Source: Octopus vulgaris | Lineage: Eukaryota | DNA length: 64,000 nucleotides | Direction of reading: 5' to 3' | NCBI GenBank assembly: GCA_951406725.2 | Contig: OX597824.1 | Coordinates: forward strand, 47,740,001-47,804,000 | Shown here: piece after piece, positions 1 to 64,000 of the stretch | Layout of the letters: the number at the start of each line of letters is the position of its first letter | Numbering within the stretch: the stretch's first letter is position 1 | Translations under genes and position numbers: made by a program | Notes under the pieces: generated by a model | Databases searched by the model: none | What the model saw: only the letters and a program-made list of their open reading frames with translations | What the model was told of the DNA's origin: nothing

Positions 1-985
1 TCCCAAACCTCTGTAACATTGCCAGGTCAAGGACTTTTGGAAGTTATCCAGTGTCCACAACCCAAACGTACGAAAAAACAGGCTGTCAAGTTGAATATGC
101 CTGAGACCCTGAGTCTCTACTGTAGTACTGTCACCACTGGCATTATCTGAGCAATGGAATAGCAGGAGGGCTATGTGACACTCCGTATGCCATTCACTCA
201 ACCTAGATCTACGAAAGCACCAGGCTTCCCATCCACCAAAACTAGCAAATGAGGGATACGTTTGTTTCACCAGCAGAGACCACACCCGTTCACCATCCAG
301 AAGAATCCATAGATGTCTCAACCTCAGTGTGTGTTTGCGCATCAACAGCCAAGGCATCCCTAGTCTTCCCTTTAACAGTCTTTGACAGCAAATAGAGCGT
401 TTTACAACTGGCTTTGAGCCCTTCCACACAAAAATGAAAGAGCTGTCTTTCCAACTTGATCAACCATGAATCCAGCAAATAATAATGGTTAGACGGTAGG
501 CCAATGTGTTCATCACATTGGTCATTACAACCGATGCGAGGAACACATTGGCCACCTCTGCCCGCCCTTTCAGGGACAGCCACTGTCAAGACCAGGTTCT
601 GACTATGTGAGCCACTCTGCTCGTAACTTCAGCCCAGTTCTTCTCTACATGGAGGTCTTGACCAAACCAGAACCCTAGCAACTTAACCGGGCCCTCTGTC
701 AAAGTCCTACGACGCTGTCTGAAGGCATCGACTTGCCCCTCCAGGTACCAAGTTGCAAGCCGACCAATTTTTCCAGGTTAATCTTTGCTCCTGCCACCGT
801 CTCATAAACCTCAATGGCCTTGCCTACCTCCTGTAAGTGTTCCATTTTCGTCATCTGCATAAGCTGAAACCGACTTTCAACATCCTGGCACTCTTGGGAT
901 GTCACTCAACCTTTTGCAGTAACAGCTCAAGAGCCAAAACATACAAAAGCAATGAGAGTGGACACCCTTGGTGACCGAGTGTTTG
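1..985 (-). mobile_element. Degraded L1/Tx1-clade LINE ORF2 fragment (RT region and downstream)
   Basis: Minus strand near 900-975 reads QGCPLSLLLYVLALELLLQKVE (L1-type RT motif), then YETVAGAKINLEK...GLQLGTWRGK (ORF 699..905) and WLIKLERQLFHF (ORF 290..589). Frameshifted. Confidence 0.75.
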
Positions 986-3800
986 ATCCAGCGGATCATG
1001 CTAGCTCCATTTCTTTCAAGCCTACGCGTGTCCTCCGCAGTCATGGCCCATGTTTCACTACTGTGAAGCATGGCAGTTCGCACACATGCGTTGTACAATC
1101 TACCTTTCACTCTGAACGAGAGACCCTTTGTTGCCAGTAGAGGAAGAAGCTTTCTAAACTTCGTCCAGGCTATTTCTTATTCTAGTGGTAACACTCGCTG
1201 AGCATCCACCCCAACTAATAACTTGGTCACCTAGGTAGCGGAAGCTATCAACTACTTCTAGTTTTTTCCCCTGGAGTGTGATGGAATCTGTTTTCTGAGT
1301 ATCTGTGGTGTCTATTACCCCTGTGCGTCTGCCGTACAAGAATGCTATCTTCTCGCTTAATTTTTCTTTGATGTTGCTGCACTTCTTATGTGTCCATAGC
1401 TTACACTGGGTACATCTTATGGAGTTTCTACCTACACCTTTTCTACATATTGAGCTGGGCCACCTACCTGAAGGGGTGTGTGATGAGTTCACCTTCCTAC
1501 TTACTAGAACTTTGGTCTTTGCTACATTGACTCTAAGGCCTTTTGATTCTAAACCTAGCTTCCACACCCAAAATTTCTTTTCTAGTTCCGGTAGTGATTC
1601 TGCTATGAGGGCCAGGTCATCAGCATAGAGGAGCTACCAGGGGCAACCTGTCTTGAATTCCTCTGTTATTGTCTGGAGGACTATGATGAATAAAAGAGGA
1701 CTGAGGGCTGAACCTTGGTGGACCCCTATTTCTACCCGGAATTCTTCACTATACTCATTGCCAATCCTAACCTTACTAACGGCCTCTCTGTAAAGGGCCT
1801 CTACAGCCCTTGTTAACCATTCATCAATCTCCAGTTTCCGCATCACCCACCAGATAAGAGATCGGGGGACCCTGTGAAAGGCTTTCTTCAAGTTCACAAA
1901 AGCTTAGTATAGGGGTTTATCTTTAGCTAGGTATTTCTTCTGCAGTTGTTGAACCAGGAATATGGCATCAGTGGTGCTTCTACCCGGCACAAAACCAAAA
2001 TGCATTTCATCTAAGCAGACACTCTCCCTAATGAGATGGGCTATGACCCTCTCTGTGACTTTCATCACCCGATCCAGCAGTTTGATACCCCTGTAGTTAT
2101 TTCTATCTAGCACATCACCTTTACCCTTGTAGCAGTTGACTATGGTGCTGCTACGCCAGTCGTTGGGTATGACTCCATCATGAGTACCTGGTTTACAATG
2201 CGGGTGACTAGGCCATAGCCCACACCACCAGATGTTTTAAGCATCTCAGCAGTGATTCCTGATGGGCCGGGGGCTTTTCCTGGCTTCATACCCCTTAATT
2301 GCTTTATCTACTTGGGAGCTGTCTATTTGGATAGCTGGTCCCTCTACTGGGTCAACACTTGGCAGGCTCTCCTCCTCCCATTCATTCTCCACATTTAGTA
2401 GTCTTTCAAAATAGCTTCTCCAAGCCTCTTTCTTTTCAGAATCATTAAAATCAAGTGCACCATCATTCATGCACATTTCTCTCCTGTGACATCACAATTT
2501 TCTCTCACACAGTCTTGCAATCCGAAATACCTCAGTTCTTTGGCCCTCACGTTGCTGGACATTGGCAAGCTTCTTCTTTTCCACCTCGCTCTTGGCTGTG
2601 TATACCTTCTGCCCAGCCTCCTTTTTGGCTACCTGGTACAGTTTCCTACAACTCCCATTCTTCCGGGCTTTCCAGGCCTGTTTCTTTGCTCTAATGGTCC
2701 TGTCTACCATACTATTCCACCACCATGTAACTCTAGGTCTGGAAGGGACTTTGCACCATCCGCAGACTTAGTCTGTAGCACTCAGCAAGCTGTCCTGTAG
2801 GAATTTCCAGCTACCTTCTATGTCCAATGTTTGTAGCTCCTCCTCCCTCTCCTCAAATTTTTTGATGAAGATATCCCTAAATCTTTGACCATGTGAAGGG
2901 TTCTTTATGTTCCAAATCCTTCTTTTTTGGATTGGTCTGCTTCTTGGTATCCTTCTGGTCTTGAGCCCAAAGTCACTAACGACCAGCCTTTGCTGGGGAG
3001 TACATTCTTCACCCGGAAGGGTCTTTGTATTTAAGAGTAACCCTGCGTCCTGTTGTCTGGTGAGTATGAAATCAATTTGGCTAGCAGAGTCCCCTGATTG
3101 ATAGGTTATAAGATGGCTGTCTGGCTTCCTGAAGTTAGTGTTGCAGATTAAAAGGTTTCACGCATCACAAAACTCCAGTAGCCTGGTTCCCTCATCGTTT
3201 CAGGTGCCAATACCATGGCCACCGTGTACCCCAGTGAAGACACCAGATTCCTGCCCAACATGCCCATTAAAGTCTCCAACCACAAAGATGAGGTCATTGC
3301 CACTCGTCTTTGAGGTAGCCTGTAGAAGGGTATCATAAAAGTGGTCCTTCTGATCATTTTGTGGTCCTGCATGTGGGGCGTAGGCAGAGATAATTGTAGC
3401 TGTGCTGTTCTGCAGGACTAGCCTGAGCTTAAGCACTCTATCGCATACCCTAACAACCTCTATGACCTTATCCACCCATTTCTCTGTGAGGAGTATGCCT
3501 ACATCCCTTACACCATCCATGTTGCCTTGCCAGAAGACTTTATACCTATGTACCTTGCCTGTGAGGACCCTAGCTGAAGCTCCTCTCCATCTTACCTCTT
3601 GTATGCAGCATACATCAACCCGTCTCCTTTCAAGTATTTCTGCAATCTCACTAGACCTACCTTTCAGTGTGCCAACATTGACAGTGCCAAGTCTGAAAAC
3701 TGGGAAGGGAATGTAGGGTTAGGTTTGGGGAGGAGGGATGTTATTCAGTGTCTGAAAAGAAGAGGGTTGTTGTGGTGTTCGTTTTTTAGGCATGCTTCTT
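986..3800 (-). mobile_element. RTE-clade LINE, near full-length ORF (APE endonuclease + RT + PHD-like finger), frameshifted, 3' end missing
   Basis: Endonuclease motifs TVNVGTL, IQEVRW, ISAYAP, VGDFNGHVG, QIDFIL. RT motifs NYRGIKLL, HFGFVPGRSTTDAIF, VHQGSALSPLLF, YADD, FRYLG. The 5' boundary is approximate. Confidence 0.9.
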
Positions 3801-4189
3801 CTGTTCTCTCTTCCGACCTGACAACATTCAAGCATGTTAAGATTGTTGCCCCTACTGGAGGTAGGAGCCGGTGTTAGCGTTGTAAGCATAAGCATTATGG
3901 TCATCGAATGATGTAGATTCAAGCGGTGTAGCAAAAATATGGATATTCCAATGTTAGGTTAGGAAGGGGTCAGCTGAAACTGGTTGTGTTTGTTCCGGTA
4001 GAGGGGGATTGCAGGTATAATGGAGGGTACCACCAGCAAGGAAGGGTTCAGACAGAGAGAGAGGAAAAGCTCATTCCTATATATACACAAGCACACTCAC
4101 ACACAGGAACAAGCACACAAGGACAGCCAAATAGCTTTCTCCTTCACTTCGTAAGGCCAAGGAAAATTCCTGGGTAGTTGTTGTCATGT

Positions 4190-4625
4190 TTCTATACAGA
4201 ATGAAAATGGAATGAACGATAGCTGGTTAAGTAGGTGGGCAGATAACTTGGTTGCGTTTGTCCCAGTAGAGAGATAGTGAAGGTGCAGGTAATAGAAGGA
4301 ACAGCACCAGTGAGGAGGGGGGAATTGGGAGAAGAGATAACTGGAAGGGGTGGTGACAAATTTCTAGACAGAATGAAACGTAAGATAGTCAGTGAAGTGG
4401 GTGGGTGGATGAGCAGCTGGGCTGGTTGCATTTGTCCTAGGAGAGAGAGAAGTGAAGGTAATATATGGAGAACAGCCCAGTGAGGAGGAGAGTGGGAGAA
4501 TAGACACAGGTAATGGTGGTGGGAGAAGGGATATCCAGTGTAGATGGTGGGAAGATAGAGATATCCAGTATTGGTTGTGGTGGTGGGAAGATAGAGATAT
4601 CCGGTATTGGTGTTGGGGTGGGAAA
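4190..4625. repeat. Degenerate tandem repeats (about 170-bp duplication plus about 36-bp unit x3)
   Basis: ACAGAATGAAA...GGTTGC.TTTGTCC.AG.AGAGA...AGTGAAGGT occurs at about 4195 and about 4368. GGTGGGAAGATAGAGATATCC.GTATTGG recurs across 4515-4620. Confidence 0.6.
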
Positions 4626-5593
4626 GGGTGGGTGCACTGTAAACAAGCAAAGATTTGTTTGGGGGACAGAGGAGAAACACACATATGTGTACAATGTATG
4701 GCGGTTTAGTTCACAGGTGATCCCAGTGATTAGGTATGCTAGGTAAGTGCTGTAACGGATTACTAGGGCTCCAAGTTTATAGCCAAGATGGCAGTTATGG
4801 AGACATTGCAGATTTCCGATGCAGTGGATATATAATTGTTAAACAGGTCAACAAACGTTAAGGCAAGGCAAACATCTCGAGTGATATACACTATTATTAT
4901 AACAAGAAATTCAAAGTCTTATAGCTGTTTGGGGGATATTCCATCATCACAAAGAAATAGCGGGTAAAAAATATGGAAAATGAAAATGGTATATATCAAT
5001 ATGATGACAACATAGAGGAAGGGTGTAAAAGAATAAGGAGATGGAAAGCGAGAAGAACAAAGAAGCATAAAAGTTCATAGTTCAACTTTCTGAAGTTACA
5101 GACACCAGAGAATGAGTCCTTAGGTGCAATCCTACGTAGATCTATGAGTGTAAGTCTTTTGGTGCAATCCTGCATATATCCATGTGGGTTAAAGTCCTGA
5201 TATAGTAGACATCCCAAGCAAAAGACGCGAATATATCAATGTTCTATAACAGAATGGTAGCAGAGGTAGCTATTAATTGGTGAAAGTAAAGAAGAAAAAA
5301 GAAATAGAAAGATAGGTAGATAGAGTGAGGGGGGGGGGGATTTCAGGATCAACTATAGGACAAAGTAAGGTGCATATGTGTATGGGGTAGCCGAGAAGAT
5401 GAGAAAGAAGTAGAGGTACCCTATCTTTCATCCCTTTTCATTTCTTAGCCCAAGTGTTGATAAAATAAGTGTTATTGATATTGTTATTAACATAGTTTAT
5501 TTAATTCAGCTACATGCCTCTTGTCCTAAAATCAATCTCTTGTACTTAACAAAAGAAATTGGTGGTTGAAGTTCTATATATTTTACATTTCAG

Positions 5594-5691
5594 GTTGTGG
5601 GAAGCACGTTGAAAGTGTGATGAAAGATGTTCCAGATGAGGACAAATGTAAATGTGAGGTTCACAACCCTAAATCATGTTCAGCAATTTGA
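5594..5691 (+). CDS. Terminal coding exon of a small Cys/His-rich protein: (G)CGKHVESVMKDVPDEDKCKCEVHNPKSCSAI*; upstream exon not found in window
   Basis: Acceptor ttttacatttcAG at 5581-5593, phase 1, open frame to TGA at 5689-5691. GCGxH...CxC motif and C-terminal CaaX (CSAI). Followed by repeat-free, AT-rich, UTR-like sequence. Confidence 0.7.
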
Positions 5692-6119
5692 AAATAAGTT
5701 TATTCCTTCAGTTTATCAACTGAAAATGCAGTAGCATGAATATTTTGTTATCTCTATTTTCATCAACCATGAATCATTAAAAGTGTTAAACAATGTCGAT
5801 TTTGTTGAAGTTTTTCTTTCATATGTTTTCTCATGAATAATACCTGATTATCTTACTGCACTTCTGTTTTTGATGTGGCAGTATTTCACTTGAATAATGG
5901 TGTTGCTCTAGTGTAAGTAGTTCCTAGTTAAATTTCCTTTACATTTGTAATGCATTTCAAATACTTGGCTGTTTTAAATTTTTATTCTTGTCCTCATTTT
6001 TATGAGGATGAGACCTGATTTTATACTGCTATAAAAATACAATTTGGTGATCAGAGTTTTTTTTTATCTAATCTTACTTGGAACAAGAGTCTAGAGTTTT
6101 TTAAGTAAAATTCAAAAAA

Positions 6120-7290
6120 AGTATTTAGATATTTGTACATTTATTCAACCACATATGTCACGTTTTGTTCCATTACCTTTTGCCATATTTAAGGCAGTCT
6201 CATGATCCCATTCTCTCAGAACTTGGCATCTTTCTGGATCATGAACTGTTCTAAGTGGTTTTTACGAACTTCCAAAGAATCGAAGTCTCTCCCATTAAGA
6301 GAATTTTGTAAGGTTTGAAATAAATGGTAATCTGAAGTTGCAAGATCGGGTGAATACAGTGGATGTGGTAGGGCATCCCAACCAAGCTGTACCAATTTCT
6401 GCTGGATCTGCAAGGAAACATGAAATCTAGTGTTGTCCTGAATGAAGATGACACCCTTCTGATTGACCAATTCTGGATGTTTTTCATCAATTGCCTCCTT
6501 TAATTGGTCTGATTGGCAACAACAATTGTCTGAATTCAACCGCTGAATTTGCACGAGCATGTAATACACAATACCCTTCCAATCCTTCCTGATACTGAGC
6601 ATCAACTTCAGATACTACCAGCTTTTGGAGTGATTAAAGGCGGTTCATTTTGTTTTCTGATGAACTTTGTTTACTGTACATTCATCATCATCATCATCGT
6701 TTAACGTCCGCTTTCCATGCTAGCATGGGTTGGACGGTTCAACTGGGGTCTGGCAAGCCCGAAGGCTGCACCAGGCCAGTCAGATATGGCAGTGTTTCTA
6801 CAGCTGGATGCCCTTCCTAACGCCAACCACTCCGAGAGTGTTGTAAATAATCCATTTTTCATCATATGCGATTGTTCTATTCAAAAATGGCTAATTTTTG
6901 TTGAGTTTGAGCAGAGAATTCAAGATGGAAATGCAGTCCATTAGATTATGAGGCACCCAAATATCAGCAATTTGGGTACCCAAATAGTTGTAAATACGTT
7001 ATGACACTCATAAGAAATATGTGAAGTATCTCTGCAACATCTTGTCGTGTGACCTGGATTATTTTTGATTAGCATTTCAGTTTGGTTGCCATTAATGCAA
7101 GGATGTTCATGGTCTTCCAGTTCAAAATTTTCACTCCTTAACCTCATGATGACTTACAGTCCTCTCAGCTATGGTACTATCTCCATAAATTGTATCTTTT
7201 TTGCTGTTTGTACAGCATTTTCCTCCTTTCTGGAAAAAAAGAGCATCAAACGATGAAAATGTATCTCATATTCTTCCATTTTCATTTTTA
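6120..7290 (-). mobile_element. Mariner (Mos1-like) transposase relic, interrupted by an RTE 3'-tail insertion
   Basis: ORF 6216..6605 has QDNTRFH...WDALPHPLYSPDLATSDYHLFQTLQNSLNG. N-terminal HTH remnant at 6940-7270. Confidence 0.85.
6683..6843 (-). mobile_element. RTE 3'-end fragment with (GAT)n tail, nested in mariner
   Basis: (CAT)n-CGTTTAACGTCCGCTTTCCATGCTAGCATGGGTTGGACGG... matches the terminus of the RTE copy at 29927. Confidence 0.85.
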
Positions 7291-8229
7291 ATGTAAAAAC
7301 AGTAGAAATGGGGGGGGGAAGGAATCATAGAGACGATGCATATCCTGCACACAAGGTTAAAATAAAATTTAATTTAATAACTATATTCTTAGACGAATTC
7401 ATATTTCAACAAAATGACATCAAGAGTTATTTCCCCTCCGTATTTATACAATATGTAACAAAGTATAAAAAAGGCATTTTGATTCACCCGTCCACCAAAA
7501 TTTTATGAGTTCAAGCCTCTCAACCAATGAGTATTTCTGCCAAATTTGGTGCAAATCCATTCAGCCGTTTTCCAGTTATAAACTATTCCCACAGTAATAA
7601 TATAGAGACTTGTTGAAACGTCACCTTTCAGAAAATACATATATGTCATATGCTTCTATCACATGAGATTTAAATCACCTTGTTTAAATGCCACCAATTG
7701 AAAAGTGAAACAAACTTGTTCCAGCTCTATGTCCAACTTTTTCTCTTAAACTGTTGAGTTATTTTGTATTAGATATAAAACGTCCAGTGATGGCTGGAAG
7801 AACTGTCTTTTTGATGTCACTTGAGTAAATCCCCATGCTTATTAACAAATCAAAAGTTTATGCATGGTCTGTTATTGGCAACTTATGACTATGTTGTCAA
7901 AGTTGTATATATTTTCTTAATATGCACAGATATTCACATCAAGGAATACACATATATGATGTGTAACAAAAACAACTGATCGATGCTTTTAAGGGAAACA
8001 ACATTGGAGAAGGAAACCAGGTGTGTCTTCTATAAGGAGTAATGAAGTAAAACCATGAAAATGGTCTATCACACAAACTTCTTTTTTCACATCAAAAGAA
8101 TAGAATGAATGTGTTTACAGTCTTATACCCTCGCAGCTAAGCATTCTAATATTTAAAGTTTTTCTTTAAAATATTTCTTTTCTAATTCATGCTGTGTTGT
8201 GCATCATCTATATTGTTTAATTAATGAAA

Positions 8230-9400
8230 ATCTATCTGAAGTACTATTATGCACATTAAGCTATCCTCTTCTGTGTTAGCACAATCTATTACTGCTTTAC
8301 ATGCTAAATATCTCATGGGAGGAAGATACTGGGTATGTCTTTTCTATGGAAGAGTCAACAAACCATGAAATTTTCCATCAGGAAACTGCTGTTCTTTTTT
8401 GTTCTGCACAGTCTAAAAATGGCTGGACAATTGTGAAACATGAAGAGGGAGCAGGATGCCCACCAGCCCCCACCACTGACAAGAAAATTCAACACTTTCA
8501 AGAGATGGTTCTGGCAAACCAGTGAGTGACCATTGATGAGATAGCATGTTCTCTGCAAATTAGTCATGGTTCTGCATACAAAATCATCCATGACAGATTT
8601 CACCTCTGCAAAGTCTGTGCAAGATGAGTACCAAGAGAGCTTTCTGAAATGCATAAGTAAAATTGTGTGGAGATCTATCAATGCTTAGTTGACCACTACA
8701 ATGGTGAAGGCAAAACTGTTTTAGGAGAAAATAGTCACAGGAAATGAGACCTGGGTTCATCATTTCAAGCCAAACTCCAAAAGGCAGAGCATGGAGTAAA
8801 AACACCTGCAATTGCCAGTGAAAAAGAAATTTGAGACAATAGAAAAAGTGGTAATAAGTTTTTGGGGATACACAAGGGCCTATACTGGAACATTACCTGG
8901 AAAAGGGGGTTTACAGCCACCAGTGAAGGGTTTGGCCAACAAACTGAAACAAGTAATTTGCACCAAACACCAAGGTCTATTGTTAAGATAAGTGTTATTG
9001 TTTCATGACTAATCATGCCACACCATTGAAAAATTGGGTTTCAAGTTACTCAAATACTCTGCATATCGTCCAGATCTCACCTTTTCTGACTATCACCTCT
9101 TTTGACTGCTCAAACTTCCTTTATGAAAAAGCTCAGAAAGCAGTGCATTGATGAGATAGCATGTTCTCTGCAAATTAGTCATGGTTCTGCATACAAAATT
9201 ATCTGTGGTAAGCTTCACTTCTGCAAAGTCTGTGTGAGATGAGTGTCAAGAGAGCTTAAGCAAGCTAGTTGGCTGCTGGAAGAAGTGCATCAAAAAGCAA
9301 GTAGACTATAACAAAAAATTATGTAACTGTTCAATGCCATGCTTTTGTTTTAATAACTTACAGAAACAAGAGTGTGTGCAATTATTGACTTACCTGCATA
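8230..9400 (+). mobile_element. Second mariner relic with internal duplication
   Basis: Degenerate motifs KVCAR*VPRE (WVPR-like), IVTGNETWVHHFKP, AYRPDLTFSDYHLF. TIR-like end near 9380-9400. Confidence 0.75.
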
Positions 9401-9690
9401 TATGTTTTTTTTCATTTTCACGTGTGTTTTTTCTACTAGCATGTATCGATGTATATATTATTGAGACATTGTTTTACAGCTGGGTACCCTTCCTGTCACT
9501 AAACCATGCTAGGTTTCAAGAAAAGGATCCCATAATTTAAATGTCTTTGTGTGAAGTGAGTTGATGATTTATTGACAGCAGTGCCAACAACACTGTTCAT
9601 AGCTCGCAACTTTCAAGGAACACATGCAAATAAATACACAGATACATATACATACATACATAGACACATACACGTGTGTGTGTGTGTATA

Positions 9691-9730
<40 letters not shown>

Positions 9731-9779
9731 TATACATACATTTGTATGTATATATCTATATACATACGTAGACGTAGGA

Positions 9780-10130
9780 CCAGCTTGCTTACGAACCACA
9801 TGGTTCTGGATTCAGTCCCACTGCATGGCACATTGGGCAAGTGTCTTCTACTGTAGCCTCGGGCTGACCAAAGCCTTGTGAGTAGATTCGGTAGACGGAA
9901 CCTGAAAGAAGCCCATCGTATATATATGTGTGTGTCTGTGTTTGTTCCCCCAACATCACTTGACAATCGATGCTGGTGTGTTTACATCCCCGTAATTTAG
10001 CGGTTTGGCAAAAGAGACCGATAGAATAAGTACTAGGCTTACAAAGAATAAATCCTGGGGTCGATTTGCTTGAATAAAAGGCGGTGCTCTAGCATAGCTG
10101 CAGTCAAATGACTGAAACAAGTAAAAGAGT
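9780..10130 (+). mobile_element. tRNA-derived SINE (abundant family in this window)
   Basis: AACCACATGGTTC.GG.TTCAGTCCCACTG (B-box head)...GGCAAGTGTCTTCTAC...AGAATAAGTAC...GACTGAAACAAGTAAAAGAG. At least 10 related copies in the window. Confidence 0.85.
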
Positions 10131-10494
10131 ATATATATATATATATATATAGATAGATAGATAGATTGTCAGTATAGCGTATATGAAAAAAAGCACACTC
10201 TAAAGAATAGCGCAGTAAGTATTAAAGCAAAAGTTAAATTTTGGTCATAGAGTGACCAATGGTTTCGTATCCACAAAAGTTACAGCCTTGTGCACAGCTC
10301 TTTAGACTCTATACAAAGGCAAACTTAACTTTTCCCTTCCCCGATGTGAGGAAACGCTAAGATATCGAAATCTAGCGGCTGACCTACAAAAACGTTAAAT
10401 CTCCCCTTGACCATTGGATAAATAGAAGCTATAATCAAAATCTTTACGGTCTAATAGTTTAACCAGCAAATGGGGAGATCCAATTTTCTAGTAA

Positions 10495-10940
10495 CACATT
10501 TTGTGAAAATTTCTTTACAACTATTTAACGTACCAGCTAAATTGACCAATGTACAGGGAACGGCAGAGAGAATAAAAGATGCAGTAAATAATAGTAAAGG
10601 AGTTGGTGACGTGATGGGTACCAGTGAGGGTGGTGGTGTTGGAGAGGTAAGGGCAGGTGCCACAGCACGAGTGAGAGCAGAGTAAGGAGCCAGGCAGGGG
10701 TAGGGAAGAAACTGGACCAGGAGGTCACGCAGGTTGTGGGCTTGTTTGAAGGAGGGAAGGGATAGCTTAGTGAAGATGTACAAGGTGGAAGAGTCAGACT
10801 GGAGTCGCCAGAAGGTTCAGAGAATGATGCATTGGAGGGGTAGGTGAGGGGAAACAGGAGACGGATAAGGGCGGTGTGGGTGTGAAGAGAAAGAGGAGAG
10901 GCACGGTCCACAGACTGTGCCCAGGTCAGGGTATTGTGAA
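10495..10940 (-). mobile_element. Penelope-like element fragment (GIY-YIG region)
   Basis: Minus strand reads SFKQAHNLRDLLV, a Cys-rich linker, then YCIFYSLCRSLYIGQ (GIY-YIG N-terminal motif). Confidence 0.65.
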
Positions 10941-10969
10941 TAATATATATATATATATAGAGAGAGAGA

Positions 10970-11340
10970 GAGGTGTAACTATGTGGTAAGAAGCTTGCTT
11001 CCCAACCACATGGTTCCGGGTTCAATCCCACTGCGTGGCATCTTGGGCAAGTGTCTTTTAATATAGCTTCAGATCAACCAAAGCCTTGTTAGTGGATTTG
11101 GTAGATGGAAACTGAAAGAAGCCTGTCATATATATGTTTGTGTATCTATGTTTGTCCCCTCACCATTGCTTGAAAACCAATGCTGGTGTGTTTACTTACC
11201 TGTAATTTAGCAGTTCAGCAAAAGAGACCAATAGAATAAGTATCACGCTTATAAAGAATTAGTCCTGGGGTCAATTTGTTCGACTAAAGGCAGTGCTCCA
11301 GCATGGCCACAGTCAAATCTCTGAAACAAGTAAAAGAATT
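10970..11340 (+). mobile_element. tRNA-derived SINE
   Basis: A/B-box head TGTGGTAAGAAGCTTGCTTCCCAACCACATGGTTCCGGGTTCAATCCC; same body as the 9780 copy. Confidence 0.85.
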
Positions 11341-11479
11341 AAAAATAAAGGGATATATATTGTATAGAGGTAGTGATGGATGTGCAGCATATACCACTGG
11401 TAGACCTGCAAAAGATTTTCCTTCCACTCCTTCACATCAAACTTTGCCTCATGGAAAACTTCGTAAAAGCAATGACACA

Positions 11480-11960
11480 CGATGGTTGTGCTTCCAGTAC
11501 CCTACAAGTAAACTTGGTACAGAGCAAAGTGATGCAAAACTGAAAGCAGGCATTTTCATTGGACCCGAGATCAGAGAATTGATGTCTGATAGCAAATTCA
11601 GAGATACACTGAATCTAGTTGAGTTGACGGCATGGGATTCATTCGTGTTAGTTGTACAGAACTTTCTTGGAAATCATTGAGCTGAAAACTATGCTGATTT
11701 AATAAACAACATGTTAACGATGTATGAAAGAATGGGATGCTGAATGTCTCTTAAAATGCACTTCTTGCATTCTCATCTCGATTTTTGCAACGAATCTTGG
11801 TGCCATTAGTGATGAGCATGGTGAGAGGTTCCACCACGACATAGATGGAAATGAGGTATCAAGGCCAGTTCAATCCACACATAATGGGTGACTATTGCTG
11901 GTTCCTACAATGGGAGACCAGTACGATGCATAAACACAAGAGCAAGTGTCTCAAATATTT
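11480..11960 (+). mobile_element. Degraded transposase-like fragment, superfamily unassigned
   Basis: SDAKLKAGIFIGPEIRELM...NFLGNH, MSLKMHFLHSHLDF, AISDEHGERFHHDI, RYQG...MGDYCW: a motif string typical of a widespread invertebrate repeat-derived protein family. Stops and frameshifts present. Confidence 0.65.
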
Positions 11961-14668
11961 TTTACCCATATTTGTAAGTACTCATTTTCCCTCTCCTTAT
12001 AGCTTATTCTTTTTCTCTCAACATACTTTTCGCCTCTGCTACCATGACCCATACTGCTTTACCTCAATGCTTATTTCTTCCTGCCTCTTTGTCTGGTCTG
12101 CTGACATTCCTAATTGAGTTATGATTTGCTTAGCATTAACTTTACCACCTGTAACATTTTGTTTCAGTTGGCTGATTTTAATTTTATTCTTTGCCCTACT
12201 CTCTTCTCACTGTCTCTTCTATTTTATCCTTCTTCCTTTCTTCTTATATTCTAGAAGTTCTTCCTCTTATCCTTGATTTTGTTCTGCTTCCTCTACCTGT
12301 AACTTTTTTTTTTTTTTTGCTAACACTACAACTATATGAATTGCATTTGCCAATCTTCTCTTGGTAAAGGAAGCCAGACATATTGTAATATCTTCATATG
12401 ACTGGTTACATACCTATGATTTTTTGCATATTTCATTTGCAAATCATGATTATTATCATTATTAGGTGACTTTTGGCTTCCTGAAACAGATGTCAAAATT
12501 ACAGCCATTATGAGATTACATATTTTATTCTATATTTTTTGAGCTCCATATAAATATATTTATATCAAGCCTGTGTTTATCTCCATTACTACCTCCATAT
12601 CAGGTCAATTTGGATTTTTCTTATAACCGCTGTATGCCTTGTCCTGGATGAAGACTTTGCAATATAAGTTCAAAACCTTTTGAGTACTACTATGTGTTTT
12701 CAATACTAAGCATGCACAGCTCTCACCTCCTGTCTGCATATATATATATATATATATATATGCTCATGTAGAGCACTTGTGAAATTAATAGTGACAGTTG
12801 TTTGTTTAGAAAACATCTTAGTGAGAAACTAAAAACTGCTCTGTCACCCTTCCTTCACTGTCATCTGAAAATTTTATATGGGAATGTTATATCTGGTGTA
12901 TAGTTTCATCAATATAGTAAAGAAGAATCTAGTTCATCTCATAGGAAATACTATGTAATTTATAGTGTTTTCTATTAATACTCGCTGACTGACATTTCTT
13001 CAATGGTCAGCTCTCTGGTCTGATTCAACAGTGAAGTTATGAGAAATGTTATAGTGGAATATGAAACTGCTGTCATGAACAAATTCTTTCTTACACACAC
13101 ACACACACATGCTAGTATATAGGTGCAAAACAAGTTGAAGAAAATAGCATTCAAATATCAAAGGTAGAGAAAAATATAGTATTATTCTATTGAAACCAAA
13201 AATCTTTACAAACTGCTACTTAGAGTTTCATGTAGCCAATCAAGAGAAAAGATCTTTTGAAGCAATAGGATGGTTTATACATACTTTTAAATGGTGCAAG
13301 TTATAATCAGTGGTATATACTCATAAAGACAGGAAGGCGTAGAATTTGATAAGATGGAGTACTCCACATTGATCTTCAGTTATGTGTCATTCTTTGTTAA
13401 TAACTGTTTCCTGTTGAAGTATTTCTTGGTATAGATATAAACTTTCTTTGTGACTAATTAACAGATGGCATATTCAATAGAATGTGAACTGATGCTGACT
13501 GATCCTGACTTAGTTGACACATGGTTAGAATGGTTTTTGCCTCCTCAAGAACAAAGAAATTGCATGATGGTCCAAAAGGGAGAACAGACACATATTTTAT
13601 ACTGAAAGCTGATATCACAACTATACTGAAGACATTGCTAATGGTTCATCTGAAAGAGCTGGGGGACATGTGCTTCAGCAAAATACATATGATTATAATG
13701 AAGAATATGTGGCTTACAAAGAAACTGGTCATTGCTGAACACAAGTGTCAAGAATTGTCTGAGCCCATTGCAAAGTTTTTGCGCCATGTTTGTAACAACT
13801 TGATATTGTGAGTTTGATAACATTGGCCAAAGTGACCAAAGTATAAAAGAAGAATTAATATAAATGAGACTATTGAAGGCATTTACCAAACTTTCCATAA
13901 ATCAAGACTACTGGAATAAGTACAGCTGAGAAACATGTCATTTGATACATGGGTGAACTCCATACAACAATAGATGATTTCTAAGATATCACTACCAATA
14001 ACAGCCCTTCTTGTTTCTTGAGATGGACAAGTATGTTACATGGCATGAAAACCACAAGTGCCATTTTCCAACATTCAATAAAAAAAATTTTTTTTAAATG
14101 GAAGCCTAGCTATATGGTTTCGGGTTCAGTCCCACTGCGTGGCACTTTGGGTAGGTGTCTTCCACTATAGCCCCGAGCCGACCGGAGCTTTGTGATTGAA
14201 TTCGGTAGGTGGAAGTTACTGCCGTGTGTGTATGTGTGCGTTTAGCTGCTCAGTGCCTCTCCGAAAGAGAGAGAGAGGGGGATATGCTCATCACAACAGA
14301 ATTGAGATCCTAAAACCAAGGAGCCTCATAAAAAGCATTGGTATAGGTATGGGTGCTGGTGCTATGTAAAAAGCACTGGTGTTAGTGCTATGTAAGAAGT
14401 ACCCTGTACACTATATGGAGTGGTTGGTATTTTGGAACAGCATCCAGCCATAGAAAGCGAACCAAAACAGACTATGGAACCTGGTGCAGTCCCTGGCCTT
14501 GCCAGTTCCTGTCAAACTGTTCAACCATGTCAGCATAGAAACTGATGTTAAATGTTGATGATATACATACATGTTGATGATATACATACATACATATATA
14601 TATATATAAAAACACACATATGTTTGTATGTATTTGTGCGTGTGTGTCTGTCTGTATGCATGTATGTA

Positions 14669-14712
<44 letters not shown>

Positions 14713-14716
<4 letters not shown>

Positions 14717-15973
14717 ATCATCCTATAAATAATGCAGTTTTTTTATACTTCTTTTATTTTTCAAAATTAAGATAAGGTTCTCTTGTCATCTAAAATATAC
14801 TCTCCTTCTCTTTCTATAATGCTCTTTCATCTATCTGGTTGACTTGCAAGCTCCCTCTTCCAAAATTCACTTGCCCGTTATGAAAAATACTCCTCTAGTA
14901 CTGTTCTGACCTCATATACAGAATTCCTGCTTTTTCTGTACAAATGATTTTGAAGACTGTGGAATAAATGATAATCAGATGGGGTAGTGTGTGGCAAATA
15001 TGGTGGGTGGGGCATTATTTCCCATTCAGAATGATCCAGCCTTTCGAATGTCATCCTAGCTGTATGTGGCCAAGCATTATCCTGATGGAAGAACACCGTT
15101 TGTCTTCAAACCAAAGATGGTCGTTTTCCTTCTAGTACTGACTAGAGCCATTCAGGCTGCTCACAGTAGATTTCCTTTGTTATCATTTGGTTTGGGTTTA
15201 AAAGTTCAAAGTGGAATAAACCTTTCATATCCCACCAAACAGATATCAACACCTTACATGGGTGAAGACCTTCTTTAGCTTGGGGTGCTGGTGTTTCTCC
15301 TTTCCCTACCTACTGTCTTCAGCACTTGACATTTTCATAGAGAACCCATATTTCATCACTAGTCACTGTTCAGTCCAAAAAAGGTCCATACATGAGACAT
15401 GACAGCAAAGAAAGCATACATTCACTCTGTACACGTAATTAGACTCAGAACGTTTGTAAGGAACCCATTGACCCAATTCGCTGACTTTTCCAATGGTACA
15501 CAGGTTGAATGACCAAATCCAAGCTTCTCTGCTAGTTCCTCAACAGTTACGATGGGATTTGGTCCACCAGGGTATTGCAGGATGTCCTCATTGAGCTCTA
15601 CAGATCTTCCAGAACAAGGCTCATCTTCTAGGCTGTAATTTCCAGCTCAGAATTTCAGGAACCATCCTTGACACTGGCTTATGCTTATTGTTTGATCCCC
15701 GTATACTGCATTAATATTCCTCACACTTTCCATCACATTGTTGCCTTTATTGAACTCATAAAGCAAAATGTGGTGAATATGCTCCTTTGCCAGCTTTGAA
15801 AAAATAACTGTTAAAATCGAACTGCACTCTTCAAAACTTTCACTAAGAATAAAGACAAGGTAAAATTACTACCTGCTTTTATAGTAAGTTGATGCAGATA
15901 GTTTATCCTATCCCCCTCTGACTTTTAGTTCATGCAACTGAAAAAAAAACGCATTATTTATGGGATGACCCTA
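14713..15973 (-). mobile_element. Full-length (about 1.26 kb) degenerate mariner with both TIRs, inserted in (TA)n
   Basis: Left TIR TAGGATCATCCTATAAATAATGCAGTTTT; right TIR reverse-complements to TAGGGTCATCCCATAAATAATGCGTTTT. Internal HQDNAWPH...HPPYLPHTTPSDYHLFHSLQNHL. Confidence 0.9.
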
Positions 15974-18900
15974 TATATATATATATATATATTTGCATGG
16001 TCAATTGCATCAAATTGACTATGATTTGTTTATAGTGATGAAATGTATGAGCTGTACATTAACTCACTCTCCCACCCACCCCACCCCATCAAATCCACTG
16101 CATACTTAACCCTGGAAGAGTGAAAAGCAGAGTTGACCTGGCCGTGATTTCTTAATTCAAAATTTAATCCAATGGTACAAAATATTTTATCTGATGCTCT
16201 ACTGAATTGCCCAACCACCATTCATTTATACAGTATTTATATTGTATAAATTTGTCACTATCAAGGCATGGCTGTGTGGTTAAGAAGTTGCTTCTCAACC
16301 ACATGATTTCAGGTTCAGTCCTGCTGTGTAGCACCTTGAGTGTCTTCTATAACCCCAGAATGTCCAAAATGAGTGGATTTGGGAGATGGAAACTGAAAGA
16401 AGCTTGTGTGTGTATGTGTGTGTGTTTCTGGATTTTAATGAACTAATGCTCACATCCTCCTCCTCCTTGTCATCACCACTATCATCATCATCAGCAGCAG
16501 TTTTCAAAGGGACAGAAGCTAAACTGGATTCCTGTAATGTTGGTTTAGATACAGTTTTGATTGACTCCATATATTCTACAGAAGAAGCTCCAGAACTTTC
16601 CATTTCAACACAAGATTTCTCTTTTTCTTTTCTTGATCATCAATGAGTTTAATGGTTTCTTTCTACCTATCTGAAGATAGTTTTTCACTTTTAATAGACA
16701 AGACACTAGCTATAAAGAAGGATTCTGTATACTGGTTAGTGTACAGGATTGGAGCTGTGAGGAGTTAGATTATGAACAATGTGTGCACCTGGTGTAAGTG
16801 ACACAATACCATCCAACTCTGCAATGCTGAGGTCAGTGTAGTGTCAGTAGAAAAAGCAGAGTGATGCAATATCACATTTGGGCTAGAGGTTGGCATGCGT
16901 TGCCAAGCAACTCTTTACAAATCTGTCTGGCAGCCTTTTTAACAATGTGGTGTAGGATGTCCAAAAGTATAGCAGTATAATCCTAGATATGAGAGCAGTT
17001 TTCTATTGTGGGTCTCATTTGAATTTATAAGAAAGTTAAAAACTGTTGGAAGTTGATGTATTTTCTGACCCTAAAGAGGAAGGCCAGTCTTTAGGATGTA
17101 ATTTTTGCTGTGTTGTGGATGTGGAACCACCAGAGTTGATCACTAGTGAGTGTGAAACCTTGTAGTTGTAATAACTTTGATTGTCCATAATGTCACTGAG
17201 TAGATGTGGTAAGATTCAAGCCAGTTTCTTTGTTGTGTACTTTATGCTGTTGAAAGTAACAAGATGGATTGGCTGCTCCATTGGAGAATGTTTGCATAGT
17301 TTTTGTTCATGGAAGCATTGCAGGTTTTTCATGAGGTGTCTTAAGTTGCATGTGAACAACACTTATGATATGCAAATATTAGGTAAGAGTGAAGGTGAAG
17401 TCATTTGAACTGAAGGTGATGGTAAGTAGATTGTTGTAGTAAAAAATGGAAAAGTTTGGAGATATAACTTAATTTCTCCAGATGGAGATATAACTTAATA
17501 TAACTTAACATACATACATACATATATAGATACATACGTACAAACATACATGCATGCATGCAGGGATATGTAAGGTTTTTGAAAACACTGGAATTTAATG
17601 GAGAACTAAGTTTTCAGCAAGTTTGTTAACAAAGATTATAACTCAACATAGATTTTGTGCATGATTCTCAAATGAGAATTTTATACAGGAGTGCCCCTCT
17701 TAAAACTGTACCTAGAATTGAGTTACTTGTTAGAGAGAACCAAATTCACTTATCTCATTGAAAATGTAACATTAAATTGAATGAAATTGACTGCTTTCTT
17801 ACAGAGCACTAAGTCACAACTTCTGAAGTGGGGAAGGAACAGTCATTACAATAATCCCTTACCATATCATGGTTCACCTATTGCGGTTTATTATTTAAGC
17901 TTACGTTGATTCCTCTGTAGTGTTGTTTTGCATTTATAATAAAATAAGTATGTACATATTAAAGGAATTACTGTTTATTGAATCCAGTACTTGACTGGCA
18001 CTTTATTTTATCACCCATAAACAGATGTGTTGCAGTACTTAGCATTTGAAACAATGTCAGCCCTGTAACAGGCAAAGACTACAACATATCAGGTGATGTT
18101 AACTTACATTTTAGCCAGTTGGTGTCCTGGTACATTTGTGGGAACATTAAGAGCAGTGGAAAATTCCATGCACTTTCACGCTGAATGATTGTAATAAATT
18201 GACATGCACATGAAGTACAAACCAGAGGTATTATTGGTCAACAGGTAGTCATGCTACCTTGAGCTCATGTTAAAAGACTGCCTTGCCCAGCATGAAGATT
18301 TACATTTTCTCCTCTTGCCAAACACACATTCTCATACACTAGCTACTGGCATTTGGCATAACAGCCTTTGGCGAGTAACCTTTGTAGTGTCGTTATCGAA
18401 ATAGATATAATTTGTCATCATCATCATTTAATGTCCATTTTCCATGCTGGCATGGGATGGACAGTTTCACAGGAGCTGGTCAGCTGAAGAGCTGCCCAGG
18501 CTGTTTTAGTATGGTTTCTATGGCTGGATATCCTTCCTAATGCCATCCACTTAACAGAGTATACTGGATGCCTTTATACAGCATTGGCATGGGTGCTTCT
18601 ACATTGCACCAACATGGATACTTTTTACATAGCATCAGTACCCATGAGTCTGCAAGATTAGAATCGCTCAGCTGTAGAAGGATATAGGGAACTTGCCTGT
18701 AAACATGGACAACCACAATTTTTCTTAGCTTGATATGTATTCTCAAGCACAGCAAACCGCCAGATGTCGCAGTCCGTTGTCATTATTCATTAAAATTAAA
18801 TATCGTTGATTGATTTTATGTGGGAAATGACATAGCTTGAACAAATTTTCAGCTCCCAGCTGACCATAGCAAGTTTGAACTTGTTAAATTAATAACAAAT

Positions 18901-19599
18901 AATACGTGTCTACTGCCTTTTCTATTGTATATAATTGTTTTACACTACGCACTGTTGTTTTACACTGCCAAACGTGACGAAGGGGCGTGCCGGAAAGAAA
19001 AGTTGAAAGGCCCTTGCGTTACACCACTTTCCAAAATTTCTTTTGACTACTGTCATATTGAGGACAATGATGGTGAAATTTGTAGTGCATGACTATAATT
19101 GTACCATCTTCTTCGAGAGTGATTTCAATGTACTGGTAAAGAGTATTAGATAGCAAAACATTATATGATTAGAAAATTGTGTTCTTTTTATGTGAATAAT
19201 AGAATTAAAAAATATATATATTACATCGACTAACAGTGTATTTCGCACTTTTGGAACGTAATTTGTTTTCCCTTTAGTTGAGAGGCTGCGTTAACACAAT
19301 CTTTCGGTAAAAAAAAAGAAAAGAAAAATATTTATTACTCTAAATGTTTAATTAGTATCAGTGTGCACGTTTCTAGGAAAAGTTGAATATAACTGTTGTT
19401 ATACTTTAAAAAACCAAAATATATTTGAACTAAATGAAGTGAAACAATATACCAATTGTTTAACATTCGAACAGGAATAAGCAATTGTATTTGAATAAAC
19501 AGCTTGTCAACAACTGAGAGACTGTTACGCCGGGTACCTGCTGGCAAAGTGGTCTAGGGTACCGTGTGAACGAAAGAGAGAAAACTTGAGTGACATTAG

Positions 19600-20127
<528 letters not shown>

Positions 20128-20920
20128 TAGAACGAAAACAATTTATAGATACTTTTGCAAAAATTTTGATTTACATTTAATATTTTGATTTACAAGCATT
20201 TAAGTGCATGGATGCCATCCATCATAACTTGTAAGACGATACAATCTATCACTGATATAATTAATATTTTAAAACATGCAATTGAAATTATAAAGATATT
20301 AACGGACATCTAGGAATTATTCGAATTTTAATAATGAAATTTCTATATATATTTTCCTGAATTATCTTTTTGTCAGTTATATTATACAGATTTATCATAC
20401 ACATCAACAGTATTAGAAGTCGAATAAAACCAAAATGTATTAAAATCTAAAAAACTTTTAATCTGTGTATTTAATATATCTAGATTGAGGATGTTTTTAT
20501 GTTTGCCAACTTTGAAGACAAACTGCTCTCCCTTTTACATTAATGTTATTTTTCTTTTTCGCCGTTTTTCCTAATTTGAAGATAATTTTCTCATTTTTTA
20601 TCCATAGTGTCACTTCTTTGTTACATCCTTTCTCTATATTGGTTACCTATTGAATTTCTCCCGTCCCATCGCAATTATTACTTTGGTCTTCTATGCCCTT
20701 TTTGGTAGTGCTCGCGCCGTATATAGGGTCAACCCACCTAACTGTCCCAAGGACAAATGCAGCTGGTTTGCATTCCAGACGATTACATTATTCCAGGACA
20801 GCACTCACACGGAAGTGGTTGCCTTATGTATACGAATCTATATTTGCCGAAAATGCCCTCCACCCCCTCTATTTTGTTTTAAAAAGTTTCTTTGGATTCG
20901 TGTGATGCGTCTAGCTATAT

Positions 20921-21067
20921 CAGTGGTTCCCAACCTGTGGTCCGTAAAGCTAGTACTGGGGGTCCGTGAACAAGTTAAGCTGACAAACCTTTCAATTTCC
21001 TGGGGTCCGTGGGAAAATTCATTTAAATAAAAGAGGTCCTTGGTAGTGAAAAGGTTGGGAACCTTTG
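20921..21067. mobile_element. hAT (Charlie-like) MITE
   Basis: TIRs CAGTGGTTCCCAACC / GGTTGGGAACCTTTG; 8-bp TSD AGCTATAT / AGCTATGT. Confidence 0.85.
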
Positions 21068-21083
21068 AGCTATGTAAATATAT

Positions 21084-21382
21084 GGATGCGCATGGCTTAG
21101 TGGTTGGGATGTTGCACTCACGATTGCGACATCGTAGTTTCGATTCCCACACCGAGCGTTGCGTTGTGTTCTTGAGCAAAGAACTTCATTTCTCGTTGCT
21201 TTGCGATCATTTCATCATTTGACATGTGGCACATGGTGCACCTGTACAGGTAACGTCGATATGATGGATGGAGTGAGCTTATTTGAACACAAAAATTTGA
21301 TCACTATAAACAAATCATCTGTGTGGTTGTTCAGCAAGAAATTGCCGAACCCTCATACATTGTCTAACGACAGGAGAGTCCA

Positions 21383-21385
<3 letters not shown>
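21084..21385 (+). mobile_element. tRNA-derived SINE, second family
   Basis: A box TGGCTTAGTGG, B box GTTTCGATTCC, core TGTGTTCTTGAGCAA shared with 38985-39295. Confidence 0.7.
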
Positions 21386-21426
<41 letters not shown>

Positions 21427-21652
21427 TTGGACTAATGGGTATATGTCGAGTAGTGTGTTGGTGTGTTGAGTAAAGCACTGGTATGGTTTGGGCTACCTGG
21501 TGTCATCCTCAATTGAGGTATATTTCAGTTGGATCTACTTCAGGAATTCCGAAGTGTTAGTTGAGATAATAATAATTAAGTAAACAGAAGATGGATTTGG
21601 TATTGGTCTTTCTTTTTTACGCAGATGGGTCGAAACGATCATCATACAAAAT

Positions 21653-22010
21653 AAACCACATGGTTCCAGGTTTAGTTCCACTGCGTGGCAACTCGGACGA
21701 GTGTCTTCTATTATAGCCTCGGGTCAACCAAAGCCTTGTGAGTGTATTTGGTGAACGGAAACTGAAAGAAGCCTGTCGTATATGTATATATATGTGTGTG
21801 TGTATGTGTTTGTGTTTGTCCCCTGCATCACTGCTTGACAACCAGTGTTGGTGTGTTTACATCACCATAACTTAGCTGTTCGGCAAAAGAGACCAGTAGA
21901 ATAAGTACTAGACTTAAGAAATAAGTCCTGGTGTCGATTTGTTTGACTAAAACCCTTCAAGGTGATGCTTTAGCATGGCCGGAGTTAAATGATTGAAGCA
22001 AGTAAGAGAA
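21653..22010 (+). mobile_element. tRNA-derived SINE
   Basis: Same family as the 9780 and 10970 copies. Confidence 0.8.
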
Positions 22011-22409
22011 TATATGTACACACACAAGGTCTTCAAACATTTGTTGTTTTGGGGCATATGGATATATATATTTATATATAAAGCAACAAATATATGAAGA
22101 ACCTCAAAATAAATGACATTTTTTGTTCAAGTCACTCTTTGTTCCATGTCTTGATTGTCATCTCTGTTAAATGTATGAACATTGACATTATTGAGATACT
22201 TGTGTAAGCGCTGGTTGCTTCAGGAATATTTTGATTTTGTCAAATTGAATCCTTTATAATGTGATGAGTGTTGGTATCACTAGGATTCAGTGAGATTCTA
22301 GGAATGAGCATACTGTCACCTCTGTGTGAACCAGTGATTAAAGATGCCTCAACACAGTTTTCATGGAGTTGTAGTACTTTCAAATATGTGCACTATATAT
22401 ATATGTATG

Positions 22410-22442
<33 letters not shown>

Positions 22443-22446
<4 letters not shown>

Positions 22447-22607
22447 CAATAAGAAAATGGAGGGGATCAATAGGTGGTTCATCAACTTTTAGGCATTGTA
22501 TTATGTCAATTTATTTATTTATTTACTAAAATGACAATTACAAGAATATGCATACATGTACAACATAAAAGTTGATGAACCACCTATTGATCCCCCCTTA
22601 TTGCTCT
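22443..22607. repeat. Short inverted-repeat element (MITE-like)
   Basis: GGGGATCAATAGGTGGTTCATCAACTTTTA (22462-22491) has a perfect reverse complement at 22566-22595; outer arms AGAGCAATAAG / CTTATTGCTCT. Confidence 0.75.
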
Positions 22608-23700
22608 ATAAATTAATGGTAAAATATCTCTTTACCCCCACCCATTTAGTACACTCTGTAATGTAATTTCAATGCAATAAAAACACTTGGGTATTCTACC
22701 AGCAGTATATTGGATAGATATGATAGATATTATCCCTTAGTTGGTTGGATTCACAACCTCTAACTTTCTTGGAATATATATATATATATATATATAATAA
22801 GACCTGTTTTCTGAAATTCTTTGACATGTGCATGTGTCACAGTTACACACAAAATGTCTTTCATTAATGTCTCCCATTAATTCATTAAGTTGAGCTTTGT
22901 AGACATGTGGCACTAATCTGATCTGTTTTAGTAAATTCTGTGGAGCTAAGATTGTTGGTGACTTGGTTGCACATATATGTTAAAAACTATTAGGTTTCTC
23001 ATTATTGCAAGTAATGGCCATGGTATCTTGATAGAATTGCTGCATATTTCTAAATATATGAACACATAATCTTCAGATTGGATACCATTCAAGTTAATTT
23101 GTTGTTAAAAGGAGGTAGGAATAATTACCTTAACTCTCTTAATATACAAGCAGAGAGGTATAAAGTCAGAAGTGATGGACTATCAAGTGGACTGTCAGGT
23201 TCAGATGCATGCTGGAAAAAAAATTCTTCATGTTTTTGCATAACTTTGAATTATTACATCCTTCACTGATCTTTAAGTAATTAAATCTGTAATCAATTTT
23301 CAATCAAATTCATTACCCCATAACATGCTAACAGATCCTTGCGGGATTACTACAGCTTATAGTATTGCTTTACATCAGCTATCTATTATATATGACTATT
23401 GTTCATCTACACTTACAGTTTGCATCTCCAGTCTGAAATCCCTCACTTCCTAGGATATCCATCTAGTGAAAGCTGTCTAGAGGCATACAGCTAGATGAAT
23501 ATCTTCCATCTTTGCTTACCATATCCTAAATGTGTTGCTTCTCTGGGTGTGTCTGGATATCAACACACAAAGGCTTTGACATTTAGCAGCAGCTGCTGAA
23601 TCGTTAGAAGCCTTTGAGATTATCTGCCATCTTTCCAACAGCAACTTTGGTCATCATTTTTAATTCAATATCTCTACCTCTTATCGACACATTTATAAAA

Positions 23701-24060
23701 TATTTTAAAAAATCCCAGCTTAGCACATAACTTTCAGAAATATTTTTTAATGCCTTGTATTGTTAAAGCATGGAATAAACTACCTATGTTAGTTGTTTTC
23801 TGTCAGGACACTGCATCCTTCAAAAATATTATGGTTCTTGAAATTCATCAAAATTATTCCTGATGTGTCTATGCACCTTTTTTCTGTTTGTGATTCTTTT
23901 ACTGTACACTTTTGTCTTTTGTGTATAATTCTGTGTACTATTGCATGCAATTTTAGCTTTTATTGCAGTCTTTCTTTACTTATTGCTACCCTCTGTCCCC
24001 TCTTTTACCCTGCTCTGATGAGTTATAGTGCACCTGAGCTCTATATAATAAACCCATTAT
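23701..24060 (+). repeat. CR1-like LINE 3' end; copy A of a 360-bp inverted duplication
   Basis: IVKAWNKLP remnant, AATAAA followed by an (ATT)n tail. Reverse complement at 29357-29716. Confidence 0.85.
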
Positions 24061-24159
24061 TATTATATTGATCCCAAGTACCAGTTGAGCACTGGGGTCA
24101 ATGTAATCAACTTAACCTTTCCCCAAAATTGCTGGCCTTGTACCAAAATTTGAGACCAT

Positions 24160-24810
24160 TATTATTTTTATCATCATCATCTTCATTTGTTTTATCTTAG
24201 GTTTTGTTGTAGCTCCTGGAGTCTTGCATGTGTAGTGGGCTTGCTATCTGTAGCCTGTAGTACCATGCTCTCTGTTCTTTTCAACTATTTAATACTTTCC
24301 TGATCATTCTGGCCATGCCAAGGAGGCAAACTTTTTGTAACAGTTCTACTGGGCACTCTATTCCGATTTCCTTTATATTGTTATTATCATCATCATCATC
24401 ATTATTATTTTGGTTTGGCTCACTTTGGTCTTATTCTTGGTAGAATTTATGTGGGATACTACCTGTAACCTTAGGTATCCACAAGTTTTCAACAGTCTAA
24501 GAACCCTCCTGATAATCCTTGCTGTCCCTAAGAAACAAGCTTTCTGTAGGAGCGCCACTGAGCATTCTATTTCAATCTCCTTCAGCCATTTGTCTATATC
24601 TTTGCTTACTGTTCCCAATGCACCAATTATTACAGGTGCAACCTTTACTGTCTGCATGCTCCAAATTCTTCCTATTTCAAATTTTAAGGAATTTTTTTTT
24701 TGTTTTTCTTCCTCTTTCTTTACGATCCTGGAATCAAATAGGTATGATGGGTTAATAAGTAAGCATCTTTGCTTTTCCTTATCTATAATCATTAAATCTG
24801 GTCTTATTAT
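24160..24810 (-). mobile_element. Two tandem 3' fragments of an R4/Dong-clade LINE (restriction-like endonuclease)
   Basis: RPDLMIIDKEKQRCLLI...KKEEEKQKK...PVIIGALGTV...LLQKACFLGTARIIRRVL. A second shorter copy reads ELLQKVCLLGMARMIRKVL. Each ends in a (TAA/TGA)n tract. Confidence 0.82.
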
Positions 24811-24853
24811 TATATATGTTAGTGTGTTAACTAAAATTTTCTGATTCAACTGA

Positions 24854-25054
<201 letters not shown>

Positions 25055-25252
25055 TAGTTTTCTCTTTAACAGTATTAAAACATGAACCATGCTTCCTAAG
25101 TTCAAAGTACAAATGTAAAGTTACAGTAATGTGTACATAGAAAAAATGTGAAATGAAAATAAAGTTGGTGAATCACTATACCAATTTCACATGGTGGCAA
25201 TTATATGTGAAACAAGATATTATACGTTTCTTTTATATTTTCTGTTGACCGT

Positions 25253-25694
25253 TCTAAAAGCATACAAAATTAGATTAAATATGGAAGGACCATCGAGCAT
25301 CATCGTTACCAGCGTCGCCTTACTGGCACGTGAAAAAACATTCGAGTGAGGTCATTGCCAGTGCCGCTGGACTGGCTCCTGTGCAGGTGACATGTAAAAA
25401 ATACCATTTGAGCCTGGCCGTTGCCAGTACTACCTGACTGGCCCTCGTGCTGGTGGCACGTAAAAGCACCCACTACACTCTCAGAGTGGTTGGTGTTAGG
25501 AAGGGCATCCAGCTGTAGAAACTCTGCCAGATCAGATTGGAACCTGGTGCAGCCATCTGGTTCGCCAGTCCTCAGTCAAATCGTCCAACTCATGCTAGCA
25601 TGGAAAGCGGACGCTCATCATTTGCATAAGAGTTAGCTTACTAAATATTGCGTTCACCAATCTGGGGGAAAACCAATCATATATATGTAATATT
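25253..25694 (+). repeat. Direct local duplication copy 1 (RTE 3' fragment plus unique flanks)
   Basis: Near-identical to 27979-28436, including non-repeat flanks on both sides. Confidence 0.88.
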
Positions 25695-26383
25695 CAGAGT
25701 TGAAAAACTTCTATTTACCGAGATACTGGAGTCGATTCATTTAACTAAAAATTCACCAAGGCGGTGCCCCAGCATGGCCACAATCTAATGACTGGAACAA
25801 ATAAAAGATGCATTTTAGAAGAGAAATGTTTCCTCTACGAGTGTTTAAAAAGGAAAAAAGGTGGGGCGGGGGAGAGACCCAACAAGGGAGGTAACTCTAT
25901 CAACTACTTCTCCATTAGCCCTACTGGTCATATTTTATTTTAATGCTAACATGGGTTTGAATGGACATGGGGTTTATTTGAGGCAGAATTTTACGGCTGG
26001 TTGCTCTTCGTGATTATTTTCCCAATAGGTCTATGAAAGCGTAGAGACCAGTCATAAGGTCAACGAGGAATATATATATATATATATAATTTCAACAATT
26101 GAGGGTAAAATTAATTAATTATTAATTAATTTCACCAAGTGTTCAGTATGCAAAGGGACCATTTAAGGCGAATTCAAATTATTACAATATATAAAAGGGC
26201 TTAGTAAAATAAATTACTTTGCCGCATACTGAACTCATTAGAAATAGCAGCTAAAAAACTTTTTTAAAAACCATTTCTAATACTTAAAGAAAATCTCACT
26301 CGAATAGTGTTTGGTCAACTCAACTCACGAAAGTTTGGGGGGTTTTATATATATATATATATATATACATACATACATACATA

Positions 26384-27812
26384 TCATCGTTTAACGTCCG
26401 CTTTCCATGCTGGCATGGGTTGGTCGGTTTGACTGAGAACTGGCAAGTCAGGAGGCTGCACCAGTCTCCAATCTGATCTGGCAAGGTTTCTACAGCTGGA
26501 TGCTCTTCTCAGCGCCCACCACTCCAAGAGGTTGGCGTTAGGAATAGTGGATGCTTTTTATGTGCCACTGGCACTGGCATCAGCCACGCTCAAATAGTGC
26601 TTTTACATGCCACCGGCATGGGTGCCAGTCAGGTGGCACTTGACTCAACAGGTCTTCTCAAGCACAGCATATTGCCCGACCATTGAAGGGTACTTTTAAA
26701 CAGGCCGGTTATGCGACACTGGCCACGGCTACAATCTCACTTGGTTTGCCAAGTCTTTTCACGCACAGCATATCTCCAAAGGTGCTTTATCACCTCATCT
26801 CATGTCTTACTGGGTCTACCTCTTCCACAGGTTCCCTCCGGTGTCACAACACTTCTTCACAGCTGTCCTCATCCATACACAATATATGACAATACCAGCA
26901 CAGTCGTCTCTCTTGCGCACCAAATCTGATGCTTCTTATGTCTAACTTTTCTCTCAGGGCGTGTACACGCTGTAGTGTATGCACACTGGCATTACACATC
27001 CAGCTTCATTTTTTTCAAGCCTATGCATATCCTCAGCAGTTACAGTCCATGTTTCACTACTGCTTAGCATGGCTGTTTGCACACATGCATCATACAGCCT
27101 ACCTTTCACTCTGAGTGAGAGGCCTTTGTTACCAGCAGAGGTAGGAGCTATCTGAACTTTGACCAGGCTATTCTTATTCTAACAGCTACATTCTCAGAGC
27201 ATCCACCCCCGCTACCGACTTGGTCACCTAGGTAATGGAAGCTATGAACTACTTCTAGTTTTTCCCCTGGCATGTGATAGAATCTGTTTTCTATACATCT
27301 TTGATGTTTATTGCACCTGTACATCTGCCACACACAAAAACTATCTTCCCAGTTAACCTTACTTTGATATTGCTGCGCCTCTTATGTGTCCATAGCTTAC
27401 ACTAGGTGCATATTATATAGTTTCTACCTACACCTTTTCTACAGATTGAGCAGAGCCATCTACCTGATGGGGTTTGTGATTTGTCTGCTTTCCTACTTAT
27501 TAAGACTTTGGTTTTTGCAACATTGACTCTAAGGCCCTTCGATTCTAGATGTTGCTTCCACACCTGAAACTTCTTTAGTTCTGGTAGTGACTCAGCTATT
27601 AGAGCAAGGTCATCAGTATAGAGGAGCTCCCAGGGGCATCCTGTCTTGAATTCTTCTGTTATTGCCTGGAATACTATGATGAATAAGAGGAGGTCGAGGA
27701 CTGATCCTTGGTGAACCCCTCCTTCTACTTGGAATTCTTCACTGTACTTGTTACCAAACCTCACCTTACTGATAGCATCCCTGTACATGGTTTGTACAGC
27801 TCTCACCAATCA
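26384..27812 (-). mobile_element. 5'-truncated, internally deleted RTE LINE
   Basis: VHQGSVLDLLLF...ELLYTDDL...WLCSICRKGVGRN, FHYLGDQV. 3' tail at 26384. Confidence 0.88.
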
Positions 27813-27978
27813 CACCCCTAGTTATATATGTGTGTATGTATAACAGGCTTCCTGCAGTTTCTGTCACCTAAATTTCCTCACAGGGCATTGATCAACCCTG
27901 AGCTAGAATAGCAATATTTAGCCAAGTTGGCATACTGTGGGATCAAACCTGAAACTATGTGCTTAAGAAGTAAACTTA

Positions 27979-28436
27979 TCTAAAAGCATACAAAATTAGA
28001 TTAAATATAGAAGGACCATCGAGCATCATCATTTCCAGCGTCGCCTTACTGGCACTTGTGCCGGTGGCACGTGAAAAAACATTCGAGTGAGGTCATTGCC
28101 AGTGCCGCTGGACTGGCTTCTGTGCAGGTGACATGTAAAAAATACCATTTGTAGCATGGCCGTTGCCAGTACCACCTGACTGGCCCTCGTGCTGGTGGCA
28201 CATAAAAGCACCCACTACACTCTCAGAGTGGTTGGTGTTAGGAAGGGCATCCAGCTGTAGAAACTCTGCCAGATCAGATTGGAGCCTGGTGCAGCCATCT
28301 GGTTCGCCAGTCCTCAGTCAAATCGTCCAACTCATGCTAGCATGGAAAGCAGACGCTCATCATTTGCATAAGAGTTAGCTTACTAAATATTGCGTTCACC
28401 AATCTGGGGGAAAACCAATCATATATATGTAATATT
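27979..28436 (+). repeat. Direct local duplication copy 2
   Basis: See 25253-25694. ORF translations 25421 and 28163 differ at only 3 residues. Confidence 0.88.
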
Positions 28437-28871
28437 ATCTTATATTTTTGATTTTCCTGATAGATAAGATCTGGTTTAATTTTAGTGCTCTTTCCTTGTT
28501 TTTAGTGGCCAACGTTATTCTTTATGAAATGTCTGAAGCTAGTGGTTGGGAGGTAAGCTTCTTAATCACACAGCCATTCCTGTGCCTGTTTATATATCAT
28601 CATCATCATGATCCTCTTAATGTCTTGTTGCCAACCTTCACTTGTATCCAAGCAATGAAATATTTCCCCATAACCAGAAGATTGGAAATGAATGACACTA
28701 CTTGTATGGCATTAACCACCATTTTATAACTATCATGTGATGTCAAAACAAGGAGACACAATCACACACACACAATAGATGTTAAATGATGATGATGATG
28801 ATGATATATGTGTGTTTGTGTGAATACACACACACACACACACTGAACTTCTTTCAGTTTCTGTCTAATAA

Positions 28872-29333
<462 letters not shown>

Positions 29334-29356
29334 TGAGCATACTATTTGAGCATACT

Positions 29357-29716
29357 ATAATGGGTTTATTATATAGAGCTCAGGTGCACTATAACTCATC
29401 AGAGCAGGGTAAAAGAGGGGACAGAGGGTAGCAATAAGTAAAGAAAGACTGCAATAAAAGCTAAAATTGCATGCAATAGTACACAGAATTATACACAAAA
29501 GACAAAAGTGTACAGTAAAAGAATCACAAACAGAAAAAAGGTGCATAGACACATCAGGAATAATTTTGATGAATTTCAAGAACCATAATATTTTTGAAGG
29601 ATGCAGTGTCCTGACAGAAAACAACTAACATAGGTAGTTTATTCCATGCTTTAACAATACAAGGCATTAAAAAATATTTCTGAAAGTTATGTGCTAAGCT
29701 GGGATTTTTAAAAATA
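29357..29716 (-). repeat. Copy B of the 360-bp inverted duplication
   Basis: ORF track gives an identical 89-aa translation at 23793(+) and 29624(-). Confidence 0.9.
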
Positions 29717-29926
29717 GTATGCTCATGCAAATATGAAAGAAAATGGATTTAAAATGATGATATATGTATATATATGTATATATATATATGCACAAGTAGA
29801 GACATCACTAAGGTGACTGAGGGTGCTAGTCAGCACCAGTATTGCTAGAATTAAGAGTCAGATCAACTCTTAGCAATGGGACAGCAAGCGAGACAGAACC
29901 ATATCATTGATGATTTGGGATTTATA

Positions 29927-32722
29927 TATCATCATCATCATCATCATCATTTAACGTCCGCTTTCCATGCTAGCATGGGTTGGACGGTTCGACTGGGGTC
30001 TGGGGAGCCCGAAGGCTGCACCAGGCCAGTCAGATCTGGCAGTGTTTCTACAGCTGGATGCCCTTCCTAACGCCAACCACTCCGAGAGTGTAGTGGGTGA
30101 TTTTATGTGCCACCGACACAGGTGCCAGACGAGGCTGGCGAACGGCCATGCTCAGATGGTGTTTTTTATGTGCCACCGACACAGGTGCCAGACGAGGCTG
30201 GCGAACGGCCACGCTCGGATGGTGTTTTTATGTGCCACCGACCCAGGTGCCAGACGAGGCTGGCGAACGGCCACGCTCGGATGGTGTTTTTATGTGCCAC
30301 CGACCCAGATGCCAGACAAGGCTAGCAGACGACCACGCTCGGATGGTGTTTTTTATGTGCCACCGACACAGGAGCCAGATGAGGCTGGCGATCGGCCACG
30401 ATCGGATGGTGATTGTTACGTGCCCACAGCATGGAGGCCAGTCGGTGCGGAACTGGCTACGGCCACGTTTGGATGGTACCACAAAGATACAAATTCCATT
30501 GATGTTCATCTATTTTGATTTTGTTTGATTTTTTGATTTGATTTGATTTGATTTTCACTTGCCTCAACAGGTCTTCACAAGTGTCACAAGAAGGAAGGTA
30601 TGCACAGGTGGACTTACTACGTCCCAGGTAGGGGCCACGGGTTATGGCCTGACTAGTCTTGCCGGGTCTTCTCATGCACAGCATACTTCCATAGGTCTCA
30701 GTCTCTAGTCATTTCCTTGGTGAGACCTAAAGTTCGAAGGTCGTGCTTCACCACTTCGTCCCAGGTTTTCCTGGGTCTACCTCTTCCACAGGTTCCCTCA
30801 ACTGCTAGGGTGTAGCACTTTTGCACACAACTATCTTCAGCCATTCTCGTCATATGACCATACCAGCGCAGCCGTCTCTCTTGCACACCACAACTGACGC
30901 TTCTTAGGTTCAACTTTTCTCTCAAGGTACTTACACTCTGACGATTATGAACACTGACATTACACATCCATCGGAGCATACTGGCTTCATTTCTTGCGAG
31001 CTTACACATATCCTCAGCAGTCACGGCCCATGTTTCACTACCATGTAGCATGGCTGTACGTACACATGCATCATACAGTCTGCCTTTTACTCTGAGCGAG
31101 AGGCCTTTTGTCACCAGCAGGGGTAAGAGCTCTCTAAACTTTGCCCAGGCTATTCTTACTCTAGCAGTTACACTTTCAGCACACCCACACCCACTACTGA
31201 CTTGGTCTCCTAGGTAGCGGAAGCTATCAACTACTTCTAGTTTGTCTCCCTGGAACGTGGTAGAAGTTGGTCTCTGCACGTTTCCAGAGTTTGTTTCTCC
31301 TGAGCATCTGCCACATACGAAAACTATCTTCCCAGCCTACCTTTGACATTGCTGCACCTCTTATGTGTCCATAGCTTACACTTGGTGCACCTTATAGAGT
31401 TTCTACCTACACCTTTTTTACAGATCGAGCAGGGCCATCTACCTGAAGTCGTTTGTGGTTGGTCCACCTTCCTACTAATTAGGACTTTGGTTTTGGCTAG
31501 GTTGATTCTAAGGCCCTTCGATTCTAATCCTTGTTTCCACACCTGAAACTTCTCCTCCAGTTCTGATAGTGACTCAGCAATTAGAGCAAGGTCATCAGCA
31601 TAGAGGAGCTCCCAGGGGCATCCTGTCTTGAATTCTTCCATTATTGCCTGGAGGACTATGATAAATAGGAGGGGGCTGAGGACTGAACCTTGGTGGACCC
31701 CAACCTCTACCCGGAATTCTTCACTGTACTCGTTGCCTACCCTCACCTTACTAGCAGCGTCTCTGTACATGGCACGCACAGCTCTCACTAACCATTCATC
31801 TATCCCTAGTTTCCTCATTGACCACCAGATAAGGGATCGGGGGACCCTGTCAAAGGCTTTCTCCAAGTCAACAAAAAGCCAGGTACAAGGGCTTACCTTT
31901 GGCTAGGTATTTCTCCTGCAGCTGTCTTACCAGGAATATAGCATCAGTAGTACTTTTCCCTGGCACGAACCCAAACTGCATATCATCTAAGCTTACTCTC
32001 TCTCTAATTAATTGGGCTATAACCCTCTCCGTAACCTTCATTACCTGATCCAACAGCTTGATGCCCCTGTAGTTATTTGTATCTAGGGCATCACCTTTAC
32101 CTTTGTAGCAGTTGACTATTATGCTGCTACACCAGTCATTGGGTATGACTCCTTCGTGTATCACCTGGTTAACTATACGGGTGACTATGCTATAGCCGAC
32201 ACTACCAGATATTTTGAGCATCTCTGCAGTAATTCCTGATGGGCCTGGGGCTTTCCCTGTCTTCATGCTTCTAATTGCCTTAGCTACCACGGAACTATCA
32301 ACTCGGATAGCTGGTCCCTCTGTTGGGTCAACATTCGGCAGACTCTCTTTATCCCATTCATTTTCCTCATTCAGCAACCTTTCATAGTGGCGTCTCCAAG
32401 CCTCTCTCTTTGCATCCTCATTTAGCGCAAGTGAACCGTCATCCTTGCGAACACATTTCTCTCCTACCACATCACGATTCTCTCTCACACACTGTCTTGC
32501 AACACGAAATGCCTCAAGTCTTTCATCCTCACGGCGCAGGACATTGGCAAATTTTCTCTTATCTGCTTCCCCTCTGGCTAGATAGACCTGTCTCCTAGCT
32601 TCCCTTCTGGCAGTCTGATACACTTCCCTGCTACCCTCGTTCTTCCAAGCCTTCCAAGCCTGTTTCTTTTGTCTAATAGCCCAGTCAACAATATTGTTCC
32701 ACCACCACGTTATTTTGGGTCT
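29927..32722 (-). mobile_element. Young 5'-truncated RTE LINE (RT + PHD-like finger + 3' UTR minisatellite + (GAT)n tail) in SLC35E3 intron 3
   Basis: ORFs 31868..32737, 31324..31866 and 30698..31279 are contiguous with two frameshifts; ELLYADD is intact. Confidence 0.95.
30100..30478. repeat. About 61-bp GC-rich tandem repeat (about 6 units) in the RTE 3' UTR
   Basis: TTTTATGTGCCACCGACACAGGTGCCAGACGAGGCTGGCGAACGGCCACGCTCGGATGGTG repeated head-to-tail. Confidence 0.9.
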
Positions 32723-33661
32723 TATGCACATACACACACATATATATCATTGTCATCATTTTAACGTCCACTTTTTCCATATTTTCAGGTTCAGACAGAA
32801 GTCATTGAGGTAGATTTTCTTTCAGATGCTTAGAAGACTTGCTAGAAGTGGTTGACAACATCTGCTACCTTAATGACCTAATAGTTAGGAGCTGAGTGTT
32901 GGGACAGTGTAGGAACTAGGATAATGGCATAGTGAAAAAAGTTGAGGGAGCTGTTATTTTCTGTTGGCAACAAAAGAATCCTCTCTAGAAGTGAATAGCA
33001 GATTGTATGATGTTTTATACAAAGGCTGGGAAAAAACAAGTTATGTTCTACTAGAAGAATTGGCTGTTGTGTGCAAGAGAGATAACTGCACTGATATAGA
33101 CACATGCACATGAGGGATGGCTGCAGAATTGCTGAGTAAACCAAGTAGAAAGAACTTGAGAGAGGAACAAATGTTGAAAGCTAACTTTAGATGTTGAATT
33201 TCACAAAGGCGTAAGGTACCTTGCTAGAGAAGACTGATCCAGTCCATGCAAGCATGGAAAAAAGAGGTGAAATGATAAGGATTGAGTGCTGTGTCTACTA
33301 TCTTTTATAACTAGAGCTTTCCATTAGCAAAGCATTGTACCTTTTAAGCAAAACCTGAAGCTGTTTCCTTATTCTACAAAAGAATAAATAGCAGTAAAAT
33401 AGCAGTTTTAAGTAGAAACTGAGATGCAGTTATAATCAGACAAAGATTAAAGATTGCAATGACAGGGATTCATTGCTTATGTAAATGGATTTTACCATAC
33501 TGGCTAAGACACCATTAATTGTTTTTGTAATATTGTGATATATAGGAAACAAATAATTGTTAGAACTTATATTTCTTTAAAATGTTATACAATTGTTATC
33601 ATGTGTGCACCCTTTGGTGATTAAATATATGCTTCTTTATAGATTACCATAATCTCAGTAG

Positions 33662-35378
<1,717 letters not shown>

Positions 35379-35491
35379 CTATAATATGGTGGGCCACCTG
35401 AAATTCTGTCTGATTCTTTTTGGTGCTTATCTGTTCTTTAATGAATCATTACATTTTCTTCAACTCTTGGGAATTTTAATCACTCTTTCTG
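35379..35491 (+). CDS. SLC35E3: SLC35E3 exon 5
   Basis: CAG|C-YNMVGHLKFCLILFGAYLFFNESLHFLQLLGILITLS-G|GTAAGT; 113 nt. Confidence 0.92.
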
Positions 35492-36428
35492 GTAAGTTTA
35501 GAATACTTTGTCACAATTTTTTGTTGAAAATAAATTTTTTATGGATTTTATTTGTTGCTGTATTCATACATACATGCATGTACGTATGGAGATAATAAAA
35601 AAATAACTGAAGCCAGTACAGTAACAATCTTACAGTAACAGTAAGATTGATTGTTGTCTTGTCCTAATGTGAAAAATTATTTTTATCATTAGGATGGTGG
35701 GTAGTAGAAATGGAAATGTGCTAAACTTGTGGTTTTTGTTTGAGTTCAAATCCTACTAAGGCTGACTTTGCCTTTTATCCCACTGGCTTGATGATTAAAT
35801 ACCAAATACATCAACATACATGTATATATGTAGTGTATATAAGTAATCAGCTCTGAGAAATCACCATTTTAATGTTAATGTTTAAAATGTTTGTTGTTAA
35901 CATCTCCAGATTTTCAAAACCAGACCCCATAAAGGTGGGGTGGAGTGGAATTCTGAGATTTAAAAAGCTCAACAGATGAGTGGAATTGTGTCAGTGATCA
36001 GGTCATAGATGTTTGATGAAAATTTTAACACCACAAAATTTAGCTAAAAGTGAATATGATAGTGTTTGTGAGTTATGTGGATTAAAATGGCTCTCTCAAT
36101 ATAATTGCTATCTATGAAATAGTTAAATATTTCTGCAAATTCTGATACTTTGGTATGACTTATTAGGTAGATGTTTTTAGAGCAGGATGATCTTAACCAG
36201 TAAGAGTCGAGTCAGTTTTTTAGCTTTAAAGATTGAAACAAAAAAAGTAAAGTGTCTTCTTAAAAGTACAATAAATTGACCCTTCACTAATGTGTTATTG
36301 TGGTCTGCAACCTGTGCCAATAATAAGAAATTTTAAGTGTTTTTAATTGAAAACTTGGAAAGATTGCTAACTATCGGTTTTATTACTAATGCATAGTTCT
36401 TTTAATGTAATTTCTTTCTTTCTTTCAG

Positions 36429-36535
36429 GTATTATTCTTTACACGCACATAAAGATGGCAGATCAAAAGACAAAGAATACATTACCACTACAGACAAATG
36501 TCAGTGAAAAAGACCCTAACTCTGTCATTTCATAG
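36429..36535 (+). CDS. SLC35E3: SLC35E3 exon 6 (last coding exon)
   Basis: CAG|(G)IILYTHIKMADQKTKNTLPLQTNVSEKDPNSVIS*. Spliced CDS totals 954 nt = 317 aa plus stop. Confidence 0.88.
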
Positions 36536-38454
36536 CATATTCCATCAACCCTGTACAGTAAGATTTTGTTGTGTGTACACCATTTGAATATGTTAATTGT
36601 CTCTTTGTCCAGGTTCTATTTTAGGCAGCATTCAGGAGAAACTATGGAAAAACAATCTCTTTCTCAGCTATATTTTCTAACTTTACTATTTTCTTATTAT
36701 TATTAAATAAGTCTTCAGTAGTTGTTCTTGAATAAGCCCATAGCTTGGAAGTAGTTAATCACACATAAATCCTAGTCTTGGTATGTGCTGAACATCAATG
36801 TTTGGTCAGGATTATAGTTATGACCATTTTGTCCTGTTGCACTTGAGAACTTCAGAGAATTGTCGCTAATTTTAAAAATGGTAGGATGTTTGTTGAGGAA
36901 GTATTTGCTGGCTCATTAATTTTACAGTCTTGCTAGATTATTAAAGTTACTTAATACTCTTTGCTTTTTTGACTTTTAAACCCATTAAGTTGAGACTACA
37001 CTAAGAGGTTTGGCACTTACTTATTTTATAAAAATTCTGGTATGAGAATTACATTAGCTACAAGTTCCTAATGGAACTCAATCTTGAATACCAATCTTGT
37101 TGCTTAAAGGACTGACATTGGGAGGATTTCAAAAGCAGATCATTTTCTCACTGAATTTCGACCTAGTACTTTTGGTTTCACAATCCATTCAGCTTCACCT
37201 AATTTCCTTGCTGCCCATCAGAACATTCAAACATGTCAAAGAGAGAGGAACTCAACCTCCTAGAAATAGCAACCAAATAGCAACCTCAAATTACACCCTT
37301 TTACTTAAAAAATAGGGAGGATATAGATAATTTAGTCCTAGATATCCCTAAAAACAAGATGGATACAGCTGGAATCATAGGTTTGCTTGAACAGGTCTAA
37401 CCTGGAGATAAACAGTTACAATGATGTTAAAGGCTTTTCTCAAGCATTCTTTTATGTTTTTTAAAAATCATATCACAAAAAAAAAAACCCTGTGATTATC
37501 TCCCTGAAAAATAACATCAGTGGTTCTCTTTGGTGCATGGGGTGCAATGATTGAAGTGGAGGGTGGGGACAGACAAATTGCTGATCAGAATTAAGATTGT
37601 TTTGAGCTTTTTTCAACACCTTACTAAAGAAAGAGAATTATATAGATGCAATCTATTTTGTTTTCTCATTAGATAATGGTGGTGTGGCAGGGGTGGGGGT
37701 TGGTCAAAAAAATTGATGAGGGTGGAATCTAGTTTGAGAGTCATTAACAGACAATTTCATATGCTAATGCAAATCTATTTCTTTATCCAACATCTTTCTT
37801 ATACTAAATTTATCCTGACTCTATTAGATTTATGACTTGAATTCCAATTTTGAATGAATTTTGTGCATCTTGCTTATTTTTCTAGCACTGATTGATGACA
37901 TAGTCTTTGGTCAACCTTGATTAAGCTGTGATGCTAGTCATTGAGAAAAACAGCAACTTTTAAGCACTATCTGTGTTAGTAAACAAGTAATTTTTTGCAA
38001 TACTAACCCAACTGTGTGCTTTTGATGTCTTAGTAGTTCTAAGTAAATCAAGCAGTAACAGTTGTGAGAACCACTAAAAGTGAAACACGGTTAAATGCAA
38101 AATAGGAAGTCTATGACATTCATGCATAATACATATTTGACCCATTATATATGTCTCCATTTTACACAAAGTTATTTTCAATCTTATCATAATATTTATA
38201 TTTATATTTTACTGTTAATTTTTGCATCCCCCAACCACTCAACTTATAATGAAAATTGCACCATTATGTTTTGAAAATCAGCCACATTCTCAAATTTAAA
38301 TGCTTATTTGTTGAGTTAAATTATATTATATCATGTTATATCATCTGTCCTATCATGATTTTAAAATTCAGTATTCATGGCAAAACTGTCTGATGAATGG
38401 GAATGTGAAGTGCTGAGTAACAGTTTTGTGAAGATTCTGCAGCTTTTAATAAAA

Positions 38455-38455
<1 letters not shown>

Positions 38456-38511
<56 letters not shown>
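38456..38511. repeat. (TA)n microsatellite
   Basis: Pure TA run; similar runs at 14670-14712, 21385-21420 and elsewhere. Confidence 0.95.
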
Positions 38512-38512
<1 letters not shown>

Positions 38513-38984
38513 CATTCAGAAACACTAGAATCATTGTACATTACTTTATATAAATCAGGCACTAAATTAAAAAAACATTTTTTTATTATTTATGTCTTAT
38601 TATATAGCTAACAGTAAAAATAAAAATTAAGCATTTATTATTTTCTGTTTTGTTTTTAGCCCATGAAAAACTGATATCAAAGCCCTTAAAATATCTGTGT
38701 TAACTAGTTTGCTTAGCTGGTGGAGGTAAACACAGTAATTTACAACTACATACACAAGAATATAGGAACTATTAAAAATGGCGACTTTTTCAAGGAAGTA
38801 AATTTGGTGGACTCAAACTTAAGCCTGTGATTTTTTTCAATGAGACACCTCAATTTCCACATTAAAATTAACTCTTTCTAACAATACTTTAACTAATCCA
38901 TGAAATACATTTTTATTAATCAAATACTTCCAAAAGCATTTACTCATATTAAAATATGTCAGTCCAGAAGTGGTTATATGTGAC

Positions 38985-39295
38985 GGCACATGGCTCAGTG
39001 GTTAGAGCATCAAGCTCACGATCATGAGGTAATGAGTTTGATTCCTGGACTGAGCTGTGTGTTGTGTTCTTGAGCAAGACACTTTACTCAACTGTAGAAA
39101 TGGCTTGTGATGTCACTGGTACCAAGTTGTACTGGCTTTTGACTTTCCATTGGATAACATTGGCGGTATGAGGAGGGGAGGCTGGTATGCATGGACTACA
39201 GCTGGTCTTCCATAAACAACCTTGCCCAGACTTGCACCTTGGAGGGGAACATCTAGGTGCAATCCCATGGTCATTCATAACCAAAAAGGGTCTTG
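38985..39295 (+). mobile_element. tRNA-derived SINE, second family
   Basis: TGGCTCAGTGGTTAGAGC A box, GAGTTTGATTCC B box, TGTGTTCTTGAGCAAGACACT core. Confidence 0.75.
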
Positions 39296-39775
39296 AAAGT
39301 GTAAAATAGCATGTCATGTCTATACTCTGCAGGTTTCTTTAGCATCGAGTGAGTAATCTTTCTTTAACTAAGACAATACTTGAACAAATACTATTGACAT
39401 GGTAATTGTGAATTCAATAACCCTAAGAGATAGTTGGAATTTTCCTTTTTATTTATTTTTTTGAGTTAGACTAGGAAGGAGGGGCAGGGCCTGTTATCTT
39501 TATCTTTATAGGCCCTCCCAGACAAATGAGACTGATGCAGCTGATTTTCAGTTTGAACATCTGCAAGAAAAATGTGGATGAGTAAAGAATTCCTGAAAGG
39601 AAAATTGCAAAGCATTTTGTGTGGTATTCAGGTGAAAAGGGTTTCGTGGTATGTAGAGCTCATAGAACCCATGCCTCACAAAAGTTTTCATATCAGAATT
39701 CAAACTCAACACAGCAAGCTAGTGAAGAACACATCCATTTTACTGTGTTCCCATAGCTCTATGCGGTACATTGTA

Positions 39776-40183
39776 TACTCTTTTCTCTTTTACTTGTTTC
39801 AGTCATTTGACTGCGGCCATGCTGGTGCACCGCCTTTAGTCGAGCAAATCGACCCCAGGACTTATTCTTTGTAAGCCCAGTACTTATTCTATCGGTCTCT
39901 TTTGCCGAACCGCTAAGTGACGGGGACGTAAACACACCAGCATCGGTTGTCAAGCAATGCTAGGGGGACAAACACAGACACACAAACACATATACACACA
40001 CATATATATATATATACATATATACGACAGGCTTCTTTCAGTTTCCGTCTACCAAATCCACTCACAAGGCATTGGTCGGCCCGGGGCTATAGCAGAAGAC
40101 ACTTGCCCAAGATGCCACGCAGTGGGACTGAACCCGGAACCATGTGGTTGGTTAGCAAGCTACTTACCACACAGCCACTCCTG
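39776..40183 (-). mobile_element. Intact tRNA-derived SINE (best-preserved copy), with an older copy at 40385-40725
   Basis: Reverse complement starts CAGGAGTGGCTGTGTGGTAAGTAGCTTGCT...GGGTTCAGTCCC. Confidence 0.9.
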
Positions 40184-43100
40184 TGATATGCTACCAATTT
40201 ACAGCGTAATTGATTGAGACATTGAGATTTAATACTTTTATCAAAGATACAGAGATCTGTAGTATACAAGGAGCCAACTTCCAGTTCAGTCAAGAGACCG
40301 TTTTTTTTTTCTTTTGTAACTATTATCCACTTAGACACTATGTAACTGTTATAAATTATAAATATCTGCAGGTATATTTTATCTTTTACTTGTTTCAGTC
40401 ATTAGACTGCGGTCATGCTGGGGCACCATCTTGAAGAATTTTTTAGTCAAATGAATCAACCCCAGTATTATTTTTTTAAAGCCTGGTACTTATTCTATTG
40501 GTCTGTTTTGCCAAATCACTAAGTTACTGGGATGTAAATGTGCCAACACCAGTTTTCAAGCAGAGAGAGGAGGTGGGGCAAACACAATGGGTTACTTTAA
40601 GTTTCTGCTTATCAAATCCATTCACAAGGCCCAAGGCTATAGCAGAAGACACCCAAGGTGCCATGAATTGGGACTGAACCTGGAATCATGGTTGGGAAGT
40701 AAACTTCTCACCACACAGCCATGCCAAACAACAAAATACAATTGCGACACATTATTTGAGTTAAAGAAAAGTCTTTGAGAAAATGGACATTGTAAATAAG
40801 TATGAATTATTTGCTTTAAGGTGCAGACAGTAGAGAACTGAATATGGTATTTACACCAGAGCCTCACTGTTCTGAATTCAATTCTCACAAGAATCAGTTT
40901 GTAATAATTGTCTGTCAGGTCAGATGTGGGGAATGTGCCATTGCAATATGTTGCTGTAGTTGTCATCGGTTGGTATATTCTTGGATCCTCCTTGGTGCCT
41001 GTCAAGCAGAGTCTCACTCAGTCTGCATCTGCACAATTAACAACACATTTTTACTTTGTAAAACTGGCCATATCAAAAGGTATTAATTTTAAATTGTAAT
41101 TGCTGTGCAATTGACCAATTATTTTTTTTTGTAACCTAGCAATTTGGAAATTGGCTTTTATTGATTAAAAGGTATGGAAGGATTTATGTTCTGTATGTTG
41201 ATGAGAAACTTGCTTAAACAACTTTTCTTAAAATCTTTTAGCCTCATGAATTTTTTCCCAAGTATGCAGATGTAAATTAACATAACTAACAAATCTATAA
41301 CTTCTTGTATCACAAGGAATATCACAATCACACTTTTGTAGCTTATGTCTTCAATGCTATACCATACAGTATTAAGTGTTGACATTTTTATCTAGGCATT
41401 TTTTGACAATTGTGACCCTTTTCATTGCTCTATTCTTCTATTGCCTGTAACATTTAACATTTTTCTTACATAAGACAAAAATTATTAGCTGAGTTCTTGA
41501 GGATTGGAAAATATTTTTCACTTAAATGTTTCATAAGGTGATGCTCTGTTTAATATAATAGTTTTCATTTTGGTAAATTTGTTTCATCAATACACAAGGT
41601 TTTTTATATGTAACTTCAAGGATTAAAATTAAATTTCCAATTTTGTTTTTGCCTCATGAAGAAAAATATTTAATTTCCTCACAAATGCAGTTAATAGATA
41701 TAAGGAATTATAAATTCAAAAGACATGTGCTGCAATTAAGCAAGTGATCTGAACATTATTTTGATTGCTGAATTAGATATAGAATTCCTAAAAATAAATA
41801 ATTTTCTGTTTGATAATATTTCTCAATGTAATTTTATGAAAGATTTGCTTACTTTTCTCATTTAATTCAGTAACTAAACCTTGTTATTTTGATACCAAAG
41901 TGGGATTGTTTTTTCTGCATTTTTATTTATTTTCTTTTATGATCAGTATTGATGGAATGATTTTTGGTGTATTTTATCTAATTGTCTTACAGAGAGAGCA
42001 TGCTCTTCTCCATGTGATACTACTTTTTTTTTTACATTTATTTTTATCCTTTATAAGTTTATAAAAATAATCATTAAGAATCACCTCTTATAATGAGGTG
42101 GTGCTGTTAAGAGATGATTTTACAATCTTATTAACAAAAGGGTAACATGAAAATTTCTCTGCTTCATATGTGTACAGAATTGTAAGCCCTGTTACAAGCA
42201 TTCATTACGTACAGTAAAAAAACAAAAAGAGCTGACTTCTTTGTTGACACCCACTTCTGAAAATGTTCAAATCATCACCATGATGTGCCTTCATTGTAAC
42301 TATTTTCCATTTTTAAACTTTGTTTGCACTTAACTCTGCTTCTCATTATTTGCACATTTTCTCTCTAAATAAGCCTATTACAATTAATTGACTCAAGAAG
42401 TAGGTGCCTAAATGCATACAAAGCCAACCATCCACATACATACATAAATCAAAAAAAAAATGTATATATAAGCACACAAATTATTTTATACAATTTACAA
42501 GCCTTAAATCTATATAAAATACTAAGATTAATTCAATCAACTTTTCCCATCTCCTGCAGATATTTTCCTTGCATGCCTAGTCAAAGGATTGTAAAAAAAA
42601 AGCAAGGCAATTACTATAAAACAAAGCTGGCTTTCTCCTACTTTAGAAATAAAGTGTCATGTGTCTATTGTAATAGAACAAATTGAAAATGAGTGGGATA
42701 CAGAAATGAGTATTGAAGAAACATTTCTTTGTTTGGTTTGGGACAATCTGATACAATTACAAACACAAGTCCTTTCTGTCTCATTATTATGGCCTTTTGT
42801 GATATAGTCTATATTGATTTAAAGTCCATATAATCAGTTTTTGTTTTTTATGATTATCAAAAATGGCCACCATGAAGTATAGTTGTCTTTGTTTTTAAAA
42901 TATCAACTTCAATGTGTTAGCTTTGTATGATTTTAGTTGTCTACATTCTTGTAGCACTTTTATTCTTTCACATATATTCCTGGAATACACTCACTCTCTC
43001 AAGCCCCTTATTTTCAACACACCAATCTCATTCATCCCATTTACTTAGTTTTCTCACTCCCATCCCAAAGTTTTCTTTATTTCTTCTGTTATAAATTATG

Positions 43101-43979
43101 CTAACTGAAAACAAAATTCATTAGTATTAAACATTGCCTTATATTCTAGGACTGGTTTCACTCTTCTGGAATGAGGCATCACTTTCAAGACTTCTAATTG
43201 ATTATATTGATTTAGTACTTTATTAGCTATTCCATATATCAACTAGACCCATGAAGCAGAAAAGCTCTTCATAAGAACTTCTCACTACAATAAAATATAC
43301 ACTATGGAACTGTATATTGAGTCCTCATTTGAACTATGGACTTCCCAGATCTATACTGGCCATATTCCCATAATTAGAGAGTGATAACATAAACTAATTT
43401 TAGCTTAAAAGAACATAACTCTAATAACTGAATGCCATAGGGTAATTTTTGTACTATGATTTATCAGCATCCCTTCTGTGCAGTCTTTGTCTATCAAATT
43501 TTTTACCTCAAAAGCTAGAGTAGAAGACACATGCTCAAGATACCATACAGTGGGATTGAATTTGGAACCATATGGTTGTGAAGTGAACTTCTTAACCACA
43601 TGGCTATGCCTGTATTAATTTTCTTTTTTGTTTTGTTTCATTTTTTTTCTTTCAGCGGTTGAATACATATTTCTGAGAACAGTAACCTAATGAACGTGGA
43701 AGCAAACTTTTAAATATAATCATCATTGAACATATATCTTTGTATTTTTATTTTATGGTGATCATAGATCCAAAACCTAATTCAACTGCTGAATATATAT
43801 CAAATGTATTGAAATTTTCTTTGAAAATATAATATCGATGCCTTCATTCTTGTTTTGTATTTATTGGGCAAACACTTGAACTGGACAACATATTGCATGC
43901 ATGGGACAATATATTACAATTTCCTTTAGAATAAATTATTAAAAATCAAAGGCATAAATCATTGATTCAGCTGCATTTC

Positions 43980-44018
43980 ATCGACAAAGTTCCTTACATA
44001 CCCGGGCTATGCTGCTAG

Positions 44019-44054
<36 letters not shown>

Positions 44055-44133
44055 CGTCTGTATACATCTGTACAGATGTGTATATATATATAGATGTACA
44101 TGTATAGTATAGTAGATGTGTGTGTGTATATAT
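43980..44133 (+). repeat. Inverted copy of the Helitron 3' end plus flank (partner 44582-44734)
   Basis: ATCGACAAAGTTCCTTACATACCCGGGCTATGCTGCTAG followed by the microsatellite flank is the reverse complement of 44582-44734, apart from microsatellite length. Confidence 0.9.
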
Positions 44134-44558
44134 TTCATTTCCGGCTAAACCTGTTGCTTATTGATCTTTTTACACAGCTTACATGATATACAACAGTCAT
44201 ATAGAAAAGATCAAGATCAGCACCTTATACACACAACAAGCTTCCATCAACTAATGACTAAAATCTGAGAGTTAAGCCCCTATTAGGGAGTCTTAGAATC
44301 CTCGTGAGAAGCGGAAACTTTGGGAATACTTCTCAATTTATGTCAACTACCTGTGGTTGAAATTTCATTAACATCAGAAATTTATGACTTTTCATTTCAT
44401 GGGAACCAAGTTTCTTACCACACAGCCACACCTTGACCTATATATATATGTGTGTGTTTATATACATGTATAAATATATGTATGCATGTATATGTGTACA
44501 TATTACATACATATATACGAACACATATACATACATACATAAACAAATCTATATATAC

Positions 44559-44605
<47 letters not shown>

Positions 44606-44695
44606 TCTACTATACTATACATGTACATCTATATATATATACACATCTGTACAGATGTATACAGACGCACACACACACACACATATATATATATA

Positions 44696-47238
44696 CTAGC
44701 AGCATAGCCCGGGTATGTAAGGAACTTTGTCGATAGGCAATGCCCTTTACCTTTTTACCCTTTTTTTGTACTCATTGAATCGTTATTTTGTAAAATGAAG
44801 CCTAAAAGGCATTAAGGCACCATTCCCTTGCATGCATGAAGAAAATCTATGACAGTCAAAGTGCATTTTCTGGTTTTGTTTAGCACACCCAACCCAGTTC
44901 TGCGAGATCAGTGTCACGACGGGAACGCATGGGTTGGGAGTTTGACAGGCAGAGGTGATATGGTTGCACATGCCGGCCCTTTTGACCCCCCCCCCAACCC
45001 AAGTTAGGTTCGGACCACAGCTAAGCCCTACCTAATCCTAACTTAAGTCTAGCGAAAGGGGGCTCGGGAGCCTCCAGTAGGCAACGACTAATCCCTCTAG
45101 GGAACGAAGGCGCATGTGTAGGTTGCAATGTCTTCTCTTCACTCCAATACTTCTGTGTATACAACGTTTCTAGCTGTCCCTTTGGGCGAAAACATGAAAA
45201 CATCATTGCGCCTCCCAACGCGTGAACAGCCCACGTAGAGTTGACCATGGGCGAAGCACTGTTCGCCCAAATGTAACCCAGCGACTTGTAGCATTTGGCC
45301 TTGGGATTTATTGATGGACATTGTGAAGCAGAGTTTAACAGGAAACTGAGAACGCCTGAAATGGATTGGTAGGTCAGCGCCCGACGGTTGAAGGTGCATG
45401 ACATCATCTCCCTTCCCACAACCGGTAAGTATTGTGGCCGTTATTAAATGTGGTGCCAAATGTTTCACAACCAGATGTGTGCCGTTGCACTGTTTAGGTG
45501 GAACCAAATTCCTGATGAGCATAATAGGCGCGCAGACTTTTAACTTCAGGATGTGTGGCGGTTCAAGTGAATTCAGGAATTCAACGGGATAATCGGCAAG
45601 CTTGGCAGGGTCTGCTGTATATATATATGTGTGTGTATGCAAAACGTATATACGCAGATACATACGTTCATATTATAAAATACATGTAAGTGGCAACATA
45701 TAGTAAATAAACACAAAATAATAGATATACACACACAGATGACATATAAGATCCATACCCAGATATGCACACATGGTTGTAGACATGTAGTACACCAAGA
45801 AGTTCTATATATGCATACATGTTTGCATATATCGGCAGTAAAATATATTTAATTATCAGATTTGTAGACGTGGACATCACCAGGAATAGCTTCAAGTAGC
45901 TGGATATTGATGGAGCTGACGGTTGTATTTTTGGGTGTGAGAATAGCTCTGCTTGCCAGCCATTTTAGGTCGCGTAAATTGTTTTGTAGGTTGTGGAAGA
46001 CAGCGTCCCGGAAGCTAGCAGGGGTGTCGACAGTGGTGCAAAGCGAGTCCAATTGAACGCAGCCGGCATCCTATTTTCACCGAGTGATAAAAGGTCTCTG
46101 GAGAATGCAGCGGATCTGCTGTCACCAATCAACTGCGTGTGAATGTTAGTTTGGAGGTGCAAGGGCCGCACATGTGCCCAAAGAGCTAACGACTTAAGGC
46201 ACGCATGCACGGGTTCCTTTAGGAATAACAGGTAGAGTCTGCCTGAAGTCTCCTGAAAGAAGTAAAGTCAATCCTCCCATGGGGGCCGTAGAGTCTCTGA
46301 TGTCTTGCAGGGACCAGTCCAGTGCCTCAAGGGCGCCTTTGTGTGCCATAGTGCACTCGTCCCATGTTCTGAGTTCTTGGCGATGTTGCAGATAGGTGAC
46401 TCGGACTTTGCCAGATCGAGCGGGAGTCTGAAGGCAGAGTGGGCAGTTCTGCAACCCAGAAGCAATGTGGCCGCAATACCAGAGGAAACTACAGCCAGGG
46501 CAATGTCCGTGTTGCATCTGACCTCCGCCAGAATTAGTTTCGTGACGAAGGTTTTGCCAGTGCCGCCAGGTGCGTCATGGAAGTAAATCCCCCTACGTTG
46601 CTGGTCGTTAGTTTGACATTTAATGCAAACTTGATGTCCAACATCGGTGTAGGGAAAATTCATGTGAACTTTCAAAAAATATATCAGAAAAATCGGTTTG
46701 CTATGTGTGCCACATATGATGTAATTAACCGATTTTTTCTAGTAATAACGTATCCTATTGGAATCAAAAGGGACATGATGCTCACTGTGAATTTCAAAAA
46801 AATTCCTGCCAATTTGTTAAAGATATTGTCGAAAATATGTCATCTTGAATTTGAATGCGATTTCCCAAAATGACATGATTTTATCGATTTTTTTCTGATG
46901 GTAAGGTATTGCATGGAAAACTAACAACAGAATTAAGTTCCTTAGGGTAACACTAAGCTTCACCATGAGTTTGGTGAAAATTGATTGCAAGTTGCGAAAA
47001 CTACAACAGAAAATGTGTTGCATATGAAAAGCTTAGATTCTCGATCCCATGTCGAATTTATCGATTTTTTTCAGAACTGGGGGAACTTTTCAAAATTTTC
47101 ACTGCGTTAGTTTTGAATTATGACATTGGGCTATGTGTGTGTCAAGTTTCATCAGAATCGGTTGAAAGCCATGGTCAGGGTGAGGGTACAACCTGACAGA
47201 TACACAGACAGACAAACTGTCTTTTATATATAGAAAGA
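44696..47238 (-). mobile_element. Internally deleted Helitron with PIF1-family helicase remnant and both termini
   Basis: DAPGGTGKTF (Walker A), [80 protein letters not shown]. Minus-strand ends A|TC (47238) ... CTAG|T (44696). Confidence 0.9.
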
Positions 47239-48002
47239 TATATGTATGTATGTATGCCTGTATATATGTGAGATTTTAGTAATAATAATGAAACTATTGA
47301 AGTGAAGGTATCTGACATTACAAGAGAAAGATGTTATTGTTTCACTTTTGACACGTAATACTGAAATAGTGGAAGAGATTAGCGATCTCTCTGGGCACGC
47401 ATTAGGCAAGAATATTTTTTTGCCCATCACACTACATAGACCCTAAGTAAAACATGTAAAATTTGAATGAAATCAGTTGGGTAGTTCTCAAGTTTTAGGG
47501 ATTCACACAGACACACAATCTCATCTTTATATATATATATTGATTCAAAGGTTGACTTTGCATTTCATCCTTTTGTGGTTGACATAACCAACATACCCAG
47601 CACCTCAAACTGCTGGCCATGGGCCAAAATTTGAAACCAATATCAAGATGTCTACGTACAATACAAACTATTGCTGTCTTTAAAATTAAGTTGCTATATT
47701 CAGTTACAAATACAACAAAAATTTCAAAATATTTTAAAATATAAGGAACAAGTATTGAATAATTTCAAAGAATTTCTTTAATTAAACCATTGTCATCAGT
47801 CTGGTGACTCATATTTTGTAAGAGTACTTTCATTCTTTCTCACAATAAGCATCACACCTGTGATACCAAATATCAACGCTCACAAGACAAAATGAACCAC
47901 TGCAGTCAGTTTTCCGACCAAAGATTCAATACTAAAATCATGTGATGGAATGAGCATAAAAATACTAAACTCAAGTGATAAAATGAATATAAAAATGAAA
48001 TA

Positions 48003-48326
48003 TTATTTCTGTGATTCCTCAACCAGATCTTTTACTTCACATGGGTTATTTTCATCTTGTCCTATATGACCAGCACTTTTCAGTTGCTCATACAACAACG
48101 TTTTCTGTTTTACCTGATATGTTATTGTTCTGTCCAAATAGTAAGTACTTTTAAGTTGAATATTTTGAATAATATCACTAAGAAGGTGAGCTGCATGAAC
48201 AGTTTTCCCAGGACAGTCCAGTTTGATGTTGTTTATATGCACATGGAAATGAGGATAAGATGGTTTGTAATGACAGTACATATATAGTTTATATGCTGGC
48301 ACACCATATTTCTTTTCAATGATTAT
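48003..48326 (-). CDS. DCPS: m7GpppX diphosphatase (scavenger decapping enzyme), exon 4 (last)
   Basis: CAG|IIIEKKYGVPAYKLYMYCHYKPSYPHFHVH...AHLLSDIIQNI...YYLDRTITY; HIT triad HFHVH. Confidence 0.94.
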   Translation of the reverse strand: MIIEKKYGVPAYKLYMYCHYKPSYPHFHVHINNIKLDCPGKTVHAAHLLSDIIQNIQLKSTYYLDRTITYQVKQKTLLYEQLKSAGHIGQDENNPCEVKDLVEESQK

Positions 48327-50754
48327 CTGGAAGAAAAAAACAGAAAAAATAAGCACAAGTATAGCTGTGTAAAAAATTTTGCTTGAAAATACATGGTTTG
48401 GGGTTCAGTCCCCAGTGTGGCATCTTGGGCAAATGACTTTTATTATAGCCCCAGGCCAATCAATGCTTTGTGAGTAAATTTGGTAGAGGGGAAACTGTGT
48501 GGAAGCCCACTGTGTGTGTGTGTGTGTAATCGTCCAACCCATGTTGGCATGGAAAGTGGATATTAGACGATGATGATGATATATACAAGTGTAAAAAATG
48601 GAATTTAGATTTGTCCTTTAATTTGGAGGTTGCCAAAAAAGATTTCTAATATTGATTCTTCATATTTTGCTGGTAGTTTACAGGCGTAAATTTGCGAATC
48701 TGAAAATAATACTTGTATATGGTGTGTTGTGAATTTATGGAAAGAAATCCCATAAACTCAACAATTTAGTTAACAATGGAGAAGAGAAGGTGTTAAAATA
48801 TATAAGAGAATTTTAATTCATGGAGATGATCATTTCGTACAGAGATATAAAAATAATGCAAATTCATGGTTGAACTGAATTAAATAACATCGCCTTACTG
48901 GCACCTGTGCTGGTGGCATGTGTAAAAGGATTCGAGCAAGGTCGTTGCCAGTACTGCCTGACTGGCCCCCGTGCTGGTGGCACGTAGAAAGCACCCACTA
49001 CACTCTCGGAGTGGTTGGCGTTAAGAAGGGCATCCAGCTGTAGAAACTCTGCCAAATCAAGATTAGAGCCTGGTGCAGCCATCTGGTTCGCCAGCCCTCA
49101 GTCAAAATCATCCAACCCATGCTAGCATAGAAAGTGGACGTTAAACGAACATTAATTACATATCAATGTACTCTTCAGTGCAAGAAGTATAAACAAAATT
49201 TTGACAATGAACTTGAGAAAGGAAATAGCAGAGAAGAATTTAGGGGAGTCATTTTTATCCTTATGAGAAAAAGAGATACAAGTCTAGTTTTGTATTAACT
49301 ATAACTAAAGGCTATAACGGTTATTTGATAATATAAGTAAAAAGAAGTTACAGAGACGTTCCCTTTATAGATGAGTTAGGATATTAGAAATTTGACCTTC
49401 AAATAAGTTGCAGAGGGCAAAAAATTGTATAGAAATATCCAATGGAAAGGCATGGCTATATTTGAATTAAGATATGACCTGAAAGTTAAAAACATTACTT
49501 AGTGTGGTGTATATTTAAAAAAAAAAATCATACATGAGAATGAAGTTAATATTGAGGAGATAGTGTATAAAGAGCTACTAGATAGTTAATGTAAAAAAGT
49601 GTTAGAGAGGTAAAAAGGGTTAAAGAAAGAATAAGATGCGTAAGATGGACTTACGTTTGCATAAGAACTAATATTCGTTAGTATGTATTAAATATAAGGT
49701 AGAAAAATAAGTAAAAAAAAAAAAAAGAAAAGAAAAAATAGCTGTTAATATTACAATTTAGATAGTAAATACTTGATGTGACTATAAAGATGAAAAAAGT
49801 AAAGTTGAACTAGATAATGGGTGCTGGAGTACGGAAAAGTAAAACAATGTAGGGGAGATAAATGAGCTGGGAATGAAAATAAAGGGTTTATTTTATATGT
49901 ATTGATATGTAAGGTTATACAGTAACTATGTTTTAGTATAAATAAAAATGATGAGGTAAGAAACTAACCTGGCATAATGTGAGAGGGATATTTAATGTTA
50001 TTATGGTAGTATTAATATTCAAGTAATAGAAGAGTATTGCGTATTATGAATATAAGAAAAGGTATGAGTATAGGAGTGCACATAAGTATACAAAAAATTT
50101 ATACATAACGTCAGAAAAAAAAAAATCTTATAAGGAAATAAGTGTTTAGTATATTTACTCATACGTGAGTAGAGGCATATTTGCACATTAGTATACATAG
50201 ATATATGATTTCTAGTTGTTTTTTGATTAGGGTATACACAAAAGAAACACCATACAAAACTACATACTCATACCGGTGCAAAAAGAGAAAGGCGCACACA
50301 TATAAAAAAAAAAGTATATATATATATGTGTGTGTGTGTATGCAAAACGTATATACGCAGATACATACGTTCATATTATAAAATACATGTAAGTGGCAAC
50401 ATATAGTAAATAAACACAAAATAATAGATATACACACACAGATGACATATAAGATCCATACCCAGATATGCACACATGGTTGTAGACATGTAGTACACCA
50501 AGAAGTTCTATATATGCATACATGTTTGCATATATCAGCAGTAAAATATATTTAATTATCAGATATAGTGACAAGTAACATAAACCAGAATGGGTATGTT
50601 GAGGGAGTTTAATGGACACATAAAGCAAATAAAATAAAATAATTATAGGTATATACTAAAGAAAGATATAATTTTTTAAAAAACCCCAGACACATTGAAA
50701 GAAAAGGAGGTGTAGGGAGAGATAAAGTGTTAGCCCAATGTCAGTGTGCACACG

Positions 50755-51272
50755 CATTGGAGTGTAAGCACCCTGAGAGAAATGTTGGACATAAGAAGCA
50801 TCAAATGTGGTGTGCAAGAGAGACGACCGGTAAGTAAAGTGAGATCACAGCAGTAACCTATACCAGTGTCGCATAACCAGGCCATTTAAAAAGTATCTTT
50901 GAATTGTCAGGTGACACACTGTGCTTGAGGAGACCTATTGAGTCAAGTAAAATCAAAAATGACACATCAAGTCACAATCAAAAATGGAAATTGTAGCTGT
51001 GGCCAATGCCAGCACTGCCTGACTGGCTCATATGCTGGTCGCACACAATAAGTACCATTCATGCACGTGTCATTGCCAGACTGGCTCCCATGCTGGTGGC
51101 ATGTGAAAAGCACCCACTACACACTCGAAGTGGTTGGCATTAGGAAGGCATCCAGCTGTAGAAACATTGTTCAGATTAGATTGGAGTCTGATGCAGCCTC
51201 TTGGACTTGCCAGCCCCCAGTAAAACCGTCCAACCCATGCCAGCATAGAAAACGGACGCTAAACGATGATAA
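50755..51272 (+). mobile_element. Deleted RTE 3' fragment
   Basis: LREMLDIRSIKCGVQERR remnant joined to the 3' UTR and a GACGCTAAACGATGAT tail. Confidence 0.8.
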
Positions 51273-51283
51273 TATATATATAT

Positions 51284-53893
51284 ATCATCATCATAATCGT
51301 TTAACGTCCGTTCTCCATGCTAGCATGGGTTGGACGGTTCGACTGGGGATCTGGGAAGTCAGAAGGCTGCACCAGGCTCCAGTCTTATCTGGCAGTGTTT
51401 CTACAGCTGGATGCCCTTCCTAACGCCTGCCAATGTTCTGAGCCGTGAGGATGAAAGACTTGAGGTATTTCGTGTTGCAAGACAGTGTGTGAGAGAGAAT
51501 CGTGATGTGGTAGGAGAGAAATGTGTCCGCATGGATGATGGTTCACTTGCGCTAAATGAGGATGCAAAGAGAGAGGTTTGGAGATGCCACTATGAAAGGT
51601 TGCTGAATAAAGAAAATGAATGGGATAAAGAGAGTCTGCCGAAAGTCAACCCAACAGAGGGACCAGCCATCCGAGTTGACAATTCTTTGGTAGTTAAAGC
51701 AATTAGAAGCATGAAGACAGGGAAAGCCCCAGGCCCATCAGGAATTACTGCATAGATGCTCAAAATATCTGGCAGTGTTGGCTATAACCTAGTCACCAGT
51801 ATAGTCAACCAGGTGATACACGAAGGAGTCATACCCAATGACTGGTGTAGCAGCATACTAGTCAACTGCTACAAAGGTAAAGGTGATGCCCTAGATACAA
51901 ATAATTACAGAGGTATCAAGCTGTTGGATCAGGTGATGAAGGTTACGGAGAGGGTCATAGCCCAACTAATTAGAGAGAGTTAGTTTAGATGAGATGCAGT
52001 TTGGGTTCGTGCCAGGGAAAAGTACCACTGATGCTATATTCCTGGTAAGGCAACTGCAGGAGAAATACCTAGCCAAAGATAAGCCCCTGTACCTGGCTTT
52101 CATTGACAGGGTCCCCCAATCCCTTATCTGGTGGTCAATGAGGAAACTAGGGATAGATGAATGGCTGGTGAGGGCTGTGCAAGCCATGTACAGAGATGCC
52201 GTAAGTAAGGTTAGGGTTGGCAACATGTACACAGAAGAATTCAAAGTAGAGGTTGGGGTCCACCAGGGTTCAGTACTCAGCCCCCTCCTATTTATCATAG
52301 TCCTCCAGGCAATTACGGAGGAATTCAAGACATGTTGCCTCTGGGAGCTCCTCTATGCTGACGACCTTGCTCTAATTGCTGAGTCACTATAAGAACTGGA
52401 GGAGAAGTTCCAGGTGTGGAAGGAGGGTTTAGAATCGAGGGGCCTTAGAGTCAACCTAGCTAAAACCAAAGTACTAATAAGTAGGAAGGTAGACAATCCA
52501 CAAATGTCTTCAGGAAGATGGCCCTGCTCGATCTGTAGAAAAGGTGTAGGTAGAAACTCTATAAGATGTACCCAGTGTAAGCTATGGACACATAAGAGGT
52601 GCAGCAATGTCAAAGGTAGGCTAACTGGGAAGATAGTTTTTGTATGTGGCAGATGCTCGGGAGCATTAACCTCTGAAAATCTGCAGAAAACAACTTCCGT
52701 CACTTTCCAGGGGGAAAAACTAGAAGTAGTTGATAGCTTCCGTTACCTAGGTGACCAAGTCAGTAGTGGGGGTGGGTGCGTTGAAAGTGTAACTGCTAGA
52801 ATAAGAATAGCCTGGGCAAAGTTTAGGGAGCTCTTACCTCTGCTGGTGACTAAAGGCCTCTCGCTCAGAGTAAAAGGCGGACTGTATGATGCATGTGGAC
52901 GAACAGCCACGCTACATGGCAGTGAAACATGGGCCGTGACTGCTGAGGACATGCGTAAGCTCACGAGGAATGAAGCAAGTATGCTCCGATGGATGTGTAA
53001 TGTCAGTGTACATACTCGACAGAGCGTTAGTACCTTGAGAGAAATGTTGTACCTAAGAAGCATCAGTTGTGGTGTGCAAGAAAGACGATTGCGCTGGTAT
53101 GGTCATGTGGCGAGAATGGATGAAGATAGGTGTGTGAAAAAGTGCCAATCCCTAGCAGTTGAGGGAACCCGTGGAAGAGGTAGACCCAGGAAAACCTGGG
53201 ACGAGGTGGTAAAGCACGACCTTCGAACTTTAGGCCTCACTGAGGAAATGACCAGCGACCGAGACCTTTGGAAATATGCTGTACCTGAGAAGACCAGGAC
53301 AAGTGAGCCCAGCCCACTTATGCATGCCTTTCCTCCCTTGGACATAAAGACCTGTTGAGGCAAGCGAAGTCAATATCGAACCTCATCCGACGACAGGCAC
53401 CCATGCCAACCCCCTTTGCTTGCGAAGACATGTTGGGGCAAGTGAAATCGAAATTGAAATTGATATTGAACCAATCCTATGACTGGCACCCGGCAGATGC
53501 CAGGACCCCTGGACTGGTGGTACGTAAAAAGCACTATCCGAATCATGGCCGATGCCAGCGCCACCTAGACTGGCTTCCGTGCCGGTGGCGTGTAAAAAGC
53601 ACCATCCAAATAGCGGCCGAAGCCAGTGCCGCCTCGACTGGCTTCCGTGCTGGTGGCACGTAAAATGCACCAATCCGACCGTGGCCGCTGCCAGCCTCGC
53701 CTGGCACCTGTGCGGGTGACACGTAAAAAGCACCCACTACACTCATGGAGTGGTTGGCGTTAGGAAGGGCATCCAGCTGTAGAAACATTGCCAGATAAGA
53801 CTGGAGTCTGGTGCAGCCTTCTGGCTTCCCAGATCCCCGGTCGAACCGCCCAACCCATGCTAGCATGGAGAACGGACGTTAAACGATGATGAT
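51284..53893 (+). mobile_element. Young 5'-truncated RTE LINE in DCPS intron 3, with an inverted RTE 3'-end fragment fused to its 5' end
   Basis: ORF pieces across 51428-53358 (NYRGIKLL, QFGFVPG, HQGSVLSP, YADD, PHD-like finger, FRYLG). Tail GACGTTAAACGATGATGATG at 53875-53893. 51284-51427 is a minus-strand tail copy. Confidence 0.93.
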
Positions 53894-54772
53894 GTGTGTG
53901 TGTGTGTGTTTTTGTCCCCCACCACTACCTGATAATAGGTGTTGGTTTGTTTATGACCCATAACTTATTGGTTTCACAAAGGTGACCAATAGAATAAGTA
54001 CAAGATTTAATATAAGTGCTGAGTCAAAGGTAATGATGATGGTTTACATAGCAACAAGCAACAAGTTTGTCAAGGAGTAGTAAACTACATCAATTCTACT
54101 GCAAACTGGTGTTCATTTCTATTTACCTTGATATGACTTGAACTTGAAATACACAAGTTCAACATTGCTATATGGACAATGCTGTTCAGAGCACTAACAT
54201 TTCTGTTGGTTCAATAATAATTCATATTTGATGTAATTAAGCACCCAAAGAGGGTATTGAACAAATTTTGTTACATCAGTTAAATTTTATTACATTTTAT
54301 ATATTTATTTTTATTTATAATCATTTAATACATCCAAATATTGATGAAGCCCACAGAAGGCCAACTCAGTTGGAATAAATCAGCTTATTAACTAGTTTGG
54401 TTACAGAAAAATGAACCAACCAAATTGGTACACTGTTAAGAAATAACCAACAGAATGTTTGAAGATGGCAAAACATGAATCAAATTAAATATTATGAAAT
54501 ACAACTTGTGGTACATTCATGTTAGCCATTTAAGTGTTAAGATGTATGTGTGAATTTAGTGGCTGCCCGACTACCACAATGTAAATTATTCGGTTTCAAC
54601 AGATAATAGCAGATTGATAACAGATATGGAAGGGGTACAACTCCATAATAATATAAAATGTCAGGCATACTGTAATATTTCCAAACAGCTGAATTATTAT
54701 TATTATTAATTATCACTTATTAATTAATCTTGTAATGACAAATAAGAAAAGAGAAAGAAAGGGACAACTTAC

Positions 54773-54997
54773 AGGACATTCAGTGAGAATAGACTTGAGC
54801 ATTGGTAAATGTGACTGGTTGAGATCACGAATTGATTTAATGTTACGTTTATGGACAATGGCTACAAAGTACAGGGAATCAATATCAGTGCCATTCCATT
54901 TAAGATCAGGCAATAAAATGAATCCCTTTTCAGGATCTGGGTCTTCATATAAAATTCTCTCCTTTTCAGATTTCTTATTCAATATGTTATATACCCA
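54773..54997 (-). CDS. DCPS: DCPS exon 3
   Basis: CAG|WVYNILNKKSEKERILYEDPDPEKGFILLPDLKW...SIRDLNQSHLPMLKSILTECP|GTAAGT; 225 nt. Confidence 0.94.
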
Positions 54998-55896
54998 CTG
55001 AAAAGAAAACCAAAAGATAGATAGATAGAATGTATGTATGTATGCATGCATGCATGTTAAAATTTACTACATTTTATATATTTATTTTTATTTATAATCA
55101 TTTAATATATGCATGCATGTATATAGGCGATTCTGTTATTTTAAAAATTAGTTACATTGGATAGTAACAGAATTAATAATATCTTTGCAAATCAACTTTT
55201 TGTGAATTATTTTTCTCGTGAATTGTTTGCTCCTGTATCGAGATATATGTGTGTGTGTCATATACATATTTCATTGTTTGATAAGTGCCACACATGAAAT
55301 TCTTTTGCTCTTGAATCCCTTTGTAACTTTTGCCAATTAAAAATAGCCAATAATTATTATATATTATTAACATCATTTAACGTCCATGTTCCTTGCTGGT
55401 AGGGGTTGAATGGTTTTTATAGGATCTGAAAGGTCCCAGGACAGCATTGTGGTCTACTGTCTACTTTAGTATGGTTCCTATGGCTGGATGCCCTTCCTAA
55501 TGCCAACCACCTTACAGCATGTACAGGGTACTTTGTGTGTCACCAGCTCTAGTGAGGTTGCCACTACCTTCCCTGCTTATTACATCACCTAGGTAATAAA
55601 AAGCTATCAACTACTTCTAGTGAGCTATCTGGACATTTAAGAGAATCTATTTCTGATTGCTCATAATACATATTGCTCAAGTGCATGTCACAAAGCTTAC
55701 TTTCTCTATTAGATTGCCTGTGATTCCACTACACTTCTTATGTACCCATAGCTTACATTGATTACAACATATGGAGTTTATACTCCTTTCCTGTATATTG
55801 AGCAAAGTTATTTCCCTGAAGACACCAGGGTCCCATCTTTTTTCCTACATACAAAAACCTTACTTAGTCTTTGCTAAGTTTGTGCGTGTGTATGTA

Positions 55897-55961
<65 letters not shown>

Positions 55962-55962
55962 C

Positions 55963-56243
55963 ACCGTGACCGACCAGGCTATCAGATGTTGCTACACATC
56001 ACTGGTCACAATGCACTTCTCATTGTTTTAGCCTTCACATGATGCCACCCCCGCTGGCTAAGCAAGCAAGCCTACAGGAAAAAGAGTGAAAGTTGTGACG
56101 AAAGAGTACAGCAGGGATCCCCACCCCCACCCTGCCGGAGCCTCATGGAGCTTTAGGTGTTTTCACTCAATAAACACAATGCCCAGTCTGGGAATCAAAA
56201 CCGCGAATGTGCTGCCCTAACCACTGGGTCATTGCACCTCCAC
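55963..56243 (-). mobile_element. tRNA-derived SINE, third family
   Basis: Reverse complement begins GGAGGTGCAATGACCCAGTGGTTAGGGCAGC...GGTTTTGATTCCCAG; flanked by (TA)n. Confidence 0.65.
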
Positions 56244-56429
56244 ATATATATACATATATCATCATTGTTTAACGTCCATCTTCCATGCATGCATGGGTAG
56301 GACAGTTCACAGGAACTGGCCAAGTACAAAAACTACCCTATGCTACTGTCTGCTTTGGCAGGGTTTTTATGCCTGGATGCCCTTCCTAACACTAACTACT
56401 CTGCAGAGTGGACTATAAATATATATCAT

Positions 56430-57010
56430 TCATAGTACACTGCTGATAACAATGTACTTCCAATTTTGTCGTGACTGCACCATTGTTTTCTATCTTGACC
56501 CAAATTGCTTGACTAAATTGTCTTCCCATATCATGGTGGCCCTTTCCAATCTCTTGGATACTACTTGGCACCTTGCATGGATCCACCTGTTGTCTGTGAA
56601 TCTTGCAACATGTCTGGCCCAAACGGAACTTGTGCTTTCAGTACTCTGTGATCACATTGTTCACGGCTCCATTCTCAAATCTCATTTCGAATGTGTTCTC
56701 TTTGTGATGTTCCTAGCATGGATCTTTCCATAGCCCTTTGTGTTGTAACCAATCGATGTTCAATCCTTTTTGTAGTAGTGCACAGCTTATTTGCATATGA
56801 GGGCACAGGTAGAATGGTGCTACTGAAGAGTCTGGCACATATGGCATTGTCTAGCTTTGTTCCAAGCACATCCTTTATTGATTTAAATGCCATCCATTCT
56901 GCTCTTATTGTCTTTGAGATTCCAGCATCCATATCTCGGCACATATTCATTGTGTGCACTACCTCCTCGATTTCATCACTTCTCACTTCTATTCAGCCTT
57001 GTGTTAAAGG
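56430..57010 (-). mobile_element. Old RTE-type LINE C-terminal fragment
   Basis: ARLFSSTILPV...LVTTQRAMERSMLG...EHIRNE, then WARHVARFTDNRW. Confidence 0.75.
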
Positions 57011-57696
57011 TAACAACATGGCTTTCAGCAAAATTCTTAAAAGAAAGGGATCTTTTAGTGGGTGACATATAAGTGTTGGATTTGGTTCTACAGTAGGAGG
57101 AAGAGAGTGAAGTGGATGGAAGTGTTTGTTTATAACTGTTTCCATACTCCTTAAGATGGTAGAAATGAGAGAAATTGGTCAGAAATGGTTGGGTCAGAGA
57201 GCTTAATCTAAGGAGTGATGAGAGACATTTGAGAGAGTGAGAGACAGGATAAGACTGAGTTTTGCAAAGATATCAGCTAGATTTCAAGGACATGGAATAT
57301 AATGGAAGGGATATTGCCAAGTTTTTGAAGTCAGTGTCACATGTGAACATGATGGTGAGACTGATATCACTTTTATTTCATTACACACACAACAACTATA
57401 TTGTCTGTGTGAGTGTGTTTATAGACTTTATTAGCATGACTCTTCTGAATTATAACAATATTGGTCTTAATACAGTTTTGGATGAAAATTTTTCCAAAAT
57501 AAATTTAAAATAGCAACATCATAAAATAATTCTTTGTAAATTAAAGAGCTGGTTTTTTTCATTTCTATTTCATATAAAATGTTCTAAGTTTTCAGTATTT
57601 TTTTACACTTTTTCTTTATGAGCTGGAAGCTATTCCATGGCCAAAACACTGCAAATTAATTCCTTGGAGAAAAAAAAAGAAAGATAAAATACATAC

Positions 57697-57842
57697 GTCT
57701 ATACAAAGGGCTTCCTTTTCTAAGGCTGGCAAAGCAATTTTCTGATATATCTCTGGTGTTTCATGAACAACAAAACACTCTTGCTGAGTATATTTGGTAA
57801 TGTGCAAGTCTGTGGCGGGATTAATAAATGTTGCTTTTACAT
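57697..57842 (-). CDS. DCPS: DCPS exon 2
   Basis: CAG|(D)VKATFINPATDLHITKYTQQECFVVHETPEIYQKIALPALEKEALCID|GTATGT; 146 nt, phase 1/0. Confidence 0.92.
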
Positions 57843-60584
57843 CTGCAAAGAAAAAAAAAAACTTATGTAAACAAACAGCTGAAAATAACAAGTCTCTATG
57901 TGGTCTCTCAGACTCCTGAAAACAGCAACCAGAATCATACCTTATACAAAAAATACAGGATGGTAACAGTCAAAACACCTTTGATTCTAGGTCTGATTGA
58001 TCAGGATTGGCCAACAACTGTAACCATTTTTCTTTAACCCTTTAGCATTCAAACCAACCATATCCACCCCAAATAGTCTACCAGTTTTATGTTCAAACCA
58101 ACCAGATCCAGCCTCTCACCCCAACCCTACAGGGTTGTTCTAAAAATAAACAATCACTGAACATACTGGTGAAGTAAATCTAATGGTGTGAAGAATCAAC
58201 ACAGCATACAAGTGGAACACAACACAATATGCAGTTGTCATGGTAACAAGCTGTTGCTTGGTTAAAATTACCCAAATTTCCCAACTTTAATTCCAAATAA
58301 CATTAGATTCTTTAATTTATAAGATAAAGTAATTAGTTGATCATAATCAAAATTCAGAGTTGCATTGATAGACCAAAATTGAAAGCAATCTGAGCAAAAT
58401 TAAAGGGGGTTAATTTTGTGAATGAAAAAGACTAGATCCATGCTAAGTCATATTCGCTTTGTGAGTTTAAATGTGCAGGGACGAATCATGATGTTGTCGA
58501 CTTTAGATGTAGTAAGAGCTAGTAGTGGCAATGTTGGCAGTGATGAATTTCATTGTCCTAATGCAGAGAAAGTGAGCAATTAGCTACCTGGAGGCATATG
58601 CAAACTAAACTTCTTAAGTTGAGCAAAATTGATCTATTTAAGGAAATTACTGGGCTCCATTGCGATAGTAAAAAGTAGTTAACCATTTAATAGTTTTAGT
58701 AAATTTATACAGAAAAAGTATTATACCGTCCAGCATAAATAAAAGTCAACTTCATTATATCTGTAAAAACCTATTCTGACATTAAATGAGTCAACTTCCC
58801 ATACGAATGTTTATAATTTGTATGTCATTTTTCAACAAAAAAGATTTCTAAACAAAATCTGGAAATAATTCACTCATGTAACTTACACACCCACTAAAGT
58901 TTATTTTTGTTTGTGAAAAAAGTGCATAAATTACATGGGTTTTTAAGGTAATCTTAAATTTTGGCCTAACAACTACCTGGACAATTTTGTATAAGTAATG
59001 AACCTATTTATTACCTTATGACATTTTCAATGACACACCTGATATTTTGCATACATTGGTGTAGTTCCCTGGAAAAGGGCTCATAAAGTTGGGAAATTGC
59101 AAAAATATGCTCATATGTCATCCACATAGTAAAACTATCTAATTGTTTTTGTTTTCCTCAAAGCCATTAAAGCAGTTGATGTTATTTCTGGAAGACACCT
59201 GTGCTTGCCTTTCTATCATACTTTAGCCTTTCAATAACTGGCATAAAGATACCGCCCCTTCTCAAATACTCTCCACCCACTTAGCTATACACTAGTGGAG
59301 ACAAGAATATATTTATCAATGGTTTATTACTTTACATACATCAGGGCTTAAGTCGCCAATTATTTATGTTTAGTCTGTTTAGTTAATTCAGATTCATTTA
59401 ACGCTCACTGCTAACATTATTTTGTCTCCCTTCTCTCTTTGCAAGTCCACTTCGCTGCAGACCAACTCCCCAGCTAGCCCGCAGCGAAATTCCTGTCTAC
59501 AGTTCATCTGTTATGAATCCTGCCCTAAATAGCTCCCCACACAGAACTGTTGACTGTCATTGGAACTGGGAAGGCGTTTTAATTGTCCTGCCCATGCATG
59601 TGGTTACTCGGTTCTTTGGTGGCTGTTTCTTGTCAAGGGTTGGTGTGATCTGCCTAGGGCAGTCCCTGTTGGGTGGTTGGGCTACCTGAACAGGGCTGTC
59701 AATATTGAGATGGTCTAGTTTCATAGTTGCTCTGGTGTGTTGATGGACCTTGCTGATGCCATGTAAAAAGTACCCAGTACACACTGTAATGCAGTTGGCT
59801 TTAGGAAGGACATCCACCCTTAAAAACCACACCAAAGCTGACACTAGAACTTGATGTCGCCCTGTGCATAGAAAACAGACGTTAAATGTAGATAATGATA
59901 CTGATTCAGTGAAAATTGCTGAAGAATCCAAAAGTACCGTTTGCCTATCCATCGGTTTATGTTTAGACAATCAGGTCTCCTGTCTAATGTAGGACTTCAT
60001 GAATATTCCCCCCCCCCCCCAAGCCAGTCTCATCACGAGAACACAAATTACTTTCCTTCATAAGTCCAACACATTATGCTCCTGCAGCAACTGTGTCTCA
60101 GTTGGCATCTTCGCCATGTCTCGTAACAATGTTAATCCCAGAACGTTTTTTGAACAATTCGGGTCCAACTTCGCTAGTTTTAAATTCCATTTATTCTCCA
60201 AGCTGTTCGTAAACAGAATTAGCTCTTTTGCAAATAAATGATCCAGTCACCCACCTGCTAAATAAACGGTGTGTATAACATTTACAAGACGGTGGATTGG
60301 TGACACGGTGTTTGATCTAATCTAGTCTCCAATTGACGAACAACCCTGGACAATCGGAGCTAATTCGAAATATATTAGATATAGAAATCGAGAAAATAGG
60401 CATCAGTGTTATTAAGCCTGTTATTGTCGCACTTTTTAGCTAATACTTTTCCCCTCAAAATGATCAAACACGTCGGAGAAAATTTCGTAACATGAGTTTT
60501 AAAATAATTTTGGTAAATTTTTATCTAAGGAAATCATTCGTTGCCACACTTTTATTCATTAACAAATTAATAGAAAAGCATTCG

Positions 60585-61485
60585 TTACCAAGCATAACTA
60601 CAGATGTATACCCCTCCCCGACTTTTTTATTTTTGGAGGTTATGAACCTCCAAAAATAAAAATTGATACTTTTCAACGAAACTTTTAACAAATAATCGCT
60701 TAGATCCTGTAGATTGAGTGTATGTAAAGATTTGTTTGAAAATTTTTTTCCGAGGGGTTAGGAAGAGGAGTTTCGGAAAATTCACACGACCCGAAATTTT
60801 CCCCCTCATAACTTTCAGGAAAATGGGTATTTTTTAATGAAATTTTATACAAATACCTTTCAAACGGTGTAGATTAGCAGGATCGCCCTTAAATCACACA
60901 TTTTCCTCTGAAATTATTAATTTTTTTAATCAAAAATGTTTCTCTCACGGTTAGTGTGTAGTGAAGAAAAAAATTGTCAAAACCGGTCCAGACTTGGTGA
61001 GAGTAAAAAAAAAAAAATAATAATATTTTAGTTTTCGTGAAAAGATGCCTCCCATCATTCCGAAGACTGTGCTGAAAAGATCCCCGTCAAAACGGAGAAT
61101 TTCCAACTTACGTTGGTCGTCTGATCCGTACCCCCCCCCACACACACACACACACACACAACCTTCCAAAAAATTTTGCCTTCAAATTTTTTTGTAATCG
61201 TAATCTACACCGTTTGAAAGGTGTTTGTATAAAATATTTCATTAAAAAATACCCATTTTCCTGAAAGTTAGGAGGGTGGGAAATGTCGGGTCGTGTGAAT
61301 TTTCCAAAACTCCTCTCCTTAACTCTTCGGAAAAATTTTTTCCAACAAATCTTTATATAAACACAATCTACAGAATCTAAGCGATTATTTGTTGACAGTT
61401 TCGTTAAAAAGTATCCATTTTTCTGGAAGTTATGAGGCAACAAAGTCGGGGTGGGGGTGAGAAGGTATGTAGTTATGCCCGTTAC
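60585..61485. repeat. Long imperfect inverted repeat (arms about 290 bp, spacer about 320 bp), foldback/MITE-like, in DCPS intron 1
   Basis: 60585-60877 is the reverse complement of 61201-61485, e.g. CTTTCAGGAAAATGGGTATTTTTTAATGAAAT / ATTTCATTAAAAAATACCCATTTTCCTGAAAG. Confidence 0.88.
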
Positions 61486-61962
61486 CAAAGGAGTCACAGT
61501 GTGAAGAGAGAAAGAGAAATTTGCCGCCGTAAAAAAAAAAAAAAAACAATAAATAAGCATCTAATAAAATTTTCAGAAAATATTATGACATAACCTTGTA
61601 AAAAATACCCAAAAGAAAAGAAATGTTGACTTTTTACAAAATAACGGTCAATAAAGTAGTGACATTCAACGAGCGGGAAAAACGAAATTATTGAAGGTTT
61701 ACTTTTGTATGCAGGAATGAAATTAAGAAAATTCCAAATATCAACTATGCTATTGCATTTTCAGGGGGTATCCTCGCTTTTACGGTCTTAAATTCAAATT
61801 GGTCTTTTAATACAGTCCTATATATGTCTATTTCGTTGTTGCACCTATTTTTTCATATTTATGCAAAAATAAAATCATGAAAATGACGGCGAATAATATA
61901 TCGAGAAAATATCAAACTGGTTACGTTATATCTATTTAAAATAAATGAATGGTATGTTTTAC

Positions 61963-62278
61963 CGTAACTTGGTTTAGAAGGCGCCAACAATAAAGAATAA
62001 TAACAATCGTTGCGGAAGCTGACATCCATATGATCTGAAAGAACTAATTCTTTGGCATATTCGATATTTATTGGATTTCGTTCAAGAAACAATACGGCTT
62101 TGTTTTCGTTGCTAGTTTCATCAGAACTGTCTTGTATTCTACCTTCGACGACCAAAAGCTTTTTGGCAGCATCTTCTCTTAAAACTTTGATGACTTGAAA
62201 GTTACTTAGATCTTTCTTAACTTTATTAAACTCTTCTACTTTCTGTTTCTTTGAAGCAGGTTCTCCACTCTCCGCCAT
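61963..62278 (-). CDS. DCPS: DCPS exon 1
   Basis: MAESGEPASKKQKV (NLS-like)...FQVIKVLREDAAKK...AVLFLERNP...FRNDCY. Donor GTAAAA, phase 1. Spliced CDS 1011 nt = 336 aa plus stop. Confidence 0.9.
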
Positions 62279-62539
62279 CTTTCTTTATACGCAATCATGG
62301 CCGAATAGTTAATTAGCATATTTCATAATCAGGAGATCCCGGGTTCGATCTCAATGCCTGAAATCATTACTAGGTGTCTTTTAATGTAGTATTTGTTTAT
62401 TTAGTCTAGCTAATTAAATTTATTAGAGGAAATATTTATTATATTATAACTGTATTTGAAATGTCCAGCCATGCCACACAGTCATATTAAATTTGTGCGA
62501 TTTACCTTAATGGGTGATCTTTCGGTATATGTACGTAAA

Positions 62540-63170
62540 AATGCCCGTAACCCACTTGGTTCTAGGTTCAATCCCACTCCGTGGCATCTTAAGCTGGTAT
62601 CTTCTACTATAACCATCGGCCAACCAAAGCGTCATGAGTGGATTTGATAAGTGGAAACTGAAAATGTACTGAGTGAGTGAGTGAGAGAGAGTGTATCTGT
62701 GTCTTTGTTCCCCACCATTGCTTGGCAATTAATGCTGATGTCTTTACGTTCCCGTAACTTAGCAGTTTGGCAAAAGGTACCAATAGAATAAGTACCAGGT
62801 TTTTAAAAAAAAGTAATTTGTTCAACTAAAAAAGTAATTTGTTCAACTAAAAAAAGTAATTTGTTCAACTAAAATTCTTGAAGGCAGTGCCCCAGCATGG
62901 CCATAAGGCAGCGAGCTGGCCGAAACGTTAGCACGCCGGGCGAAATGCGTAGCCGTATTTCGTCTGCCGTTACGTTCTGGGTTCAAATTCCGCCGAGGTC
63001 GACATTGCCTTTCATTCTTTCGTGGTCGATTAAATAAGTACTAGTTACGCACTGGGATCGATATAATCGACTTAATCCGTTTGTCTGTCCTAGTTTGTCC
63101 TCTCTGTGTGTAGCCCCTTGTGGGTAGTAAAGAAATACATAGTCTAATGACCGAAACAAATGAAAGATGT
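62540..63170 (+). mobile_element. SINE with a second SINE (62907-63138, Nin/Deu-like core) nested in its 3' end
   Basis: Host body breaks at CAGCATGGCC and resumes at ...AGTCTAATGACCGAAACAAA. Insert has GGTTCAAATTCC and GCCTTTCAT.CTTTCG.GGTCGAT.AAATAAGTAC. Confidence 0.75.
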
Positions 63171-63208
63171 ATACAATATTTATGGATATCTAAAAAAGTT
63201 ATTGCACT

Positions 63209-63594
63209 AATTACCTTTACTAAGGAAGGAGGTTATGTTTTCATTGGCGTTGAATTGTCCGTCTGTGTGCAAAATAACTCAAAAAGTTGTGAACGGTATT
63301 TGATGAAACTTGCAGGAAAAGTTGGTAATGACACAAGGAACAGAGGATGAAATTTTGGTAATGATCCTTGGAATTTTTATGGATTCTTGAACGATGTTTC
63401 ATTTGTTATATTTACTTTACATGAAGTTACGTTCTTTAATTATCTCCCTTGAAAACACGTTCCTCGTACATAACCTATGGTGACGTTGCTGTTTCCAAAG
63501 TTTATTTTCGTTTCTCCATTATTAATTTTACTTGCGTATCTATCTTAAAATGAGCTTGGCAGAGGTCTGCACTCTCAGAGTGCTTTTCTAGTTT
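63209..63594 (+). mobile_element. Non-autonomous Helentron/DINE-1-like element
   Basis: TTACCT...AAGGAGGTTATGTTTT start, subterminal CTTGGCAGAGGT, 3' hairpin GCACTCTCAGAGTGC, end CTAGTT. Confidence 0.7.
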
Positions 63595-64000
63595 CAACTA
63601 CGATTGTTATATACAAGTATGAAAAAACATTCTTTGGGTGGTTTGCTGCTAGCTTCTATATTTGTATTGTTTTTTCACATATATAGAATTACATTAGCTA
63701 ATGTATGCTTTTGTAGGACCGTGCGAAGGAGAGGTGACTAGAATAGCTCCTTTAATACACCATGGAAAAGAGAGACAACCAATAGAATGTTTAAGAGAAA
63801 GATTTTATTGATAGGTTAATATGTGTCTGTGTGTGCGTCATATATGCATAATAATAGACAAGCTGTCTGTATACAAAGTGTGTATGTCTGTGCATAAAAT
63901 ACAGAGTATTGAAAGAGTCTATAATAGGACGCTAGAAGAATGTTCAGACACAAGGTTGATAAATACCAGTTCGTAGTCAAAGTGCACGATAGTTGAAGTG

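Follow-up and report, generated by a model that had tools for sequence, protein, structure and literature searches.

Within a 64,000-nucleotide stretch of the Octopus vulgaris genome (the window; contig OX597824.1, positions 47,740,001 to 47,804,000), positions 5594-5691 hold a reading frame that a first-pass annotation had proposed to be the last exon of a hidden microprotein gene, with a GCGxH...CxC metal-binding motif and a C-terminal CaaX prenylation box. This raises two questions: whether so short a frame belongs to a real gene and, if it does, what its small, cysteine-rich product might do.

A two-exon, spliced and polyadenylated gene

Exon 1 was sought by scanning for the motif CxxC-x-K-x-TW over 100 kb upstream and over window positions 1-5600, and a single match was obtained, in the upstream stretch L002. 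It lies at L002:919-967, and the prediction of an upstream first exon carrying CxxC..K.TW outside the window is thereby borne out. The coding part opens with an ATG at L002:919 and ends in a phase-1 GTGAG donor after L002:967, while the 5' UTR reaches back to at least L002:786, with no upstream ATG in L002:786-918. Splicing of the two exons gives 48 codons and a protein of 48 amino acids with seven cysteines. DNA and protein searches of the octopus's own 2.8-Gb, intron-rich genome showed the gene to be single-copy. The features of the gene are as follows.

L002:786-967 (G000:C11:47730786-47730967), + strand: exon 1, about 9.1 kb upstream of window base 1; coding part L002:919-967 (G000:C11:47730919-47730967)
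1..5593, + strand: 3' part of intron 1, the whole intron being 14,626 nt
About 1154-3718, - strand: LINE fragments in intron 1, antisense to the gene, with an endonuclease domain at 3203-3718
5574..5593, + strand: pyrimidine tract and AG splice acceptor (AG at 5592-5593), used by the normal and a distal alternative donor
5594..5797, + strand: exon 2, the last exon, phase 1; 5593-5797 is matched letter for letter by contigs of X2, X6 and X14
5594..5691, + strand: coding part of exon 2, residues 17-48 and stop (32-residue reading, TGA at 5689-5691)
5594..5607, + strand: G-C-G-x-H motif (Cys18, His21), its G-C-G and H the same in all 143 rows of the family alignment
5647..5655, + strand: C-x-C motif (Cys35, Cys37), Cys35 being invariant
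5677..5688, + strand: C-terminal C-S-A-I box, a predicted farnesylation site of the non-canonical ('shunted') type
5692..5797, + strand: 3' UTR of 106 nt, containing ATTAAA (5776-5781) and polyadenylated after 5797

Spliced reads entering at 5594 had been named as a check on this gene, and junctions of this kind were found in contigs of X2, X6 and X14. In these three of the four runs at exon 2 the contigs start at the acceptor and their loose end is the end of exon 1; at exon 1, contigs of three of four runs (X2, X6 and X18) leave the exon and their loose end is the start of exon 2. The exon junction is backed by contigs of four studies (P2, P3, P5 and P8). Moreover, one contig of X2 (394 nt) and one of X6 (339 nt) span exons 1 and 2 together and finish, beyond 5797, in poly(A); this begins 16 nt behind ATTAAA, at a point without a stretch of A in the genome. 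None of the runs is on record as RNA, their labels being 'RNA?', which is a guess, or simply '?' in the case of X18; the contigs are therefore taken to be mRNA because of the splice junction and the non-genomic A tail, and not because of the run labels. Aligned to the genome, they show no letter differences in the coding exons.

It is thus beyond reasonable doubt that 5594-5797 is the last exon of a real two-exon spliced, polyadenylated animal gene. The acceptor, the frame, the coordinates (5592-5691) and the peptide ending C-S-A-I before TGA are as first described. The UTR-like DNA said to follow does contain a 3' UTR, but this takes up only the 106 nt of 5692-5797, the rest of the repeat-free DNA lying beyond it. 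A complete transcribed gene model has in this way been obtained from a stretch too short for ORF callers.

Several further observations were made at exon 1. Run X1 displays a long form of this exon, L002:854-3741 (approximately 2.9 kb), with a GTAAG donor at its distal end joined to the same acceptor at 5594; its frame meets a stop after 22 codons. X1 also has a deeper contig ending at L002:3472, and X18 gives shallow cover of the same stretch. The long form may be an isoform destined for decay, or one polyadenylated within the intron, by which the gene is regulated. A contig of X18 carries 31 unexplained letters before L002:843, where there is no AG acceptor, and these could be adapter, a chimera or an alternative 5' end. 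A scan of L002 upstream of exon 1 revealed no metal-response (MRE) or antioxidant-response (ARE) element above chance.

Elsewhere in the window, a gene of the TPT (triose-phosphate/nucleotide-sugar transporter) family, probably SLC35E3-like, has a first exon at 19618-20004 on the + strand (Pfam TPT, E 0.00025) and a probable later exon at 28872-29336, also on the + strand. Exons of a gene for the DcpS scavenger decapping enzyme lie within 48003-62284 on the - strand. Transposon remains are present at 1154-3718, 6216-6614, 30698-32746 and 45139-46873 on the - strand and at 51324-53358 on the + strand. They comprise Pif1-helicase (Helitron-like) pieces, a mariner-type transposase piece and several LINE copies, and one LINE copy in the window is open over 321 codons.

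The protein family and its C-terminal tails

With exon 2 alone as the query, seven proteins were recovered at E <= 1e-3 among 1.84 billion, one of which (P0002) is a chance repeat. Profile searches retained 2,781 of 3,295 candidates at E <= 1e-3, and 775 of 789 with a second profile; the family thus has at least 2,781 proteins, and 120 matches were listed per profile search. A word-based homologue search with a 40-aa stretch was empty, yet relatives exist, which shows that search to be insensitive. Named members among the matches listed are from basidiomycetes, early-diverging fungi, actinobacteria, Schistosoma japonicum and Helobdella robusta, and the ESM Atlas added ascomycete-rich clusters, all unnamed 'hypothetical protein'; no member among the matches listed carries a function name.

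Against profiles without rows from its own genome the octopus protein scores 72.7 bits (A2) and 73.8 bits (A5), which places it in the family. The 72.7 bits were obtained against a bacteria-only profile, and the proposed kinship to an uncharacterised bacterial and fungal family is in this respect sound. On the two search profiles the protein scores 78.7 and 88.2 bits, which is within the range of both lists, yet it appears in neither. This suggests that it is missing from the protein collection, and hence that the gene is, as had been supposed, probably unannotated.

The family core reads C-x4-CxxC-x-K-x-TW-x-GCG-x-H ... C-x-C. Over 143 rows, residues G17, C18, G19, H21 and C35 are invariant, and C2, C7, C10, K12, T14, W15, V25, V29 and C37 are nearly so. 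Of the 337 stored members with a parsed core, 69 have G-H in place of C37, and a His taking over from Cys at the final ligand is in keeping with a metal site. Met-Cys opens the octopus protein (L002:919-924) and each of the 153 bacterial members as well; if exposed, the N-terminal Cys could be an extra amine ligand or, in animals, an oxygen-sensing N-degron. In six unnamed eukaryote-like cluster representatives the domain is fused to thioredoxin.

No Pfam or NCBIfam match was found for exon 2, and none at curated level for the 143 family members; LipB matches (E 0.002 or weaker) were put down to chance. AlphaFold models of close homologues predict a hairpin, a short helix and a loop, with a core pLDDT of 80-88. 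Sequence comparison gave no PDB assignment (one match was judged to be chance), and neither Foldseek nor VIA matched the AlphaFold model of P0141 to a solved fold, a result that does not establish a new fold. No description of the family was found in the literature outside subscription journals, and the supplements of PMC8643695 and PMC7533328 might list the gene.

Three entries filed as cluster members (P0215, P0221 and P0278) proved to be unrelated long proteins and were dropped as a database artefact. As far as a protein sequence can tell, P0003 looks as if only exon 2 had been called; it may have a phase-1 acceptor in the matching position, and it has a CaaX box of its own. Protein sequences likewise suggest that fungal P0085 has an intron one base away (phase 0) and that P0064 and P0083 keep another. 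Viral contigs L093 and L094 encode intact family members, and a 114-aa protein of Yasminevirus (BFVD A0A5K0U7B3) matches the model with 44% identity at E 0.002.

Beyond the core, the members differ in their tails. Among the distinct bacterial tails, 120 of 153 match G-F-[LF]-x-R-L-F-G, compared with 2.7 in shuffles, a share that is inflated because the queries included such tails. The motif is nearly identical to the E. coli MinD membrane tag as quoted in the accessible text of PMC5471200. The hydrophobic moment of the bacterial tails shows a small excess (0.61 versus 0.51), 3 of 150 being individually significant, and the tail helix predicted at residues 46-50 has a pLDDT of approximately 59. 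A Cys-x-x-x box, mostly with an aliphatic a2, ends 14 of the 124 eukaryote-like tails longer than four residues, although several of these members are close relatives and they are for that reason not 14 independent cases. Cys stands exactly at position -4 in 14 of 25 Cys-bearing tails of the protein set and in 0 of 153 bacterial tails. No tail at all is present in 69 of the 193 members from the protein set, mushrooms for the most part but Schistosoma too, and the Helobdella member has a His/Cys/Gly-rich tail in place of the box, which together show that the anchor is dispensable. Conservation of the CaaX box, which had been put forward as a check, does not extend across animals, in that the Schistosoma (P0110, P0282) and Helobdella (P0121) members are without it. 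Judged by these motifs, the family tail appears to be a swappable anchor, in the form of a MinD-like amphipathic motif in bacteria and of a CaaX box in some eukaryote-like members. If an amphipathic helix has been exchanged for a CaaX box, nature would here provide a clean example of convergence in membrane targeting.

The octopus box, CSAI, obeys the basic rules (Cys four from the end; a2 not D, E, K or R; X not K, P or R). In the accessible data of an 8,000-sequence yeast screen (PMC10320760), CSAI has a Ydj1 HM of 4.18 against a cut-off of 3 (CASQ, 4.63), a test that most CXXX sequences pass, and a Ras HM of 0.98 against 16.8 for CVIA and 4.87 for CASQ. The corresponding part of a GGTase-I screen gives 0.33 at 42 °C (PMC11304957). 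The box is accordingly plausible as a prenylation site, having passed the Ydj1 cut-off, but it is not a canonical one: by its Ras-reporter score it falls short of the canonical aliphatic a2 type with full processing. In addition, the octopus tail has no polybasic second membrane signal. Taken together, the poor Ras score, the want of a polybasic signal and the leniency of the Ydj1 test suggest that membrane anchoring may be weak. On the basis of the yeast reporters, CSAI is likely to be farnesylated but not fully processed, and would thus serve as a modest anchor.

In eight members (P0098, P0105, P0109, P0112, P0126, P0135, P0159 and P0161) a CaaX-like tetrapeptide is followed by extra residues. 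Those of the Mortierellaceae are possibly mis-annotated or alternatively spliced ends; in the unnamed members a Trp follows the box, as if the gene caller had read through a TGA stop.

Bacterial gene neighbourhoods and candidate functions

A scan of GTDB yielded at least 591 relatives in 600 stretches, of which the best 80 of 591, nearly all actinobacterial by title, were kept; these loci are enriched in close relatives and in tail-bearing members. Genes were called de novo and representatives were named by Pfam/NCBIfam. At least one sulfur or CsoR-family gene lies within 4 kb in 65 of these 80 loci, the counted neighbours being rhodanese, PDO-rhodanese, CoA-disulfide-reductase-rhodanese, TauE, SQR and CsoR-family genes. 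By type, the best 80 of 591 loci have rhodanese-type (59), CsoR-family repressor (40), TauE (21), thioredoxin (19) and SQR (5) neighbours. Gene order around the bacterial members is highly variable, and no neighbour is constant across loci. The CsoR-family background was 53 matches in 75.8 Mb (20 of these genomes), or one per 1.4 Mb; with a mean locus of 7.5 kb, approximately 0.5% of loci would be expected to contain one, versus the 50% (40 of 80) observed.

In the alignment each of the 40 CsoR-family repressors has two Cys, and none has a His at the position four residues ahead of the second Cys. Two Cys without the Cu-binding His are the signature of a persulfide sensor, according to the accessible text of PMC8643695. 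Moreover, the ScCsoR operator, as given in the part of PMC7533328 that is accessible, occurs exactly and within 120 bp upstream of 41 of the 80 members. Among 333 control genes it precedes 9, and of 80 stretches taken downstream it occurs in 1. It is present in 12 of the 15 loci without sulfur genes, which means that 77 of 80 loci show one sign or the other. In an even sample, drawn as a check against selection bias, 16 of 201 Actinomycetota genomes carry the gene; at 11 of 18 loci a sulfur or redox gene lies within approximately 1.5 kb, and the operator stands in 2 of 12 parsed loci (6 of 18 unparsed). These checks are weaker but agree. For a second subfamily, 80 of 597 metagenome loci, mostly on short contigs, were taken, and their neighbours include thioredoxin (15), rhodanese-type (7), CstR-like (5), OsmC (5) and YgaP (5) genes; ECF sigma factors stand at 13 of these loci, approximately 11 of them with a fused zf-HC2, and the operator occurs in 1 of 77. 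The actinobacterial members, then, sit in persulfide-detoxification loci, which is a new finding here. The first-pass annotation overlooked this persulfide/thioredoxin context of the bacterial members, as it did the alternative MinD-like anchor.

The best explanation, to which a probability of about 0.45 is attached, is that the octopus protein is a membrane-tethered metal-thiolate persulfide/oxidant buffer that is recycled by thioredoxin, by analogy with the bacterial context. All of the functional evidence comes from bacterial and unnamed eukaryote-like sequences, and the animal role would follow by extension. In this model the seven conserved Cys/His would bind one or two metal ions, probably Zn; under sulfide or oxidant load the thiolates would become persulfidated or oxidised and release the metal, and thioredoxin would then reset them. 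The tail would place the domain beside membrane enzymes of sulfur handling (SQR, TauE and YgaP-type in bacteria), the membrane being where sulfide would be oxidised and sulfite exported. In the octopus, a farnesyl group on the C-terminal box is predicted to hold the protein at the membrane, and the animal copy would have kept the persulfide/oxidant role. A precedent for such chemistry is metallothionein-3, which binds sulfane sulfur as well as Zn and is reset by thioredoxin (PMC12618007, accessible text). The domain would operate in a similar manner, though it is not itself a metallothionein.

Metal binding might, alternatively, be the whole of the function. A plain Zn/Cu-buffering, metallothionein-like peptide, placed at sulfur loci for protection against metal release or metal-sulfide stress and not for sulfur chemistry, would be consistent with the seven conserved Cys/His and their Cys/His exchange, with the extra His/Cys-rich tail of the leech member, and with the operator, since the accessible text of PMC7533328 describes the ScCsoR operator as also similar to the operators of the copper sensors CsoR and RicR. 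This is nevertheless rather unlikely. Copper pump and chaperone motifs are all but absent from the loci, the P-type ATPase motif occurring in 0 of 160 and the CopZ-type motif in 0 of 80 and 1 of 80 (1 of 160 overall), the repressors are without the Cu-binding His, thioredoxin is fused to the domain in six cluster representatives, and no MRE lies upstream of exon 1 within L002. Metallothioneins have a very high Cys content and no aromatic residues, whereas the octopus protein is only 15% Cys (7 of 48) and has a near-invariant aromatic residue (Trp), and no metallothionein family is among the Pfam matches of the 143 members. Motif scans of the loci for CDF and multicopper proteins were too loose and were disregarded.

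The same Cys/His set could, instead, be structural. A Zn mini-domain acting as a redox-switched adaptor or regulator instead of a stoichiometric buffer, which docks thioredoxin, rhodanese or an ECF sigma factor at the membrane, would suit the compact hairpin-plus-helix predicted by modelling (core pLDDT 83-88), the conserved non-ligand surface residues K12, T14, W15, V25 and V29, and the ECF sigma factors with fused zf-HC2 beside approximately 11 second-subfamily loci. Zinc-ribbon matches in Pfam point the same way but are sub-threshold, in 16 of 143 members with a best E of 0.025. It is an improbable reading: no single neighbour is constant across the loci, there is no match to a solved fold, although a model of this size may be overlooked, and the AN1 finger was rejected at a profile probability of 2%, albeit with an AN1 alignment of only 4 rows.

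A small iron-sulfur protein (for example of 3Cys-1His type), sensing or passing sulfur or electrons at membranes, is very unlikely. The Cys/His ligand set, the sulfur-metabolism context and the membrane tail would accommodate it, and 4 of 143 members have a weak Pfam 'FeS' match (E 0.043), but no CDGSH or ferredoxin family is among the 24 weak matches and no Fe-S assembly genes are among the recurring neighbours.

Origin and likeness to known systems

The octopus core is identical to those of the best fungal and flatworm members at 26-27 of 36 positions, and to those of the two bacterial sets at no more than 22 and 20 of 36 (best 80 loci each). A tree of 80 rows and 36 columns has 45 of its 77 inner branches open; the octopus protein comes off a fork that is likewise open, together with animals, fungi and some bacteria, and the test does not reject an animal clade (p-AU 0.389). 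Nothing here shows or requires a transfer, and old inheritance with many losses fits equally well. The horizontal acquisition proposed at first thus finds no support in a gene that has an intron and is closer to fungal and flatworm members than to bacteria, within a poorly resolved tree. A recent acquisition from bacteria, or a non-functional remnant, is highly improbable for the octopus gene: a patchy range (two named animal species among the matches listed; 16 of 201 actinobacterial genomes) and a homologue-like match in a giant virus speak for it, and the intact frame, the 14.6-kb intron, the poly(A), the fungal and flatworm affinity of the core and the unrejected animal clade speak against it.

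A 2,700-member family of 'hypothetical proteins' gains a testable role from this work, and the octopus protein is short enough for direct synthesis and assay. Should the persulfide/oxidant-buffer reading hold, the handling of persulfides and oxidants in bacteria, fungi and invertebrates alike would include a new small component, a domain of 40 residues. A wider proposal, tentative and on balance doubtful, is that of an ancient persulfide-handling module with a small fold of its own, running from bacteria to animals with MinD-type and prenyl anchors interchanged, and acting as a sulfane-sulfur carrier or sensor. If true, this would be a missing membrane sulfane-sulfur carrier/sensor linking bacterial CstR regulons to animal sulfide biology.

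Among known systems, the CSAI box is comparable to those of the 'shunted' CaaX proteins such as yeast Ydj1, lying above the Ydj1 cut-off as CASQ does; it differs in its Ras score, lower than that of CASQ, and the accessible data (PMC10320760, PMC11304957) are for yeast enzymes acting on reporters and not for the octopus protein. The bacterial tails copy the C-terminal membrane targeting sequence of MinD/FtsA almost residue by residue, going by the text of PMC5471200 that is accessible, but here the tag sits on a 37-aa Cys domain instead of an ATPase, and is replaced by CaaX or lost in eukaryotes. With the ScCsoR and CstR regulons, as set out in the accessible portions of PMC7533328 and PMC8643695, the bacterial members share the operator and an x-C-x-C repressor, and they adjoin the same PDO-rhodanese, rhodanese, TauE, CoA-persulfide-reductase-like and SQR genes; the difference is that those portions describe no such mini-protein, and that the animal gene lies outside any such regulon.

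Zinc ribbons and AN1 fingers have a CxxC knuckle and a CxxH pair in common with the family, and are set apart from it by Pfam matches below threshold, by the 2% AN1 probability and by the want of a PDB fold match. Metallothionein-3/GIF is approximately 30% Cys, compared with seven Cys in 48 aa for the octopus protein, and the two have no sequence or family match. They are alike in being small and Cys-rich, with a proposed Zn-thiolate/persulfide chemistry and recycling by thioredoxin (PMC12618007, accessible text). The GCGxH family is distinguished by its conserved Trp and His, its predicted folded hairpin-helix core, its membrane tail and its bacterial members.

Follow-up and report, generated by a model that had tools for sequence, protein, structure and literature searches.

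A family of RTE retrotransposons in Octopus vulgaris was found to carry a PHD-type zinc finger (C4HC3) inside its reverse transcriptase (RT), as an insertion of approximately 65 residues between RT motifs 6 and 7. The finger is under purifying selection and is constrained like the RT core. The copy on which the analysis centered, referred to here as the focal copy, lies in a stretch of 64,000 nucleotides (the window). Translation of positions 52519-52656 on the plus strand reads W-P-C-x2-C-x10-C-x2-C-x4-H-x2-C-x14-C-x2-C, flanked by GLRVNLAKTK and LEVVDSFRYLG, in exact agreement with the C4HC3 motif that an earlier note on this DNA had described between NLAKTKVL and LEVVDSFRYLG. The same note had placed the finger at the end of the RT domain, whereas it actually resides inside RT. 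The focal copy and the other finger-covering copies are laid out as follows:

51429..53894, plus strand: focal RTE copy, ending in (GAT)n; 94% identical to an intact copy
52441..52470, plus strand: RT motif 6 (GLRVNLAKTK), immediately ahead of the insertion and aligned with R2Bm 655-664
52480..52509, plus strand: variable linker 1, where R2Bm has its 6a loop (residues 672-677)
52525..52656, plus strand: PHD finger (C4HC3), first to last Cys, with a conserved aromatic-Pro ahead of it from 52519
52657..52704, plus strand: variable linker 2, dN/dS 0.76
52738..52752, plus strand: RT motif 7 (FRYLG), downstream of the insertion
985..3760, minus strand: copy of an older subfamily, with endonuclease and RT and with a decayed finger that has lost 3/8 ligands
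26740..27809, minus strand: decayed copy whose finger has an internal stop and one lost ligand
30656..32725, minus strand: copy 90% identical to the focal copy, with a frameshift within the finger
55563..55864, minus strand: fifth fragment, highly diverged, covering the finger

The focal copy is dead, being 5'-truncated and interrupted ahead of the finger by two stops and one frameshift; it lies antisense in an intron of DcpS, between two DcpS exons. The finger is also covered by four other copies in the window. The earlier report of the same module in other copies held insofar as these copies exist, on the minus strand, but every one of them is decayed in the finger through lost ligands, a stop or a frameshift. 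A looser version of the finger motif found 0 matches in 60 mononucleotide-shuffled windows; together with the 23,064 first-look candidates obtained genome-wide, this ruled out chance or an accident of one copy.

Several other elements were observed in the window. The 3' UTR of the family (53300-53894; 29925-30424) includes internal tandem repeats whose copy number varies. Short elements sharing this 3' UTR and the GAT tail are located at 6682-6844, 25356-25613, 28063-28355, 34371-34469, 48940-49148, 50999-51427 and 56258-56401, and are likely 5'-truncated copies or partner SINEs; two such 3'-UTR-sharing elements meet tail-to-tail at 51253-51310. The host genes are DcpS (48003-62284, minus strand, four exons with Pfam matches) and a nucleotide-sugar/TPT-family transporter (19600-29336, plus strand, with a weak Pfam match on the first exon). 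PIF1 helicase fragments at 45139-46738 (minus strand) are probably a decayed Helitron, and a mariner-type transposase fragment occupies 6216-6614 (minus strand). A fragment at 24373-24858 (minus strand), without a Pfam match, presumably resembles a restriction-like LINE endonuclease, and a thumb fragment of a finger-less RTE is present at 56675-56992 (minus strand).

The 150 genome-wide candidates that were scored, from a search of 2.8 Gb, were 98-100% identical to the query. Sixteen loci were chosen for long open frames, and all 16 contained an uninterrupted frame of 1036-1162 codons; in contrast to the focal copy, intact frames of 1036-1043 aa are thus present elsewhere in the genome. The open reading frame (ORF) of approximately 1040 aa combines an APE endonuclease, RT and the PHD finger in a single frame. 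No C-terminal CCHC finger was detected in the family ORF, and the 1.8 kb upstream of one copy held no open frame over 88 aa. A (GAT)n 3' end was present in 53/74 loci examined. The 5' region of long copies consists of tandem monomers of ~160 bp in variable number (e.g. L041, L038 and L046; L031-L046), which recall monomeric LINE promoters. Rfam analysis of three long copies returned only microsatellite-driven miRNA matches, far under the cut-off. An older subfamily in the same genome, at 79% DNA identity, also carries the finger, which bears out the earlier proposal that the module is common to diverged subfamilies. A second finger-bearing RTE family is distant and decayed, and has a variant finger loop and the same GAT tail. 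Four RTE-type families and one CR1/L2-like family in the same genome are finger-less and have a short linker at the insertion site; the clade labels of the four RTE-type families, and that of the finger-bearing lineage, are our assumption.

Assignment of the module to the PHD class, as first suggested from the cysteine and histidine spacing, was upheld by both profile and fold comparisons. The Pfam PHD profile (PF00628) scored 27.3 bits on a 60-aa piece against a gathering cut-off of 24; scores were 21.3-22.7 bits in longer sequence contexts and 30.1 in the catfish homologue. Among the matches listed, all eight Cys/His ligands are kept in 98/134 finger-spanning clusters, and 78 of these 98 intact fingers have the ligand spacing 2,10,2,4,2,13-15,2. 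From this pattern the finger probably binds two zinc ions. A structural model of RT, finger and thumb had a mean pLDDT of 90, with 86-95 over the finger and 75-77 over the linkers, while the finger modelled alone had a mean of 75, with 85-88 in the core. The best fold match of the finger model was Drosophila Pygo, with Z 6.0 and an rmsd of 3.2 across 53 residues; seven other PHDs, including H3-binding ones, were tied with it within 1 Z, and all 8 chains at Z>=5 were PHDs. Foldseek found nothing for the finger model at E<=0.001, which is unsurprising for 64 aa. The larger model aligned from RT through wrist with R2 (Z 18.5) and L1 ORF2p (Z 18.4). The finger is thus predicted to adopt a cross-brace PHD fold that sits on RT between two flexible linkers. 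A C1, RING or FYVE fold was rejected, since Pfam C1 and RING fell under their cut-offs and the best fold matches were PHDs.

Selection on the finger was measured as dN/dS between the two subfamilies, using the majority codons of 45 and 29 loci. The value was 0.086 for the finger (48 codons), where retrieval of the loci with finger-containing queries may favour conserved fingers, compared with 0.083 for the RT core (252 codons), 0.055 for motif 7 plus thumb (121 codons) and 0.76 for linker 2 (12 codons); dS was saturated in linker 1. Similarly, the first half of the finger and RT motifs 5-6 had the same modal fraction (0.62 each, ligands excluded) across the 98 intact homologues among the matches listed. 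The GVGxNSI strand of the finger is unusually invariant.

We investigated how widely the finger occurs. A finger-containing query of 157 aa retrieved 959 clusters (50% identity) at E<=1e-10; among the matches listed (150 of the 959 clusters), 134 cover the finger, of which 98 retain all eight ligands. Since the query contained the finger, this set is biased. An unbiased search was therefore made with the RT core alone, for which 120 of 2200 matches were listed. Relatives at 59-69% identity among these had a full finger in 92/96 cases (91 by pattern and one on inspection), the other four comprising three with a broken finger and one without a finger. The listed matches at 45-46% identity came from the catfish Hemibagrus, and 23/24 of them were finger-less with a 26-residue linker, one being unparsed. 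We take these Hemibagrus elements to be Rex3/Expander-like and to be the nearest finger-less relatives. A word-based homologue search found only 2 proteins. The clusters yielded almost no organism names, so that the host range is only roughly delimited. Named hosts were few, namely O. bimaculoides (a protein 82% identical) and the catfish Neoarius graeffei, and the Atlas contains RVT_1+PHD clusters with a few mollusc records. Relatives in other animals exclude an octopus-specific novelty, and the suggestion of the earlier note that similar modules may already be in databases for other invertebrate RTEs was supported for the RTEs of other animals, as exemplified by N. graeffei and by Pfam-annotated RVT_1+PHD proteins. 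One finger-bearing RTE protein (P0452) is filed under the MAG of a lucinid clam symbiont and is most likely host-clam DNA in a bacterial bin. The N. graeffei model XP_060771234.1 (slc22a21) joins a transporter N-terminus to a near-complete finger-bearing RTE ORF, a fusion that may be an annotation artefact or an exonisation.

For a phylogeny scored for the insert, as the earlier note had advised, 280 rows that could be scored were reduced to 30 at 68% identity, 4 were added and the insert columns were removed. The 26 finger-bearing rows formed one side of one branch with support of 96/99 (LG+G4), sister to the catfish element, and a quick mixture-model tree of 30 rows also required one change, with support of 79. 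In the RT tree, which included no named reference elements, the family fell with RTE-type elements, from its own genome and from catfish, to the exclusion of a CR1/L2-like outgroup. Nesting of the catfish finger-less elements within one finger-bearing subclade was rejected at p-AU 0.024 (one placement, picked after seeing the tree). Since only 8 finger-less rows were sampled, a single gain is favoured and not proven by these trees, in which the finger appears to mark a large RTE lineage. We infer that the finger was gained once, long ago, from a Pygo-like PHD such as those of CR1/L2 ORF1 proteins.

Alignment with R2 indicated what the insertion site may face. Residues 655-669 of R2Bm align with motif 6 of the family and the strand that follows it. 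The R2Bm 6a loop (672-677) is located between motifs 6 and 7 and is reported to contact upstream target DNA; deletion of this loop, which its authors called unique to R2, inhibits nicking (PMC10499050). Motif 6a of vertebrate R2 likewise is described as wedging into upstream DNA (PMC12180492). By analogy the finger would face the same upstream DNA as the R2 6a loop, with its presumed closeness to DNA resting on R2, a member of a different superfamily. The match between the finger site and the target-DNA loop RT-6a of R2 was missing from the earlier note.

The sequence of the finger offers clues to its ligand. The cage of Pygo is described as Y341, V350, A356, I357 and W366 (PMC2726290). At the positions equivalent by alignment, the 98 intact fingers among the matches listed have an aromatic residue in 85, Val in 96, Ser in 91, Ile in 83 and Trp in 96, and all five hydrophobic pocket positions are jointly kept in 76/98 when Ser is counted for Ala. 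Among the same fingers, the position I Trp of K4me3 readers of the BPTF/ING/TAF3 type is present (96/98); the Met of position II occurs in 1/98, with Ser in 91/98; and an acid, as in the H3 contacts of K4me3 readers, follows the third Cys in 2/98. The pocket Trp is dispensable for the fold, given that none of the 8 whole host PHDs has it. A tentative reading of these features, and the main rival of our best reading, is that the finger is a putative Pygo-like reader of H3K4me1/2, or of another methyl-lysine, which would bias insertion to marked chromatin as the earlier note had proposed; the evidence for it is mixed. The Pygopus PHD is its best fold match (tied within 1 Z with other H3-binding PHDs) and shares its hydrophobic pocket residues and spacing, the Trp is kept although dispensable for the fold, and a targeting role has been proposed for the PHDs of LINE ORF1 proteins (PMC4120745). 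However, Pygopus has the EVND Asp, E360, longer loops and an acidic surface, whereas the octopus RTE finger is basic and lacks both acids, with any acid at the D352 and E360 equivalents in 5/98 fingers among the matches listed and Ser in place of the K4me3-reader Met. In Pygo, the H3-binding face is reported to be acidic and mutation of E360 to reduce binding to background (PMC2726290).

The basic character of the finger is pronounced. Its net charge has a median of +6 across the 98 intact fingers among the matches listed, and the focal copy has 11 K/R and no D/E. In comparison with host PHDs, of which 8/22 loci had a whole finger in one exon, net charge was +5.5 (n=94 fingers) versus -1 (8 host PHDs), with a p of 1.7e-4 that is overstated because the sequences are related. 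Lys or Arg is found at H+1 in 84/98, at H+2 in 86/98, at position 89 in 65/98 and at position 102 in 63/98 of the fingers among the matches listed. Our best reading, to which we give roughly even chances, is that the finger is a putative tether that, during target-primed reverse transcription, would keep target DNA or a nucleosome next to the nick. It would contact DNA mainly via the conserved Lys/Arg, the half-kept methyl-lysine pocket would provide a possible second contact, and the endonuclease and the 3'-tail sequence would continue to determine where the nick is made. We favour the tether because the insertion site matches R2 6a, the finger is basic and constrained, the Pygo acids are missing and the ORF is without a C-terminal CCHC. 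The CCHC module of L1 is reported to grip and unzip target DNA (PMC7617806), and DNA binding has been described for the PHD of BAZ1A, which has neither cage nor acids (PMC5636791), for the PHD of budding-yeast Hop1, on nucleosomal DNA (PMC12365614), and for the cross-brace finger of piggyBac (PMC5861402). Counting against a tether, a basic pair was reported to be insufficient for DNA binding in other PHDs (PMC5636791), and two of the 8 host PHDs also have charges of +4 and +6. Moreover, joint retention of the five pocket positions (76/98) and of the Trp (96/98) argues for a side-chain ligand. The tether and the H3K4me-reader readings are mutually compatible.

A basic surface, a single ORF and the absence of a CCHC would also suit a finger that binds the element's own RNA or aids RNP assembly, replacing the absent ORF1 and C-terminal zinc module. 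Related PHDs occur in CR1/L2 ORF1 proteins (PMC4120745), and many fragments in the window share the 3' UTR. Nevertheless, the corresponding site of R2 is turned to upstream DNA and finger-less single-ORF RTEs exist in the same genome, and we regard such a role as improbable. We likewise think it unlikely that the finger serves as a dock for a non-histone host protein, or packs on a domain of the ORF such as the endonuclease, without a direct nucleic-acid role. The invariance of the GVGxNSI strand would fit such docking, the PDB neighbours include PHDs bound to BCL9/Legless, VRK1, TET3 and ASXL2, and L1 ORF2p is reported to use PCNA and PABPC1 (PMC7617806); however, no candidate partner was found, and the finger is conserved in hosts that include at least cephalopods and fish, which is consistent with a universal ligand, for example DNA or histone.

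Insertion sites were analyzed at 74 loci, a few of which are probably duplicates. A readable 3' end was present in 53, and 17 of these then run into alternating purine-pyrimidine repeats, compared with a background of 1.7-2.6%. A finger-less RTE family, scored by eye, had (AT)n ends in 6/12 loci, so a causal role of the finger in microsatellite insertion was not supported. Sequence-level insertion signatures have been published for RTEs (PMC6007223). The insertion flanks of the octopus family look sequence-driven (AT microsatellites), as in the finger-less RTE; since finger-less RTEs transpose with similar microsatellite flanks, no insertion phenotype could be tied to the finger, which weighs against the tether. 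Target-site duplications were sought in 16 long copies and none was convincing. The CpG observed/expected ratio of 3' flanks was 0.56 (50 flanks), versus 0.95 and 1.06 at the two gene starts of the window and 0.39 for the window. These ratios, together with the intronic location of the focal copy, speak against an H3K4me reader in that they give no sign of promoter targeting, which selection against promoter insertions could mask.

Both ligands may also act together: a Pygopus-type reader in the polymerase palm, at the target-recognition site of R2, could use a histone mark and nucleosomal DNA to bias insertion, a proposal that we consider possible but doubtful. If it is true, LINE polymerases would have in the RT 6-7 loop a swappable socket for targeting that has been put to use repeatedly. 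The architecture of LINE ORF2 proteins is regarded as fixed, and target choice as the task of the endonuclease. A reader-type domain that is constrained like the catalytic core and sits at the target-DNA loop of R2 suggests that a LINE without site specificity engages its target at a second level. Since the family is young, with many intact copies that are 99% identical, this is directly testable. Tolerance of a folded domain by the 6-7 loop also bears on the engineering of LINE-based insertion tools.

No description of a PHD inside the RT of an RTE was found in the full-text literature, a coverage that stops short of Repbase Reports and most subscription journals, and passages of PMC12988792 and PMC11203168 contain no mention of a PHD. 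The RVT_1+PHD architecture is already present in Pfam-annotated databases. PHDs have been described in CR1/L2 elements, in ORF1 and at the N-termini of ORF2, with Pygo as top match, and in 2014 what the PHD fingers of LINEs do was described as unstudied (PMC4120745). These resemble the RTE finger in being LINE-borne with Pygopus fingers as top structural matches; however, they occur in ORF1 or at an N-terminus and are shuffled from one lineage to another, whereas the RTE finger is embedded in RT and inherited with it. The Chlamys Penelope-like elements also have a PHD finger inserted within a retroelement RT, but they belong to another class, comprise five Chlamydomonas families and hold the finger between RT2a and RT3 or in the endonuclease (PMC8557442). 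RTE-2_OV of Octopus vulgaris is likewise an octopus RTE with a zinc finger; it is set apart by its description as 1109 aa with a C2H2 finger (PMC9115989), in contrast to ~1040 aa with a C4HC3 finger in RT. With known RTE-clade LINEs the family shares APE and RVT_1 in one ORF of ~1040 aa, a (GAT)n tail and microsatellite-rich flanks, whereas known elements have ~26 residues between motifs 6 and 7 and the octopus family has ~90, with the PHD finger. Finally, R2Bm, R2Tg and PlaMe have their 6a insertion in the corresponding position, between RT motifs 6 and 7. In R2 a short, basic loop reads a specific motif upstream, whereas the octopus family has a whole 44-residue domain, with two putative zinc sites, in an APE-type element that is not site-specific.
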